From assembly GCF_006345805.1 (NCBI RefSeq), contig NC_043003.1, forward strand, positions 113,150,001-113,214,000: a DNA stretch of 64,000 bases. The letters run 5' to 3'. The notes under the pieces were generated by a model. The model saw nothing but the letters and a program-made list of their open reading frames with translations, was not told the DNA's origin and ran no database searches. The stretch comes from Octopus sinensis (taxonomy: Eukaryota). Position 1 is the stretch's first letter. Every line of letters begins with the position of its first letter. A program made the position numbers and the translations under genes. Below are positions 1 to 64,000 of this stretch, piece by piece.

Positions 1-3000
1 CATACATATATACATACATACAAAAAGTGTGGCAAAAACGAACCGTTTTACTTAGTTAATATTAAATTCAATCAGAAAGTATATAGAGTTAGGCTAAGAT
101 ATCACTTAGAAAACATAGACATAGATACAGAGCGTAAAAGCATTAGATACACAAATCAATCTGAAATATTTATATTTAGAAAACCAATATGAAAATATTC
201 TAATCTTAATCTGCATGCAAGAGGAATTTTCTTTAAAGAATATGAGAACTAATCGGGAATACAATATCAAGATAATTTATTAAAATGTTGTTACTATGGA
301 GCAGAAACCATAAAACTTAATTTGAGCCCATTCTTAAAGAATCAAAGACTTATTTTGTTGTTTTATAAGAGTCTAGGTTGAAAAAATATATCTGCTTATT
401 GAAAAACTTAGGGGCACCAACATGGCGTAATTTAAGGACAACATTTTCGGTGCAGTTCACAAACGAAACGTGATCGTTTCTGTTTGCGGTTGGACTTAAT
501 TCAGGAATAAACACTGAATGGCCGATGGAAATCTATAAAAAGAAAATTGCCAATCGCCAACAACGATGTTGGTGAGAAATTGAACTGAAGAGTAAAATCA
601 AGAGAGAATATGAGACGATGGAGGAGGTGTTAGCGTGTGTGTACTTAGGGTGGACGTAGATTGGAAACCACCAGAAGCAGTGTAATAAAAGGGAAATAAT
701 ATTTAACCCAAGAGATGTGGAATAAGAAATCACGATCAGGGTGTTGTGTTTACAATTAAGAAATTAAATATGAAGACACTTTGGGGTGCCTTTCTCCAAC
801 ATTCTAATATACAACTTGCTATCAGTAAATGACAATATCATGGAAAATAATGAAATAAAATGAAGAATCGAATGAATTGAAACAATAAAGCACAAAAAAA
901 AATAAATAAAAACAGAATCAAAATTCTAAATTCTATTATTAATCCTGAAATTATGAATTACTAGATGTCACCACTCCATTAACACCACCAACATTATCAT
1001 TAACACCACCAATATTATTATTACGACGACAACTACTATAACTATCACCACCACCTCCACTCCCGCACCATCCGCACTAACATCATCATCATTGCTACGC
1101 TACCATCAACTACAACAACAAGAACAACAACAGCAAATGTAAAAAATTTCATTGTTTGCACCAACATCTGAGATTCGATTATTGACAAATTTTGATTCTC
1201 TGAGAACAATGGAACAACTAGAATCTTTTCGATCAATCCTTTGTTACTGAGTCGGGACCCGAAAGGGCAAAATATTTGCTTATTTATTTATGGTTATTTT
1301 CCGATTGAAGCAAATTTTTTGAATATATTTAGAAGGAGGAGCAATGCTGTAAACACTAATTTTGGAAAATTGACTTGAAATCAAGCTCCGTGATTTATGA
1401 AAATTCTGTATTGCCGAGTAAATTCTTCACAATACTTCGCGTAAATTAACAGGGAACATTTCCCCCACTTTTGCTTTTGTTTTTATATCTTACTTTTTTT
1501 TTTAATTCTGAAAAATCTCACATATCTTCTTTTCTATTTTCCCTTTTACATTTATCTCCCGTTCTCACTCGTTTCTCTTGATCACATCTCATCTATTTTC
1601 CACTAACGTCACTCGTTGTTCCTTTTCGGCCTTCGATCCAAACCGCTTCTCTCACCCTCCTTACTCTCAAGGTTATACTTTTACCATCCTTGCAACAATT
1701 CGCACTTCCATAATTTTCTTATTTCAAATTTGATTCTTCATTCTAAAATCTACCCCCCACAAATCAGTTCGTTTTTCCTGAACCATATCAATACGCATTC
1801 ATATCTGATAATATCCTTACTTTAAAGGTTTTTATGACACCCCTGTCTTTCTGTCTCACCATATGTGTGTGTGTGTGTGCGTGTGTGTATGCATATATAC
1901 ACATATACATATACACATATATGCATATATGCATATATACATATACAAATATGTCCATTCGTGTATCTACATATATAAGATAGATACGGATATATATATA
2001 TGTATATATAAAATTATATATATTGCTCTCTCTGTTCCTCTTTCCTTTCTCTCTCTTTCTCTCTCTCTGTTTTTTACTTCGTCTTTCTTCATTTCAGACT
2101 CCGTGCACTCGGTAACCTTTCAGAGAGAATTGAATAAACCGATGTCGGAAGAAAGCACAGTATGTTGGCAACAGAACTCGGGAAGAAACTCAAATGCTAT
2201 TTTATTTCCATCTAAAGTTATAATAATTTTATTACAATTTTTGAGAATTTTCATTAACCACGCCAAAATCCTACTTGATGTTAACCCCGGTGGGTTCGCT
2301 CATAAACAGAAAGAACGGCATCAACAATGGCAGCAGCAGCAGCAGCATCAGCAGCAGCAGCATCGTAAAAGAACTGAAAAAGAAAAAAAAACAAACAACA
2401 CCTTTAACGATGGTGTCAAAATATCGACAAGAACAAACTTGACAGCAACAACATAAAACATCCTCCCCCCCCATGCCGCCATCTCTGAAAAAAATAAATT
2501 GATAACAAATATTACAAAATGTTTGAACAAAATTACAATGCACATATATGTGCGTGTGTGTGTGTGTGTGTATGTGTTTGTACGTATGTAGATGTGTACA
2601 GGCACATAACCCTAACAACTAAGAAGTGAATCGATAAATACTTAAAATAACATGGAGTGAGAAGATGAAGGAAGGGTTTTTCCTATTTAAAGAAAATCTC
2701 ATTAAAAATCATCTTATAGGGCAAGACGTATAAAACAAAATAAAATAAAATAAAATAAAACAAAAAAAATCTGAAGTAATAAACGAAATAATTAAAATAG
2801 ATGACTAACCAAATAAAAAGAAAACTCATTGTATAAATAAACAACTATAAATAAATAGCTGTGGAGATCGATAGACTGAATAAATAAGTAAATAAATAAC
2901 TACTCACAGACACATATGCGTGTGCGTGTGTGTGAGGGGGGTGCGGAAAAAGAAGACGAAACTCGAGAAAAACCAAACAAAAACCGTCTTAAAAATCATA

Positions 3001-3289
3001 AAACAATCTTTAAAAATTAGAAGAGAAAAAAACTGAGCGAAAGGCAAGGTGTCAGTAATCAATTAAGTTAAAAGTTTGTAACGTTATAAAGTTTGCAAAT
3101 TTATTGATTATTATAGCATATTGAGAAAATAAAAAGTACAACTATATTGTGGGTGAGAGTGGGGTAGAGAGGGGGAAGGGGTGGATGTACGAGATAGAAA
3201 TACAGATAAAATTACACAGAGCTTGTTCTATTAAGGTTGCATAAGTGGGCATATCAATGTATGTATAAGCATACAGGCTATATATGTTC

Positions 3290-3336
<47 letters not shown>

Positions 3337-3380
3337 CTAAACTGGCAAAATGACCATTCCAAATATAACAATATATAACA

Positions 3381-3423
<43 letters not shown>

Positions 3424-3457
3424 TATATATATATGTATGAATATATATACACCCACA

Positions 3458-3503
<46 letters not shown>

Positions 3504-3740
3504 GTGTGTGTGTGTACGTGTAGCTGAATATCTAAAAGCACAATATAATCTAAACTAAATGTAGAAATATTAAAATAAGAGTAGCCTTATATGTACATAT
3601 ATGTTTTCCGTATCTTTTAAATGCGGTGTATTTCAGGTCTATGGACATAGAGACAACATGCTGAGTTGGTTAGATCAACTAAAAATTTGCTACTGGTTTT
3701 GTTAACCAATCTACTGCTGCTGTTGCTGCTGCTGCTGCTA

Positions 3741-3788
<48 letters not shown>

Positions 3789-3826
3789 CTACCACCACCA
3801 CCACCACCACCACCACCACCACCACC

Positions 3827-3871
<45 letters not shown>

Positions 3872-4798
3872 GCTACTGCACACACACACACACAGGCATA
3901 CACACACAAGCACATATATGTGCGCGTGTGTGTTGTGTTTGTACTATATGACTTTTAACCGGAATACCGTTAAAGTAACTTATTCCACAACTCATAACGT
4001 AATAGACAACATTATACCTTCGAAACTAGTGAATTAACAAGCAGTGATAATAGTATTGCTAACGGCGATGATCGTAGTTGCGTCAATAGAAACCCTTGCC
4101 ATTAATACGGAAATTGTGCAATGAACAACGTAATTCCATTGCTCTTAAATCTTATACAGATTTAACTGCCAATGTATTATTTAAAGACAGATATCACACA
4201 CATGAGCGAGCACACACACACACGCACATACTCACACTCATTCATATCACGAGTTTAAAACAGGACATGCAGTACGACATTTAACGAAAGATTTAAGTAA
4301 ATGTCCCAAAGTATTTTAATGGTGCAGAAAACCTTGGAATGTATTTGGCGACGGAAACAATGGAAATCCCTGGAGCTCAAGTTCTGTCTATTGTTTTTTT
4401 CCTTTCGGCTGTACGTTGCTCATTGCGCATGCACATACACAGAGGCACAATGTCCGGATGCGGCTCTGACAAATACGGCTCTGCCTCCTATTAAACCGAT
4501 TCACAAAGTTGTAGAGTAGGTTTGCTGGAAAGTTACCAAAGCAATCACAAGAAGCGATTAATTCAGTGTATGAATGACTATTAGAAATATTAATATAACT
4601 GATTGTACTATTAAGAGCATTTTCGAACTAACGGATCCCTAAAAGTGTCACCCATAGTAGCAGAGGGTCTGTTACATCAAATTTCAGTTACAGAACCTAA
4701 TTGCATATTTTGGTTTGCGTTTGTGGTGTTCTTAGGCATATCATATTTATAATCATTTTTTATAGTTAGATAAACTTCAAAAAGGTACTTACATGAAT

Positions 4799-5188
4799 GG
4801 GAATGGAAGCACTCCGTCGGTTACGACGACGAGGGTTCCGGTTGATCCGAAACAACGGAACAGCCTGCTCGTGAAATTAACGTGTAAGTGGCTGAGCACT
4901 CCACAGACACGTGTACCCTTAACGTAGTTTTCGGGGATATTCAGCGTGACACAGAGAGTGACAAGGCCGGCCCTTTGAAATACATGTACAACAGAAACAG
5001 GAAGTAAGAGTGAGAGAAAGTTGTGGTGAAAGAGTACAGCAGGGATCACCACCATCCCCTGCCGGAGCCTCGTGGAGCTTTAGATGTTTTCGCTCAATAA
5101 ACACTCACAACACCCGGTCTGGGAATCGAAACCGCGATCCTATGACCGCGAGTCCGCTGCACTAACCACTGGGCCATTGCGCCTCCAC
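4799..5188 (-). mobile_element. tRNA-derived SINE, family A (young copy)
   Basis: Minus strand begins GTGGAGGCGCAATGGCCCAGTGGTTAG...GGTTTCGATTCCC (Pol III A/B boxes). Nearly identical to 32777-33173. Flanked by 12-bp direct repeat ACTTACATGAAT (4787-4798, 5189-5200). Confidence 0.92.
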
Positions 5189-6071
5189 ACTTACATGAAT
5201 AATGTTGTAAGGAATAATATTATAGATCTTTTTGAATAATGCATTTCGCTGAGGTACATGCAACTCTGTACATCAGATTAGCTTACTCTATTAAGAAATG
5301 GATGAGATTAAACCCTGCACAAATTTATTCTATTTAGAACAAATTCTTTGTGGTCAGAGACGCCGCGTACCTCGTTCTCGACGGTAGGCCCTGTATTTCT
5401 GTGTTGGTGTGAGTGCTTATGTATATGTATTTATGCGCAGGTATAGGGGAGGGAAAGAGAAAGAGGTAGAGCAACAGACTGCTACAAAGAAGGATATGTT
5501 TATTTACGGTAATATGTAGAACGAGGAGAGGACAGATGTCCTGTCAGAGACTGTACGAAGATATACAGCAGTGAGTGAAAACGAAAACAACGAAATGATA
5601 AAAAAATGTGTATATTATTGTATATATTTATTTCTCTTATTGTAACAAATTTATACTAAATGTTTTAAGCGTAAATTCAAGGTGCTTTATGCAAAATTTA
5701 TATTTTTATATGATATATTTATATATTACTAAATTTTTAAATTTTTAAATGTCGGGCTTTATAGATTTAAATGAGTTTATGAAGATTTGTATGTGTTTGG
5801 CCTATCTGTGGGTTTTGTGGTCTTCCTATGGTTCTTGGTCGCATTGCCTCCCCTCGGATAAAAAAGCATATATACATACATACATACATACATACATCCA
5901 TCCATACATACATACATACATACATACATACATACATACATACATACATACCCTGTTGTTAGTGTTGATATTTCAGTGAAGGAGCCTTGGATCTAGGTTA
6001 GAAACCGGCTCTTACTTTGTTGGCAAGAAATCTTGAAATAAAACTGAATAATGACATACATACATATATAA

Positions 6072-6134
<63 letters not shown>

Positions 6135-7748
6135 GATAATAAAGAATAATTAGTCAGACAGAAAAAAGATAGATAGATAGATAGATGAATAGATGGATAT
6201 TAAAAAATAGAAAAATAGATAGATATATAGGATAGATAGATAAATAGATATTAACAGATAGGATTGATAGATAAATTGAATGATTGATTTCTGTATGAAC
6301 GCATGCGCTGGACTGAGGGTGTAATTAAACAATTAAAACCCATCAATTAGTCTCACTCCTGCTACTTATTTCAAGCGCTCATATTTCTGCAACCAGACAG
6401 TTTCAAGTCTATTTCTAGAACTTTCTCATTATCCACAGTTAAAAGCAAACAATGAAAATACTTTGGCAGGCTGTAAGATGCCCCCTCATCAAAGTAAACC
6501 CCAAATCATAATAATAATCGTACGTTACACGAGGGATTTCGTTCCTTCTTTTAGGAATTGCTTTCGTTTGGCTGTTTTCGTTGAAACCATTCCCAAGAGA
6601 GCTTTTGTTTGCCTATAAGCTTATCTCTGATGAATGTGAATGTATATTCATACATGCATAAAGAAACATATATTCACATACATGCATAGGTAGATAGGAG
6701 CAAAGATAAGCATCATTACTGTACTTTACATATGCAACTGCCAGCCAACAGTTTATCTCTCTTTCTATCTGTGTATTCGTCTAGCTGGAAATCTGTCCAG
6801 TTTTTTTTCTTAACTTTTTCCCTGGCTGTATATTTAGCTGCCTCTTCATCTAAATCTATATACGCTCCCCTCCCTATACACACACACACACACTTACACA
6901 CACACATACATTCATATGCGCATGCATGTCTGTCTGTCTTCACATACAAGCACACATACACACACGCATACGCACACACAAATAGTTGTATACGTGTACG
7001 TATATAAAATTATGTGCATTTGTGTATGTGTATCTGCTTGATGACAATCTCATCACAATATATTTCAGGAGTGTATGATCTAAAGTGTAATTTCTTTTTA
7101 AGATAAAACGAATGTGATTTGGTTGTTAATTCGACCAGGTTGAAGTATCTAGAAGACGGAATCGGACGATTCGGCATTAGTTGACTGAACGGTGTTGGAA
7201 ACGAACGTTCATACACACGCACTTGCACGCACAGAAATTTAATTACAAATAGAAAGAGAGGGGTACGGAGAGTGAATGAGAAGGAGATGGAGAATGAGAG
7301 AAACAAGAAAATGCCTGGTGTCACCTAATTCAGCTACGCCAAATAAGCGGCGCCAGAATGTCCCAAACCGAACGATCTCCAATCCAACGGAGAGGCAACG
7401 TTAAGGAAAAAGAATTATGCTGTTGATGTCTGAGGTGTTTCTTGTTTGGAGTTTGGAGGGTTTCGAAGTAATTCTGTTGATCTCATTTGTAGCTGATTAA
7501 CGGCCCTGGTACATGATTCCCAGTCGTATTGTAGTTGTTTTATTTGATATATAGCTCCGTGGCAATTTATATTGATTAGATCTATCATCAAATATATTCT
7601 TGCCATCTTCGTTTTGCCATTCTAGGTTAGATACAACATTATTGGATATGTAAAACGTTTTGGGTGTTATTTCAAATTGATGTGGTTCCTCTGTTTAGTT
7701 GACTCTTTCTGTTATGTGGGTAGTCGTGCGAGGCAGATGAATCGATGA

Positions 7749-8147
7749 TACTCTTTTACTTGTTTCAGTCATTTGACTGCGGCCATGCTGAAGCACCGCC
7801 TTTAATCGAGCAACTCGACCCCGGGACTTATTCTTTTGTAAGCCCAGTACTTATTCTATCGGTCTCTTTTGCCGAACCGCTAAGTAACGGGGACATAAAC
7901 ACACCAGCATCGGTTGTCAAGCAATGCTAGGGGGACAAGCACAGACACACAAACACAGACACGCATATATATATACATATATACGACGGGCTTCTTTCAG
8001 TTTCCGTCTACCAAATCCACTCACAAGGCTTTGGTCGGCCCGAGGTTATAGTAGAAGACACTTGCCCAAGGTGCCACGCAGTGGGACTGAACCCGGAACC
8101 ATGTGGTTGGTAAACAAGCTACTTACCACACAGCCACTCCTACGCCT
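7749..8147 (-). mobile_element. tRNA-derived CORE-like SINE, family C
   Basis: Head AGGCGTAGGAGTGGCTGTGTGGTAAG...GGTTCAGTCCC, body GGGCAAGTGTCTTCTACTATA, internal (TA)/(TG) run, tail GACTGAAACAAGTAAAAGAGT. Matches 48881-49288 and 50121-50564. Confidence 0.9.
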
Positions 8148-8766
8148 ATAAGATGTAAATATAAGATGTAAATAAATACGTAAAAGAGTTGATGAAGAAA
8201 TGGAGATATCTATGGAGCTGAATATAATAAAACACAGATTGGGAAACAAACCAAATCAACATGGCGTACTGTTTTACAGAGCGGAGGAAGATTTTAAAGT
8301 TGACACAGACTTTATTAGAGAATAATAGAAGTTTTGCATCAGGATTTTATAAAACACGAAGCGCAACCATTTAATGGTGTTTGTGGTTTAGCGGATGACA
8401 TTTAAAACAATGGAGACAAGGAAGTAAGTCACAAGAAGAAAGAAAAGGAAGAAGTGAGAGGGAAACAAATAAAGAAGAGATGATGATGAACAACAAGAAG
8501 ACGAGGAGGAGGTCAGGAAAGGAAGAAGAGAAATAAAAGAAGGTGATGGTGATGAGGAGGATGATGACGAAGCAGAAGGAGGAAGAGGAGGTGGCGAAGG
8601 AAAAAGAAGTATAGCGAGAGACGGGGGTATATTAGTGATAACTGTTATGTCATTTAAACTAACCAAGATGATTTGGTGTATTAGAGCTATTTCTGTCAGG
8701 GCAGCAGAAACAGTAGCAACAGCAGCAGCAGCAGCTGTGATGGCGATGGTGGTGGTGGTGGTGGTG

Positions 8767-8815
<49 letters not shown>

Positions 8816-9269
8816 AGTTCCGAGTAAGGAAACCTGAAGGGATACTCAATGAAGTGAAATTATGTGAGTGTTTGTCATTTACTTCTAAGTTATTTTGGCG
8901 ACTCTGGATGTCTGTAAAGCTAAGAGTCAGAGGTTCGATTTGTTTAGAGATTTACGTGGGAATTAGTTACTTTCGTGTCATAATTTGCATTGGTTGAAAG
9001 TTATTTGGAATCTCCAAAGAATTCCAATGCTGTGTTGAGCACTCACTCTCCCTGTTCGATATTAACGTTTATATGATAATTTCGAACTAACACTAAAAGG
9101 TTGTCCTTATAGTACTCGGATTTTCGAATGCGGCAGTGAAAAGCTACGATACATTCTCGTCAGCTATTAGTGGCAACAGACGCTACGAGAAACCGTTAAA
9201 TATAAGGGACGTAATTCTAATAGGTGGAAAAAAGAAAAAAGAATTCTTTTGTTGTTACATTTTATTGTA

Positions 9270-9668
9270 TACTAGCAGTATCACCCGGCGTTGCTCAGGT
9301 TTGTAAGGGAAATAACTATATTAGCATTTTTAGAGATGTAAAGTATAATAGCCATCTCAATATGGCTAACCACAAAGGGGGGGTGTTACTGTAGCTTTTT
9401 ACGTTCTAAGATTTAATAATAAATTTTTAGAGAGTTACTTCCCTTGTATATGCCAAAAATGCATTAAAAATGGAAAAAATTCATGGTTAATTTTTTTTTT
9501 AATCGTAGACTCATCGTAGACGCGCGCTAATACCCAGAAGGGCTCGATATGAATCACGACTATAAGATACCCGGTTTTGGTTAAACTGCACCGCAAAATG
9601 TGGGAGTAGTTAGGAATCTAAATCGTAGGAGACAGACAGCACAAAACCTCACTTTTATATATAAAGAT
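9270..9668 (+). mobile_element. Non-autonomous Helitron/Helentron-like element
   Basis: Starts TACTAGCAGTATCACCCGGCGTTGC and ends GACAGACAGC...CTTTTATATATAAAGAT. This terminal architecture resembles Lep1/DINE-type elements (recognition from memory, no ORF). Confidence 0.55.
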
Positions 9669-10234
9669 ATATATATAGGTTATGAGAGGTAATGGTGTTA
9701 GTGAGACCCAAAGATGTTAGGTAATGCTAAATAAGTACTATGGATAAACCATAGTTGAGTTCCAGGTTCGGTGATTATGCGAATAAGGGGTCCAACGAAG
9801 GTCATATATCAGCGTGTGTATCTAATTTTTTTTTCCGTAATGCGATAAAAAACCAAGGCTGTGTAGAATTTAGAACATAAAAATATAAGATCTTACAGCT
9901 GTTTCTAAGATATTTATTATATCCCTTCATCGGAGACGGTGTGAGAAGATGGTTAAGCAATAGTTTAGTGAAGAAAATACAAAGTAGAGAGTGAGGTGAG
10001 GGAATGAAAATTGATGTGATATATGCAGGGTTGGGGTTCAATGTATACCATTCTGCTTAAATAATGGATCTACAAATAAAACATCCCTGCATATCTCACA
10101 TCTATTTTCATTCCTCCACCTCACTCTCTACTTCGTAACGATTTTACCTTACTAATGCATTCCCTACTTTTAGGTCGCTTTAAATAAAACCCTTGATTCA
10201 ATAACACTACGTATAAATTCTATAGGATATGAAA

Positions 10235-10641
10235 CCACTCTCCTGGATAATAAGAACAATGGAAATGCACGGAGTAGCAGAAAACATGAGAAGCCTTATA
10301 TGGAATAGCATGAAATGGTGGAGGACGGAATTGACATCAGGGAGTCAAGGATTAGGAGGAGTGAAAATCAAGAGAAATCTTCTAGGGGAACAGTGTGTTC
10401 CCACTGATCTTTGTGCAGGGAATGATCCCCTTGAGAGAAATACTATAGAAAACAAAGTTGGGATAAGACCTGGGAAGAGGTAAAGGAAAACTGAACTACT
10501 TGCTATTCAAGGAGGTGTTTCTTGTTTGGAGTTTGGAGTGTTTCAAAGTAATTCGGTTGATATCATTTGGTGTATTAGAACTTTATCTGTCAGGGCAGCA
10601 GAATATATACACACACACACACACACATACACACATACACA

Positions 10642-10703
<62 letters not shown>

Positions 10704-10734
10704 ACGTATAATGCATATATACTTATGTATGTGT

Positions 10735-10804
<70 letters not shown>

Positions 10805-11275
10805 AAGAGATACGTACATAACATACATACATACACATACACACATATGATATACCTGCATACAAACACATGCATGTATAGGCTGGTGTATATATATTGT
10901 TCGCAAAAACTGAGGCAGAACTGGACAGTCTAGTCCAGTCTGTGCGGATTTTTTCCAGTGATATTAAGATGGAATTTGGACTCTAAATATGTACTACGAT
11001 GGTGATGAAACGAGGAAAGCTTGTCAGGATATTGAGGCATATGGTTACCAAGTGGTGAAATGATGAAGGCAAGAAGACGAGGAGGAGGAGGGCAGGAAAG
11101 AAGAAGCTATAAACACCTGCGGATACTTGAGCCAGATGGAATCAAACACCACGACATGAAGGAAAAGACAAGAAGAGAATACAGAAGAGGAAGTAAAGGA
11201 GATGGACAAGCACTCAAGAAAACTCCAAACGATGCATGGAGCCCATCATCCACGTGCAAGCACTAAACACCTAAT
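10235..11275 (+). pseudogene. Dong/R4-type LINE reverse transcriptase remnant, interrupted by a ~390-bp insertion
   Basis: SWIIRTMEMHGVAENMRSLIWNSMKWWRTELTSG..GGVKIKR, then KLNYLLF | LFAKTEAELDSLVQSVRIFSSDIKMEFGL*ICTTMVMKRGKLV, YKHLRILEPDGIKHHDMKEK, MHGAHHPRA. Motifs are collinear with the R4/Dong RT; stops and frameshifts present. Confidence 0.8.
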
Positions 11276-11309
11276 TGTTGCAGAATAACCCACTTTTGCT
11301 AGCCATGTG

Positions 11310-11410
11310 GAATGAAGTAATGGGAAATGAAGTGCTTTACTGAAGAACACAACGCATCGCCTGGTCCAGGAATCGAAACCACAAGATTATGATCGTAATG
11401 ACAACACACC
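11310..11410 (-). mobile_element. SINE head fragment
   Basis: Minus strand GGTTTCGATTCCTGGACC B-box followed by a CORE-like tract; rest missing. Confidence 0.5.
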
Positions 11411-12076
11411 ACCACATATGCATATTTGTGCTTATATATATATATATATATAAAAGTTAATCCAAACAAGAAAACAAAAACAAAAAAAAACAACAATGCA
11501 AGGACGTGGAACAAATATAGTATAGACACTCAGGAAAGAAGGGAAGAAGGAGGGTTTGACGTTTCGAAGAAGGAGGGTTTGACGTTGGAAACATAGGAGA
11601 AGGAAAGATCCCGAGAAGGGAAGACAGGGGAGAAAATCGCTAGTGATACAGACGAGGTATATATATATATGTATATATATAAATGTTAGTTCTCATGTTC
11701 AGTTGTAATAAAAAAAATTACATTAACTCTATGTGTTACTGTATATTTTAGTAGAGTGGGAATTATTAACAAGAATTGTTTGGCTGTCTAAAACTTCGAA
11801 ATCACTGTTAATATTACTCTTGTGAAAGAATTATATCTATACGAAGCTTCAGGGAGAGAGGGAGAGACAAACACGGAGACAGATAGAGACAAACAAACAG
11901 ACAGACAAGACAAATAAAGAGAGCGAGAGAGAAGACTGGGAGCGAACGTGAGCGAGATGAAGATATAAATAATTAAATCTGCTATTTTCATCTGTTTAGA
12001 TGCTTTCCTTATTTCCAGTTTCTCTTTTCAACTTATTGGATAGTCTGCACAAAAATAGTCTTTTCGTTGAGGACAG

Positions 12077-12115
<39 letters not shown>

Positions 12116-12472
12116 AGAGAGAGATATTAAAAGCAGGTGCGAGAGAGGAAGTAGTAAAAGGCAGAAAGATATATAGAGAGTGAGAACGTGTGGGAAAGAG
12201 AAATTGATTTATTTTGATCGTCCCAGATCGTAATGTATTACAGATTCAATGAATTGGTCACAAGAGGAATGTGTTATTAATTGCTACAAATAATTTGGGA
12301 GAGCGAAGAGGAAAATAATCGATAAACAGAAAATATATAACGAATAGAAGAGAAGTTTAACATTGGATACACTCATCATACTTGAAGTGTATATACGCAC
12401 ATATATATGTAAGTGTGCACATGCACGAACCTATGTATCTCATACATAGGTATATCTAGAAACACACATGCA

Positions 12473-12503
<31 letters not shown>

Positions 12504-12560
12504 GTATGTATATATATGTGTATATATATGTTATATATGTATAATATATGTATATATATG

Positions 12561-12591
<31 letters not shown>

Positions 12592-13756
12592 GTATATATA
12601 TATATGTATGTATATATATTATATGTATATATATATATGTATGTATATATATATATATTATATATATAATGTATATATATATGTATATATATTATATGTA
12701 TGTATGTATATGTATATATATATATGTGTATATATATATGTATATATATATGTATATATATGGATATATATATATATACATATACACACGCATATATATA
12801 TATGTATACGTATAATGCCTATATACTTATGTATGTATATATATATATATATATATATTATTATATATAGAAAGAGAGAGAGAGAGAAAGAAAGAAAGAG
12901 ATACGTACATTACGTACATACATACACATACACATATATGGTATACATGCATAGGAATATACCTGCATACAAACACATGCTTGTATAGGCTGGTGTATAG
13001 ATGTTATACACATTTATCTTCATTCATCATCAAATACTTTCTATTTTGATCAGTTCTTGTTATTCCTGGAGAGTATAAAATGGCGAATTTCCGCTGCTAA
13101 TAGACTTCTATCGGATTATTATTGGATTCTTGCTTTTTAATACAATGCTTTTATGCTTTTGGCTAGCATTAGCAATGGAGATAGTTTTGGTCTGTGTACC
13201 TAATAATGATTCTGGTCAAAATACTGGTGGTGCTAGTGGTGGTGTAGATGGTTGTTTTAGCTCTAGTCTGTTACATGATCTCGGTTCTAATGCCGATGCT
13301 CTTAGAAATGGTGTTAGTTTTGATTGGCGATGTAGTAATGGGTTAGCTGTGGTGGAGTCGGGGCTTTGGATGTTGTTTTGTCTATCCCCAGGTCAGCATT
13401 TATTGCGCAGATTTTTGATGGACGGTGTTTATACAACGACTGAATCTGCAGTCTTTCATTCGCTCCTAATGTTGTTACCACTTCGCTCCCTGCGCGCTCC
13501 TGCTTGCTTTTGTGTTTGTTTTGTTTAAAGACTGAAAGGCATAATCTGAAGAATATTTGACTGTTATTTCTACCAAGCTAATTGACGGATCTTCCTGGTT
13601 CATGGTGTAGACGAGGGTGGTGTGTTAATTAAATTGGGCAGGTGAAAGTGGAAATGGTCGGTGTAACAGCGCTGGGTAGTATGCAGTTTGGGAAGGAAAT
13701 TGCTGAAGGTCAATAAGGAATTTAGGGTTAGAAATCGTCGTCACCGTCATCGTGAT

Positions 13757-13876
13757 ACTAGAAGTAGTAGTAGTAGTAGTAGCAGCAGTAGCAAAAGTAG
13801 TAGTAGCAGCAGCAAAAGAAGTTGTAGTAGTAGTAGTAGCAGTAGCAGCAAAATTAGTAGTAGTAGCAGCAGCAAA

Positions 13877-13908
<32 letters not shown>

Positions 13909-14111
13909 CAGCAGCAGCAGCAAAAGTACTAGTAGTAGTAGTAGTAGCAGCAGTAGCAAAAGTAGTAGTAGCAGCATAAAAGTAGTAGTAGTAGTAGTAG
14001 TAGTGACAATAGCAGCAGTAGCAGCAATAGTAGCAATAGTAGTAGTAGCAGCAGCAAAAGTAGTAGTAGTAGGAGGAGCAGCAAAAGTAGTAGTAGTAGT
14101 AGCAGCAGCAA

Positions 14112-14180
<69 letters not shown>

Positions 14181-14201
14181 CAGCAGCAGCAGTAGCAGCA
14201 A

Positions 14202-14264
<63 letters not shown>

Positions 14265-14322
14265 CAGCAGCAAAAGTAGTAGTAGTAGGAGGAGCAGCAA
14301 AAGTAGTAGTAGTAGTAGTAGG
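13757..14322. repeat. Compound (AGT/AGC)n trinucleotide array with a higher-order GTAGTAGCAGCAGCAAAA unit
   Basis: Direct reading; source of the poly-S/V/L ORF artefacts. Confidence 0.95.
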
Positions 14323-14419
14323 CCCACTTACATAAAAATTTTAATGTAGAGATTGAATTGGTTTTCTTTGTGACTGTAACAATTGCACTGTTCCTGTTTA
14401 GGATGTCAGTTGTTGCCGG

Positions 14420-14547
14420 GGTGATGTAGGGGGGTAGATGTGGAGGGGTCGATGTAGAGGGGTAGATGTAGAGGGGTGAGTGAAGAGGGTGATGTGGAAG
14501 GGGTGATGTGGAGTGGTGAGTGAAGAGGGTGATGTGGAAGGGATGAT
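14420..14547. repeat. G-rich minisatellite, ~13-14-bp unit GATGTRGAGGGGT
   Basis: About nine degenerate tandem copies read directly. Confidence 0.75.
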
Positions 14548-14689
14548 GTTAGATGTCGTCGTTTTAAATATGTTTAATACTTGCTGTTGTTGATGGTGTG
14601 GTTTGCCCCGGAACGTCTCTGTTCACAAATACCTCTCGTCAAAATTTGTTACAGCATGACACTATATAATCTGTGTGAAAGCCTGTGGT

Positions 14690-14957
14690 TTAGAGATTAG
14701 AGTATTCGGTTTAGAATCGTAAGGTCGTGAGTTCGATTCCTAGCGGTGCACTGCGTACTAAAGAAAGACACTTTATTTCACGTTGCACCCGTCCACTCAG
14801 TTGCGAAAAACGAGTGTATCTAAAGTTCAAAGGACCAACCGTGTCACATTATGTGCCATGCTGAAACTCCCAGAGAACTACGTTCAGGGATATACATGTC
14901 TGTGGAATACTCAGCCACTTGCACGTTAGTTTATTCAGCAGATGAACTGCAACCCTT
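14690..14957 (+). mobile_element. Diverged tRNA/CORE-like SINE with a family-A tail
   Basis: GAGTTCGATTCC B-box, AAGACACTTTATTTCACGTTG core, and ACATGTCTGTGGAATACTCAGCCACTTGCACGTTA, which matches the family A 3' part. Confidence 0.7.
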
Positions 14958-15074
14958 ATCGTTGTAACCGAAGGATGTCAGTTTAAGTATAATCTGTGAC
15001 CCTCAATTTTTACAACACTAATCTTCATAACGATTAAGTGTGCCTTGAAATATAGCAACGAATGTGTGTGTGTA

Positions 15075-15076
15075 AA

Positions 15077-15128
<52 letters not shown>

Positions 15129-15150
15129 AATATATATATAATGTATATAT

Positions 15151-15194
<44 letters not shown>

Positions 15195-15261
15195 ATATAT
15201 ATATATATGATATATATATAGATATATATATATATATATATATAATATATATATATAATAT

Positions 15262-15295
<34 letters not shown>

Positions 15296-15333
15296 ATATA
15301 ATATATAATATATAATATATTGAAATATATATA

Positions 15334-15379
<46 letters not shown>

Positions 15380-15452
15380 TATGTGCCCCAGCATGGCCAC
15401 AGCTCATAAGCTGAAACTGGAAAAAATCAAAAATCCTCAATCAAATCATATA

Positions 15453-15483
<31 letters not shown>

Positions 15484-16027
15484 TATATATGAATATATAT
15501 ATATATTATATTATATAATATATAATATATATATATATGATATATAATTTATAATATATAATATATATATAATATATAATATATATACATTCTATATATA
15601 ATATTTATAATATATAATATATATTATAATATATATAATATATACATATCTATATATATATGATATATACAATATATATTATATAATATGCATATATAAT
15701 ATAATATATAATAATATACTATATATATATATATAATATACATATATATATATATATAATATGCATATATATATATATATAAATATACATATATATATAA
15801 TATATAATAATATACATATATATATATATATATACATATATATTATATATACATATTATATAATATATATATATACATAATATATAGATCTAATATATAT
15901 ATAATATATATATATAATATTATATATAATATATAGATATATATATAATATATAATTTATATATATATACATAACATACATATATAGATATAGATATATA
16001 TATATATATAGATAATATATATATATC

Positions 16028-16070
<43 letters not shown>

Positions 16071-16155
16071 ATATATAATAACTATATATATATATATATA
16101 TATATACTATATATTATATATATACTATAATATATATATATATATACTATATAAT
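15075..16155. repeat. Degenerate (TA)n array; similar arrays at 12470-12860, 22475-23515, 47700-48290 and 56630-57135
   Basis: Direct reading. Confidence 0.95.
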
Positions 16156-16499
16156 ATCAACAATATCAATATTAAGATTACTGCGAAGTTGCACTGCATT
16201 ACATTTAATTCGTTTAATATATTTACTGTTTTACATACAGCAACAACACATGTTTAAACTGCACCGATTGGCAACGGTTGCAATGGCAATCCTGCTATAA
16301 AACCGGCGCAGTCTTCAGGGTCTTTACTTGATATCCTTTGATTTGACCGTTTAAAGATTTCCTTTTATCTTCTCTGCGTTGTATGATGTAAGTTGGACGC
16401 GAACAATCTCCATTTCAACTTCTTATTGGATAATCACTTTTAGACCATTACTTCAAAACCTTCCCTTGTTTCAATGTTTATTATTCATTTACGCTGGGC

Positions 16500-16800
16500 A
16501 AATGTGAATTTCCTCATATGCAAGCACCTCAGCGTTTGTTCCTGTCTAAAACTTATTACATTACCCGGTAAAATTCTTCTAAACATAGGTCACATCTATT
16601 GGTTCCAGGTTTGTATGGTTTTGTAGTGCAAATTAATTCCCATTTAATGGTTGAATCTTTGTGACTGTCCTTAAAAGACCAGATTGATTTGCTAAGACTC
16701 GTTTGGAACATTTTATTTCTGTCTTTAAATGAATTCAACTGACTTGCTTGTTTCCTCTTGAAATTTAATGATGTCCCACCGATGTAAAAAGCATTCAATA
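16500..16800 (-). pseudogene. Penelope-like element GIY-YIG endonuclease remnant
   Basis: FYIGGTSLNFKRKQASQLNSFKD...TSLSKSIWSFKD...IKWELI..KPYKPGTNRCDLCLEE matches the PLE endonuclease C-terminal pattern YIG..F+.R..H..SF...LSK.IW.LK..I.W....RC.LCL.E. Confidence 0.8.
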
Positions 16801-16805
16801 CCCTC

Positions 16806-17081
16806 AGACGTATCTTTTTTTCTTCACAAATGTAAATAAATCCAATCTATTTCTTAAACGAGGGACATATTCATACGGCACAGAATGTTGTTTACCTTAA
16901 TGGACGTCATTGATTGGTTGAAATTGCAGAAATTGAAGAAAAAAAACAACAAATATCTTACAAACTATAGAATTTTCTCAATAAAGATGTTTTATAAACA
17001 CATTCTACCAACATGCGAAGTTTAAAATTTTTTAGTTACCTAGAAATTATGTTAAAACTGCCGTTCAAACCGAAAAGATCC
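16806..17081 (+). mobile_element. Left-truncated copy of the GGATC-TIR MITE family
   Basis: Body matches 20317-20757 and 35069-35519; ends with the right TIR AAAACTGCCGTTCAAACCGAAAAGATCC. Confidence 0.85.
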
Positions 17082-17099
17082 GAAAACGGAAAGTGTCTC

Positions 17100-17750
17100 C
17101 TCATCTGCTTCACTTTTCACTCATCAAAAACAGCCAGGAAGATGACCGGAACTGTACTTCTGGGTATCACACCACATCAAGCCCACAACAAAAAATCCAA
17201 TACCTCAACTCGATCAACTGATAGTTGTATTGAAGCTTTTCATATAAAATACAAATTCCTACCGCCAGTGTCTGGCGAAACGAACCCACTCACTAAAGTA
17301 CTGTGTGGCGTTTATCAACAACAAAATCTGCGTGACCATTATCCAAACCACAAAAGGTTACATTTAGCTTCACTGCCCGCAGCCCTCTTTGCAGGCAACT
17401 CTACACTGAACTTACTCGAAAATATCCAATTTTATCTCCCTCATCTCATCCAGATTTTTCAGTATCAGAACATGCCAAATGCAGAAATACTTTCAGTTAC
17501 TTAAAGCGAACAAGGTCACCCGGCTTAACAATGCTCCTCTCAATACAATCATAACGCTGTAGAGCTAGGACCTATACTAACCAAACTGTCCCTCGTTACG
17601 GGGATTTATTTCGATCTTTGCAAGCACGTTTACAATGCATCTCATCCTTAATAAGAGAACCTCTCTGTTCCGGCCCACAATCGCCCTCTTGCGGGGAAGC
17701 TCATTAACAATGACATCCTTCAACACCTCGAATCCCTTTAGTTCAGCCTT
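17100..17750 (+). pseudogene. Possible degraded LINE APE endonuclease fragment
   Basis: IEAFHIK, LCGVYQQ and ALFAGNS weakly resemble APE motifs (..VY.., ..GDFN); heavily decayed. Confidence 0.3.
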
Positions 17751-17751
17751 T

Positions 17752-17827
<76 letters not shown>

Positions 17828-19389
17828 TAACATCTCCCAGCACGAATTTCGTAAAACCAACAAGATCTCCTGGAGATCTAGTCTCGCTTGTCACCCACAA
17901 GTGGCATTAGAAGAATTTGGTGAAAGTAGAGTTGTTACCCCCAGTGTCACCAAAAGTTTCGATTGTGTCCGACATGAGAATCTCCTTTCGAGACTTCCTG
18001 TCTATGAGACAATGATTTTCTTGCTTTTAGGATAGCATTGAGCGGAATACTTAGCAATGAGGGAGAGCAAGAAGGAGTGAAACATAGGATTGGTACACAT
18101 ATTTACGGGCGTGCGCATGCGTATCTATTAACACATAAACATACTTTCACCATAGCTGCGATGTTGAATTGTATTTGAAGAGAAAACTAGAGACGATTAA
18201 TCTTAGTAATCAACAGTCTAGAAGAGAAATAGAGTTTGTGTTGTGTAGTCTGTGAGCGTGTGTATATGCGAGATACAGACAAATAGATAAAGAAAGAAAG
18301 AATGAAAGAAAAGAAAGAAAAGAAAGAAAAGAGAGAGAGAGAAAGAAAGAGAGAAAGAAAGAATGAAAGAAATAAAGAAAGAAAGACTGAATGAAAGAAA
18401 GAAAGAAAGAGAAAGAAAGAGAGAAAGAGAGAAGAGAGAGAAAGAAAGAGAGAAAGAGAGTGAGAGAGAAAAAAAGAGAAAGAAAGAGAGAAAGAGAGAA
18501 AGAAAGAGAGAGAGAGATAGAAAGAAAGAAAAGTGAGAGAGAGAGAGAGAAAGAAAAATAAAGATAAAAGTGTCCATTGAAGGATGTGGAGAGGTAAAAA
18601 TGTCTGAGAATGTTGTCTGTGATTGTCAATAGAAGCATTGGTAACATTTTCTGACATTTGCCGTCTGATCAAAAGAAAGCTGATCTGCGTCCTTACTTTG
18701 GCTTATATTTCTTTACTTACATCTTTGAATAGGTTTCAGAGATACACAGCAGCATTTTGTTCGCTTACAATTTTCTTTCACTCCCTCATATTTGCATTTA
18801 ACGCACGCACTCACACACACGCGCAACGGGCGCGAACCTCATCTTACCCTGTCTTATTTAATTCTCCATATTAACGTGTATATTAATTTACATCTATATT
18901 TTTCTCATCCTTCTGTATTTATCCCCTCGTGGTTGATGGCTGATTGAAGTGAAGTCAAAATAACAGACGGCTCTGCTTTCCTTGTTCAGTGTAGTTTGGT
19001 TGCAAAAACTGGATTAACTGATCATTATAGTTAACAACACTGTAAGGATGGCTTATGGTTCACTAATTTCTACTGATGAAGCGTTCTCGTCCGATGGATA
19101 TATTTTAGTAATGGCGAAAGCTGTTTCTATGTTATCCACTAAACAAAGATATACATAAAGCGGGTGAGACACCTACCGTGAGATTAAAACACAGGTTATT
19201 TCTATCATTTCGAACACATTTTTTAAACTTCATTCCACTGCAGCTAACTGGAGGTCAAACATTATAATACTTGTACAAAACACCAAATAGTACCGATCCA
19301 AATAGTACCGATAAACGTCATAAACTAGCAAAAGAAAGAACTGATGGACATGGTTACGAAGACGAGAAAAATATTGACAGGTCACGGAA

Positions 19390-19835
19390 CCTTCCAGTCT
19401 AAGAGTGGCACTGATAGGCTGTACTTGCCGAGAAGAATGGATTGAAAAGGTTTGATCAGTTGCCAGGATTGTATCGAAAACAGCTTAGGATGATATGTAA
19501 AAATACCATTGAACCAATGTTGAACAGTGTGAAGAAGTTTGGCGTCATTAAAACTGATAATTGTGTAAAGAAAGGAAAATTTAAGGAGGAAGAGAACAAA
19601 GAGAAAAAAAAGAAAGAAACAACGTGGAATAAGAAAAATGTACAAACGCCAAGAGTGATACAGAAGATCGGTGGATATGGATGCGGAGGAGTGATCTGAA
19701 GATAGAGACAGAAGCACTAATATGCACAGCTCAGGACCAAGCATTAAGGACTAACTATGTGAGGTGCAACACAACCGACAGCTACATGTCCAGAATGTGT
19801 GATGAGAGGGGTGAAACGGTATGGCACATCGTTGA
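19390..19835 (+). pseudogene. Dong/R4-type LINE C-terminal remnant
   Basis: DRLYLPRR..KGLISCQDCIE, then WMRRSDLKIETEALICTAQDQALRTNY...RMCDERGETVWHIV. Confidence 0.8.
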
Positions 19836-19859
19836 AGAAGGCCCGAAAGTGGTTCGACG

Positions 19860-20232
19860 GAAATAGGGTCTTCCAGCAGTCACCCTTTAGACCCAGGGCA
19901 GCACTATCTTTTCTAAGCACATGATGTAGGCCTCTGTGTTGAGCCTGAGGCCGTGTGGGATGATGAATGGAGACATAACATCGCCATCACTGGTGATCCA
20001 TCAAAACACCATAATGTTGACTGAATATTTGATTTTTATCCCTCTCAGTATATGTCCTCAGCTTGCACTGTCCTCAGATCGACACCCAAACACTCTGAAA
20101 TGTTCTTAATGGCGCTTCCGGCGCGAATGTCAAGCAGTACAGCATGTCGTTTCCAAATTTCTGCCAGAATATATTGTGTCATGGTGCTGTTTTTTTTTTC
20201 TCACAGACTGTGCCCAACTGACCCCACTCTAC
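19860..20232 (-). pseudogene. Internally deleted Tc1/mariner (maT/DD37D-like) transposase remnant
   Basis: ATG at 20182 gives MTQYILAEIWKRHAVLLDIRAGSAIKNISECLGVDLRTVQ (HTH), joined to VNIMVF*WITSDGDVMSPFIIPHGLRLNTEAYIMCLEKIVLPWV*RVTAGRPY (catalytic region). Confidence 0.75.
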
Positions 20233-20316
20233 TGTGTAGTCGACAAAATTAAAAAAAATATGCGCATGCGCAAAATTAAAATTATAACATTACAACAATA
20301 TATCCATTGCACATTC

Positions 20317-20757
20317 GAATCTTTTCGGTTTGAATTGCAGTTTTTTCTAGCGGTGTCATGAAATTGTCACCCATAATTATGACCCTAGTATCGATCTATT
20401 GCATTTCAATCTCTTTTAAGGTTAGGGTTAGTTAGGGTTAGTTATGGTGAGGGTTAGGGGTGGGGGAAGGGTATCTTTCTTCTTCAGAAATGTAAATAAA
20501 CCCAATCTGTTTCTTAAACGAGGGACATATTCATACGGCACAGAATGTTTTCACCTCAATAGGCGGTCATTGATTGGTTGAAATTGCAGAAATTGAAGAT
20601 AAAAAAAACAATGAATATCTTACAAACTATAGAATTTTCTCAATAAAGCCAAGAGAAAAAGATGTTTTATAAACACATTCTACCAGTCTACGAAGTTTAA
20701 ATTTTTTTAGTTACGTAGAAATTATGTTAAAAACTGCCGTTCAAACCGAAAAAATCC
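20317..20757 (+). mobile_element. MITE with ~28-bp TIRs and 8-bp TSD (Merlin-like), internal TTAGGG-like tract
   Basis: TIR G(G)ATCTTTTCGGTTTGAA..GCAGTTTT; TSD GCACATTC at 20309-20316 and 20758-20765. Confidence 0.9.
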
Positions 20758-21615
20758 GCACATTCTATATACTTAGCGTAGCACTCCTTCAAATCATCCT
20801 TCAAAATAATGAATTCACAAGAAAACTTTGAAATACCTAATTTCAATAAAAGAAAAATTAAAACCATGACAACCTTTCGTGCTGGTCTGTTAAGAATTCC
20901 GTTTCAATAAACTTATAGACTAAGAAACTATTGTAAAAGATAATCAGACGGGATCTCTTTCAAGTGGAACTCAATTCTGTATTTATTATCCTGGGTTCTA
21001 ATTACGGTGACTAACCTATCAGAACATAATTCAATAACTTGAGAATTCATTTAGCAATTACACATAATGTGTGCGTGTGTGTGTGAGAGAGAGCGCGAGA
21101 GCGCACGCATATTGTTATTTGTGTGTACACATACACACTCACTCACGCATGAACACGTACACATGTTCGCACACACTAACACACACAAACACGCAATTAC
21201 GCGCGCGCGTGCAAGTACACGTCGAAGTCCCATCAAACATCGTTTAGAACCAAAATGGTGGAGAAATAAATTGCTCAGCTTTTGTCGATCGATAATTCTG
21301 CGTTTTCCCAGCAGTAACATTGTCAACCCAATTGCGAGTGCTCTCCCCTTATCTTTCATTATAATATCGCTGAACTTATCCAGCGAGTCTGGTGTGAGAC
21401 GGAAAACAAATCCTGTTAGAAGTAACTACTGCTACAACTACTACTACTACTACTTACTACTACTACTACCACCACCACCACTACCACCACTACTACTACC
21501 ACCACCACCACCACCACCACTACTACCACTACTACTATTACTACTACTACTACTACTACCACCACCACCGCCACCACTACTACTACTACTACTACTACTT
21601 ACTACTACCACCACC

Positions 21616-21650
<35 letters not shown>

Positions 21651-22204
21651 GACTACTACTACCACCACCACCACCACACCACTACTACTACTACTACTAC
21701 TTACTACTACTACTTATACTACTACTACTACTACCACCACCACCACACCACTACTACTACTACTATTACTACTACTACTACTTACTACTACTACTTACTA
21801 CTACCACCACCACCACCACTATACTACTACTACTACTACTACTACTACTACCATCACCACCTGCATTTCTTTTAAACACTGAAATATTCGATGTAATGTC
21901 TTTGAGACATTCTATGGTAAGAAAACGACAGTTTGGTAACCCAATGTCTAATATATATATATTTGATCCATAGAATTAAGGAGGGAGTAAATGATAACTT
22001 GAAGTTGGTAAAAATATGAAACATTCAAACAGATTTGGGTTGAAGATTTTTCTATTTTCTTAAGGGTCGTCCTTACAATCACCAACATGTTATCGAAAGG
22101 TTTGACAATATGGTATTTCCACCCAGGCTAAATAATCATCACCTTCTACATGATTATGTGTCTTAGAAACAGGAAACAATAACAACTTCAGTTTTTTTCT
22201 GCAT

Positions 22205-22455
22205 AGCCTCCTCGGTTACCATAATGGTGTAACGTTAAAGAGAGTCGGTGCAGTTGAAGTGAAATAGTTCTCTCTGTGTTGTAATGCGACGCGAAAATGA
22301 CTTTGGTAGAGGGCGGATAGCACGCGATCAAGGCTCCAGTGAATTTTCAAACTGCTGCCATCGTCATCTGGGCAGAGCTGTTGGAATGTTTTCCTCATCA
22401 TACAAATGATAAAGCGCTCACAGCAACGTTGGAGGGAATAAATTTTGAGTGCTTC
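22205..22455 (-). pseudogene. CR1-type LINE ORF2 3' remnant
   Basis: [20 protein letters not shown]...[17 protein letters not shown] matches the CR1 C-terminal pattern RL..L.LYSL.RRRER...NSF...GP.LFN.LP. Confidence 0.7.
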
Positions 22456-22474
22456 GAGACGATCGCAATAATCA

Positions 22475-22510
<36 letters not shown>

Positions 22511-22595
22511 TATAATATATATATATATATGTATGTATATATATATATAATTGTGTAATATATATATATATATATGTATGTATATATATATATAT

Positions 22596-22634
<39 letters not shown>

Positions 22635-22685
22635 ATATATATATATTGTGTATATATATAATGTATATATATATTATATATTGTG

Positions 22686-22717
<32 letters not shown>

Positions 22718-22757
22718 TATTGTGTATATATATATATGTATATATATATATTGTGTA

Positions 22758-22789
<32 letters not shown>

Positions 22790-22815
22790 ATTGTGTGTAT
22801 ATATATGTGTGTATA

Positions 22816-22848
<33 letters not shown>

Positions 22849-23054
22849 TGTGTATATATATATATATATATGTGTGTATATATATATATATATTGTGTAT
22901 ATATTATATATATATATATATTGTGTATAATATATATATAATGTATATATATATATATATTGTGTATATATATATTATATGTATATATAACGGGAAGCTT
23001 TATGAAAATAAACAAAAGACGAAGGCAGGTGGAAAACAAACGAACAATTGTATG

Positions 23055-23086
<32 letters not shown>

Positions 23087-23124
23087 TATTGTGTATATAT
23101 ATATTGTGTATAATATATATATAT

Positions 23125-23162
<38 letters not shown>

Positions 23163-23470
23163 ATATATATATATATATATTGTGTATATAATATATATAT
23201 ATGTGTATATATTATATATATGTTATATATATATATATATTGTGTATATATATATATGTTATATATAACGGGAAGCTTTATGAAAATAAACAAAAGACGA
23301 AGGCAGGTGGAAAACAAACGAACAATTGTATGTATACATATATATATTATATATTGTGTGTATATATATGTGTATATAATATATATATTTGTGTATATAT
23401 ATATATATAATATATATATATTGTGTGTATATATATATATATATATATATTGTGTATATATATATATATA

Positions 23471-23517
<47 letters not shown>

Positions 23518-24518
23518 GCGTGTGTGTGCGTTAACAGTAAAAAGCGGAACATTCATGTGCTCGGGGTTACGAGAAATAGATGTGCATGAATGTGCACCTA
23601 TGTGTATATATGTTAGTGTGTTTAGCATGTGTATAATTATGTGTACAATATATATAATATCATGTGAGGTGATTTGCGAAGAGATAAATTATGGACGGCT
23701 GATGATAAATGTGTTATCCTGAAATAAATAAATATGCAAATGTCTTCTGCAATTATAAAATAAAATGAAATATCGCTTAATATGAAATTATGAAAGACTA
23801 CATTCAAATGGAGAATATTTAGACAATGTTGACTTCCGGTTGTTAGAAATACTTGGACGAGTATTATGAATTGCAAGTTGGTATGTCAGGCGGGTGTGAA
23901 TCGTAGTCTGATAACAAACATATGTGCAACACATGGTGTCCAAGAGATAGGTCGTTATTACAAACGGAGCACACTTTACAAGCCTCGCATTCTCTTTTCT
24001 GTAATCAATATTGTTGGCAGAATATCTCGTTAGGTTGGCACTAGATAAGGGTTTGTGAGAACATCTGCCATACTTTATGATTTTTTTTTGCCACGAAAAC
24101 AATGTCATCTGTGTTGTCAATAAAAACCATAGACACCGTGCATTACATTTACACACACCGCTACGTAAATGCATTGTTTCTCTCTCTCTCTCTCATTCTC
24201 TGTATGTCATGCATTTTAGACATATGGCAGGTTAATCTACTCACAAATATCTCGTTTTCACTAAGCACAAAGTTTCAAACATTTTAAAGGACGCTGATTG
24301 AAAGAAAACTTTTTTTATCATTCTGACATGCATATGTACCGAAGTAATAATATTAATAATGATGATGATGATGATGATGATGATATTAATAATAATAATA
24401 ATGATGATAATAATAATAATAGTAATGATGATAATAATATTAATGATAATAATAATAATAATGATAATGATGATGAAAATAATAATAATGATGATAATAA
24501 TAATAATGATAATAATAA

Positions 24519-25075
24519 ATGCCCTGATGCAGTACCAGGCAGTGGCTCTCATGGCTTCTGATCTTAACTGATTGGAAGTGTTATCATGTACATTGTTTTG
24601 TCTTGTTATAAAAGATGGGCTACAGCAAATATTCTGCTCAATACCACAGATTTGCTTGTCAGTTGTTTGACCTTAACCAGTTGAGCATGTCCCTTAGTGG
24701 CTGACGATATGTGCATCTGTGATCCCGAGCAGAAGTAGTGGGGGAGCATCATAGCTATGTGTTGAAAGGGATTCGTTGGGGTTTGAATAATTCACCTCTG
24801 GAAACATGGATGGTTCTTTCAACATCCTTAAACAACCCTTATTCAGGGACCTTTTGAGCGCGATGGGCTACTCGACCTGAAGAAAATTCTAACTGGGCCG
24901 CACCTGTAAGGTCATGTGCTGTTTTTCTTGATATGAGATCACCATGTCGCGCACATATGGTTGTGATGCATGTGCCTGGTGTACCTTTATCAGACGGGTA
25001 GTCATGATGGGTATATTGGGCTTCGTATATTTTACACCAGTGTCACTTTGATGGCATGAACTGCTCTCTCACTCA
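24519..25075. mobile_element. Unclassified ~555-bp complex sequence embedded in (AAT)n
   Basis: Sharp junctions to (AAT/GAT)n at 24350-24518 and (AAT)n at 25076-25092; no ORF, tRNA head or TIR seen. Confidence 0.4.
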
Positions 25076-25099
25076 ATAATAATAATAATAATTGAAGGC

Positions 25100-25291
25100 G
25101 ATATTCTAACTCTGTGTAAAGATCAGAGTCGCATAGAAGAGTGGTTGAAAGGGCAATGGAAAAATGGAAAGAAAATGTAGGGGCATATCTTGACTCGCAG
25201 CACCAAATAGAAAAGAAAGGGTTCACAACTGTCATCGAACCCCTAAAACAACGTGCGCGGGCTAAAACATTACATTGATCGCATATCTTTC

Positions 25292-25349
<58 letters not shown>

Positions 25350-26950
25350 GAGAAAGAAGAAGAAGAAGAAGAAGAAGAAGAAGAAGAAGAAGAAGAAGAA
25401 GAAGAAGAAGAAGAAGAAGAAGAAGAAGAAGAAAACGAAATAAGAAATTTGACTTAGAAAAATGTACCAAGGCAACCTTAAAAAGAGGAAAACTAGTTAA
25501 GAGTAGCAATATCACACTAGATAAAGTCAATGAAATAAGAGAATTAGACAAAAGCCAGACTTACAAATACTTAGGAATCCATGAAATAGATACAATACAA
25601 CACACACAGATGAAAGAGAAGATTAAAAAAGAATACCATAGAAGAGTTAGTTTAATATAGAAAACAGAGCTCAATGCGAAAAACAAGATAATAGGTATGA
25701 ACACTTGAGCAGTCACAATTATAATTTACAACTACAATATCCTTAATTGGACACTAAATGAACTAATCAAAATAGACAGGAACAAGAAGAAAAATAATGA
25801 CAGGATTTAGGATGCACCACCCAAAATTTGACATGGAAATGTTTTATATAGAAGATGGTAGAGACCTTATACAACTAGAAAAGTATTACAAAATAACCAC
25901 CTTAGGACTACAAAAACACCTACTTTAGAAGCAAGGAAAACTAATACAAACAGCCACAAAACAGAAAACCGTTTTCAGTCTTTAAGGAAGCTGACAAATA
26001 CAAACAAGAAGTCATACTACCTAACAACTATGAAGAAAAAACAGACAAAACAAAAGCTGTAAAGCAAATAAAATCCAAACTAAAACTGGAACAACAACGG
26101 ATCATAGTAAAACGATGGCAAGAAAAGCCCCTTCATGACAAATACTGGGCTAAACTAAATGCAAAAGAAATAGACAAATCCCAGCATTGGCTGAAAAGCT
26201 CAGGACTCAAAGCAGAGACTGAAGAATTTTTAATTGCAGCACAAGACCAAAGCCTCTCCACCAGAAATTACCAAAAACATATAATGAAAAGAAATATAAC
26301 AAGTAACTGCAGAATATGTGGAGATGGACAAGAAATAATAAATCAACTTGTCTCTGGCTGCCCAGTCCTGGCTAAGAAGGAATATATTCACAGGGACGAT
26401 AGAATTGGAACCTACATACAGTGGAAGCTATGCCAACACTATGGAATAACAACAGAAAAAAGATAGTATAGGCACACACCAGAAAAGGTCACAGAAAACG
26501 AGAAAGCAACCATACACTGGAATATGCCAATACACACAGATAGAGAAATTAAGGCCAATAGGCCAGATATAGTTGTCAGAGATCATGAGGAAAGAAGATG
26601 CTTTCTAACTGATGTATCAATAACAACAAATGATAACGTTATTCTAAAAGAAATGGAGAAACTTTCAAAACACAAAGACCTGGATATAGAGGTAACTCGA
26701 ATGTGGAGTCTAAAAAGCAGAAACAATTCCTATCATAGTGGCGCTTTGAGAATGATAAAAAAAAATAGTCAGACAAATACATAAAAAAACACCAGGACTA
26801 ATAAATATATATTATAACATTCAGAAAATTGCACTACTGGGCACTGCACATATCCTACATAAAACACATCCAATACAGTGAAAATGAGAGCATCACAGCA
26901 AACCACTGCTCATACCCAAAACACACACAGCTGCGCTCGGTAGTGAAGTA
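25100..26950 (+). pseudogene. Dong/R4-clade LINE remnant (RT C-terminus, CCHC finger, restriction-like endonuclease, 3' UTR)
   Basis: KCTKATLKRGKLV, YKYLGIHE, MKEKIKKEY, WLKSSGLKAETE..LIAAQDQSL.TRNY, CRICGDGQEIINQLVSGC, NRPDIVVRDHEERRCFLTDVS. Multiple stops; ends in an (AAT/AAC)n array. Confidence 0.9.
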
Positions 26951-27468
26951 AAAGAACAATAACAATAATCATAATAATAATAATAACAAGAACAACAACA
27001 ATAATAATAAGAATAATAACAAGAACAATAATAATAATAATAATAATAACAATAACAAGAACAACAACAACAACAATAATAATAACAATAATAACAATAA
27101 AAATAAAAATAATAATAATAATAATAACAATAATAACAAGAACAACAACAATAATAATAATAACAAGAACAACAATAATAATAATAATCAATTCTTTTTT
27201 ATTGGCCACAAGGGCTAACACGCATGATTACATAAAGGGACAAGACAGGACGAAAGGTTACAAAGGGTTTTGCCGTTTTTTAAAAACATCGAGTAAAAAT
27301 CTTTATAACACTTATAAAATTCAACAATGAAAAACTCCCAAAATGGGGAGACGTCTCGAAAGGTTCCCGGTGGAAAAAACCCTACAAAAGCCAACGGGAG
27401 CCTGGTCAAAAAAAGGGGGTGTAGAGAGTCCCCTTTCTTCTCCTTTTACATTACCTTTTTCTTTGAAA

Positions 27469-30400
27469 TCACAGGCGAAACCTGAGAACTGGTCCATTTA
27501 TACAGGCCAGTCTCGCACAATTCACCCACCTTTCATAAAACTTGCTATCGGACAGCACTTTCCTCTCTAACCTCATCTTCCTTTTCAAGTGAAACTTGAA
27601 AAAGTTGATGAGGCCTTGACCAAAGAGGAAAGTGTCTGACTTTAGCCCTTTCAAACGAGTCCACCACACGACTTCTTTCGCCACAGCCACAAGGCACAAG
27701 AAAACGGCCTCGCCCTCCTTGTTAAAGGAGGTCGGCGGGGCAATCTTCACTATGGATTCGGCCGATAGTCGGATCCGTCCTACACGTGACAGTAGCTGTT
27801 CGACATAAACCCATATTTCAGCAATACTCGGGCACTGGACGAGTGCGTGCAGAACGGTTTCGTCGTCCTGGCAACACCTCGGGCAGGCCCGGCTGACGGC
27901 ACTTCCGTGCCGGTAGAGTTTATCTCGAACAGGCAGAGCCCCTCGGTAGCACTGCCAGGCGAGAGACCTCTGGAAATTATCCATCGGCCCCGGCCCGAAA
28001 GTCCTCCCGAACAGACCGCTCAGTTCGTCGTCTTCAACGCCTAGAGTTTCCCCGAGAACGTCGTCGCATTTTTCCTCCACTAACCCTCTATAGAAAGCTA
28101 GAGTGGAGCTGTAACCGACCGCATTGCCCGCCTGGCGGAGGGCGGAGAGGGCTTGACGGCACTCGAGGTGCCAAGCGCCCTTTCTCGGTCTACGTTTGAT
28201 CCAGGTCTGCAGCTCCGTCAAAGAGACGAGCTGCGGAAAATCGCGTCTGACAAAAGACGACCACACCTGTTCACCGTCTAGGAAGCGCTTGAGATGCCGC
28301 AGCCTGAGCGCATGTCTGCGCAACAGCAACCACGGCATTCCAAGGCCTCCGTTCAGCGGTCGTTGACAGCAGATGGATCGCCTGACCAGTGGCACCTGAC
28401 CCTTCCACAAAAAGTCGAAGAGCAGGCGTACCAGCTTGGCCAACCAGCGGTCGGGACAAGGGACGACGGTCAAGCGGTAATAGATGACGGATGCGATGTA
28501 CGCATTCGCCACCTCCGCTCGACCTTTCAGGGACAGCTTCCTCTCGGCCCATTTCTGGGTGAGACGTGCCACCCTGCTCGTCACCTCTTCCCAGTTCTTA
28601 TCCACCTGGAGGTCCGGACCGAACCAGACCCCGAGCAGTTTAACGGGTCCGTCTGTCCAGCGCCCTACGACGCTGTTGGACGGCATGGGCTTGCCTCTCC
28701 AGGTGCCCAGTTGCAAGCCCACAGACTTTTCCGCGTTAATCTTTGCCCCTGTCACCGCTTCGTACTGGTTTAGCGTCTCGCCAATCAGGCCAATGTGCCT
28801 GTGGCTCGACACCACCACGGTGACGTCGTCGGCATAAGCAGACACGCTGTTTCCGCCTCCTAGATCGCGCGGGATGCCCCTCAAAGCCTCCAACTTGCGC
28901 AGTAATGGCTCGAGAGTCAAAATGTACAAGAGGGAGGAGAGAGGGCATCCTTGGCGGACCGAACGCGAGATGTCGAACGGTTCCGAAAGGTGACCGTTCA
29001 CCCGTATCACCGAGCAGATGTTGCTGTATAAAGCAGCGATCCACCCGCGGAAGACTGGACCGAAGCCGGCTGCCTTGAGGACAGCTGCCAGGTACCGATG
29101 GTCGACCCTATCGAAGGCTTTACTCTGATCCAAGTTGATCAAAGCCCCACCCGCGCCAGCGTCGTTACCCACCCTCTCTATGATGTAGCGCATGAGATGG
29201 AGGTTGTCGTGTATCGACCTGGTCGGCACGGCGCATGTCTGCGTCCCGCCGACCAGCTTGTCCACGACAAGCGCCAATCTCTTGGCTAGCACCTTGGCCA
29301 AAATCTTCAACTCTGCATTGAGCAGAGTGATGGGCCGGAAATTCCCTATAACGTCCCCCTTGTTTGGGTCCTTCTTTAGCAAAGCCACCACCCCTCGACA
29401 GACAAAAGCAGGAATTCTCCCGTTTTGCTGCCAGTTGCAGTAGACGTTTGCCAACAGGTCCGCAAACAAGTCTGGCATTGAAAAGTAAAGCTCGTAGGGC
29501 AGACCATCCAAACCCGGCGATCTACCTCTCGTGCAACTCTTCATCGCTTCCTGTACTTCCCAGGCAGATATCGGTCCTTCGCAGCACTCTGCCTCGCTGT
29601 CCGAGAGTTGCGGCAGTCCGTCCAGGTACACACCGAAGTCTGTACCGTTGGTGTCCGTTCCACCGCTCGTCCCAAACAGTTGAGCAAAGTGCCGCTGAAG
29701 CACCGTACACATCTGCTTCGGTTGGGTAACCTCGCGCCCGTTCTGGTCCACCAAAGACCGAATGGTTGCTCTGTTGCCTCGCTTCGCCTCCGCCACGCGG
29801 GCCCATCGAGCGGCTCTAGTCCCCTCCCCGCTTAGCGAACGTGCCTTAGCTCTGACAACGCAGCCTTCGTGTTTGGCGTCGAAGTGTTGGTCGAGGGCCA
29901 ACCTTGCCGCCAACACGTCGGTCGCGATGCCAGTGTCAAGAGCCTCGTCTAGTTTCTTAACTAAATCCCGCTCTCTCTTCCTACGTTCAATAGCTAGAGT
30001 CTTACTATACCTAATCGACTCTACTCTAATTGCTCTCTTGAGGGCAAACCACCAGTTGTTGTTGATGATTGCCCCCGTGAGCGCCCGCTTAACTAGTAAA
30101 CTAATCCGGTCTCTGTAAGCTTTGCACGCCGTTAACGACGCGTTCAGCTTCCAGTAGCCGGGTCCCTGTCTATGTAGCCTATCTAAGTCGACCGTACAGA
30201 TCACTAATTTGTGGTCCGTATATTCGACTAGGTGGAATTGTGGACACCCTACGCTGTCCTTATCCGCTGGCCTACAAAACACTCTATCTAAGTACGATCT
30301 AGACGACCCGATGCGGTTTGTCCAAGTCCACATTGGCACATTCGGGTTGTCTAGTCGAAACCTGTCGGACAGCTGAAAGCGGCCGAGTAGGTTGGCGAGG

Positions 30401-30903
30401 CTCTTGCACCCTCCCCCTCTCCTATCAGACGCTCCCCTGCCCACCCGATCGAAACGTTCGTCTAAGACAGCGTTCCAATCCCCAACTAGTACTAGAGTGC
30501 GTGACGTTCCCAGGAAAACTTCCAGACGTTTGAAATAATCCGACTGCCCTGCTCCTGTCGGAGCGTAGGCAGCCAGCAGTCTGAAAGCACCGCCGTCACT
30601 ACCGTCCACGTCGAGGACCACCAACTTACCTTCCGGATCCAAGAAGACTGTCCTTATTTTCAGGTCCAGGCCCTTCCGAAACAACACCGCAGTACCACCA
30701 CCGCCCGCTCCCGGCCGACACGGAGATAGAAATATCTCGTATCCGCCGAAAAGGGCTGCGAGTTCCTGCGGGTCGGAGAGCCTGGTTTCACTGATGGCTG
30801 CTACATCCACATCATGAAACCTCAGGTCGTTTAACAGGTGACCCTGTTTCCAAGGTGACCCGAGGCCTCTCACATTCAAGCAACCGATTCTAAGATTTGC
30901 CAT
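27469..30903 (-). CDS. LINE ORF2: APE endonuclease + reverse transcriptase + C-terminal zinc finger (1144 aa, uninterrupted)
   Basis: APE: CLNVRGL, ISETRL, YAP, GDWNA, YLDRVF, TDHKLV. RT: SPGLDGL, FRPITLLN, DQSKAFDRVDH, RQGCPLS, YADDV, KLLGVWF. Zinc finger: CPRC..DETVLHALVQC. WKLN/LSLKGR motifs fit L1/Tx1. Confidence 0.97.
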   Translation of the reverse strand: MANLRIGCLNVRGLGSPWKQGHLLNDLRFHDVDVAAISETRLSDPQELAALFGGYEIFLSPCRPGAGGGGTAVLFRKGLDLKIRTVFLDPEGKLVVLDVDGSDGGAFRLLAAYAPTGAGQSDYFKRLEVFLGTSRTLVLVGDWNAVLDERFDRVGRGASDRRGGGCKSLANLLGRFQLSDRFRLDNPNVPMWTWTNRIGSSRSYLDRVFCRPADKDSVGCPQFHLVEYTDHKLVICTVDLDRLHRQGPGYWKLNASLTACKAYRDRISLLVKRALTGAIINNNWWFALKRAIRVESIRYSKTLAIERRKRERDLVKKLDEALDTGIATDVLAARLALDQHFDAKHEGCVVRAKARSLSGEGTRAARWARVAEAKRGNRATIRSLVDQNGREVTQPKQMCTVLQRHFAQLFGTSGGTDTNGTDFGVYLDGLPQLSDSEAECCEGPISAWEVQEAMKSCTRGRSPGLDGLPYELYFSMPDLFADLLANVYCNWQQNGRIPAFVCRGVVALLKKDPNKGDVIGNFRPITLLNAELKILAKVLAKRLALVVDKLVGGTQTCAVPTRSIHDNLHLMRYIIERVGNDAGAGGALINLDQSKAFDRVDHRYLAAVLKAAGFGPVFRGWIAALYSNICSVIRVNGHLSEPFDISRSVRQGCPLSSLLYILTLEPLLRKLEALRGIPRDLGGGNSVSAYADDVTVVVSSHRHIGLIGETLNQYEAVTGAKINAEKSVGLQLGTWRGKPMPSNSVVGRWTDGPVKLLGVWFGPDLQVDKNWEEVTSRVARLTQKWAERKLSLKGRAEVANAYIASVIYYRLTVVPCPDRWLAKLVRLLFDFLWKGQVPLVRRSICCQRPLNGGLGMPWLLLRRHALRLRHLKRFLDGEQVWSSFVRRDFPQLVSLTELQTWIKRRPRKGAWHLECRQALSALRQAGNAVGYSSTLAFYRGLVEEKCDDVLGETLGVEDDELSGLFGRTFGPGPMDNFQRSLAWQCYRGALPVRDKLYRHGSAVSRACPRCCQDDETVLHALVQCPSIAEIWVYVEQLLSRVGRIRLSAESIVKIAPPTSFNKEGEAVFLCLVAVAKEVVWWTRLKGLKSDTFLFGQGLINFFKFHLKRKMRLERKVLSDSKFYERWVNCARLACINGPVLRFRL

Positions 30904-31090
30904 GTTTCAAAAGTTAGGAAAAAAAAAGGAGAAAAAAGGCTCTACTTACTGTTGTTGGTGGTGGGGGTGGCTCCCTTGTGCTTTTGCACGGGTGCTTAAT
31001 AATATTTTGTAAAGTTTCTGAGAGAAACTTTCCCTAACGATCCCACATCGTTAGGGAATATTTGTTTTATTTCGTTGTAAACTGTTTTGT

Positions 31091-31760
31091 TTATTTTAAT
31101 TGTGAGAATGTGTGCTGGTGGTGTGTGTGTGTAGGTATTATGAAATCTGTAATGTTTGTGCTTGTTTTGTTTTTCAAATACTCAACCAGTTCCTGGTTTC
31201 TTGTATTCACTGCTGTAATCGTGTCTGTAATTGTGTCTGTGTTTGTTTGTGTCTGTGGTAGTGGCAGTAGTGGTGTCGAAAGTGTTGTTGTTGTTGTTTG
31301 TTGTTGTGCGTGTGTGTTGTTGTTGATGTTGTTGTTGATGTTGGGAAGTACTGTTTGTTCGTGCTTCCCCTGTAAATCTTTTTGTTTTTTCCTCCTTTTC
31401 TTTTTTGGAGGTACTATGTTCCATTCTCCTTTGTTGGAATCGGAGCTCGCACAATCCGAGATCTCTTCATCCGGCAAAGGAATGGTTGAGGGGTCTGCTT
31501 CAGTAGCAGGACGAAAAGTTTCTGGTTCCACCGGTATCGGTGGTGCCGCTGCTCCTGTTACTGTTGATGTCGCTGCTGTCGACCTTCGAGGTACTGGTGT
31601 CGGTGTTGGTTTGGTGGTGGTTGTCGGTGTTGGTTTGGTGGTGGTTGTTGTTGTTGGAGGTGGTGTTGCTCGTCTTGGTGCTGGTGTTGGTGATGGTGTT
31701 GGTGGTGTGGCATCCTTTGGTGTTTCTTGCTGTTTTTGTTGTTTCTGTTGTTGTTGCTTG

Positions 31761-31809
<49 letters not shown>

Positions 31810-32641
31810 GCTGCTGCTGCCTCTTGCTATATTCCTCCATTCTCTTTTTTTGAATGGGGCAGTCCCTTTTTAGGTGGCTTTCGCTACTGCAGAGGAAACA
31901 TTTTGGCTTTCGCCCCTCTACAATAACATTTAGCCTTGTCCCATCCAGCAAGATGACAAAGTCAGGTATGGCATTGATGTTTTCCTGCTGGATCTGTACC
32001 AGCAGTTGAATGCCCATGCCTGACCAGTTCTTTTCTCGTACCCTCCGAACATTCAGAATAGTGGCATTGTCCTCTATGCCATAGAGGACAGCCGCCACTA
32101 GCCATGAGATTTTCTGTTCGGGGGGTATTGTGCTTATAGTTATTTTTGTACCTACGCCCGAGGTACGTCGGGACGAGGAACAAATGTTCATTTTGCAAGG
32201 GCGAAATGGCGTTCGCCCTTGCAAGCTCCTCTGTTGGGAAGCGAACCTCCACGGTTCCAAATCGCTTCCCTCTTGTCACATAGCTCTTCTGGCCCCAAAT
32301 GGGCTTCAGAGCCATCTCTAACTGTTGTGGTGTGGCGTTAAACAATCTTTTAGTTTTCTTTTCGAAGACTTTATAAAAGATTGTTCTTTTGTTTGTCTCT
32401 TGTGTGAGTTGTTGAGGTGTGTTGAGGAAAACACTGTTCCCCTCCTTTCTCAACAAATCTTGTGCCATCTTTATGTCCTCCATCGTTATTTCTACATCTT
32501 CCGAAATTTGCTTCGCAGCAGAAGCAAAATCGTTAGAGTTTTTAACATTTTTTTGTTGGTTCTTGTCTGTATTTTTGTCTGCTATAAGTTTCTTTTCCTC
32601 CCTCTTCGGTACAGCATCACTTGTTGAAGGCAGAGGAGGGA
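31091..32641 (-). pseudogene. Tx1 ORF1 (gag-like nucleic-acid-binding protein), frameshifted
   Basis: Frame A (...FGTVEVRFPTEELA...FLVPTYLGRR) switches at ~32150 to frame B (TKITISTIPPE...VEGRKPKCFLCSSESHLKRDCP = C-X2-C-X4-H-X4-C), then poly-Q and Pro/Thr-rich tail. Confidence 0.85.
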
Positions 32642-32776
32642 AATCAAGATAAGAACAACAATAATAATAATAATAATAACAATAAGAACAACAACAATGA
32701 TAATAATAACAATAATAATAATAATAATAATAACAACAATAATAATAGTAATAGTAATAATAATAACAACAACAAT

Positions 32777-33173
32777 TTTTTTTTTTTTGGAAGGAAGCAC
32801 TCTGTCGGTTACGACGACGAGGGTTCCGGTTGATCCGAATCAACGGAACTGCCTGCTCGTGAAATTAACGTGTAAGTGGCTGAGCACTCCACCGACACGT
32901 GTACCCTTAACGTAGTTCTCGGGGATATTCAGCGTGACACAGAGAGTGACAAGGCCGGCCCTTTGAAATACAGGTACAACAGAAACAGGAAGTAAGAGTG
33001 AGAGAAAGTTGTGGTGAAAGAGTACAGCAGGGATCACCACCATCCCCTGCCGGAGCCTCGTGGAGCTTAGGTGTTTTCGCTCAATAAACACTCACAACGC
33101 CCGGTCTGGGAATCGAAACCGCGATCCTATGACCGCGAGTCCGCTGCCCTAACCCCTGGGCCATTGCGCCTCC
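32777..33173 (-). mobile_element. tRNA-derived SINE, family A, with poly(A) tail
   Basis: Near-identical to 4799-5188; flanked by AACAACAACAAT (32765-32776, 33174-33185). Confidence 0.92.
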
Positions 33174-33221
33174 AACAACAACAATAATAATAATAATGAT
33201 AATAATAAAATTCTTCTTCTT

Positions 33222-33375
33222 CTTCCGTGCTGATATCAGAAAAGAGTTCGGACTGAAAAAGTGTTGTGTGTTAGTCTTGAATAGAGGCAAATTTAAATGT
33301 ATGGATGGGCTAGCGATACTGTCGGGGGGGGGAGGTTATGAAGCAGGCAGAAGAGACAAGCTATAAGTACTTTCC
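33222..33375 (+). pseudogene. Short Dong/R4 RT fragment
   Basis: DIRKEFGLKKCCVLVLNRGKF...SYKY, directly after an (AAT)n run. Confidence 0.65.
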
Positions 33376-33903
33376 TAGACAAACCTCACCCCTGTGGCGG
33401 ATCACTCAGACATGTCGTGAAATGAAGTTGAAAAGAAATGCTTGATATGGCTGAAATGTCGAATAGCAACAAAACGGGAACAGAGAAAGCATTATGGGAA
33501 ATATGGTGGGAGGTTTGAAGAGGCGCCTGTGTGTGTGTGGTGAGGAATACATCTGATCAACGAGACACCAGCCCCGCTTCGAACAGCAGCTAACACCATC
33601 CTCCTCTTCCACTTCCTCCTCTTCTTCCTCATGATGATCATCATCATCAACATCATCATCACAGACACCAATGATATTACAAACTCAGGCAGGGCGCAAC
33701 TCACAACGCCACCAGGGGCCAGGACATTGCCACCGCATGAGCAGAAAACAAAATCATTAACTGCACGATTGGAGGCAAAGAATAAGAAATTAATGATTCA
33801 AACACATTTATCAACATCCAAACAATACAGACGAAATGTGCACCAGAAAAGCAAATAACAGAATAACATTCATAAAAATTAATCAAAACAGCACAAAACA
33901 CAA

Positions 33904-33940
<37 letters not shown>

Positions 33941-34320
33941 CTTGACCGGTTCTTTGTATTATGGAGATTGACAAAGTACCAGTCAAGTGATGCGACCGGT
34001 TTAAGTGACTAAACTCTTCTTTAAGTTTTCCTCGTTGTGTTTTTATTAGTAATAGTTGTATTCACGTTTAACTTGAAGCTTGGAAAATGAGCAGAAAATA
34101 ACATTTAAGGTGTTATGCCCAAATTCGAAATCAAAATTTAAATATTATATTGCTTGGTATTTGTTCATATTTGTTAAATAATTTTTCATGGTTTAAAATT
34201 ATCTATAGTTCTCTTGAAAAATACTAATTCTTAACTTTAGTCATAAATAAGTAGTTAAAGCCACAAGAATGTTTAATATTTCAGCGTATTTTGGAAACAG
34301 GAATAAATCATTAAAGAAAA

Positions 34321-34660
34321 ATATTTTGTTGTATCTCGGGAGGTTCATAATACCAATAAGAAACACACACACACTGGTTCTATTTCACTTTTTTTTATTA
34401 TCATTATTAGTTAAATAGTTAACAATTTAACTAAATAATTAATCGATTGATTTATCAATTGATTAAGGTCATAAGAACCTTTCTATCGCCGTTCGTGATA
34501 TCTGCCGAGTATTTTGATTGATAAGTGATTGATTAATCAAACAATGAATTATTCGATTGGTTAAATGGTTAACTATTTGACTAATGAATATGAAAGAAAT
34601 CAAATAAACCAGTGTGTGTGTTTATTGGTGTAACGACCCACCCGAGATACAATAAAATAT
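34321..34660. mobile_element. Diverged foldback (palindromic) MITE-like element
   Basis: ATATTTTGTTGTATCTCGGG pairs with CCCGAGATACAATAAAATAT (19/20); further inner arm segments ACACACACACTGGTT/AACCAGTGTGTGTGT and TAGTTAAATAGTTAAC/GTTAACTATTTGACTA. Confidence 0.7.
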
Positions 34661-35068
34661 GTTCAATAAGCGTTCAATTCAAGAATCTTGCAAACCAAAT
34701 AGGAAAACGAAATATTTCAAGTGAGTTTTTTTATCGCCTCTGATCCTATTAATTCAGCTTTAGTATTTCTTACCAAGGGAAGGCAACGAGTTGAACAGTT
34801 AAAAGTAAAAACAAAAATCCATATCTAAAATCTGATGCTCAAATACGATGGACATTTGAAAATTGCGACATCCATCTTGGCTTACATGGCCAAGGGATTT
34901 CAGAAAACCACTTTTAAGGTTTGTAAACTGATCAGGTTTATAAAAGATAAGGAATGCTTCCTAGTAAAAAAGTTTGACATTTTCACTATAAACAATGCGT
35001 TAATGTGAATGGGTGTTCCAATGATAAATTTAAGAAATTATATTGATGCTCGTTACCAAACAAACTTC

Positions 35069-35519
35069 GGATCTTTTCGGTTTGAACGGCAGTTTTTTCT
35101 AGCGGTGTTATATGAAATTGTCACCCATAATTATGACCCTGGTATCGATCTATTGCATTTCAATCTGTTTTAGAGTTAGGGTGAGTTAGGGGTAAGGGTA
35201 TCTTTTTTTTTCATAAATGTAAATAAACCCAATCTGTTTCTTAAACGAGGGACATATTCATACGGCACAGAATGTTTTTTTTACCTCAATAGACGTCATT
35301 GATTGGTTGAAATTTCAGAAATTGCAGAAAACAACAAATATCTTACAAACTATAGAATTTTCTCAATAAAGCCAAGAGAAAAAGATGTTTTATAAACACA
35401 TTCTACCAGTATACGAAGTTTATATTTTAGTTACCTAGAAATTACGTTAGAAACTGCCGTTCAATTTTTTAGTTACCTAGAAATTATGTTAGAAACTGCC
35501 GTTCAAATCGAAGAGATCC
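35069..35519 (+). mobile_element. MITE with TIRs and 8-bp TSD (Merlin-like)
   Basis: GGATCTTTTCGGTTTGAACGGCAGTTTT...AAACTGCCGTTCAAATCGAAGAGATCC; TSD CAAACTTC at 35061-35068 and 35520-35527; subterminal ~40-bp tandem duplication. Confidence 0.92.
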
Positions 35520-36156
35520 CAAACTTCTAGTTATTTATTAAGCAACAACGAGCATTAAAGCACGAAAAATAGTCTCATGATTAATGTTATACACGAGTTT
35601 GGTTGCATGGCTCGGGAAACTACAGTGACTTCGAGAAATGCATTCTGAAAACACCCTGTTTTGTCGATTATCGCTTATGATCGGCTTTGGTAGTTGTTCT
35701 TTGTATTTGGTCTCTGGTGCGCATCATTAATCCCTTATTATAGTTTGACAGTTCAGTCATTAACCATGTAGATGTCACTCAATTTATAAGACCAGGCTTT
35801 AGGGAGTTAGGCATTACACAAAGAATGGCAAAGGAGGACAGAACAGTTTCGAAAAGCAATCTAAGAATTAAGAGAATTGAATCAGTTACTAAAGTAACTG
35901 AAACTGACAACAATTATGGTGGAATTCTTGACGGTGATGATGATGATGATGATGATGATGATGGTGACGACGAAGGCGACGATGTCGTTAGTGCTGCTGC
36001 TGCTACAGTATTAATAACAATGAGGATTATGAGGAGAAAGAGGTAGAACAGAGATTTGTCAACAGTAATAATCTCACCAAAGGCCCTCGTTTTTTTTTAT
36101 CATTGTCCAAACTATTGTTACATTGTTGACGGCTGTAGCAGCAACAGTGGTGATAC

Positions 36157-36204
<48 letters not shown>

Positions 36205-36304
36205 CAGCATTAGTAGTAGTAGTAGTAGTAGTACTAGTAGTAGTAGTAGTAGTAGTAGTAGCATCAGTATTATCAGAAGCAGTAGTACTGCCAGCAGCAG
36301 CAGC

Positions 36305-36336
<32 letters not shown>

Positions 36337-36691
36337 CAGCAGCAGCAGTGATGCTGGCGATAATTGCTAATTGCCTTATTGTCTTCAAGTTATGCTGTAA
36401 AATTGATCCGTCTAAAGCCGATGTGGTTGATATGATATATTTATTCATTGATCTGTCATCTCAGCTGAAATATTTTTATGCCAGCAACCACAAAAAAATA
36501 GACAACAACTACAACAACACACAAATAATAAAACTCCAGAAAAAACAATCCTCCATACAAAATAACAAGAAGTTTGAGGGAGAAGTTTCAAACAATATAA
36601 TTATCCAATAATTTTATTATTCCCAGAGTCGTCACATCACTGAAAACTCAGTCTTTGAATTCACTTGTGCCGCATTATTATTAATATTGTT

Positions 36692-36912
36692 AAGGCGGCG
36701 AGCAGTCAGAATTGCCAACGCTTCTGGCATGATTAGCGGTTTTTCTTCCGGTTCTTTACGTTCTGAACTTAAATTCGGTAGGGGGTCAACCTTATCTTTC
36801 ATCCTTTTGGGGGACGATACAATAAAAGGACCAGTCAAGCGATTGAATCAATTTATTCAACTTGCCCCCCTCTCCTCGAAAATACCGGCCTTGTGCCAAG
36901 ATTAGAAAGATT
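36692..36912 (+). mobile_element. SINE family B (diverged, tail type 2)
   Basis: GGCGGCGAG head, CTTTCATCCTTTTGGGG central domain, tail GGCCTTGTGCCAAG. Confidence 0.75.
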
Positions 36913-37399
36913 TAATTTTAACAATATCTGGTTATAGATATAAATAGCATGATGTAGATATTACCAAATGTGTCAACTAACCGAATTCATTAGGATATTG
37001 TTCTGAAGCTGCAATGTCACCATTAAAAGCTCACATCCCAATGCAAACTTAACTTTTCTCAAACTTCTCGCTCACTTGCCAAAAGCAGTCAAATAAACAC
37101 CTCTTCGGGTCAAATACCTCGCAACAACATAAAAAATGGTGACGTTGTTGATGAGGACGTAAAACAAAGCTGTTCCACTAACTTCTAACTTAATGAAATA
37201 ATTCGGTGCTGATGACGCTTGTTGAAAAGAAACACGTGCCCAAGACTGTCCTCTTACCTCTACACAAGAAGCAGCCTGACTTTTTCCATAATCGCATGGA
37301 AACATTGAAAAATCTTTGATTGTTGAAATTGTCTCCTTTTACCTATGGCTCATATGGAGCTACATTCAACCGCCATTTGCTAACTGTGACACATCAAGA

Positions 37400-37630
37400 G
37401 GCGGTGAGCTGGCAGAAACGTTAGCACACCGGGCGAAATGCCTAGCAGTATTTCGTCTGCCGCTACGTTCTGAGTTCAAATTCCGCCGAGGTCGATTTTT
37501 GCCTTTCATCCTTTTGGGGTCTATTAAATAAGTACCAGTTACGCACTGGGGTCAATGTAATCGACTTAATCCGTTTGTCTGTAATTGTTTGTCCCCTCTA
37601 TGTTTAGCCCCTTGTGGGCAATAAAGAAGT
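37400..37630 (+). mobile_element. SINE family B (tail type 1, Tx1-like)
   Basis: GGCGGTGAGCTGGCAGAA head, GAGTTCAAATTCC B-box, GCCTTTCATCCTTTTGGGGTC..AAATAAGTACCAG domain, tail TTAGCCCCTTGTGGGCAATAAAGAA. Possible TSD ACATCAAGA (37391-37399, 37640-37648). Confidence 0.88.
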
Positions 37631-38044
37631 TAGAGGCGGACATCAAGAATATATGTTTTATCATATTTGATATACCTGTATGCGTGCATGTTCTCCATAT
37701 TCATGGCACTGGCTACTCTCAGATATTTGTCTTAACTCATTTTTTATTAGATTTGTGTAAATATGTTCATACATACATATCATGTACTTATACATATCAT
37801 GTATATACGCAAGTGCATACATGCAACCGGATGCTTACATACATTGCATAGACGTCGATTACTGCAAATACGATATCATGAACACATGTAAAGAAAGCGG
37901 GAAAGACGGTGGGGAAAGATATAATGTGAGTGCAAGATGGTTGCCAATTTCACTATACACTTTATATCACTTCACAAACTTATTTTACGTTCCAACGTGT
38001 AATTTCATAACTCTTATCAACCTACATTCACGTTTATGTCTCAT

Positions 38045-39170
38045 TAGTGTTGCCGACTTAAAATCACAAATTTATGCTAAATTTCAATAGAAAAATTCCC
38101 AAAAAAATGCTTTAAAATCCTTAATAATAAGAAAAAAATGCTAAAGACTAATTATATCAAAAAGCTTAAGTTTTACTTATATTTTGATTTACTTTCTTTA
38201 ATTATATTCAGCATTGAGAAATAATCTCTTGAATTTCACAGATTTGATCCCTTCCAGCTGCAGTGCCTAGGTATTGACTTCTGTATAAATTCAAGGTCCC
38301 AATCTTATTAATCATGTGTTTTGGAATATCGAAGTTTTTGCAACATTTGCCATATCTTTTCAGGCCATATTCTATAGACAGTATTAATCTAAGCATAGGA
38401 AGACGCATTTTGTTTTTCAATTTTGATTTGATTACTCCCATACTACTGAACAACAATTCAACTTCTGCATTTGAGTTTGTCAATGTCAATAAATTAAGGG
38501 CAAAATTTGCAACATCTCTAAAAGGATTTCCCCCACTAGCATCTTTATATTCCAAGACATCCAGCCAGAATGCCTCGGTATTAGATGTATTTGTCCTTTT
38601 AACTAATTTCAATTGAATCACTTTTTTTCTTTATTTAAATGCATTGCTTCTAAGACAGGTAAAATTGGCTCCTTGAAAACCATTGATAGTATAGGCATGA
38701 ATGAGCTTCTGCCGGTAGCTACACAGATTCCCTTTCTGAAGATGTGATGTTGTAGTTGAGTTATTTCTCTGGAGGTTTTATATCTTAAATTACTTTCCAA
38801 GAAGCTTTTCTCTAACCCTCATCATGTTATCGTTTTTACGTATGTAGATCTGAACCATGTAAGGACTTCAACGTTTCATTATTTGTAGATGTTGAAAGGA
38901 TATGATTCGACTTTTAAATACTTTTGGATCGTCGTCAAGCCTCTTCTGGTTCGTTTACATTTTAAGGACAGGTTGTCTTACATTCCCGTTAATGTGTAAA
39001 GTCTCTGAACATTTTAACAACTTTTGGGCTTTAACTTCAATAACCCGCTTTTCATCTAGCATCCAATCATTTAGCCCAAATTTTAGTATAGGTACTGGCA
39101 TAGCAAAAGCATCGTCGGAAACATTCTCCAGTGGTTTCAAAGTTTCGGCCAGATAAACCATCGTCCGACT
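38045..39170 (-). pseudogene. Internally deleted hAT transposase remnant
   Basis: 38208-38621 encodes FWLDV...NPFRDVANFALNLLTLTNSNAEVELLFSSMGVIKSKLKNKM (hAT C-terminal dimerisation domain). The upstream fragment LKPLENVSDDAFA resembles an N-terminal zinc-finger region. Possible terminus TAGTGTTGCC at 38045. Confidence 0.75.
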
Positions 39171-40186
39171 GCCTTGTTTAAGAATAACAAATTTGTACTC
39201 TATAAAACCTTTCAGATTAACGTCAATTTGTTTTTGTTATAACTGAACATAAATAACAAGCAGTAATATATACTAGGATATAGATAATTATATATGCTCA
39301 TATGTATTTACGTGTGTGTGTGTGTGCGTATGTGTGTGAGAGTGTGTATAGTTGTACACACACACACACACACACATATTTGCATATCTGTATGTGCGTA
39401 TATTACTATTTTGTTTATTTCTATATATTTCGTTTCACAACCCATTCACGGTAGATTAGAATGGGAGAGAAGACTTCTTCCACATTATCATCATATCGAG
39501 TAAATGTAGAGTAAAGTTAAAATAAATTCAAGGTTGTCATTAACGAGATCAATTCCGAAAGATTCTAGGATTTGTGGGGGTGCGGATATATTGTGGCTGT
39601 TGATCTTGTGATTTAAGGCATTGTCCGTGTGATGAATGATTCACCCACTTCACACGATTAGAAAGATAAAATACAAATTTTGCTGTTCCTCATACGTTTG
39701 CTGTTCAACACAATTCTGCTCTTCTCATCTGAGACATGAACATCAAAAGCCTCGAACACATCACCAGAAGTCTTTAAGACAAATTAAACCTTAGTTTGAT
39801 TTTTTTCCCATTGAACACAAAACTATTGCAGTGGGTGTGTTGTATGATTATGGATACTTACCTTGTCCAATATTGAAGCCAATAGGTTGTTCATGTCATC
39901 CTTATTGACTTCAGGTTTCCCACGCAATTATTTTCTTGCGAATTAGTTGCCAGTAAGCGTCAGCAACAAAACATTTAAAGCGATTTTATGATACCAGAAA
40001 AGTTGACATAAAGGTCTTATTAAGAGAGAATATTTCCCATGCAATAGAAGTAAATGATGATACTCGCCTAAGTTCTTTGATATTTCAAATAAACACTAGG
40101 AAGAGCTGCCTACAATTTTAGAAATTATAACTACCCTGCAAAACAGTGGAAACTAAAAGCTTAATTCCATAAACTGCATGCTCGTG

Positions 40187-40488
40187 TGTGGAGGCACATG
40201 GCCTAGTGGTTAGAGCAGCGGACTCGTGTTCGAGGGATCGCGGGTTCGAATCTCAGACCGGATGATGTGTGTGTTTATGAGCGAAACACCTAAGCTCCAC
40301 GCAGCTCCGGCAGAATGTAATGGCGAGACTTCTGCTGTACTCTTTCGCTACAACTTTCTCTCACTCTTTCCTCCTGAATCTTGCAGCTCACCTCCGATGG
40401 ACCGGCGTCCCGTCCAGATGGGGAACCTATACGCCAAGAAACCGGGAAACCGGCCCTAATGAGCCAGGCATGACTCGAGAAGGAACAA
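40187..40488 (+). mobile_element. SINE with family-A head/body and a different 3' tail
   Basis: tRNA-like head, CTGCTGTACTCTTT..CAACTTTCTCTCACTCTT body, tail GAAACCGGGAAACCGGCCC...GAGAAGGAACAA; 11-bp TSD GCATGCTCGTG (40176-40186, 40489-40499). Confidence 0.88.
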
Positions 40489-40918
40489 GCATGCTCGTGA
40501 TTCTTCACAGTAAAAAATCCAAACGGGATCTCCTCTACTCCGTTTGTGGTTACATTACACTTTAAAATTCTACTTTTGTGACTCATCAAAGTTTGCGCAT
40601 CAGGAGACCAATACAACATGTTTATGAGCATATTTGTTTTGTTGGCCCCAAATGAGTAGGGAAACCCTTAACGGTCAAAGGTGTGCTCATGTACAAGTGG
40701 ATGAAATATCCATGTTCGAGAATACACTCATATGGAGCCGCTGTTGATAAAGTCCATTTCCAAATTCTGTTCTATGTATGTCATAGAATATTTCAATCAA
40801 TTCTTATACATAGATACAAGGGCTCGTGAGCGAAAACTAATTTAACTGAAACAGACATATATAGGCAATAATCAAATTGACGACCGCCATGCCTTATGTA
40901 TGAACCTAGTAATGCGTA

Positions 40919-40955
<37 letters not shown>

Positions 40956-40956
<1 letters not shown>

Positions 40957-41179
40957 TAAGTAATTAAGAGTTTAGCAACGATTTGCCTCACCACACACCG
41001 AATTTAGAAATAGCAGTCAAAAAGTTATGGCTATTCTTTCTACTTAAAAGGGAGATCCCAGTAAAACCACAGCATGGGATCTCCTTTTTAAGTAGAAAGA
41101 ATAGCCATAACTTTTTGACTGCTATTTCTAAATTCGGTGTGTGGTGAGGCAAATCGTTGCTAAACCCTTAATTACTTAG
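40956..41179. repeat. Near-perfect inverted repeat (105-bp arms, 14-nt loop), TA-flanked foldback MITE-like element
   Basis: Arms 40956-41060 and 41075-41179 differ at only 2 positions by my reading; TA on both sides. Confidence 0.92.
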
Positions 41180-41265
41180 TATTACTTAAACCTTCCTTGA
41201 ATGGGGCTTTTACATGCCGAAATCTACTTGCTGAAATTAATGATTATTCCAGATTAATTAATTTC

Positions 41266-41300
<35 letters not shown>

Positions 41301-41553
41301 ATACAATATGTTACATTACTCGGTAGTCAAGATAAAACTCTGAGTTTCAGATGCCGAAGTGGAAATCCACAACACCATCTCTTCGGTTATCTGGCTATTT
41401 GAAAACGTTATGAAAAAATACCGTTAAAAATGAAGGGAAATTACTCTGTTATAACTCTGCTTTGCCTGCGTACTTATACATCGCTCGCATTTTCGTCATA
41501 AAAATTATATAAAAATACATAAAAATATATAAAAATATATAAAATCTTCTTTA

Positions 41554-41586
<33 letters not shown>

Positions 41587-41815
41587 AGTGTGTGTGTGTG
41601 TGCATGTTTCCATGTTTGCATATACACATGTATTTCTAAATTTTATTGTAAAATTCACTTTCTGACAAACAAAACCAGTTAATATACACGTCTGTGGCGA
41701 GGCATACTTGGATGTTCTTGCATTCGTTTGGTAGGCGTATATCTCTTCAGGATGCATGTATGCAAGCTGTTTATTATGCATGTATGCCACATGAATATAA
41801 GTGATATTATATATA

Positions 41816-41903
<88 letters not shown>

Positions 41904-42061
41904 TGGCCAGATTGGAGCAATCTCAAGATTAATCAGCCGAAATTCCGAGGATGATCTGGTTCTTGACTGAAGATTGAAGGCTTCGAATGTCCAGTCCGTT
42001 TTTTTGTGTCGTCATCAAAATGTCTGGTGTTCATGTCCCAGTTTGTATTTTTTATACATTG

Positions 42062-42153
<92 letters not shown>

Positions 42154-43153
42154 TTGCTATAAAACTCAAAAGAAATCTATTAGCAATGTTTTACAAAATT
42201 TCATCGTATCGTTAACTAAGAGGGGCTGAAAGATATAAATTCCAATCCGATTGTTTTGGACAATCCTAGTATTTTCAGATTTTATGTTCAGTGCACCAAT
42301 TATATCTATAGCTGGAATTTATGCGGTACTTCAAGAAAATATAAGTGCTGCAGACTTTTACCATAAATGTTCTTCTATCCACAATTTTACACAGGATATT
42401 TACAGTGGTTGGGTTGTTGAGCCGTGAAGCAGTCAACAACTTTAATTCCCATTGAACAATATTCACCCCGTTGCGTTTACACCGGTTTGTTGCTTTAATT
42501 CGAGAGTTCTACCTTCCAAATATGTAGGTAAATTGTTGTTCTGGTGTGCCTTTTCATCACTGTCAGATCATTTAATTAGGTACATACATCCATGCATGTA
42601 CGTAATCATATATGTACGTATATATATATATATATGTGCATGTATGAGTGTGTATATTTATTTATATGTGTGTTGATATATGTGTGCGTGTGTTTGCGTG
42701 TTGGCATGTATGTGTATGTGTATTTGTATATATGTGTGTATGTATATGTGTGTGTGTGTATGTATGTATATGTGTGAGTATGTATGTGTATGTATGTATA
42801 TATGTATGTATATATATATAAGCGATAGTCTTCTTATTTACCTAAAACTCTATTCAATTATTCTATTTATTCATTTATTTACTTTATCACTGATTCTTTT
42901 GACCACTCCCCTAAGAAAGACAGTTTGTGCCCTGCTTACCCAAAAAAATGTCCCCCACCACCACCCCATTAAACATGCCTAAATGTATAAATGCCAAAAC
43001 CTATTTTGACAGCAAGCTTCCTGATGATTTCATTTGAATGAAACAGTTCTAGTCCTGTAGAAGCTCCTTCTATAAAATAATTTAATTTACTCTGCTATGT
43101 ATTGAGTACCTTATTTACTGTGGTTAACCCCGACTCAACCCGGGACCTACATA

Positions 43154-43208
<55 letters not shown>

Positions 43209-43389
43209 ATATATATGTATATATATATATGTATATGTATACATATGTGTGTGTGTGTGTGTGTGTATTCTCTTTCTCTTTTTAATTTTGACCAGCCTCC
43301 GACTTGGTAGCAAACTTGTAAAGGTAAGTATCCTGATTTAACCGCCATCTTTTAAATCTTACGAAGATTCTTATAGTCCCAGATATCAT

Positions 43390-44390
43390 GATCATTATGA
43401 ATTAAGGATTTGCATTCTCTCCCCAAGATTCCAAGTTCAGCTATACTTTACTCCAGACGGGTTTGTATGTACCCTTTTGCTCCAATGATTATGGATATGA
43501 AGCTGAAACTGTATCTTGGGTACTGGATTTCTAAACCCCTTCTCAATAGTCCATAGATGTCATCTTTCTCTTGTATTTTTCAAACCACATTCGTGTCCAG
43601 AGGCCAGCCGAATTCCATGACCGAACATGACTTGTTTTTTGTTATCTCACACAACAATATCTGGCCGATTATATTTTTAGTTGGTAGATGCTTAAATTTC
43701 AGGTTTCACCAGTATTCTTTTGACCCATCGCCCTCAATATGGTCAACTTCGTTTATAGGTCTTCTCCTTTTTGTTATCCTATGGCCGTTCTGGCTAGCGT
43801 GTCATGGGATGATAATATCTGGAAAACGTTCTCTCACAGTTGGCAATAATGTGGTTGCTGTCTTCCATCTTGGTTTGCACAGCCTACATTTGTTGACTGT
43901 CAAAGTTTTTTTGCCTTTTATGTTGTAGGTAAATGGTGGGGATCTCTGGTTCTTGGATTGCATGATGTAGCCTTCAAAGTGGGATGCCATAAACTTATCG
44001 GTACTCCATGCCAAGCTGTTAACATGATCGGCCCCTTCTATGGTTTTTTGTGCTCTATTTACCCATCTACTATCTTCTCGGTTAACCGGTTCACTTTTTC
44101 CTTCTGTTGTTCTGATAAGTAGTTTTACTAATGCTCCTTGGGGAGAAATCTACATCAGTTCTTATCTCATATCTCTCCTCAAGTTCATTAGCTGTTTTAA
44201 TTATGTTATTGGTTGCGTGGTCACAAACTTGGGCAACATAGTAACAGCTCTCTTCCCCTTTTGCAGTGATGTTTCACTGTCACAATTCGTGCTTCATACG
44301 ACATTAGTTCAGATTTGAGACCACGTCCACCATCCTTGCGTGAGAAGCATAGCATGTCTACACCTCCATTGATGTTAAAGTTTCTGTAAC
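43390..44390 (-). pseudogene. Dong/R4-type LINE C-terminal remnant
   Basis: DMLCFSRKDGGRGLKS, NKCRLCK, and KYNRPDIVV (REL endonuclease motif); frameshifted. Confidence 0.75.
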
Positions 44391-45246
44391 ATTGAACGGT
44401 TTGTAATGTGTGTGTATGCATGTATGCATGTATGTGTGTATGTATGTATGTATGTATGTATGTGTGTGTGTATGCGTGTATGTATGTATGTGTGTGTGTG
44501 TGTATGTCTATCCGTCACTATCGAAAGAACAAATCCCTGTCAGTGAAATTTAAATCAGAGTAGAATCAAGTTGTGTGACGAATTGTAGGCAGGTCAAGAA
44601 TACTTTCCTTGCTACGTTTACTGACCGACTTTGCACAATGACTATTCTCTTTATTTACCTGAGACATTTCCTAATACAAGTAAATGCACTCAGCAATGAT
44701 TATACACACAAATGTAAGTTCTGAACCTGTACAAAAAAAAAATGGCAGATTTTGAAATTGTTTCCCTTTCAAGTTGTTCTTTATTGTCTCTTGTCAATTT
44801 AGTGTCAACATTCACTGACCAGTTGACATCAAAAACATTAAATACTTTTCTACTGAATTTGCTTCGGGAATGTTAACCAGAGTCTGCCATCCACTTATCG
44901 AACATTGGCAAGTACTAACTCACGGAACTCTAGGCTATTGAGTCAATCGGTGACTTCTGACGATTATTAATAAAGAAAATAAAAAGGTATTGATGCATAG
45001 ATTCATGTTTTGAGTTTTATTTTCATGTTGGAATCACGAAACCCCCCATCACCACACACACACACATGTCTAGTAGAAGTGGAAGTAGATAGATAAACAG
45101 ACAGACAGACAGACAGGTAGATAGGTAGATAGACAGACAGACAGATAGACAAACAGATAAATAGATAGATAGACAGAGAGAGAGACAGACAGATAGCTAG
45201 ATAGATAGATAGATAGATAGACAAACAGATAGACAGATAGATAGAC

Positions 45247-45692
<446 letters not shown>

Positions 45693-46419
45693 TAAACAGA
45701 CATAAATAAATAGATAGATTGATAGATAGACGGTGTCTAAATGGGCGAACGGACAAGAAAAGGCAAGGAAAATATCTTCTCTATTGAATATCGATCTGAA
45801 TATTTTGTGTTCGCATTCAATTATTCGTTCTTTCATGTGTGTGTTTGTGTGTGTAGTCTTGTTTGCGTATAAAGGGGTATAATGAGCATGTGTATGTGGG
45901 GAGGGCATGAGTGGAAGGAAGCATTTTTTTTATACATTTGTATGTTTGTATGTACGTATGTTAGTAGGTGTGTGTGTGTGTGTGTGTGTGTGCATTTTAT
46001 GTGCAATGCACTGATTCGGAAATTGCCCGATCACGCCCGTTCTCTAAAATATTCAATACCCCCCGGGGTTTCCGTCTATAAATAAGTAATAAGAGCTTAA
46101 TTTAGAGATAGTTCAGTTATACGCTCGCAGTAAGTGCTTTAGCGTTTATATTTTTGGGCGATCAGCTATTATAGAGGCGTAGGCGAGTGTGTGTGTGTGC
46201 GTAAATGTGAGTCTGTGAATCGGCGTGTGTATAATTTTAATATAGGGATGTAAAATGATTCCATTGGCTGACAATAAGTAGCACCTTCACTATACATCGC
46301 AAATATAACAATATCACATCTACACACGTACACGCGCGCACACACACATACGGCTCACTCCGTATTACTAAAGACCTATAAAGCATACACGTATGAGTCT
46401 GTATGTATTGACGTATATA

Positions 46420-46494
<75 letters not shown>

Positions 46495-46738
46495 AAAAGA
46501 GAGAAGAAATCTTGCTTCTTCATTTTTAGTCGAGCACGCTTCTAATCTGTCGCTGGGCCGACTTAAACATGTATATGTATACACACACTCATATACATAT
46601 ACTCATACATATACATTCTTACGTTCATACGATCATACAAACTGTTGTATGTGCATTTATGTATGCATATATTTATATATGCAAGTATGTTTATATCTAT
46701 ATATGCTTGTATTTATGTTGGTATGAATATATTTATAC

Positions 46739-46824
<86 letters not shown>

Positions 46825-47416
46825 GTATTTCAACGAATACATATATGTGTTTATATGTATATACATATTTACATATATAAATATGCACAGTCAGTGAATG
46901 TGCGCAGAGGGATATACATAAATGTGTGTATGCGTGTGTTTGCATAGAACTGCGAATATATCAGGATCTAATTGGCTTTGGTTTGATCGGCCCCGGCTTA
47001 GTGAGTCTCGCTTAACATCGTCCCAAGACACCGTTTGGATAGCAACACTGACAGCAATAATAACGTAAAGCGGAGATCGGTTTCAGGTGTTCACGCTACG
47101 AAAGACAATTCTAGCTCGTTACTTCCGACAGGATATGTTGTTGACTAAATCTGTCAAAGGTTCCAGAGTACAAGGCCACGGTTTTGTAGGTATTTGCACA
47201 CACACACGCACACACAAATAACTATTTATTAAAATGTTATGTATTGATTAGTCTTTCCTTGTTTGTTTTGCAAAATAGTGGTTTTGTCTCTAATAATATT
47301 TTATAATATTTTACTATAAAATTGGATTTAATCCTAAATCTGATTTTTCCCTGTAAATTTGGATTTATTCCTAATATTTATGATTATATATACATATATA
47401 TATATATATATAATAT

Positions 47417-47489
<73 letters not shown>

Positions 47490-48251
47490 GGTGGTGCTCC
47501 TACATGGCCGCAGCCAAATGACTGAAACAGTAAAAGGTAAAAGATACATACATGTACACACATGTGTGTGTGTATGTGTGTGTGTGCATATATGAATGGT
47601 GGCGAGAGTGTCTGCGCTTGGAGGTAAACTCCGAGTAGTTATGGAGTAAATCATCTGCTCTTTCCTACTCTTTACGTACATGGTTACAGTCAGATAAGAT
47701 GGTCTATATGTATATATATGTATATATATATCTATCTATATATATATAGATATATATATCTATATATAGATATATATATAGATATAATATATATATATAT
47801 ATATATATATTATAGATATATATTATACATATATATATAGATATATATATAGATATATATAAAGATATATATATACCTATATATATAGATATATATATAT
47901 ACATATATATATAGATATATATATACATATATATACATATATATACATATATATATATAGATATATATATATATACTATATATACATATATATATATTAT
48001 ACATATATATATACATCTATATATATATATACATATATATTATACATATATATCTATATATATATACATATATATATATATACATATATATATATCATAT
48101 ATATACATATATATACATATATTTATAAATACATATATATATATTATACATATATATACATATATATACATATATATATACGTATATATATATACGTATA
48201 TATATATATATACGTATATATATATATATACATATATACATATATACTATA

Positions 48252-48285
<34 letters not shown>

Positions 48286-48880
48286 AATATATTTATGTTT
48301 GTGTGTGTACATAAATTTTGATCTATATATCTATATCCACATGCATATATGATATAAAGTATTTAATGTATGTATATATGATTGTATGTGGCTGTGTGTG
48401 GCAATTTTACGTGTGTAGAATCTAATATAAGTATTCTTGTTCATATTCGTGACTCTAGGCTTAAATGCATTGACGATGCAGATGTGTGAATTGAGGCGTG
48501 TGTTAATTTGTGACTGCGTAGATGATTATATGCGCGCGCGTGTGTATGTGTGTACACGCGCGTGTGTATGTGTGTGCGACTGCGTGCCTCAGTAAACATG
48601 TATAAAGTATTCATGAACGGCAAGAGTATTTGCTAAAGTAGATACATGACTCATATAGTTAAGCTGACACAACACATCTGACCCTGTACACATACATATT
48701 ATATGAGGTGTATTGGTGTGTGTGTGAGAGAGAGAGAGAGTGTGTGTCTGTTTGAATGTGTGTGTAACATAATCATTAAATCTACGTTTGTCCCCTGAGT
48801 ATCGTCCACACTTTTATTTTACCAACAAAGTCTTTCTTTAAAGCAAAACAATAAGCCAAAGTAAAAACTAAAGAAATAAC

Positions 48881-49288
48881 AGGCGCAGGAGTGGCTGTGT
48901 GGTAAGTAGCTTGCTTACCAACCACATGGTTCCGGGTTCAGTCCCACTACGTGGCACCTTGGGCAAGTGTCTTCTACTATAGCCTCGGGCCGATCAAAGC
49001 CTTGTAAGTGGATTTGGTAGACGGAAACTGAAAGAAGTCCGTCGTATATATGTATACATATATACGTATTTGTTTGTGTATATGATTGTGTGTCTGTGTT
49101 TGTCCCCCACCCCCAACATCGCTTGACAACCGATGCTGGTGTGTTTACGTCCCCGTAACTTAGCGGTTCGGCAAAAGAGGCCGATAGAATAAGTACTAGG
49201 CTTAGAAAGAATAAGTCGACTAAAGGCGGTGCTCCAGCACGGCCGCAGTCAAATGACTGAAACAAGTAAAAGAGTAAAGAGTAAGAGT
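48881..49288 (+). mobile_element. SINE family C
   Basis: Full head, core and (AAAGAGT)n-like tail; matches 7749-8147. Confidence 0.9.
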
Positions 49289-50120
49289 AATTTAAATGAT
49301 AAAAGCCAGCTTAATGTTTGCGTAAAGGAGTGAGCAAGACATTTAAAATCAATGTCGCTCTGGTATTTTATGTTTTGGGAGATTCATTTTCCAGGGGCTT
49401 CCTGCGTTCGATGTAACTGACTGAGTTACTTTCCCTAAATTTTATTTTCTGCGTTTTCATTAGAAAACAAAATTTCCTTTGACACATCCGCAATCCGAGG
49501 AAATTTCTGGACACCGTCGGTCATAAGACGTTCGCGGGAGAGATTTATTTATGTAGCTTTCTTCACTCTTCACCGTTGTTATTCAACTCGTCTACGAGAG
49601 ATCCTCCGGATTTTTGTCTTTGGTTTGTTTTTGTTGTTGTTTTAAAACCAGCTATGGTGGATATGACCCTAACCTACATCCTCTGGGTGTGTGCCAATAT
49701 TTGTTACCGGTTTTGAATTATGCTATTATATAGCCATCATCGCCTACATGTGTGAAGCTTGTACTGACACAAATATCAATGTTACTGTGCTTACAACATA
49801 TGTATGCCAACAGGTAAACGTATTTCCCAGAACGTAGATGCTGTCATGTCAGAAATGGCAGCTGAAATTCTTTCCGAATATTCATCAAGAAATGAAAAGA
49901 AGGACCAGATGATATGACTGATGCAAACATTATTATGACGGCCATTATAACTGGAACAATTTTTATCGAAAGTAGATCATCTGTGGTAATTCAACTACGA
50001 ATATCCTACGAGTGAAAAGATATTTCATGTCAGGGTTTGGTACGCCTTTGTCGTTAGATCTAAGGCAAACCATCAATAACGACAAAATTCGTTCCCATCT
50101 TCTTAGATAAACTTCAACGT

Positions 50121-50285
50121 AGGCGCAGGAGTGGCTGTGTGGTAAGTAGATTGCTTTCTAACCACATGGTTCCGGGTTCAGTCCCACTGCGTGTCAACTT
50201 GGGCAAGTGTCTTCTACTATAGCCTCGGGCCGACCAAAGCCTTATGAGTGGATTTGGTAGACGGAAACTGAAAGAAGCTCGTCGA

Positions 50286-50346
<61 letters not shown>

Positions 50347-50564
50347 CCGGTTGGTCCTCCTAGCATTGCTTGACAACCGATGCTGGTGTGTTTACGTCCC
50401 CGTAACTTAGCGGTTCGGCAAAAGAGACCGATAGAATAAGTACTCTGGGCTTACAAAAGAATAGTCCCGGGGTCGAGTTGCTCGATTAAAGGCGGCGGTC
50501 TCAGCATGGCCGCAGTCAAATGACTGAAACAGTAAAGAGTAAAAGAGTAAAAGAGTAAAAGAGT
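50121..50564 (+). mobile_element. SINE family C
   Basis: Full head, core, internal (TA)n and (AAAAGAGT)n tail. Confidence 0.9.
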
Positions 50565-51960
50565 AGAATCTGGCAGATAAATGAAAGGAATAAAAACACT
50601 TCGATTCCTTTAGCACTGAATATATTAAGTTTGTTACATGAAAAATTTCAACAAAAATCCTTCTTGCGAATCAATTTTGTATAAAGTCCAGCTGCCTAAA
50701 CAGGAATAATCATCGCCTATCTTTTTTTTTTATGAATAATAAGAAATTACATGGTCTGCGTCTAGGTCTGTTATCTGAGTGCTCCTCTATTATTTGATAG
50801 CGATGATGACGGTTTTTCCGCCTAAATATAGAGTTCTGCATGAAACCAGTAAAATCTGAAAGTGTGTAGTGGCATGATAAATGCTCTCCTGCAATTGACG
50901 ATGGTTCCTCGCAATTTGAAGAGCTATTTGTCAACTCCACAAAGTTTCTGCTGCTGAAGGTAATGTAATATCCACTGTTGATAAACCTCTTGAAGTCAGA
51001 TGAACTTGGAGGCTGGAAAGAAATTAAATTTGTTGCCTCGATAGATATATCTCCGTATAAAAGGCATTATATATAAGACTTATTCTTCGACTGGTTTTCT
51101 GGTATCGTCCTTAATTGTCATCACTGCTATATTAATAATTATATGTGATTAATCTAATAGTTTAACAAACTTATGTATTCCAGTTATTTTAAAGTTCCGA
51201 AAGGGTACATTTTCCGAATCAACGAATGGCCACTGCACTCCTTATTCATTTCCAAATTGTAAGTGTACTACGTGGTTAGTGCTTATCTCTATTCTTTAAA
51301 TCAAAGGATGCTAAAAATATCAAATTTTCTCCGAATTTACCTTCTACAATCTTGGAAAGAAATGGACGTCTCAAATAATATAATCGTAGCTATGCAAAGC
51401 CCTGGCAAAAAGAAGGGATATATATTGCTGAAACGCCAAACATTATACGACTTACTGAGCGATAAAGAACCGAAATATATCATTACTTGATCAAAACAAA
51501 ACATAAAATGCGTTTAAATTAATTGTGTTGGATTTAGTTGACACAATTTATGAGATCTTATCTCTCTAGAATCAGCGACTATGCTTAGTCATTGATTATC
51601 GCACTCTTAAAGAACTACATTAAAATGTACCTCGTAACAGAAGTAAGGATAGTATTCGTTTTATCATAAAGAACTCAGCTAATATTGATCCTACGTACAA
51701 TATTATATACACATATTACGTTTCGCCGGGTTTAATATTACTGGATACGTAATATTACTGGATACCTACAAGGTCTCTGAGTAAACTCGAAGCGAAATAC
51801 GAATTGTGCTCTCTTTATTCACGAGCTCACTGGTCCTCGTTGACCCCTAATAATGGTAAAAGATCAATGTGATATACATATATGTGTGCGTGTGTGTAGA
51901 AAGAGAGAGAGAGAGAGAGAGACTGACAGACAGACAGACAGACAGACAAATAGATAGATA

Positions 51961-52301
51961 TGTTTCTTTATTAGCCACACAGGGCTGCATACAGACGGGA
52001 CAGATTACAAAGTAGAGCTTTTCTTTTTGGGGGAAAGAAGAAAAAAAAAAGTTGGGTAGGTTTTCGATCAAAAGGGATCGTAAAAGGGAAAGGAGAAGAA
52101 GAAAAAAAAAAGAAACAAGAGAAAAAAAACGATCAATAGGGATCGTGTATCACAGTGTCATGATGTAAGGTGTAAAGGGGGAAGCAGATAAGGTTTCTCC
52201 GTGGGAAGAAAAGCCTACGGAAAAGACCGCAGTAACCTCGGTCAATATTGTTACATGTTACCACATTTGTTTGCAAGTAGGTAACCCTCTGTTTTAAATT
52301 T
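51961..52301 (-). mobile_element. 5'-truncated 3' end of a Tx1-like element inserted in (GATA)n
   Basis: Same 3' terminus as 45324. The longer 5' part contains CTTTTCCGTAGGCTTTTCTTCCCACGGAGAAACCTT, similar to CTTTTGTAGGGTTTTTTCCACCGGGAACCTT in the 3' UTR of the large Tx1. Confidence 0.72.
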
Positions 52302-52417
<116 letters not shown>

Positions 52418-52902
52418 TAATACTGATAATAGACAATAAATATAGATAATTTGATAGACATTATGGAGTCAGCATCAGACAAATATGGCGGAAAATGATC
52501 CTGAATTTTATGAGTTGCTCTGAGTGCGACTTGAATTCTCCGACAGTGCTTTTGCGAAATTATCGAGACACAGTTTAAATGTGTCGATAACTTTATCTAT
52601 CAATGTATCTGTTGTAATTTATGTCTCACAACTTATGGTCTGTTGTTATAGCTGTGACCATCGCGTCTCTTCAGATCTATAGTTATCTAAGAATACATTG
52701 CTTAACGTATTCTATACGTTTCACAACGTGGATGCGGGAGTCTCCACAAGTAAAACCACGCCACCAGCATTGTTACACTGATATACACACATACATACAC
52801 ATATATATATATATGTATGTATATATATATATATATATATGTATGTGTATATATATATAGTATATATATATATATATATATCGATATATATATATGTATG
52901 TA

Positions 52903-52980
<78 letters not shown>

Positions 52981-53126
52981 GGCCTGCTCGCTTAGCCAGC
53001 GGGGTGGCGTCATTTAAGGCTAAAACAATGTGAAAGCGCATTGTGACCAGCGATGTGTAGCAACATATGGTCTGGTAGGTCATGTGATCATGTGATGTGA
53101 TATATATATATATATATATTTATATG

Positions 53127-53171
<45 letters not shown>

Positions 53172-53559
53172 TATATATGTATGTGTGTTGTGTGTGTGTG
53201 TGTGTGTGTGGTGGTGTGTGTGTGTGTGTGTGTACCGACGCTTATATCGAACGGTGAGAATGAATGCTGAACCCCGCACTGATGGATAAATATTCTATAT
53301 TTGTGTATTAACAAGGCAGCCAATGGTTTCATGCCAAGAAATCTTCACAATCGTTCAAGCCTGAACAGTGGTTGTTTTTAGATGTGGCACAGATGATTGT
53401 AAGGCATCTGAACTGTCTACATCAGACACTGAGACAGAGACACGTGTACCAGCACTCAAGACCACTGCAAACAAAGATCCAGGGCAACCACATCTGATAG
53501 CTCCACATATGTCAGAGCTGTGGCCATTACTGACACCTCACATTTCACACAAGTATTCC

Positions 53560-55080
53560 TGCTGAATACCAAGGGCTTTATAACATCCAAGCAGCGCAAA
53601 CCCCTATACCTGAGAGATTTAGTTACATGCAATCAAGCAATATGCATAGCATTAACAGAAACACACCTGACCACTGACATGACATACACATACCAAAGAA
53701 TGCTATATTTTGAAGTGACGGGCGGGAAAGAATTCACGGTGCAGGGGCAATGTACAACCGGGAAGATGCCACGCCTGTAGTGCTGCTGTCACATTCAAAC
53801 TCAGTCTGCAATATTCTGGTGGGACACATTAAACAGATAAAAAGGTTATATGCACTAAATATCCTCCCTAAAATCATGGGGACTCATTCGAAATCATGGG
53901 GACTCCAAATCATGGGGACTCATTCGAAGAGAGCCTCAAAAACAGGGGACAAGTATCAACCAGCTAAGACAACAGCCTTCACATAGTTCTTTTGGGGAGA
54001 ATTCAACCTCTTTAATATCGAATGGCCTGAGGCCGCATTCTCTCAGGTATGTTGTTGCATGAACAGAGGCAAGCAGTGTGTCTGCTTGATCGTAAAATCT
54101 TACTATTCATGGAGCAAAGGTGCTCCACCCAACAAGGGCAAAAATGTTATGTATATTTGCTTCACAAATAATGCGGCGCATGTCCATAATGTTAAGATGA
54201 CACCAAAGATTTCCTCTGACTTAAATTAGAACTAATAATGCATGGTCCCTAGAAATTTGCGAATAGGAAGGTTCTAGAAGCATCCGACTCCTTTCTGACC
54301 AGAACTTGCATAGAGCTGAATCAACGCCGATCATTTACAGAAAGATCTAATTGCCATATACAAATGAACTGAAGAAATCATGCAATTTAATGTTAGACAA
54401 TTCCAAGCCCTCCTCTATCAGCCAGCTTTGCACAAGAAGGAGCGGCAATCCCGGAGTCAAATACTGCGTGATCTGAGGATTGATATAAGCAACGACATCT
54501 CGTTTCATGTACATTTGACCAAGATGGTGGCAATGTGCAGGTGAGTGGCCGAATGGATTTTGGGAACCTTCAGACAAGGGACCAGGAAACTATGCTGGTT
54601 CTATGGAGGACATATGTCATCAATCGTCTAGATTACTGCTCTCAACTGTGGTCACTCCACAGTGTCAAATTAATAGCGGAACATGAGGCAGTTCAGTGAA
54701 GCATCAATGGAACAGCTGAGCGACTGGCAGAGACTGAAAGAATTACAACTCTACTCTCAGGAGTGAAGACAGGAGAGATTTGTGAGAACGGTTGGCACCA
54801 CACTTTAGCATTGAAAGTTTTGCCATTCCCCGAACTGGATGTCGCTGCTTTGTCCCAAACTTCGTACCATTCCCATCTAGAGTGAAAACGAAATACTGCA
54901 ACAGTTTGGGATTCAAAGGCTCAAAGCTATTTAATATTTTGCCAAAACCCTTGCCAAATCAACATGGAGTGGGCTTGATGTTTTCAAGAAACAACCTGGA
55001 ACATCTGCTGTCCAAGATGCCAAATGAACCTACGTAGCGGCAAGAAACTCGAAAGAGGGCAGCAATCAGAAGGAATGCCA
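53560..55080 (+). pseudogene. Degraded, internally deleted CR1-type LINE ORF2
   Basis: LNTKGFITSKQRK...IALTETHL (APE start); ETMLVLWRTYVINRLDYCSQLWS...AVQ; RLKELQLYSQE; NSLGFKGSKLFNILPK. Confidence 0.75.
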
Positions 55081-55789
55081 TTGAAAAGGTGACCATATAT
55101 ATATAAATGCATTCAGGTATACAGGCATATACACATGCATCTATCTATCTGTCTATCTATCTATCTATCTATCTATCTATCCATACACACACTCACATAT
55201 GTATATAAGTATGTGTATGAATACACACGTGTGTATGCAACGTGCATGTATATATGTATTTATATGAGCTATTTTAGTGTATTTAACAATACGTATATAT
55301 ACATACATATGCGTATTATATATTGTATATATATATATGTGGTGTGTGTCGTGTGTTTGTGTATAATTATATATATATATATATAATATATATAGTATAT
55401 ATTTATATACATATGCATATATATATTTACACGTACATTTATAAAGACGATTATATATGTTTGACACCAGTCATGTGGCTGTGAATGCTCTATTGGTTTA
55501 CACACATTATATTCGTATGACTTATTTGCATGGCATGTTTCCATTTCACCAGCAACACAAAAATTTCAACAATTTCTTAACAAAACTAAAACCAGTCTTA
55601 CTTTTCCACGTCGATTGATTGAACCCGTAAAAAGAGTTGAGCCTCTTTCTGTGATATGTTTTCTTTGTAATAGGTATACCACACTCTAATAACACACTGG
55701 GTTGGGGGATATTACATCGTTGGTCTAGAGTCAGGGAGAAGATATTTACATTGCTTTTCCACTTAAGTTCATTTAGTGTGTGTATATAC

Positions 55790-55855
<66 letters not shown>

Positions 55856-55903
55856 AGATATATATATATATATATATATAGATAGATAGATAGAGATATA
55901 GAT

Positions 55904-55935
<32 letters not shown>

Positions 55936-56565
55936 CTATAATATATATATATATATTATATATATATACGTACATGAGGAACAACATGCAGGCACATATG
56001 TCCGTCTGTCCATGTATACATGTGTGTGTGTCTGTCTGTGTCTGTGTGTCTGTATACACACACACACACACATACATACATATGTACACACAAACACACA
56101 CATATATATATGTAGGTATGTACACATGTGCATACATGCATATATGCGTATATGTGTATATGAGGAATCTTAGGCATGTAAATGGCCAAATATTCCTCAA
56201 GCTTCATATTGCCGTTTTAAAAATGATTGAAGACATCAAGATAGAAAAAAATACGTTTGTGTAGGCGTGTGCGGTAGTCGGGGTGGGGTGGGGTTTCTAA
56301 AATTATACTAAAAACCACAGAATCTTACAGAAGTCATTATCAAACTATTTAACTGGCGAGACCAATGCTTGCGGCACTTGAGTCACTAATGTAGATAAAG
56401 TCACAGGGAAGAAGTAAAGAAATTCATAAACACTATTTTATGCAGCACTTCCTCAGTTTGTACCACGAAACCTATATACATAGGTCCATACATATGTAAA
56501 CACACACACTCACATCTATCTATATCTATCTATCTATCCATCATCAATCTATCTATCTATCTATA

Positions 56566-56596
<31 letters not shown>

Positions 56597-56605
56597 TTCT
56601 ATCTA

Positions 56606-56643
<38 letters not shown>

Positions 56644-56644
56644 G

Positions 56645-56679
<35 letters not shown>

Positions 56680-57012
56680 TATATAAATATATATATAAAT
56701 ATATATATATAAATAAATATATAAATATATATATATATATTAAATATAGATATAAACATAGATATATAAATATATATATATATTAAATATATATATATAT
56801 ATGTATATATATATAAATTTATATAAATAAATATATATATATGTATATATATAAATATATATATATATAAATAATATATATATATATAAATATAATATAT
56901 ATAAATATATAATATATATAAATATATATAAATATATATATAAATATATATTAAATATATATATATATATAAATATATATATATATAAATATATATATAT
57001 TATATATATATA

Positions 57013-57063
<51 letters not shown>

Positions 57064-57718
57064 TATATATATATATATATATATATAAATATATATATAT
57101 TATATATATATATATATAATATATATATATATATATTTACGCGCAGACACACACACACACACATAATATAGACACACTTATTTACAGAGAGCGACAGACA
57201 GATAGAGAAACATATATATTCTTATACTCGGGGCTAGTCATAAATGTATGTATGTATGTATGTGTGTGTGCCATCGGCCTATCACTTTCACCAGATTACT
57301 TTCCACGTGCGTTGTGTTACATTCACGATATCATCCATTGAAAATGTTTCAACGAAGACTTATTTGGATTATTTTCGGTTGTTTTATTTTTCAGCTTGAC
57401 GTCAATTAAGCGTTATTTAATATTCTTAATATCTTATCAATCGTGGTTTTTCTAGCGGAGTGACATTTGAACGTCCATAGAAAATAGCCTTTGATAATAC
57501 TGTTGATATTGCCAATGATAAAACGATAAACTATCCTTTTGCTGACCGTCCATTAACAAATGTTGAACGATGTTAGATAGAATGGCTGACAGAGATACCG
57601 AGGGGAAAAATATAGAGAATGATGGGGGGGGAGGGAAAAGTTGATACATTGATATCCATACACAAACGCATGTATATGTTTATATATATGTTATTCTTAT
57701 GTATGTATACATATGTAT

Positions 57719-57753
<35 letters not shown>

Positions 57754-57879
57754 ACGAACAGACATACATTTGTACGCTTTTATGGAAAGAGTAGAGACTG
57801 TGAAAAAAATGAGTGATCTATTACATCAGTAGATAGGTCAAAAGTCTATGCAGAGAGGGACAAGTGGGGAGATGAGAGG

Positions 57880-58332
<453 letters not shown>

Positions 58333-59479
58333 TACTTCATGTGTAAATGCTATAAGTATAAATATTGCTTGATTTCTTGGTAATCTGAGTTCGGAAAACA
58401 ACTTATTTTACTAGATTTAGTTTTATTCTTTTTTATTTTTTCACATCTGTTCTGTGTTTAATGTCCTTTGTCAAAGAATATAACAATGCGGAATATACCA
58501 CATGCAGCAAAGAACAGAAGATGGTTGACTATATTTTATATAATGTACTCAGCCGTCTTCTGCCATTGCTGGTATGGCCAGAGTGTCGTACAGTGAAGTT
58601 GTGAGCAGTGCCAGATGCTGAGTATATTCTTCATGTGTTTAGCTATCTAAGAAATTTACGATTTGGATTCCATGATGAACAACGATTCTATCACCATGAT
58701 GAGAAACGGTTCTATCACCATCACTAACCAGATTGAAATTAGAATGATACAACCCCACAGAGTGTATAATATATCTTGTGAGGTTTGATAAAAAGTGTGG
58801 AAAGTCGTAGTAGTTTTCTCATGAAAAGGCGCTGATCCTTTCCTCCTACGTTTTTTGCTTTAGCTTCTGTGGTTAGAATGTCGTTCTTTTAAAAAGATTT
58901 ATATTTTGAAAATAGTTATGTCAGCTGATCAAATAATTCCGGTCGCGAGAAAATAGATTTGTCGTTGTTGTCCTAATCCGGCAGAATTTTTAATTTTTTA
59001 TTCAAATCATTCAAACGGTAATCATCTTGTCTTTGTAAAATATATGTTTCCGAGACAACATTACTACGGATTCACATATTTCCTTACTTTAAGAATGTGA
59101 TAAAAGAGATCCTCAGCAGGTCAAGCAATACTTTGAAAACTATTCGGACAAAGGGAGGCGGGGTCTGAAGCGGCTGAAATCGGATTAAATACCAAACATT
59201 AACCCAGATTTGGCAATCCAAGTGGTGATATAATAATAACCATTCGAATAACGGGAAGCAATTCAACTCAACACTTCCTTTAAAATTCGCAGCCGTTTAC
59301 CAATGTCAAAAATTGTTAGGTTCAGTTGAATCAGCCCTGGAAAAATGGAGGACGGAATTGTTGACTAATTTCGCTTATTTCTCCAATAGTAATTTTGTGT
59401 TAGCATTGCATTGGAGGTCTGTATCTTGTCGGGTTTGCTACATCTATATATCTTTTTTTGGCATAGAGAAGGCATGTTG

Positions 59480-59710
59480 CTTCGTAGCTAGGATATTCAG
59501 CTCACGATTGTAAGGTCGCGAGTTCGATACCCGGCGGCGAGTTTTATCCGAGCAAAAATGAGTAGTATTTGAGTTTCGAATGGCCAACCTTATTATCATT
59601 TATGTTACGCTGAATCTCCCTGGTAGGCGTGACATTTGCACATTAATTTCACGAGAAAGCTACTCCGTTGATCCACTCGACTGGGTCACTCGCTGTCGTA
59701 ACTGACCAAG
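59480..59710 (+). mobile_element. Old SINE copy with family-A tail
   Basis: GAGTTCGATACCCGG B-box; ACATTAATTTCACGAGAAAGCTACTCCGTTGATCC...GTCGTAACTGACC matches the family A tail. Confidence 0.65.
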
Positions 59711-60670
59711 AGCCAGGACATAGGAAAAGCAATGGTTTTTCTTGTGTTTTTCTTTCTTTTACTTGTTTCAGACACGAAGACCAAAATAGAATTCTTCCTG
59801 ATTACGGTGTCGACTGCAGTTGTTTCCATGAGTGTGGTAGCCAAATAAATCCTTCAGACGAGTGCAAATTATTTTCTGCATTAGTAAAAAGGGATCGACA
59901 TTTCCACTATGAACAACGAAATATTTAAGAACAGTAAATTTCCTTTCGATATGAATTTAAGAGATGTTTTAGATATTTCTGCTGTAAAGGTTTCAGGGTG
60001 ATGCATTTAATCATGATGGTGGTGGTAACAAAAATATTTCAGTGGGGGGGGGGGGGGCGCGGAACAAATATTTTAGCAAGGAAGAGTTTCAGCAATGACA
60101 AGCAACAAACTATTGGCTTCTGTTATTGCTTCCAATGAGAGAACATCGAACAAGTTTACAAACAACAAATACAATGGAGAACTATCTTCCATCGATACGT
60201 TTGAGCTTCAACAAAAAAAGAAGCACTTTGTTCAAATTTAACATCATCCAATAATCTATAACCAAAGAGACGAAATGTTGAATATAGAGGTTGTTTTTAA
60301 ATGATCGGTTCAAGGAAGCACAAGAAGTGTAGTATGATGATGGAACCACATGTACCATAATACGAAAACTTGCATTCTTCAAAATTCTTGTGAGTACCTT
60401 CAAATCTGTTCTTTAAAAGGCATTGAAGCGAATAAATGAATCGGGAAAAGGAGTATTCACTAAAGGATTCATGGTGGTTCGGCAAAAAAATCCTTAGAAT
60501 AGAACGGGTTCAATATATTGCGTAACTAATAACAAGAAAAAACTGAAACACATCTTCTCTGTGGATGTGAGAAATATTGTCACATAAAGTGCCTGAGTTA
60601 TTATTATTATCAAGTTCAGTGTGGATAAAAGCCCAACTTCTACGTCTCTATCGGCTTAGTTTTATCTCCT

Positions 60671-61068
60671 AAGGCGGCGAGCTGGCAGAAACGTTAAGCA
60701 CGCCGGGCGAAATGCTTAGTGATATTTCGTCTGCTGTTACGTTCAGAGTTCAAATTCCGCCGAGGTCGACTTTGCTTTTCATCCTTTCGGGGTCGATAAA
60801 TTAAGTACCAGTTACGCGCTGGGGTCGATGTAATCGACTTAATCCGTTTGACTGTAATTGTTTGTCCTCTCTGCGTTTAACCCCTTGTGGGTAGTAAAGA
60901 AATAGGTATTTCGCTTGACTTTACGTTCTGGGTTCAAATTCTGCCGAGATCGAATTTGCCTTTCAGGGTCGATAAATTGAGTACCAGTTGCGTACTGGTT
61001 TTGATCTAATCGACTGGCCCCCTCCCCAAACACATTTCGGGCCTTGCACCTAGAGTAGAAAAGATTAT
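60671..61068 (+). mobile_element. SINE family B dimer (tail-1 monomer + 5'-truncated tail-2 monomer)
   Basis: Two tandem central domains; the whole unit is flanked by TTTTATCTCCT (60660-60670, 61069-61079). Confidence 0.85.
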
Positions 61069-61922
61069 TTTTATCTCCTTCACATCTTTATTGAACGTTG
61101 GTCCTCTGGTGGTATTCTGCTTGGAGTCACGTGCTTCGTTGGTCTTCTACCATTAACGTTATAGTGAAAGATTGTCATTCACGTATAGGTCTATTTAGCT
61201 ACCGGAGACGTTGCTCCAGCTGAGCTGGAAACAGCAAAGATACTTTCATGGTCAGCTCTGGCTGAAGGAAGACCTAAAAAATATAGTTAAAGGTCATCAG
61301 TGCAATTAAAGTTTTCAGCATACGAGAACTCACACTTTTTCTTGATGACCTATCATTCTGTCGACCTAGTAAGATGGAAAAGCAAGGATATGTTCTGAAG
61401 AGGCCGATTCGATGCCTAAATAATATTTCGGAGTCTAGAGGCGAATTCAACGGTATTGAAATTCATTGTCGTGTGTGTCTGAAGAAATTGATCAGCCAGA
61501 AAACCCGAGGTTAGAGAATCTATAAACGAGAACAGTATCCTTTCACACTTCAATGTTCATTCTAGCGCATGCTGTCGGCCAACCCTAGGCAGACAGAGAG
61601 AGAGAAATCACGCTTTAACATTCTCAGTCAACAGTAACTTTCTGTCCGATATCGAAGAGATTCTTTCATAGATTCAATGTAGACACATCGTTTACTGCAG
61701 TATTACACACGACACCACAATATTAGATATTACATAACACGGTTATACTTTACACTAAAACATCACCCATTGCATGAAAGTTTTACGCATTGCACTACAT
61801 TATCCGCTTCTACATTATTGTTCTGCATTACACGAAAATATTAATCATTACATGATAAAATTACACGTTGTACCACAATGTTACATATGAGAATGCAGTA
61901 TTGTTGTATATTACCCAAGTAT

Positions 61923-62135
61923 GGCGGCGAGCTGGCAGAATCATTAGCTCGCTGGACAAGATGCTTACAGGCATTTCGTCCGTCTTTATGCTCTGTGTTC
62001 AAATACCACCGAGGTTGACTTTGACTTTTATCCTTTCGGGGTCGACAAAATGAGTATAATCTGATTGAGCACTGGATCGATGTAATCTCCCGCCCCCGAA
62101 ATTGCTGGCCTTGTGCCAACATTTGTAATCAATAT
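61923..62135 (+). mobile_element. SINE family B (tail type 2)
   Basis: GGCGGCGAGCTGGCAGAATC head, ATCCTTTCGGGGTCGACAAAATGAGTA domain, tail TGGCCTTGTGCCAAC. Confidence 0.8.
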
Positions 62136-62529
62136 TATATGCTACCCTGCACTGTAACACTCTTCACTTCAATATCATATATTGCAGTACTTTATAACAT
62201 ATTATGTATTTACATTATACTATAGTAGTACATGCTACGCTAAAACACTACACATTACACCATAGAACATCACATTATTCTACGATATTACTCATTACGT
62301 AACAGCATTTGTGTTACACTTGTTAAGTTTGTTCAAATGTAACTTTCTAAAGAGGGCCAGCACATGGCCATTCAGCGAAAGACTGAAACAATACTGTATG
62401 TATGTATGTATGTATGTATGTATGTATGTATGTATGTATGTATGTATGTATTTATGTATGTATGTATGTATGTATTATGTGTGTATGTATGTATGTATGT
62501 ATGTATGTATGTATGTATGTATGTATATA

Positions 62530-63049
62530 CCGTAAATCTTCGTGTATAATTCGCATTTTTTCCCCAAAATTTAAAGGTAAAAATCCCTAGTGCGTACTAT
62601 ATACGAGGTCAAAAATGAAAACTATTTTCTAAGCAATGTCCGAGTCTCTATTTGCTGTCCGGCAATATTTATTCAGACGCATTTTGTGATGTCGGACGCG
62701 AAAATATCTTAAACTAAGCCTGAAAGCAATGAAGTCATAAAAGAATCATCCATAACTTGCAGTAAGCAACATTTATTAAAATAAAAGTATTCAAAACACA
62801 GAATATCATAACAAAAACAATTTGCAAACATATTTACATTCCCATATAACAGTTAAGAACATCACCACTATTGTATTACGCATGCACGTAAGTGTTTGTT
62901 CGACTAGGTGCTGCTGGTGTAATTACGTACGACTCAAGTTAGAGAAGTGGTGCGTATTATACACAAGGTTTAGGTTTTCCAGAAGCACAGCCCCCTAAAA
63001 ATCGCCTGCGTATTATACTCAAGGACGGACTATACTCGAAGACTTACGG
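62530..63049. mobile_element. pogo/Tc2-like MITE
   Basis: TIRs CCGTAAATCTTCGTGTATA / TATACTCGAAGACTTACGG, TA on both sides, subterminal GCGTATTATAC repeats. Confidence 0.8.
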
Positions 63050-63549
63050 TATGTATGTATATATGTATGTATGTACCTCTGACATCCACTCTTTTAACCT
63101 GATCATCAGGACATAACGTGGTGCTTTCAAGGCAGCCCCTTTCGTGTAAGACTCCATCTGGCCGCCCTTCCCCACTTAGTTCTCGTCCACCCGGTTTCAC
63201 TGACAATGGATGAGGCAACCGGTGCCTTACAATTCTTTGTTGTCGGACCGAACCTGGAATGGCGAAGATTCCTTAGCCATCCTTCAATGCTAGAGTCTCA
63301 TCAACAGCAACAACCACAAACAACCTCACCACATATGCATATCAGCATAGACACATGCACACATATATACACTCACATGCACACATATATACACTCGCAT
63401 ATACACATATACACACTCACATATACACATATACACACTCACATATACACATATACACACTCATATGTATGTCACACTCCAACTTTTCATATCTCGACAT
63501 TAGTTTCGGTCTCAATTCTGCTCATCATCATTTCTCTCAACGTTTCTAT

Positions 63550-63960
63550 ATTCAATTCAATTCAGTTTTTATTGGCTCAAAAAGCAAAAGCAAGGCCATG
63601 TAGGGGGACAGAGAGGGTGTTCAGGCAAAGAGTTCAGGCCATATCTGGTCAAGCGAGACTTTGAACCGAGCGGTCGTCAGCATCTTCACTATCTCGTCCG
63701 GCAGCTTATTCCACAGATCCGCAACCCGGACGGAGAAAGTTCCTCTCCTTCGATTGAGATGAAATCGTCGTAGATAGAGCTTTCCGGAGTGACCCCGCAG
63801 CCCATGCTCTGGAGCAGGAGTGAAGAATAGCTCTTTCGAGAGGTTACACTTTCCGCTTATAATGTTGTGAGCAAGAATGAGATCACCACGGCGTCGTCGT
63901 TTTTCGAGAGAATAAAGGTCGAGCGTCTTCAGTCTTTCTTCATAAGACAAATGCTTGAGA
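63550..63960 (-). pseudogene. 5'-truncated CR1-type LINE 3' end
   Basis: LKHLSYEERLKTLDLYSLEKRRRRGDLI...RGHSGKL...RRGTFSVRVADLWNKLP; AATAAA followed by a (TGAAT)n tail. Confidence 0.88.
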
Positions 63961-64000
63961 CTCATATCTGTGTGCAAGAGTATATATGCGCGTATATTGA

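What the first reader, a model, noticed from the sequence alone, without database searches (positions are those of the whole stretch)
27192..27225. Shared 3'-terminal CTTGT-loop hairpin with compensatory changes links a Tx1 LINE to a SINE family
Seen: the Tx1 3' end TGTTAGCC-CTTGT-GGCCAATAAAAAAGAA is almost the same as the SINE B tail TGTTTAGCCC-CTTGT-GGGCAATAAAGAA (37601-37628). The 60887-60903 copy reads ACCC-CTTGT-GGGT (G-C to A-T covariation). GATA-embedded elements end AGCC-CTGTGT-GGCT-AATAAAGAAA. Tail-2 SINEs have an inverted stem, GGC-CTTGT-GCC (36887, 62107). Established: 3' tail sharing and stem-loop recognition are classical for L2, CR1 and RTE partners, whereas L1-group partners mostly recognise poly(A). 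Inference: a stringent, hairpin-recognising Tx1 machinery with its own SINE parasites, an uncommon and possibly undescribed pairing.
Basis: partly seen in the sequence, partly recalled or inferred. Interest (0 to 1): 0.8.

Follow-up and report, generated by a model that had tools for sequence, protein, structure and literature searches.

The report
Octopod LINE–SINE shared hairpin tail
The last ~45 bases of an L1/Tx1-like jumping gene in this octopus window form a small conserved hairpin module that related octopod LINEs and several short parasitic repeats (SINEs) also carry, which identifies the likely enzyme supplier for a large part of the octopod SINE load; this is a new example of a known kind of partnership, not a new mechanism.

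Summary
The LINE on the minus strand (ORF2 27469-30903, intact) ends at 27192 with GCC-CTTGT-GGC-c-AATAAAAAAGAA. SINE B (37400-37639, 60673-60905) and two (TCTA)n-embedded elements end the same way, and the similarity runs about 55 nt (0/2000 shuffles). I fetched relatives from Argonauta hians, Octopus sinensis and an unidentified metagenome sample. Their LINEs are 47-74% identical in ORF2 and carry the same terminal module. C.CTTGTGG..AAT is the only invariant block in five LINE 3' UTRs. A 20.8-kb Argonauta locus holds 25 copies of the module, in at least three SINE families.

The hairpin appears in every predicted fold and in the RNAalifold consensus, but it is only 3-4 bp long. Its folding energies are not unusual. 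Covariation is suggestive, not proven: one pair is seen as G-C, C-G and A-U, and P is about 0.02-0.08. Tail-2 SINEs match the 3' UTR of a different relative of the same LINE group.

Tx1 membership fits the architecture and the microsatellite-embedded insertions, but I had no reference sequences to test it. This particular LINE copy is not the closest tail match to SINE B. Stringent L1-clade LINE/SINE pairs and a Tx1-SINE pairing are already published. I rate it a new member of a known kind, of moderate interest.

The parts
27192..27240 (-). 3'-terminal tail module of the LINE. Inner hairpin: GCC 27215-27213, CTTGT loop 27212-27208, GGC 27207-27205. Then AATAAAAAAGAA to the element end at 27192.
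   Evidence: Read directly. Covariance-model hit of 47.2 bits, E 1.5e-7. The hairpin is in the MFE and centroid folds. It is the only invariant block among five LINE 3' UTRs.
27469..30903 (-). LINE ORF2, intact, 1144 aa: apurinic-type endonuclease, reverse transcriptase and a C-terminal zinc-binding domain.
   Evidence: Pfam Exo_endo_phos 3.7e-17, RVT_1 9.2e-30, zf-RVT 1.3e-8. The best solved structure is human LINE-1 ORF2p, 2.2e-51 over residues 4-861.
31091..32480 (-). LINE ORF1, with one frameshift near 32150-32260. It has a CX2CX4HX4C zinc knuckle (KCFLCSSESHLKRDC) and long Q/T/P-rich low-complexity stretches.
   Evidence: Two overlapping ORFs in different frames. Sequence read. No Pfam family passes threshold. 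The Argonauta LINE has homologous ORF1 pieces.
27192..32648 (-). The whole LINE copy. The 5' boundary is approximate.
   Evidence: It is bounded by (AAT)n arrays on both sides. Sequence.
26958..27188 (.). (AAT/AAC)n microsatellite abutting the LINE 3' end.
   Evidence: TRF: period 3, 77 copies.
32649..32766 (.). (AAT/AAC)n microsatellite abutting the LINE 5' end, the same complex repeat type as at the 3' end.
   Evidence: TRF: period 3, 39 copies. Read.
37400..37639 (+). SINE B copy 1, with the tail-1 module (hairpin GCCC 37607-10 / GGGC 37616-19). Flanked by the 9-bp duplication ACATCAAGA (37391-99, 37640-48).
   Evidence: Covariance-model hit of 53.7 bits.
60673..60905 (+). SINE B copy 2, with the tail-1 module (hairpin ACCC 60880-83 / GGGT 60889-92).
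   Evidence: Covariance-model hit of 57.4 bits.
60906..61068 (+). 5'-truncated tail-2 SINE (degenerate motif GGCCTTGCACC) joined directly to SINE B copy 2. The pair is flanked as one unit by the 11-bp duplication TTTTATCTCCT (60660-70, 61069-79).
   Evidence: The duplication was read directly.
36693..36914 (+). Tail-2 SINE, with the same head and body as SINE B and a different last ~55 nt. GGC-CTTGT-GCC at 36887-36897.
61923..62134 (+). Tail-2 SINE. GGC-CTTGT-GCC at 62107-62117.
45322..45545 (-). Short element with a tail-1-like end (AGCC-CTGTGT-GGCT-AATAAAGAAACATA) embedded in (TCTA)n. It is 5'-truncated relative to the 51959-52300 copy.
   Evidence: Flanking TAGA arrays 45086-45323 and 45545-45730. 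Covariance-model hit of 58.7 bits.
51959..52300 (-). The longer copy of the (TCTA)n-embedded element, with the same tail.
   Evidence: Flanking arrays 51904-51948 and 52302-52417. Covariance-model hit of 55.3 bits.

Best explanation
Positions 27192-27240 (minus strand) are the 3'-terminal recognition module of an L1-superfamily, Tx1-like LINE group of octopods. As RNA the module reads 5'-(Y)CUCU-R-UGUU-(1-3 nt)-[3-4 bp G/C stem]-CUUGU-[stem]-(1 nt)-AAUA-R-AGAAAU-3'. It is a short G/C hairpin capped by an invariant CUUGU pentaloop, possibly extended by an A/U-rich outer helix (UCU.UGUU with AAUA.AGA), and it ends 10-25 nt before the element terminus.

The most likely mechanism is the 'stringent' one. 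ORF2p of these LINEs binds this module on its own transcript to start target-primed reverse transcription. tRNA-derived SINEs and short LINE-derived elements that acquired the same module are copied in trans. These include SINE B here, at least three SINE families in Argonauta, and the (TCTA)n-embedded elements.

Different lineages of the LINE group carry variant modules. Tail-2 (GGC-CUUGU-GCC) matches a more distant relative. Some lineages insert into microsatellites: (AAT)n for this copy and (TCTA)n for the short elements.

Shown: the sequence sharing, its conservation across LINE lineages and genera, its terminal position, the predicted hairpin, and the embedding in microsatellites. Inferred: protein binding, trans-mobilisation, and a functional role for the stem.
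For: (1) The tail is shared beyond chance and sits at the 3' end in every case.
(2) The same module ends LINEs whose ORF2 is 47-74% identical to this one. These are Argonauta hians L087:11141-11199 (a near-full-length LINE) and L087:4741-4858, O. sinensis L088:11021-11079, and, in degraded form, L091.
(3) In an alignment of the five LINE 3' UTRs the only invariant block is C.CTTGTGG..AAT; the rest is barely alignable.
(4) A covariance model finds 32 hits in 177 kb: 25 in 20.8 kb of Argonauta, 6 in the window and 1 in L088. The Argonauta hits belong to at least three SINE families, one of which is homologous to SINE B in body and tail.
(5) The hairpin is in the MFE structure of all ten tails folded and is the RNAalifold consensus.
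(6) The stem keeps pairing while its sequence changes. Pair 3 is G-C in most, C-G in SINE B and A-U in an Argonauta LINE fragment. Pair 4 is G-C, A-U or G-U. Overall 85.7% of cells pair, against 39-50% when partners are slid. In the inner stem, 47/52 cells pair in 13 lineages, and P=0.017 for tail-1 alone.
(7) No element with this tail ends in poly(A).
(8) All three tail-2 SINE tails align to one site in the 3' UTR of the L002-type relative (scores 24-31 against 17+-2.3). There the hairpin is AAGGC-CUUGU-GCCUU, and a further relative has CGGC-UUGAC-GCCG at the equivalent place.
(9) A SINE B copy and a tail-2 SINE were inserted as one chimera with a single 11-bp duplication, so both RNAs met the same reverse transcriptase.
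Against: The stem is only 3-4 bp. Folding energies are no better than shuffles (z from -1.8 to +1.2). The formal covariation test is weak: 1 of 11 pairs changes on both sides, 41/500 shuffles reach the observed pairing, and the RNAalifold covariation term is -0.17.

Two LINE tails, including this one, have a mismatch at pair 4. The L091 LINE has a broken stem and lacks AATAAAGAA. The arms next to the loop never vary, which fits recognition of the primary sequence equally well.

This LINE copy has a 19-nt insert and three extra A's in its module, and it matches SINE B less well than other LINEs do. SINE B copies are not in microsatellites. The sample is small (64 kb + 2 x 21 kb + fragments), and copies within a family are not independent. 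There is no experimental evidence.
Confidence: 0.62

Rival explanations
1. The module is recognised, or conserved, as primary sequence only. CCUUGUGG plus AAUAAAGAAAU would be a linear protein-binding site or an RNA-processing signal (AAUAAA polyadenylation signal with an upstream element), and the partial palindrome GCC...GGC would be incidental.
For: The loop and the two closing pairs are invariant in all tail-1 lineages. The stem is very short and thermodynamically unremarkable. Covariation statistics are borderline. AATAAA lies about 10 nt before the element end, as a poly(A) signal would.
Against: Where the arms do differ they differ together: GCC/GGC, GCCC/GGGC, ACCC/GGGU, GACC/GGUC and GGC/GCC. 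No poly(A) tail follows any copy. The abundant Argonauta SINEs have AAUAGA rather than AAUAAA. Pol III SINE transcripts have no obvious need for a Pol II poly(A) signal.
Confidence: 0.25
2. The tail belongs to another partner, for example a CR1, L2 or RTE LINE that really drives these SINEs. On this view the L1/Tx1-like LINEs picked it up secondarily by recombination or template switching.
For: Tail exchange between retroposons is known (PMC5786205). Octopus genomes hold active CR1 and RTE families (PMC13282606, PMC9115989). The chimeric B2 + tail-2 insertion shows that template switching happens here.
Against: All five protein-coding elements found with the tail are the same LINE group, with ORF2 47-74% identical, in two genera and one unidentified sample. 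That points to inheritance within this group. No other LINE type in the 177 kb searched carries the module.
Confidence: 0.08
3. The resemblance is a chance match of short low-complexity ends.
For: The hairpin core is only 11 nt and the flanks are A/T-rich.
Against: 0/2000 shuffles reach the observed score. The expected count of the 24-mer is 0.00. Covariance-model E-values go down to 1e-11, and the position is always terminal.
Confidence: 0.01

Closest known systems
Maize/sorghum LINE1-1_ZM with ZmSINE2/ZmSINE3, and Chlamydomonas L1-1_CR with SINEX-3_CR (stringent L1-clade pairs; Ohshima 2012, PMC3472496)
   Same: An L1-superfamily LINE shares about 45-80 nt of its 3' end with tRNA-SINEs. The shared part forms a hairpin with conserved loop nucleotides, a conserved 3' flank and some compensatory stem changes.
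   Different: Those are plants and green algae, and the elements end in poly(A). Here the host is a cephalopod, the ends are not poly(A) (some are microsatellites), the stem is much shorter, and the loop is CUUGU.
Tx1-Mar LINEs and SINEU in crocodilians (Kojima 2015, PMC4494074)
   Same: A Tx1-group LINE is proposed as the mobiliser of a SINE family, and the LINE group is target-specific.
   Different: That pairing rests on a shared insertion target (a Mariner transposon) and shared snRNA-derived 5' heads, not on a shared 3' hairpin tail. Here the link is the 3' tail, and SINE B does not share the LINE's microsatellite target.
Eel UnaL2/UnaSINE1 and zebrafish ZfL2 (L2 clade; PMC4176376 and references therein)
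   Same: This is the reference mechanism: ORF2p recognises a conserved 3' stem-loop, with loop bases critical, and SINEs with the same tail are mobilised in trans. These elements also have short 3' repeats at the very end.
   Different: A different LINE clade, a longer stem, a different loop, and experimentally proven.
Kibi/Koshi and crocodilian Tx1 families that insert into (TC)n, (TTC)n or (TTCC)n (Kojima & Fujiwara 2004, cited in PMC4494074)
   Same: L1/Tx1-group elements are found embedded in one kind of microsatellite on both sides.
   Different: The targets here are (AAT)n and (TCTA)n, seen in only four insertions. No SINE partners were reported for Kibi or Koshi in the papers I read.

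Membership tests
Stringent-type LINE/SINE pair with a common 3' tail | The SINE 3' end is homologous to the 3' end of a LINE in the same genome. | tested here: met
   Window LINE against SINE B: score 37 against 15.7+-2.5, 0/2000 shuffles. The Argonauta locus L087 holds both a LINE and many SINEs with the module.
Stringent-type LINE/SINE pair with a common 3' tail | The tail is conserved among diverged LINE lineages more strongly than the rest of the 3' UTR. | tested here: met
   The only invariant block in five LINE 3' UTRs is C.CTTGTGG..AAT. ORF2 identities range from 47 to 74%.
Stringent-type LINE/SINE pair with a common 3' tail | A stem-loop in the tail is supported by compensatory changes. 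| tested here: inconclusive
   The hairpin is predicted in all folds and by RNAalifold. One pair is seen as GC, CG and AU. Shuffle controls give 41/500 and 26/500. The lineage table gives P=0.017. L091 has a broken stem.
Stringent-type LINE/SINE pair with a common 3' tail | Retrotransposition or ORF2p binding depends on the tail. | not testable with these tools
   This needs a retrotransposition or RNA-binding assay.
Tx1 clade of the L1 superfamily | ORF2 has an apurinic-type endonuclease, a reverse transcriptase and a C-terminal Cys/His domain, and is L1-like rather than CR1-, RTE- or R2-like. | tested here: met
   Pfam domains. Human L1 ORF2p scores 2e-51 over residues 4-861, against R2 proteins at 1e-22 over the RT only. 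This places it in the L1 superfamily but does not separate Tx1 from L1.
Tx1 clade of the L1 superfamily | Type I ORF1 (RRM plus a CCHC knuckle), as described for Tx1-group elements of non-mammalian animals (PMC5203782). | tested here: inconclusive
   A CX2CX4HX4C knuckle can be read at about 31900-31860(-), but no RRM or zf-CCHC Pfam hit passes. ORF1 is frameshifted.
Tx1 clade of the L1 superfamily | The reverse transcriptase groups with Tx1 references in a phylogeny. | not testable with these tools
   No Tx1 or Repbase reference sequence was retrievable. Relatives at 30-35% identity occur in a turtle, a fish, amphioxus, a pseudoscorpion and a charophyte, and all are unnamed. Octopus genomes are annotated with active 'L1-Tx1' families (PMC13282606).
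Tx1 clade of the L1 superfamily | Target-specific insertion. | tested here: inconclusive
   The window LINE sits between two (AAT)n arrays, and both short elements sit between (TCTA)n arrays. An Argonauta LINE fragment lies in (ATT)n. However, the O. sinensis LINE copy and both SINE B copies are not in microsatellites, and n is small.
Relaxed, poly(A)-recognising L1 partnership (mammalian L1/Alu type) | Elements end in poly(A), and SINE and LINE share no other 3' sequence. | tested here: not met
   No tail-1 or tail-2 element ends in poly(A), and about 45-55 nt of specific tail are shared.

The most novel reading that the evidence does not exclude
One small CUUGU-pentaloop module is the common entry ticket for a whole octopod L1/Tx1-like LINE group. 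On this reading the group, not RTE or CR1, powered much of the octopod-specific SINE expansion (SINEs are about 12% of the O. vulgaris genome). Lineage-specific stem variants (tail-1, tail-2, 6-nt loop) would partition SINE families among LINE lineages, and the few nucleotides after the module would set the microsatellite target, (AAT)n or (TCTA)n. This would be the first animal L1-superfamily system to combine stringent hairpin recognition, multiple SINE parasites and microsatellite targeting.
Probability: 0.3. Interest if true: 0.65.

Novelty: new member of a known kind. Interest (0 to 1): 0.5.

Why it matters
SINEs are the largest and most lineage-specific repeat class in octopus genomes. 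Recent annotations still list almost all of them as 'unclassified', with no partner LINE named (PMC13282606, PMC8967140). A shared, conserved 3' module gives a concrete candidate: an L1/Tx1-like LINE group with at least one intact ORF2.

It also gives a simple sequence handle (..GCC-CTTGT-GGC.AATAAAGAAAT) for classifying SINE families, dating co-activity, and designing a retrotransposition assay. It adds an animal case to the argument that stringent 3'-end recognition is ancestral in the L1 superfamily and that poly(A) recognition is the derived state (PMC3472496). It does not reveal a new mechanism.

Tried and rejected
- Rfam: nothing relevant in the LINE 3' UTR or the SINE region.
- ARAGORN calls no tRNA in the window, so the tRNA origin of the SINE heads rests on reading B-box-like motifs.
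- The exact-protein look-up of the window ORF2 found nothing.
- The full-length ORF2 search gave mostly unnamed metagenomic relatives.
- A metagenome scan with an ORF2 alignment returned 80 loci, but only distant relatives at 24-33% identity. None carries the motif in a 3' UTR; there is a single match in L013, on the strand opposite its LINE.
- Attempts to name the clade from database names failed. The exhaustive representative search plus two cluster look-ups returned only 'hypothetical' or 'unnamed' proteins. The supplement of the Tx1-Mar paper is not held.
- The search for an octopod LINE with the tail-2 module returned only copies from the same unidentified ENA sample.
- The similarity of the part of tail-2 downstream of the hairpin (AGAYTAGAARG) to the L002 LINE end is not significant on its own (score 17 against 17.9+-2.5).
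- L001, L089 and L090 are cut before the 3' end.
- I considered that the A/A to G/G change opposite each other in the outer helix was covariation. I rejected this because Argonauta family X has A opposite G.
- I considered a poly(A)-signal reading; see the rival explanations.

Full report
**What is at the coordinates**

The window is AT-rich animal DNA (about 35% G+C) full of octopus-type tRNA-SINEs. Its LINE proteins have their closest named relatives in Argonauta hians and Octopus sinensis.

A nearly intact LINE lies on the minus strand.
- ORF2 (27469-30903) is open for 1144 aa. It has an Exo_endo_phos endonuclease, RVT_1 and zf-RVT. Its best solved-structure match is human LINE-1 ORF2p (2e-51 over residues 4-861). 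R2 proteins match only the RT core.
- ORF1 (about 32480-31091) has a CX2CX4HX4C knuckle and one frameshift.
- The element ends ...GCGTGTTAGCC-CTTGT-GGCCAATAAAAAAGAA at 27192, followed by TTG and an (ATT)n array.
- TRF finds (AAT)n arrays touching both ends of the element, at 26958-27188 and 32649-32766.

**Checking the observation**

The tail resemblance is not chance.
- The SINE B 24-mer and the (TCTA)n-element 24-mer each occur twice, against 0.00 expected.
- The LINE 3' UTR aligns to the last 60 nt of SINE B1 with score 37, against 15.7+-2.5 for shuffles (0/2000). It aligns to the (TCTA)n elements with 0-1/2000.
- MAFFT shows the shared part is about 55 nt: TGTAAYY.TTTGTCCYSTC, then TRYGTKYAGCC(C)-CTTGT-GG(G)CYAATAAAGAA. 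The LINE has a 19-nt insert in the middle.
- By nhmmer, SINE B (2 copies) and the tail-2 SINEs (3 copies) share head and body for about 170 nt and differ only in the last ~55 nt. This is a classical tail swap.

- The LINE stem is 3 bp plus an A.C mismatch.
- SINE B1 runs 11 nt past AAAGAA before its 9-bp target-site duplication.

**Bringing in relatives**

A search with the C-terminal 249 aa of ORF2 found annotated cephalopod proteins, and I fetched their loci.
- The Argonauta locus L087 holds a near-full-length LINE: ORF1 pieces at 6161-6703 and ORF2 at 7531-10969, 55-69% identical, with frameshifts. It ends ...GTCCCCTCTATGTTTTTGCC-CTTGT-GGCTAATAAAAGAAATA(ATT)4.
- The same locus has a 5'-truncated LINE 3' end finishing ...TTGGACC-CTTGT-GGTCAATAAAAGAATT(ATT)19.
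- The O. sinensis LINE (L088, about 50% identical) ends ...TTGTCCCCCTCTATGTTTGGGCC-CTTGT-GGCTAATAAAGAAATTGG.
- A fourth relative, from an unidentified sample (L091, 71%), has a degraded version: TCCT-CTTGT-GGCCAAT followed by a CA-rich end.

When the five LINE 3' UTRs are aligned, the only invariant block is C.CTTGTGG..AAT. Everything upstream is barely alignable. This is the pattern expected of a functional terminal element.

SINE B matches the O. sinensis and Argonauta LINE tails better (32/40 and 31/40) than it matches the window LINE (23/40). The partnership is therefore with the LINE group, not with this copy.

**How widespread the module is**

I built a covariance model from 14 tails and searched the 177 kb of cephalopod-related sequence held. 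It gives 32 hits at E<=1, the best at 1e-11.
- 25 hits are in the 20.8-kb Argonauta locus (21 of them at E<=0.0014).
- 6 are in the window: the LINE, 2 SINE B, 2 (TCTA)n elements and one weak hit.
- 1 is in L088, the LINE itself.

The Argonauta hits fall into at least three families. One is homologous to SINE B through body and tail. One is a short tRNA-derived SINE that also occurs as head-to-tail multimers. The third has a different pre-tail.

The module is thus shared by several independent non-autonomous families in two octopod genera. None of these elements ends in poly(A).

**Is it a hairpin?**

The evidence for a structure:
- The CUUGU-loop hairpin appears in the minimum-free-energy fold of all ten tails tested. 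Most folds extend it with an outer helix pairing UCU.UGUU with AAUA.AGA.
- RNAalifold on the 14-sequence alignment returns exactly the 4-bp hairpin as its only consensus structure.
- The arms change together in several lineages: GCC/GGC (most LINEs), GGCC/GGCU (O. sinensis LINE, Argonauta SINEs), GCCC/GGGC and ACCC/GGGU (SINE B), GACC/GGUC (Argonauta LINE fragment), AGCC/GGCU with a 6-nt loop ((TCTA)n elements), and GGC/GCC in tail-2.
- In a table of 13 lineages, 47 of 52 inner-stem cells pair. Shuffling the 3' arms gives P<5e-5 overall, but that figure is dominated by the single tail-1/tail-2 split. For tail-1 alone P=0.017.

- Folding z-scores are ordinary (-1.8 to +1.2).
- In the formal count, 85.7% of cells pair (39-50% when partners are slid). 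But 83.8% pair in column-preserving shuffles (41/500 reach the observed value).
- Only one of 11 pairs shows both-side changes (26/500).
- The RNAalifold covariation term is -0.17 kcal/mol.
- Decayed SINE copies mutate without compensation, as expected after insertion, so copies within a family add no information.

My judgement is that the structure is likely but not demonstrated. The invariant loop and closing pairs would also fit a linear binding site.

**Tail-2**

GGCCTTGTGCC also occurs once per unit in the 3' UTR of a more distant relative: ORF2 about 44% identical, ENA sample ERZ21867824, loci L002/L003.
- All three tail-2 SINE tails align to that one site (CCCCTCCCCAAA...GGCCTTGTGCC) with scores 24-31, against 17+-2.3.
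- There the hairpin is AAGGC-CUUGU-GCCUU and lies about 50 nt from the LINE end. The end is defined by the last copy of an array.
- A further relative (L084) has CGGC-UUGAC-GCCG at the equivalent place.

I could not find that lineage in an octopod, and the downstream similarity is not significant by itself.

**Target sites**

Embedded in a microsatellite:
- The window LINE, between (AAT)n arrays.
- Both short elements, between (TCTA)n arrays. One of them is 5'-truncated relative to the other, as target-primed reverse transcription produces.
- The Argonauta LINE fragment, within (ATT)n.

Not embedded:
- The O. sinensis LINE copy.
- SINE B1, with a 9-bp duplication.
- The SINE B2 + tail-2 chimera, with an 11-bp duplication (TTTTATCTCCT at 60660-70 and 61069-79).

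Microsatellite targeting is typical of Tx1-group, R1-group and Dong elements (PMC4494074). Here it rests on four insertions and may hold for only some lineages.

**Clade**

The element belongs to the L1 superfamily. 'Tx1' is plausible for four reasons.
- A CCHC-type ORF1 is described as consistent with Tx1 in non-mammalian animals (PMC5203782).
- Some insertions are embedded in microsatellites.
- Octopus genomes are annotated with 13 active L1-Tx1 families (PMC13282606).
- Relatives at 30-35% identity sit in turtle, fish and amphioxus, with far higher scores than human L1.

I could obtain no Tx1 reference sequence, so the defining test, an RT phylogeny, was not done.

**Comparison with what is known, and novelty**

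Shared 3' tails with a stem-loop are the textbook basis of stringent LINE/SINE partnerships. Within the L1 superfamily they are documented for maize/sorghum LINE1-1_ZM with ZmSINE2/3, including compensatory stem changes and a conserved loop, and for Chlamydomonas L1-1_CR with SINEX-3_CR (PMC3472496, PMC3747384). Tx1-Mar elements have been proposed to mobilise SINEU in crocodilians, on the basis of shared targets and 5' heads (PMC4494074).

The papers I could search do not name a partner LINE for octopus SINEs (PMC13282606, PMC8967140, PMC9115989, PMC4824008). Repbase reports are outside the library.

I therefore rate this a new member of a known kind. It is a useful and well-supported LINE/SINE tail partnership in octopods. 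The hairpin element is plausible but not yet proven, and the clade label is unverified.

**Verdict**
- Observation: confirmed.
- Interpretation: partly supported.
- Interest: 0.5.

Noticed in passing
window 60660-61079: A full SINE B copy (60673-60905) is joined head-to-tail to a 5'-truncated tail-2 SINE (60906-61068). The pair is flanked as one unit by an 11-bp duplication, TTTTATCTCCT (60660-70, 61069-79). It looks like one insertion in which reverse transcription began on a tail-2 SINE RNA and switched to the 3' end of a SINE B RNA.
   Followed up: partly
window 32787-33172 (-); also 4803-5185 (-), 40195-40407 (+), 14814-14975 (+), 59562-59713 (+): This is a different SINE family ('SINE A', about 385 nt). 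The copy at 32787-33172 ends in A13. It sits inside the same (ATT/GTT)n array immediately upstream of the LINE, so a poly(A)-tailed SINE and the hairpin-tailed LINE occupy one microsatellite.
   Followed up: no
window 37629-37648: Between the SINE B1 tail (..AATAAAGAA) and its 3' duplication ACATCAAGA lie 11 extra bases, GTTAGAGGCGG. The last five (GGCGG) repeat the first five bases of the SINE. The origin is unexplained: 3' transduction, template jump or chance.
   Followed up: no
window 45322-45545 and 51959-52300 (-): The two (TCTA)n-embedded elements differ in length only at the 5' end (225 against 342 nt). They could be 5'-truncated 3' ends of an unseen (TCTA)n-specific LINE rather than SINEs. 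No head or ORF was identified.
   Followed up: partly
L002 1-22307 and L003 1-14200 (ENA ERZ21867824): A relative of the LINE (ORF1 643 aa, ORF2 1158 aa) forms direct head-to-tail tandem arrays with a 6.43-kb period, and the sample holds hundreds of copies. Its 3' UTR has a second, 7-bp hairpin (CUGUGUA-CAC-UACACAG). One copy shows a compensated G-C to A-U change there (L003:14133), and another shows the one-sided intermediate (L002:20542). The organism is unknown.
   Followed up: partly
L087 (Argonauta hians, GCA_054771915.1) 1-20822: There are 25 tail-module hits in 20.8 kb, 18 of them on one strand. A short tRNA-derived SINE occurs as three head-to-tail units at about 4900-5345, directly after an (ATT)19 array that ends a LINE fragment.
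   Followed up: partly
L091 1730-1781: A LINE copy 71% identical in ORF2 has lost part of the 5' arm and has a CA-rich end (AATCAACACACACATC) in place of AATAAAGAA. It is either a decayed copy or a lineage with a different terminus.
   Followed up: no
window 26524-26784 (+): An 86-aa ORF resembles the C-terminal part of another retroelement protein (..RPDIVV..DV....D.N...KE.EK..K.KDL..E..RMW). It lies just beyond the LINE's 3' microsatellite.
   Followed up: no
window 31283-31810 (-): LINE ORF1 contains long CAA/CAG (poly-Q) and Thr/Pro-rich repeats that TRF reports as period-3, -12 and -24 arrays. This is unusual bulk for an ORF1, and its status (coding or expanded microsatellite) is unknown.
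   Followed up: no
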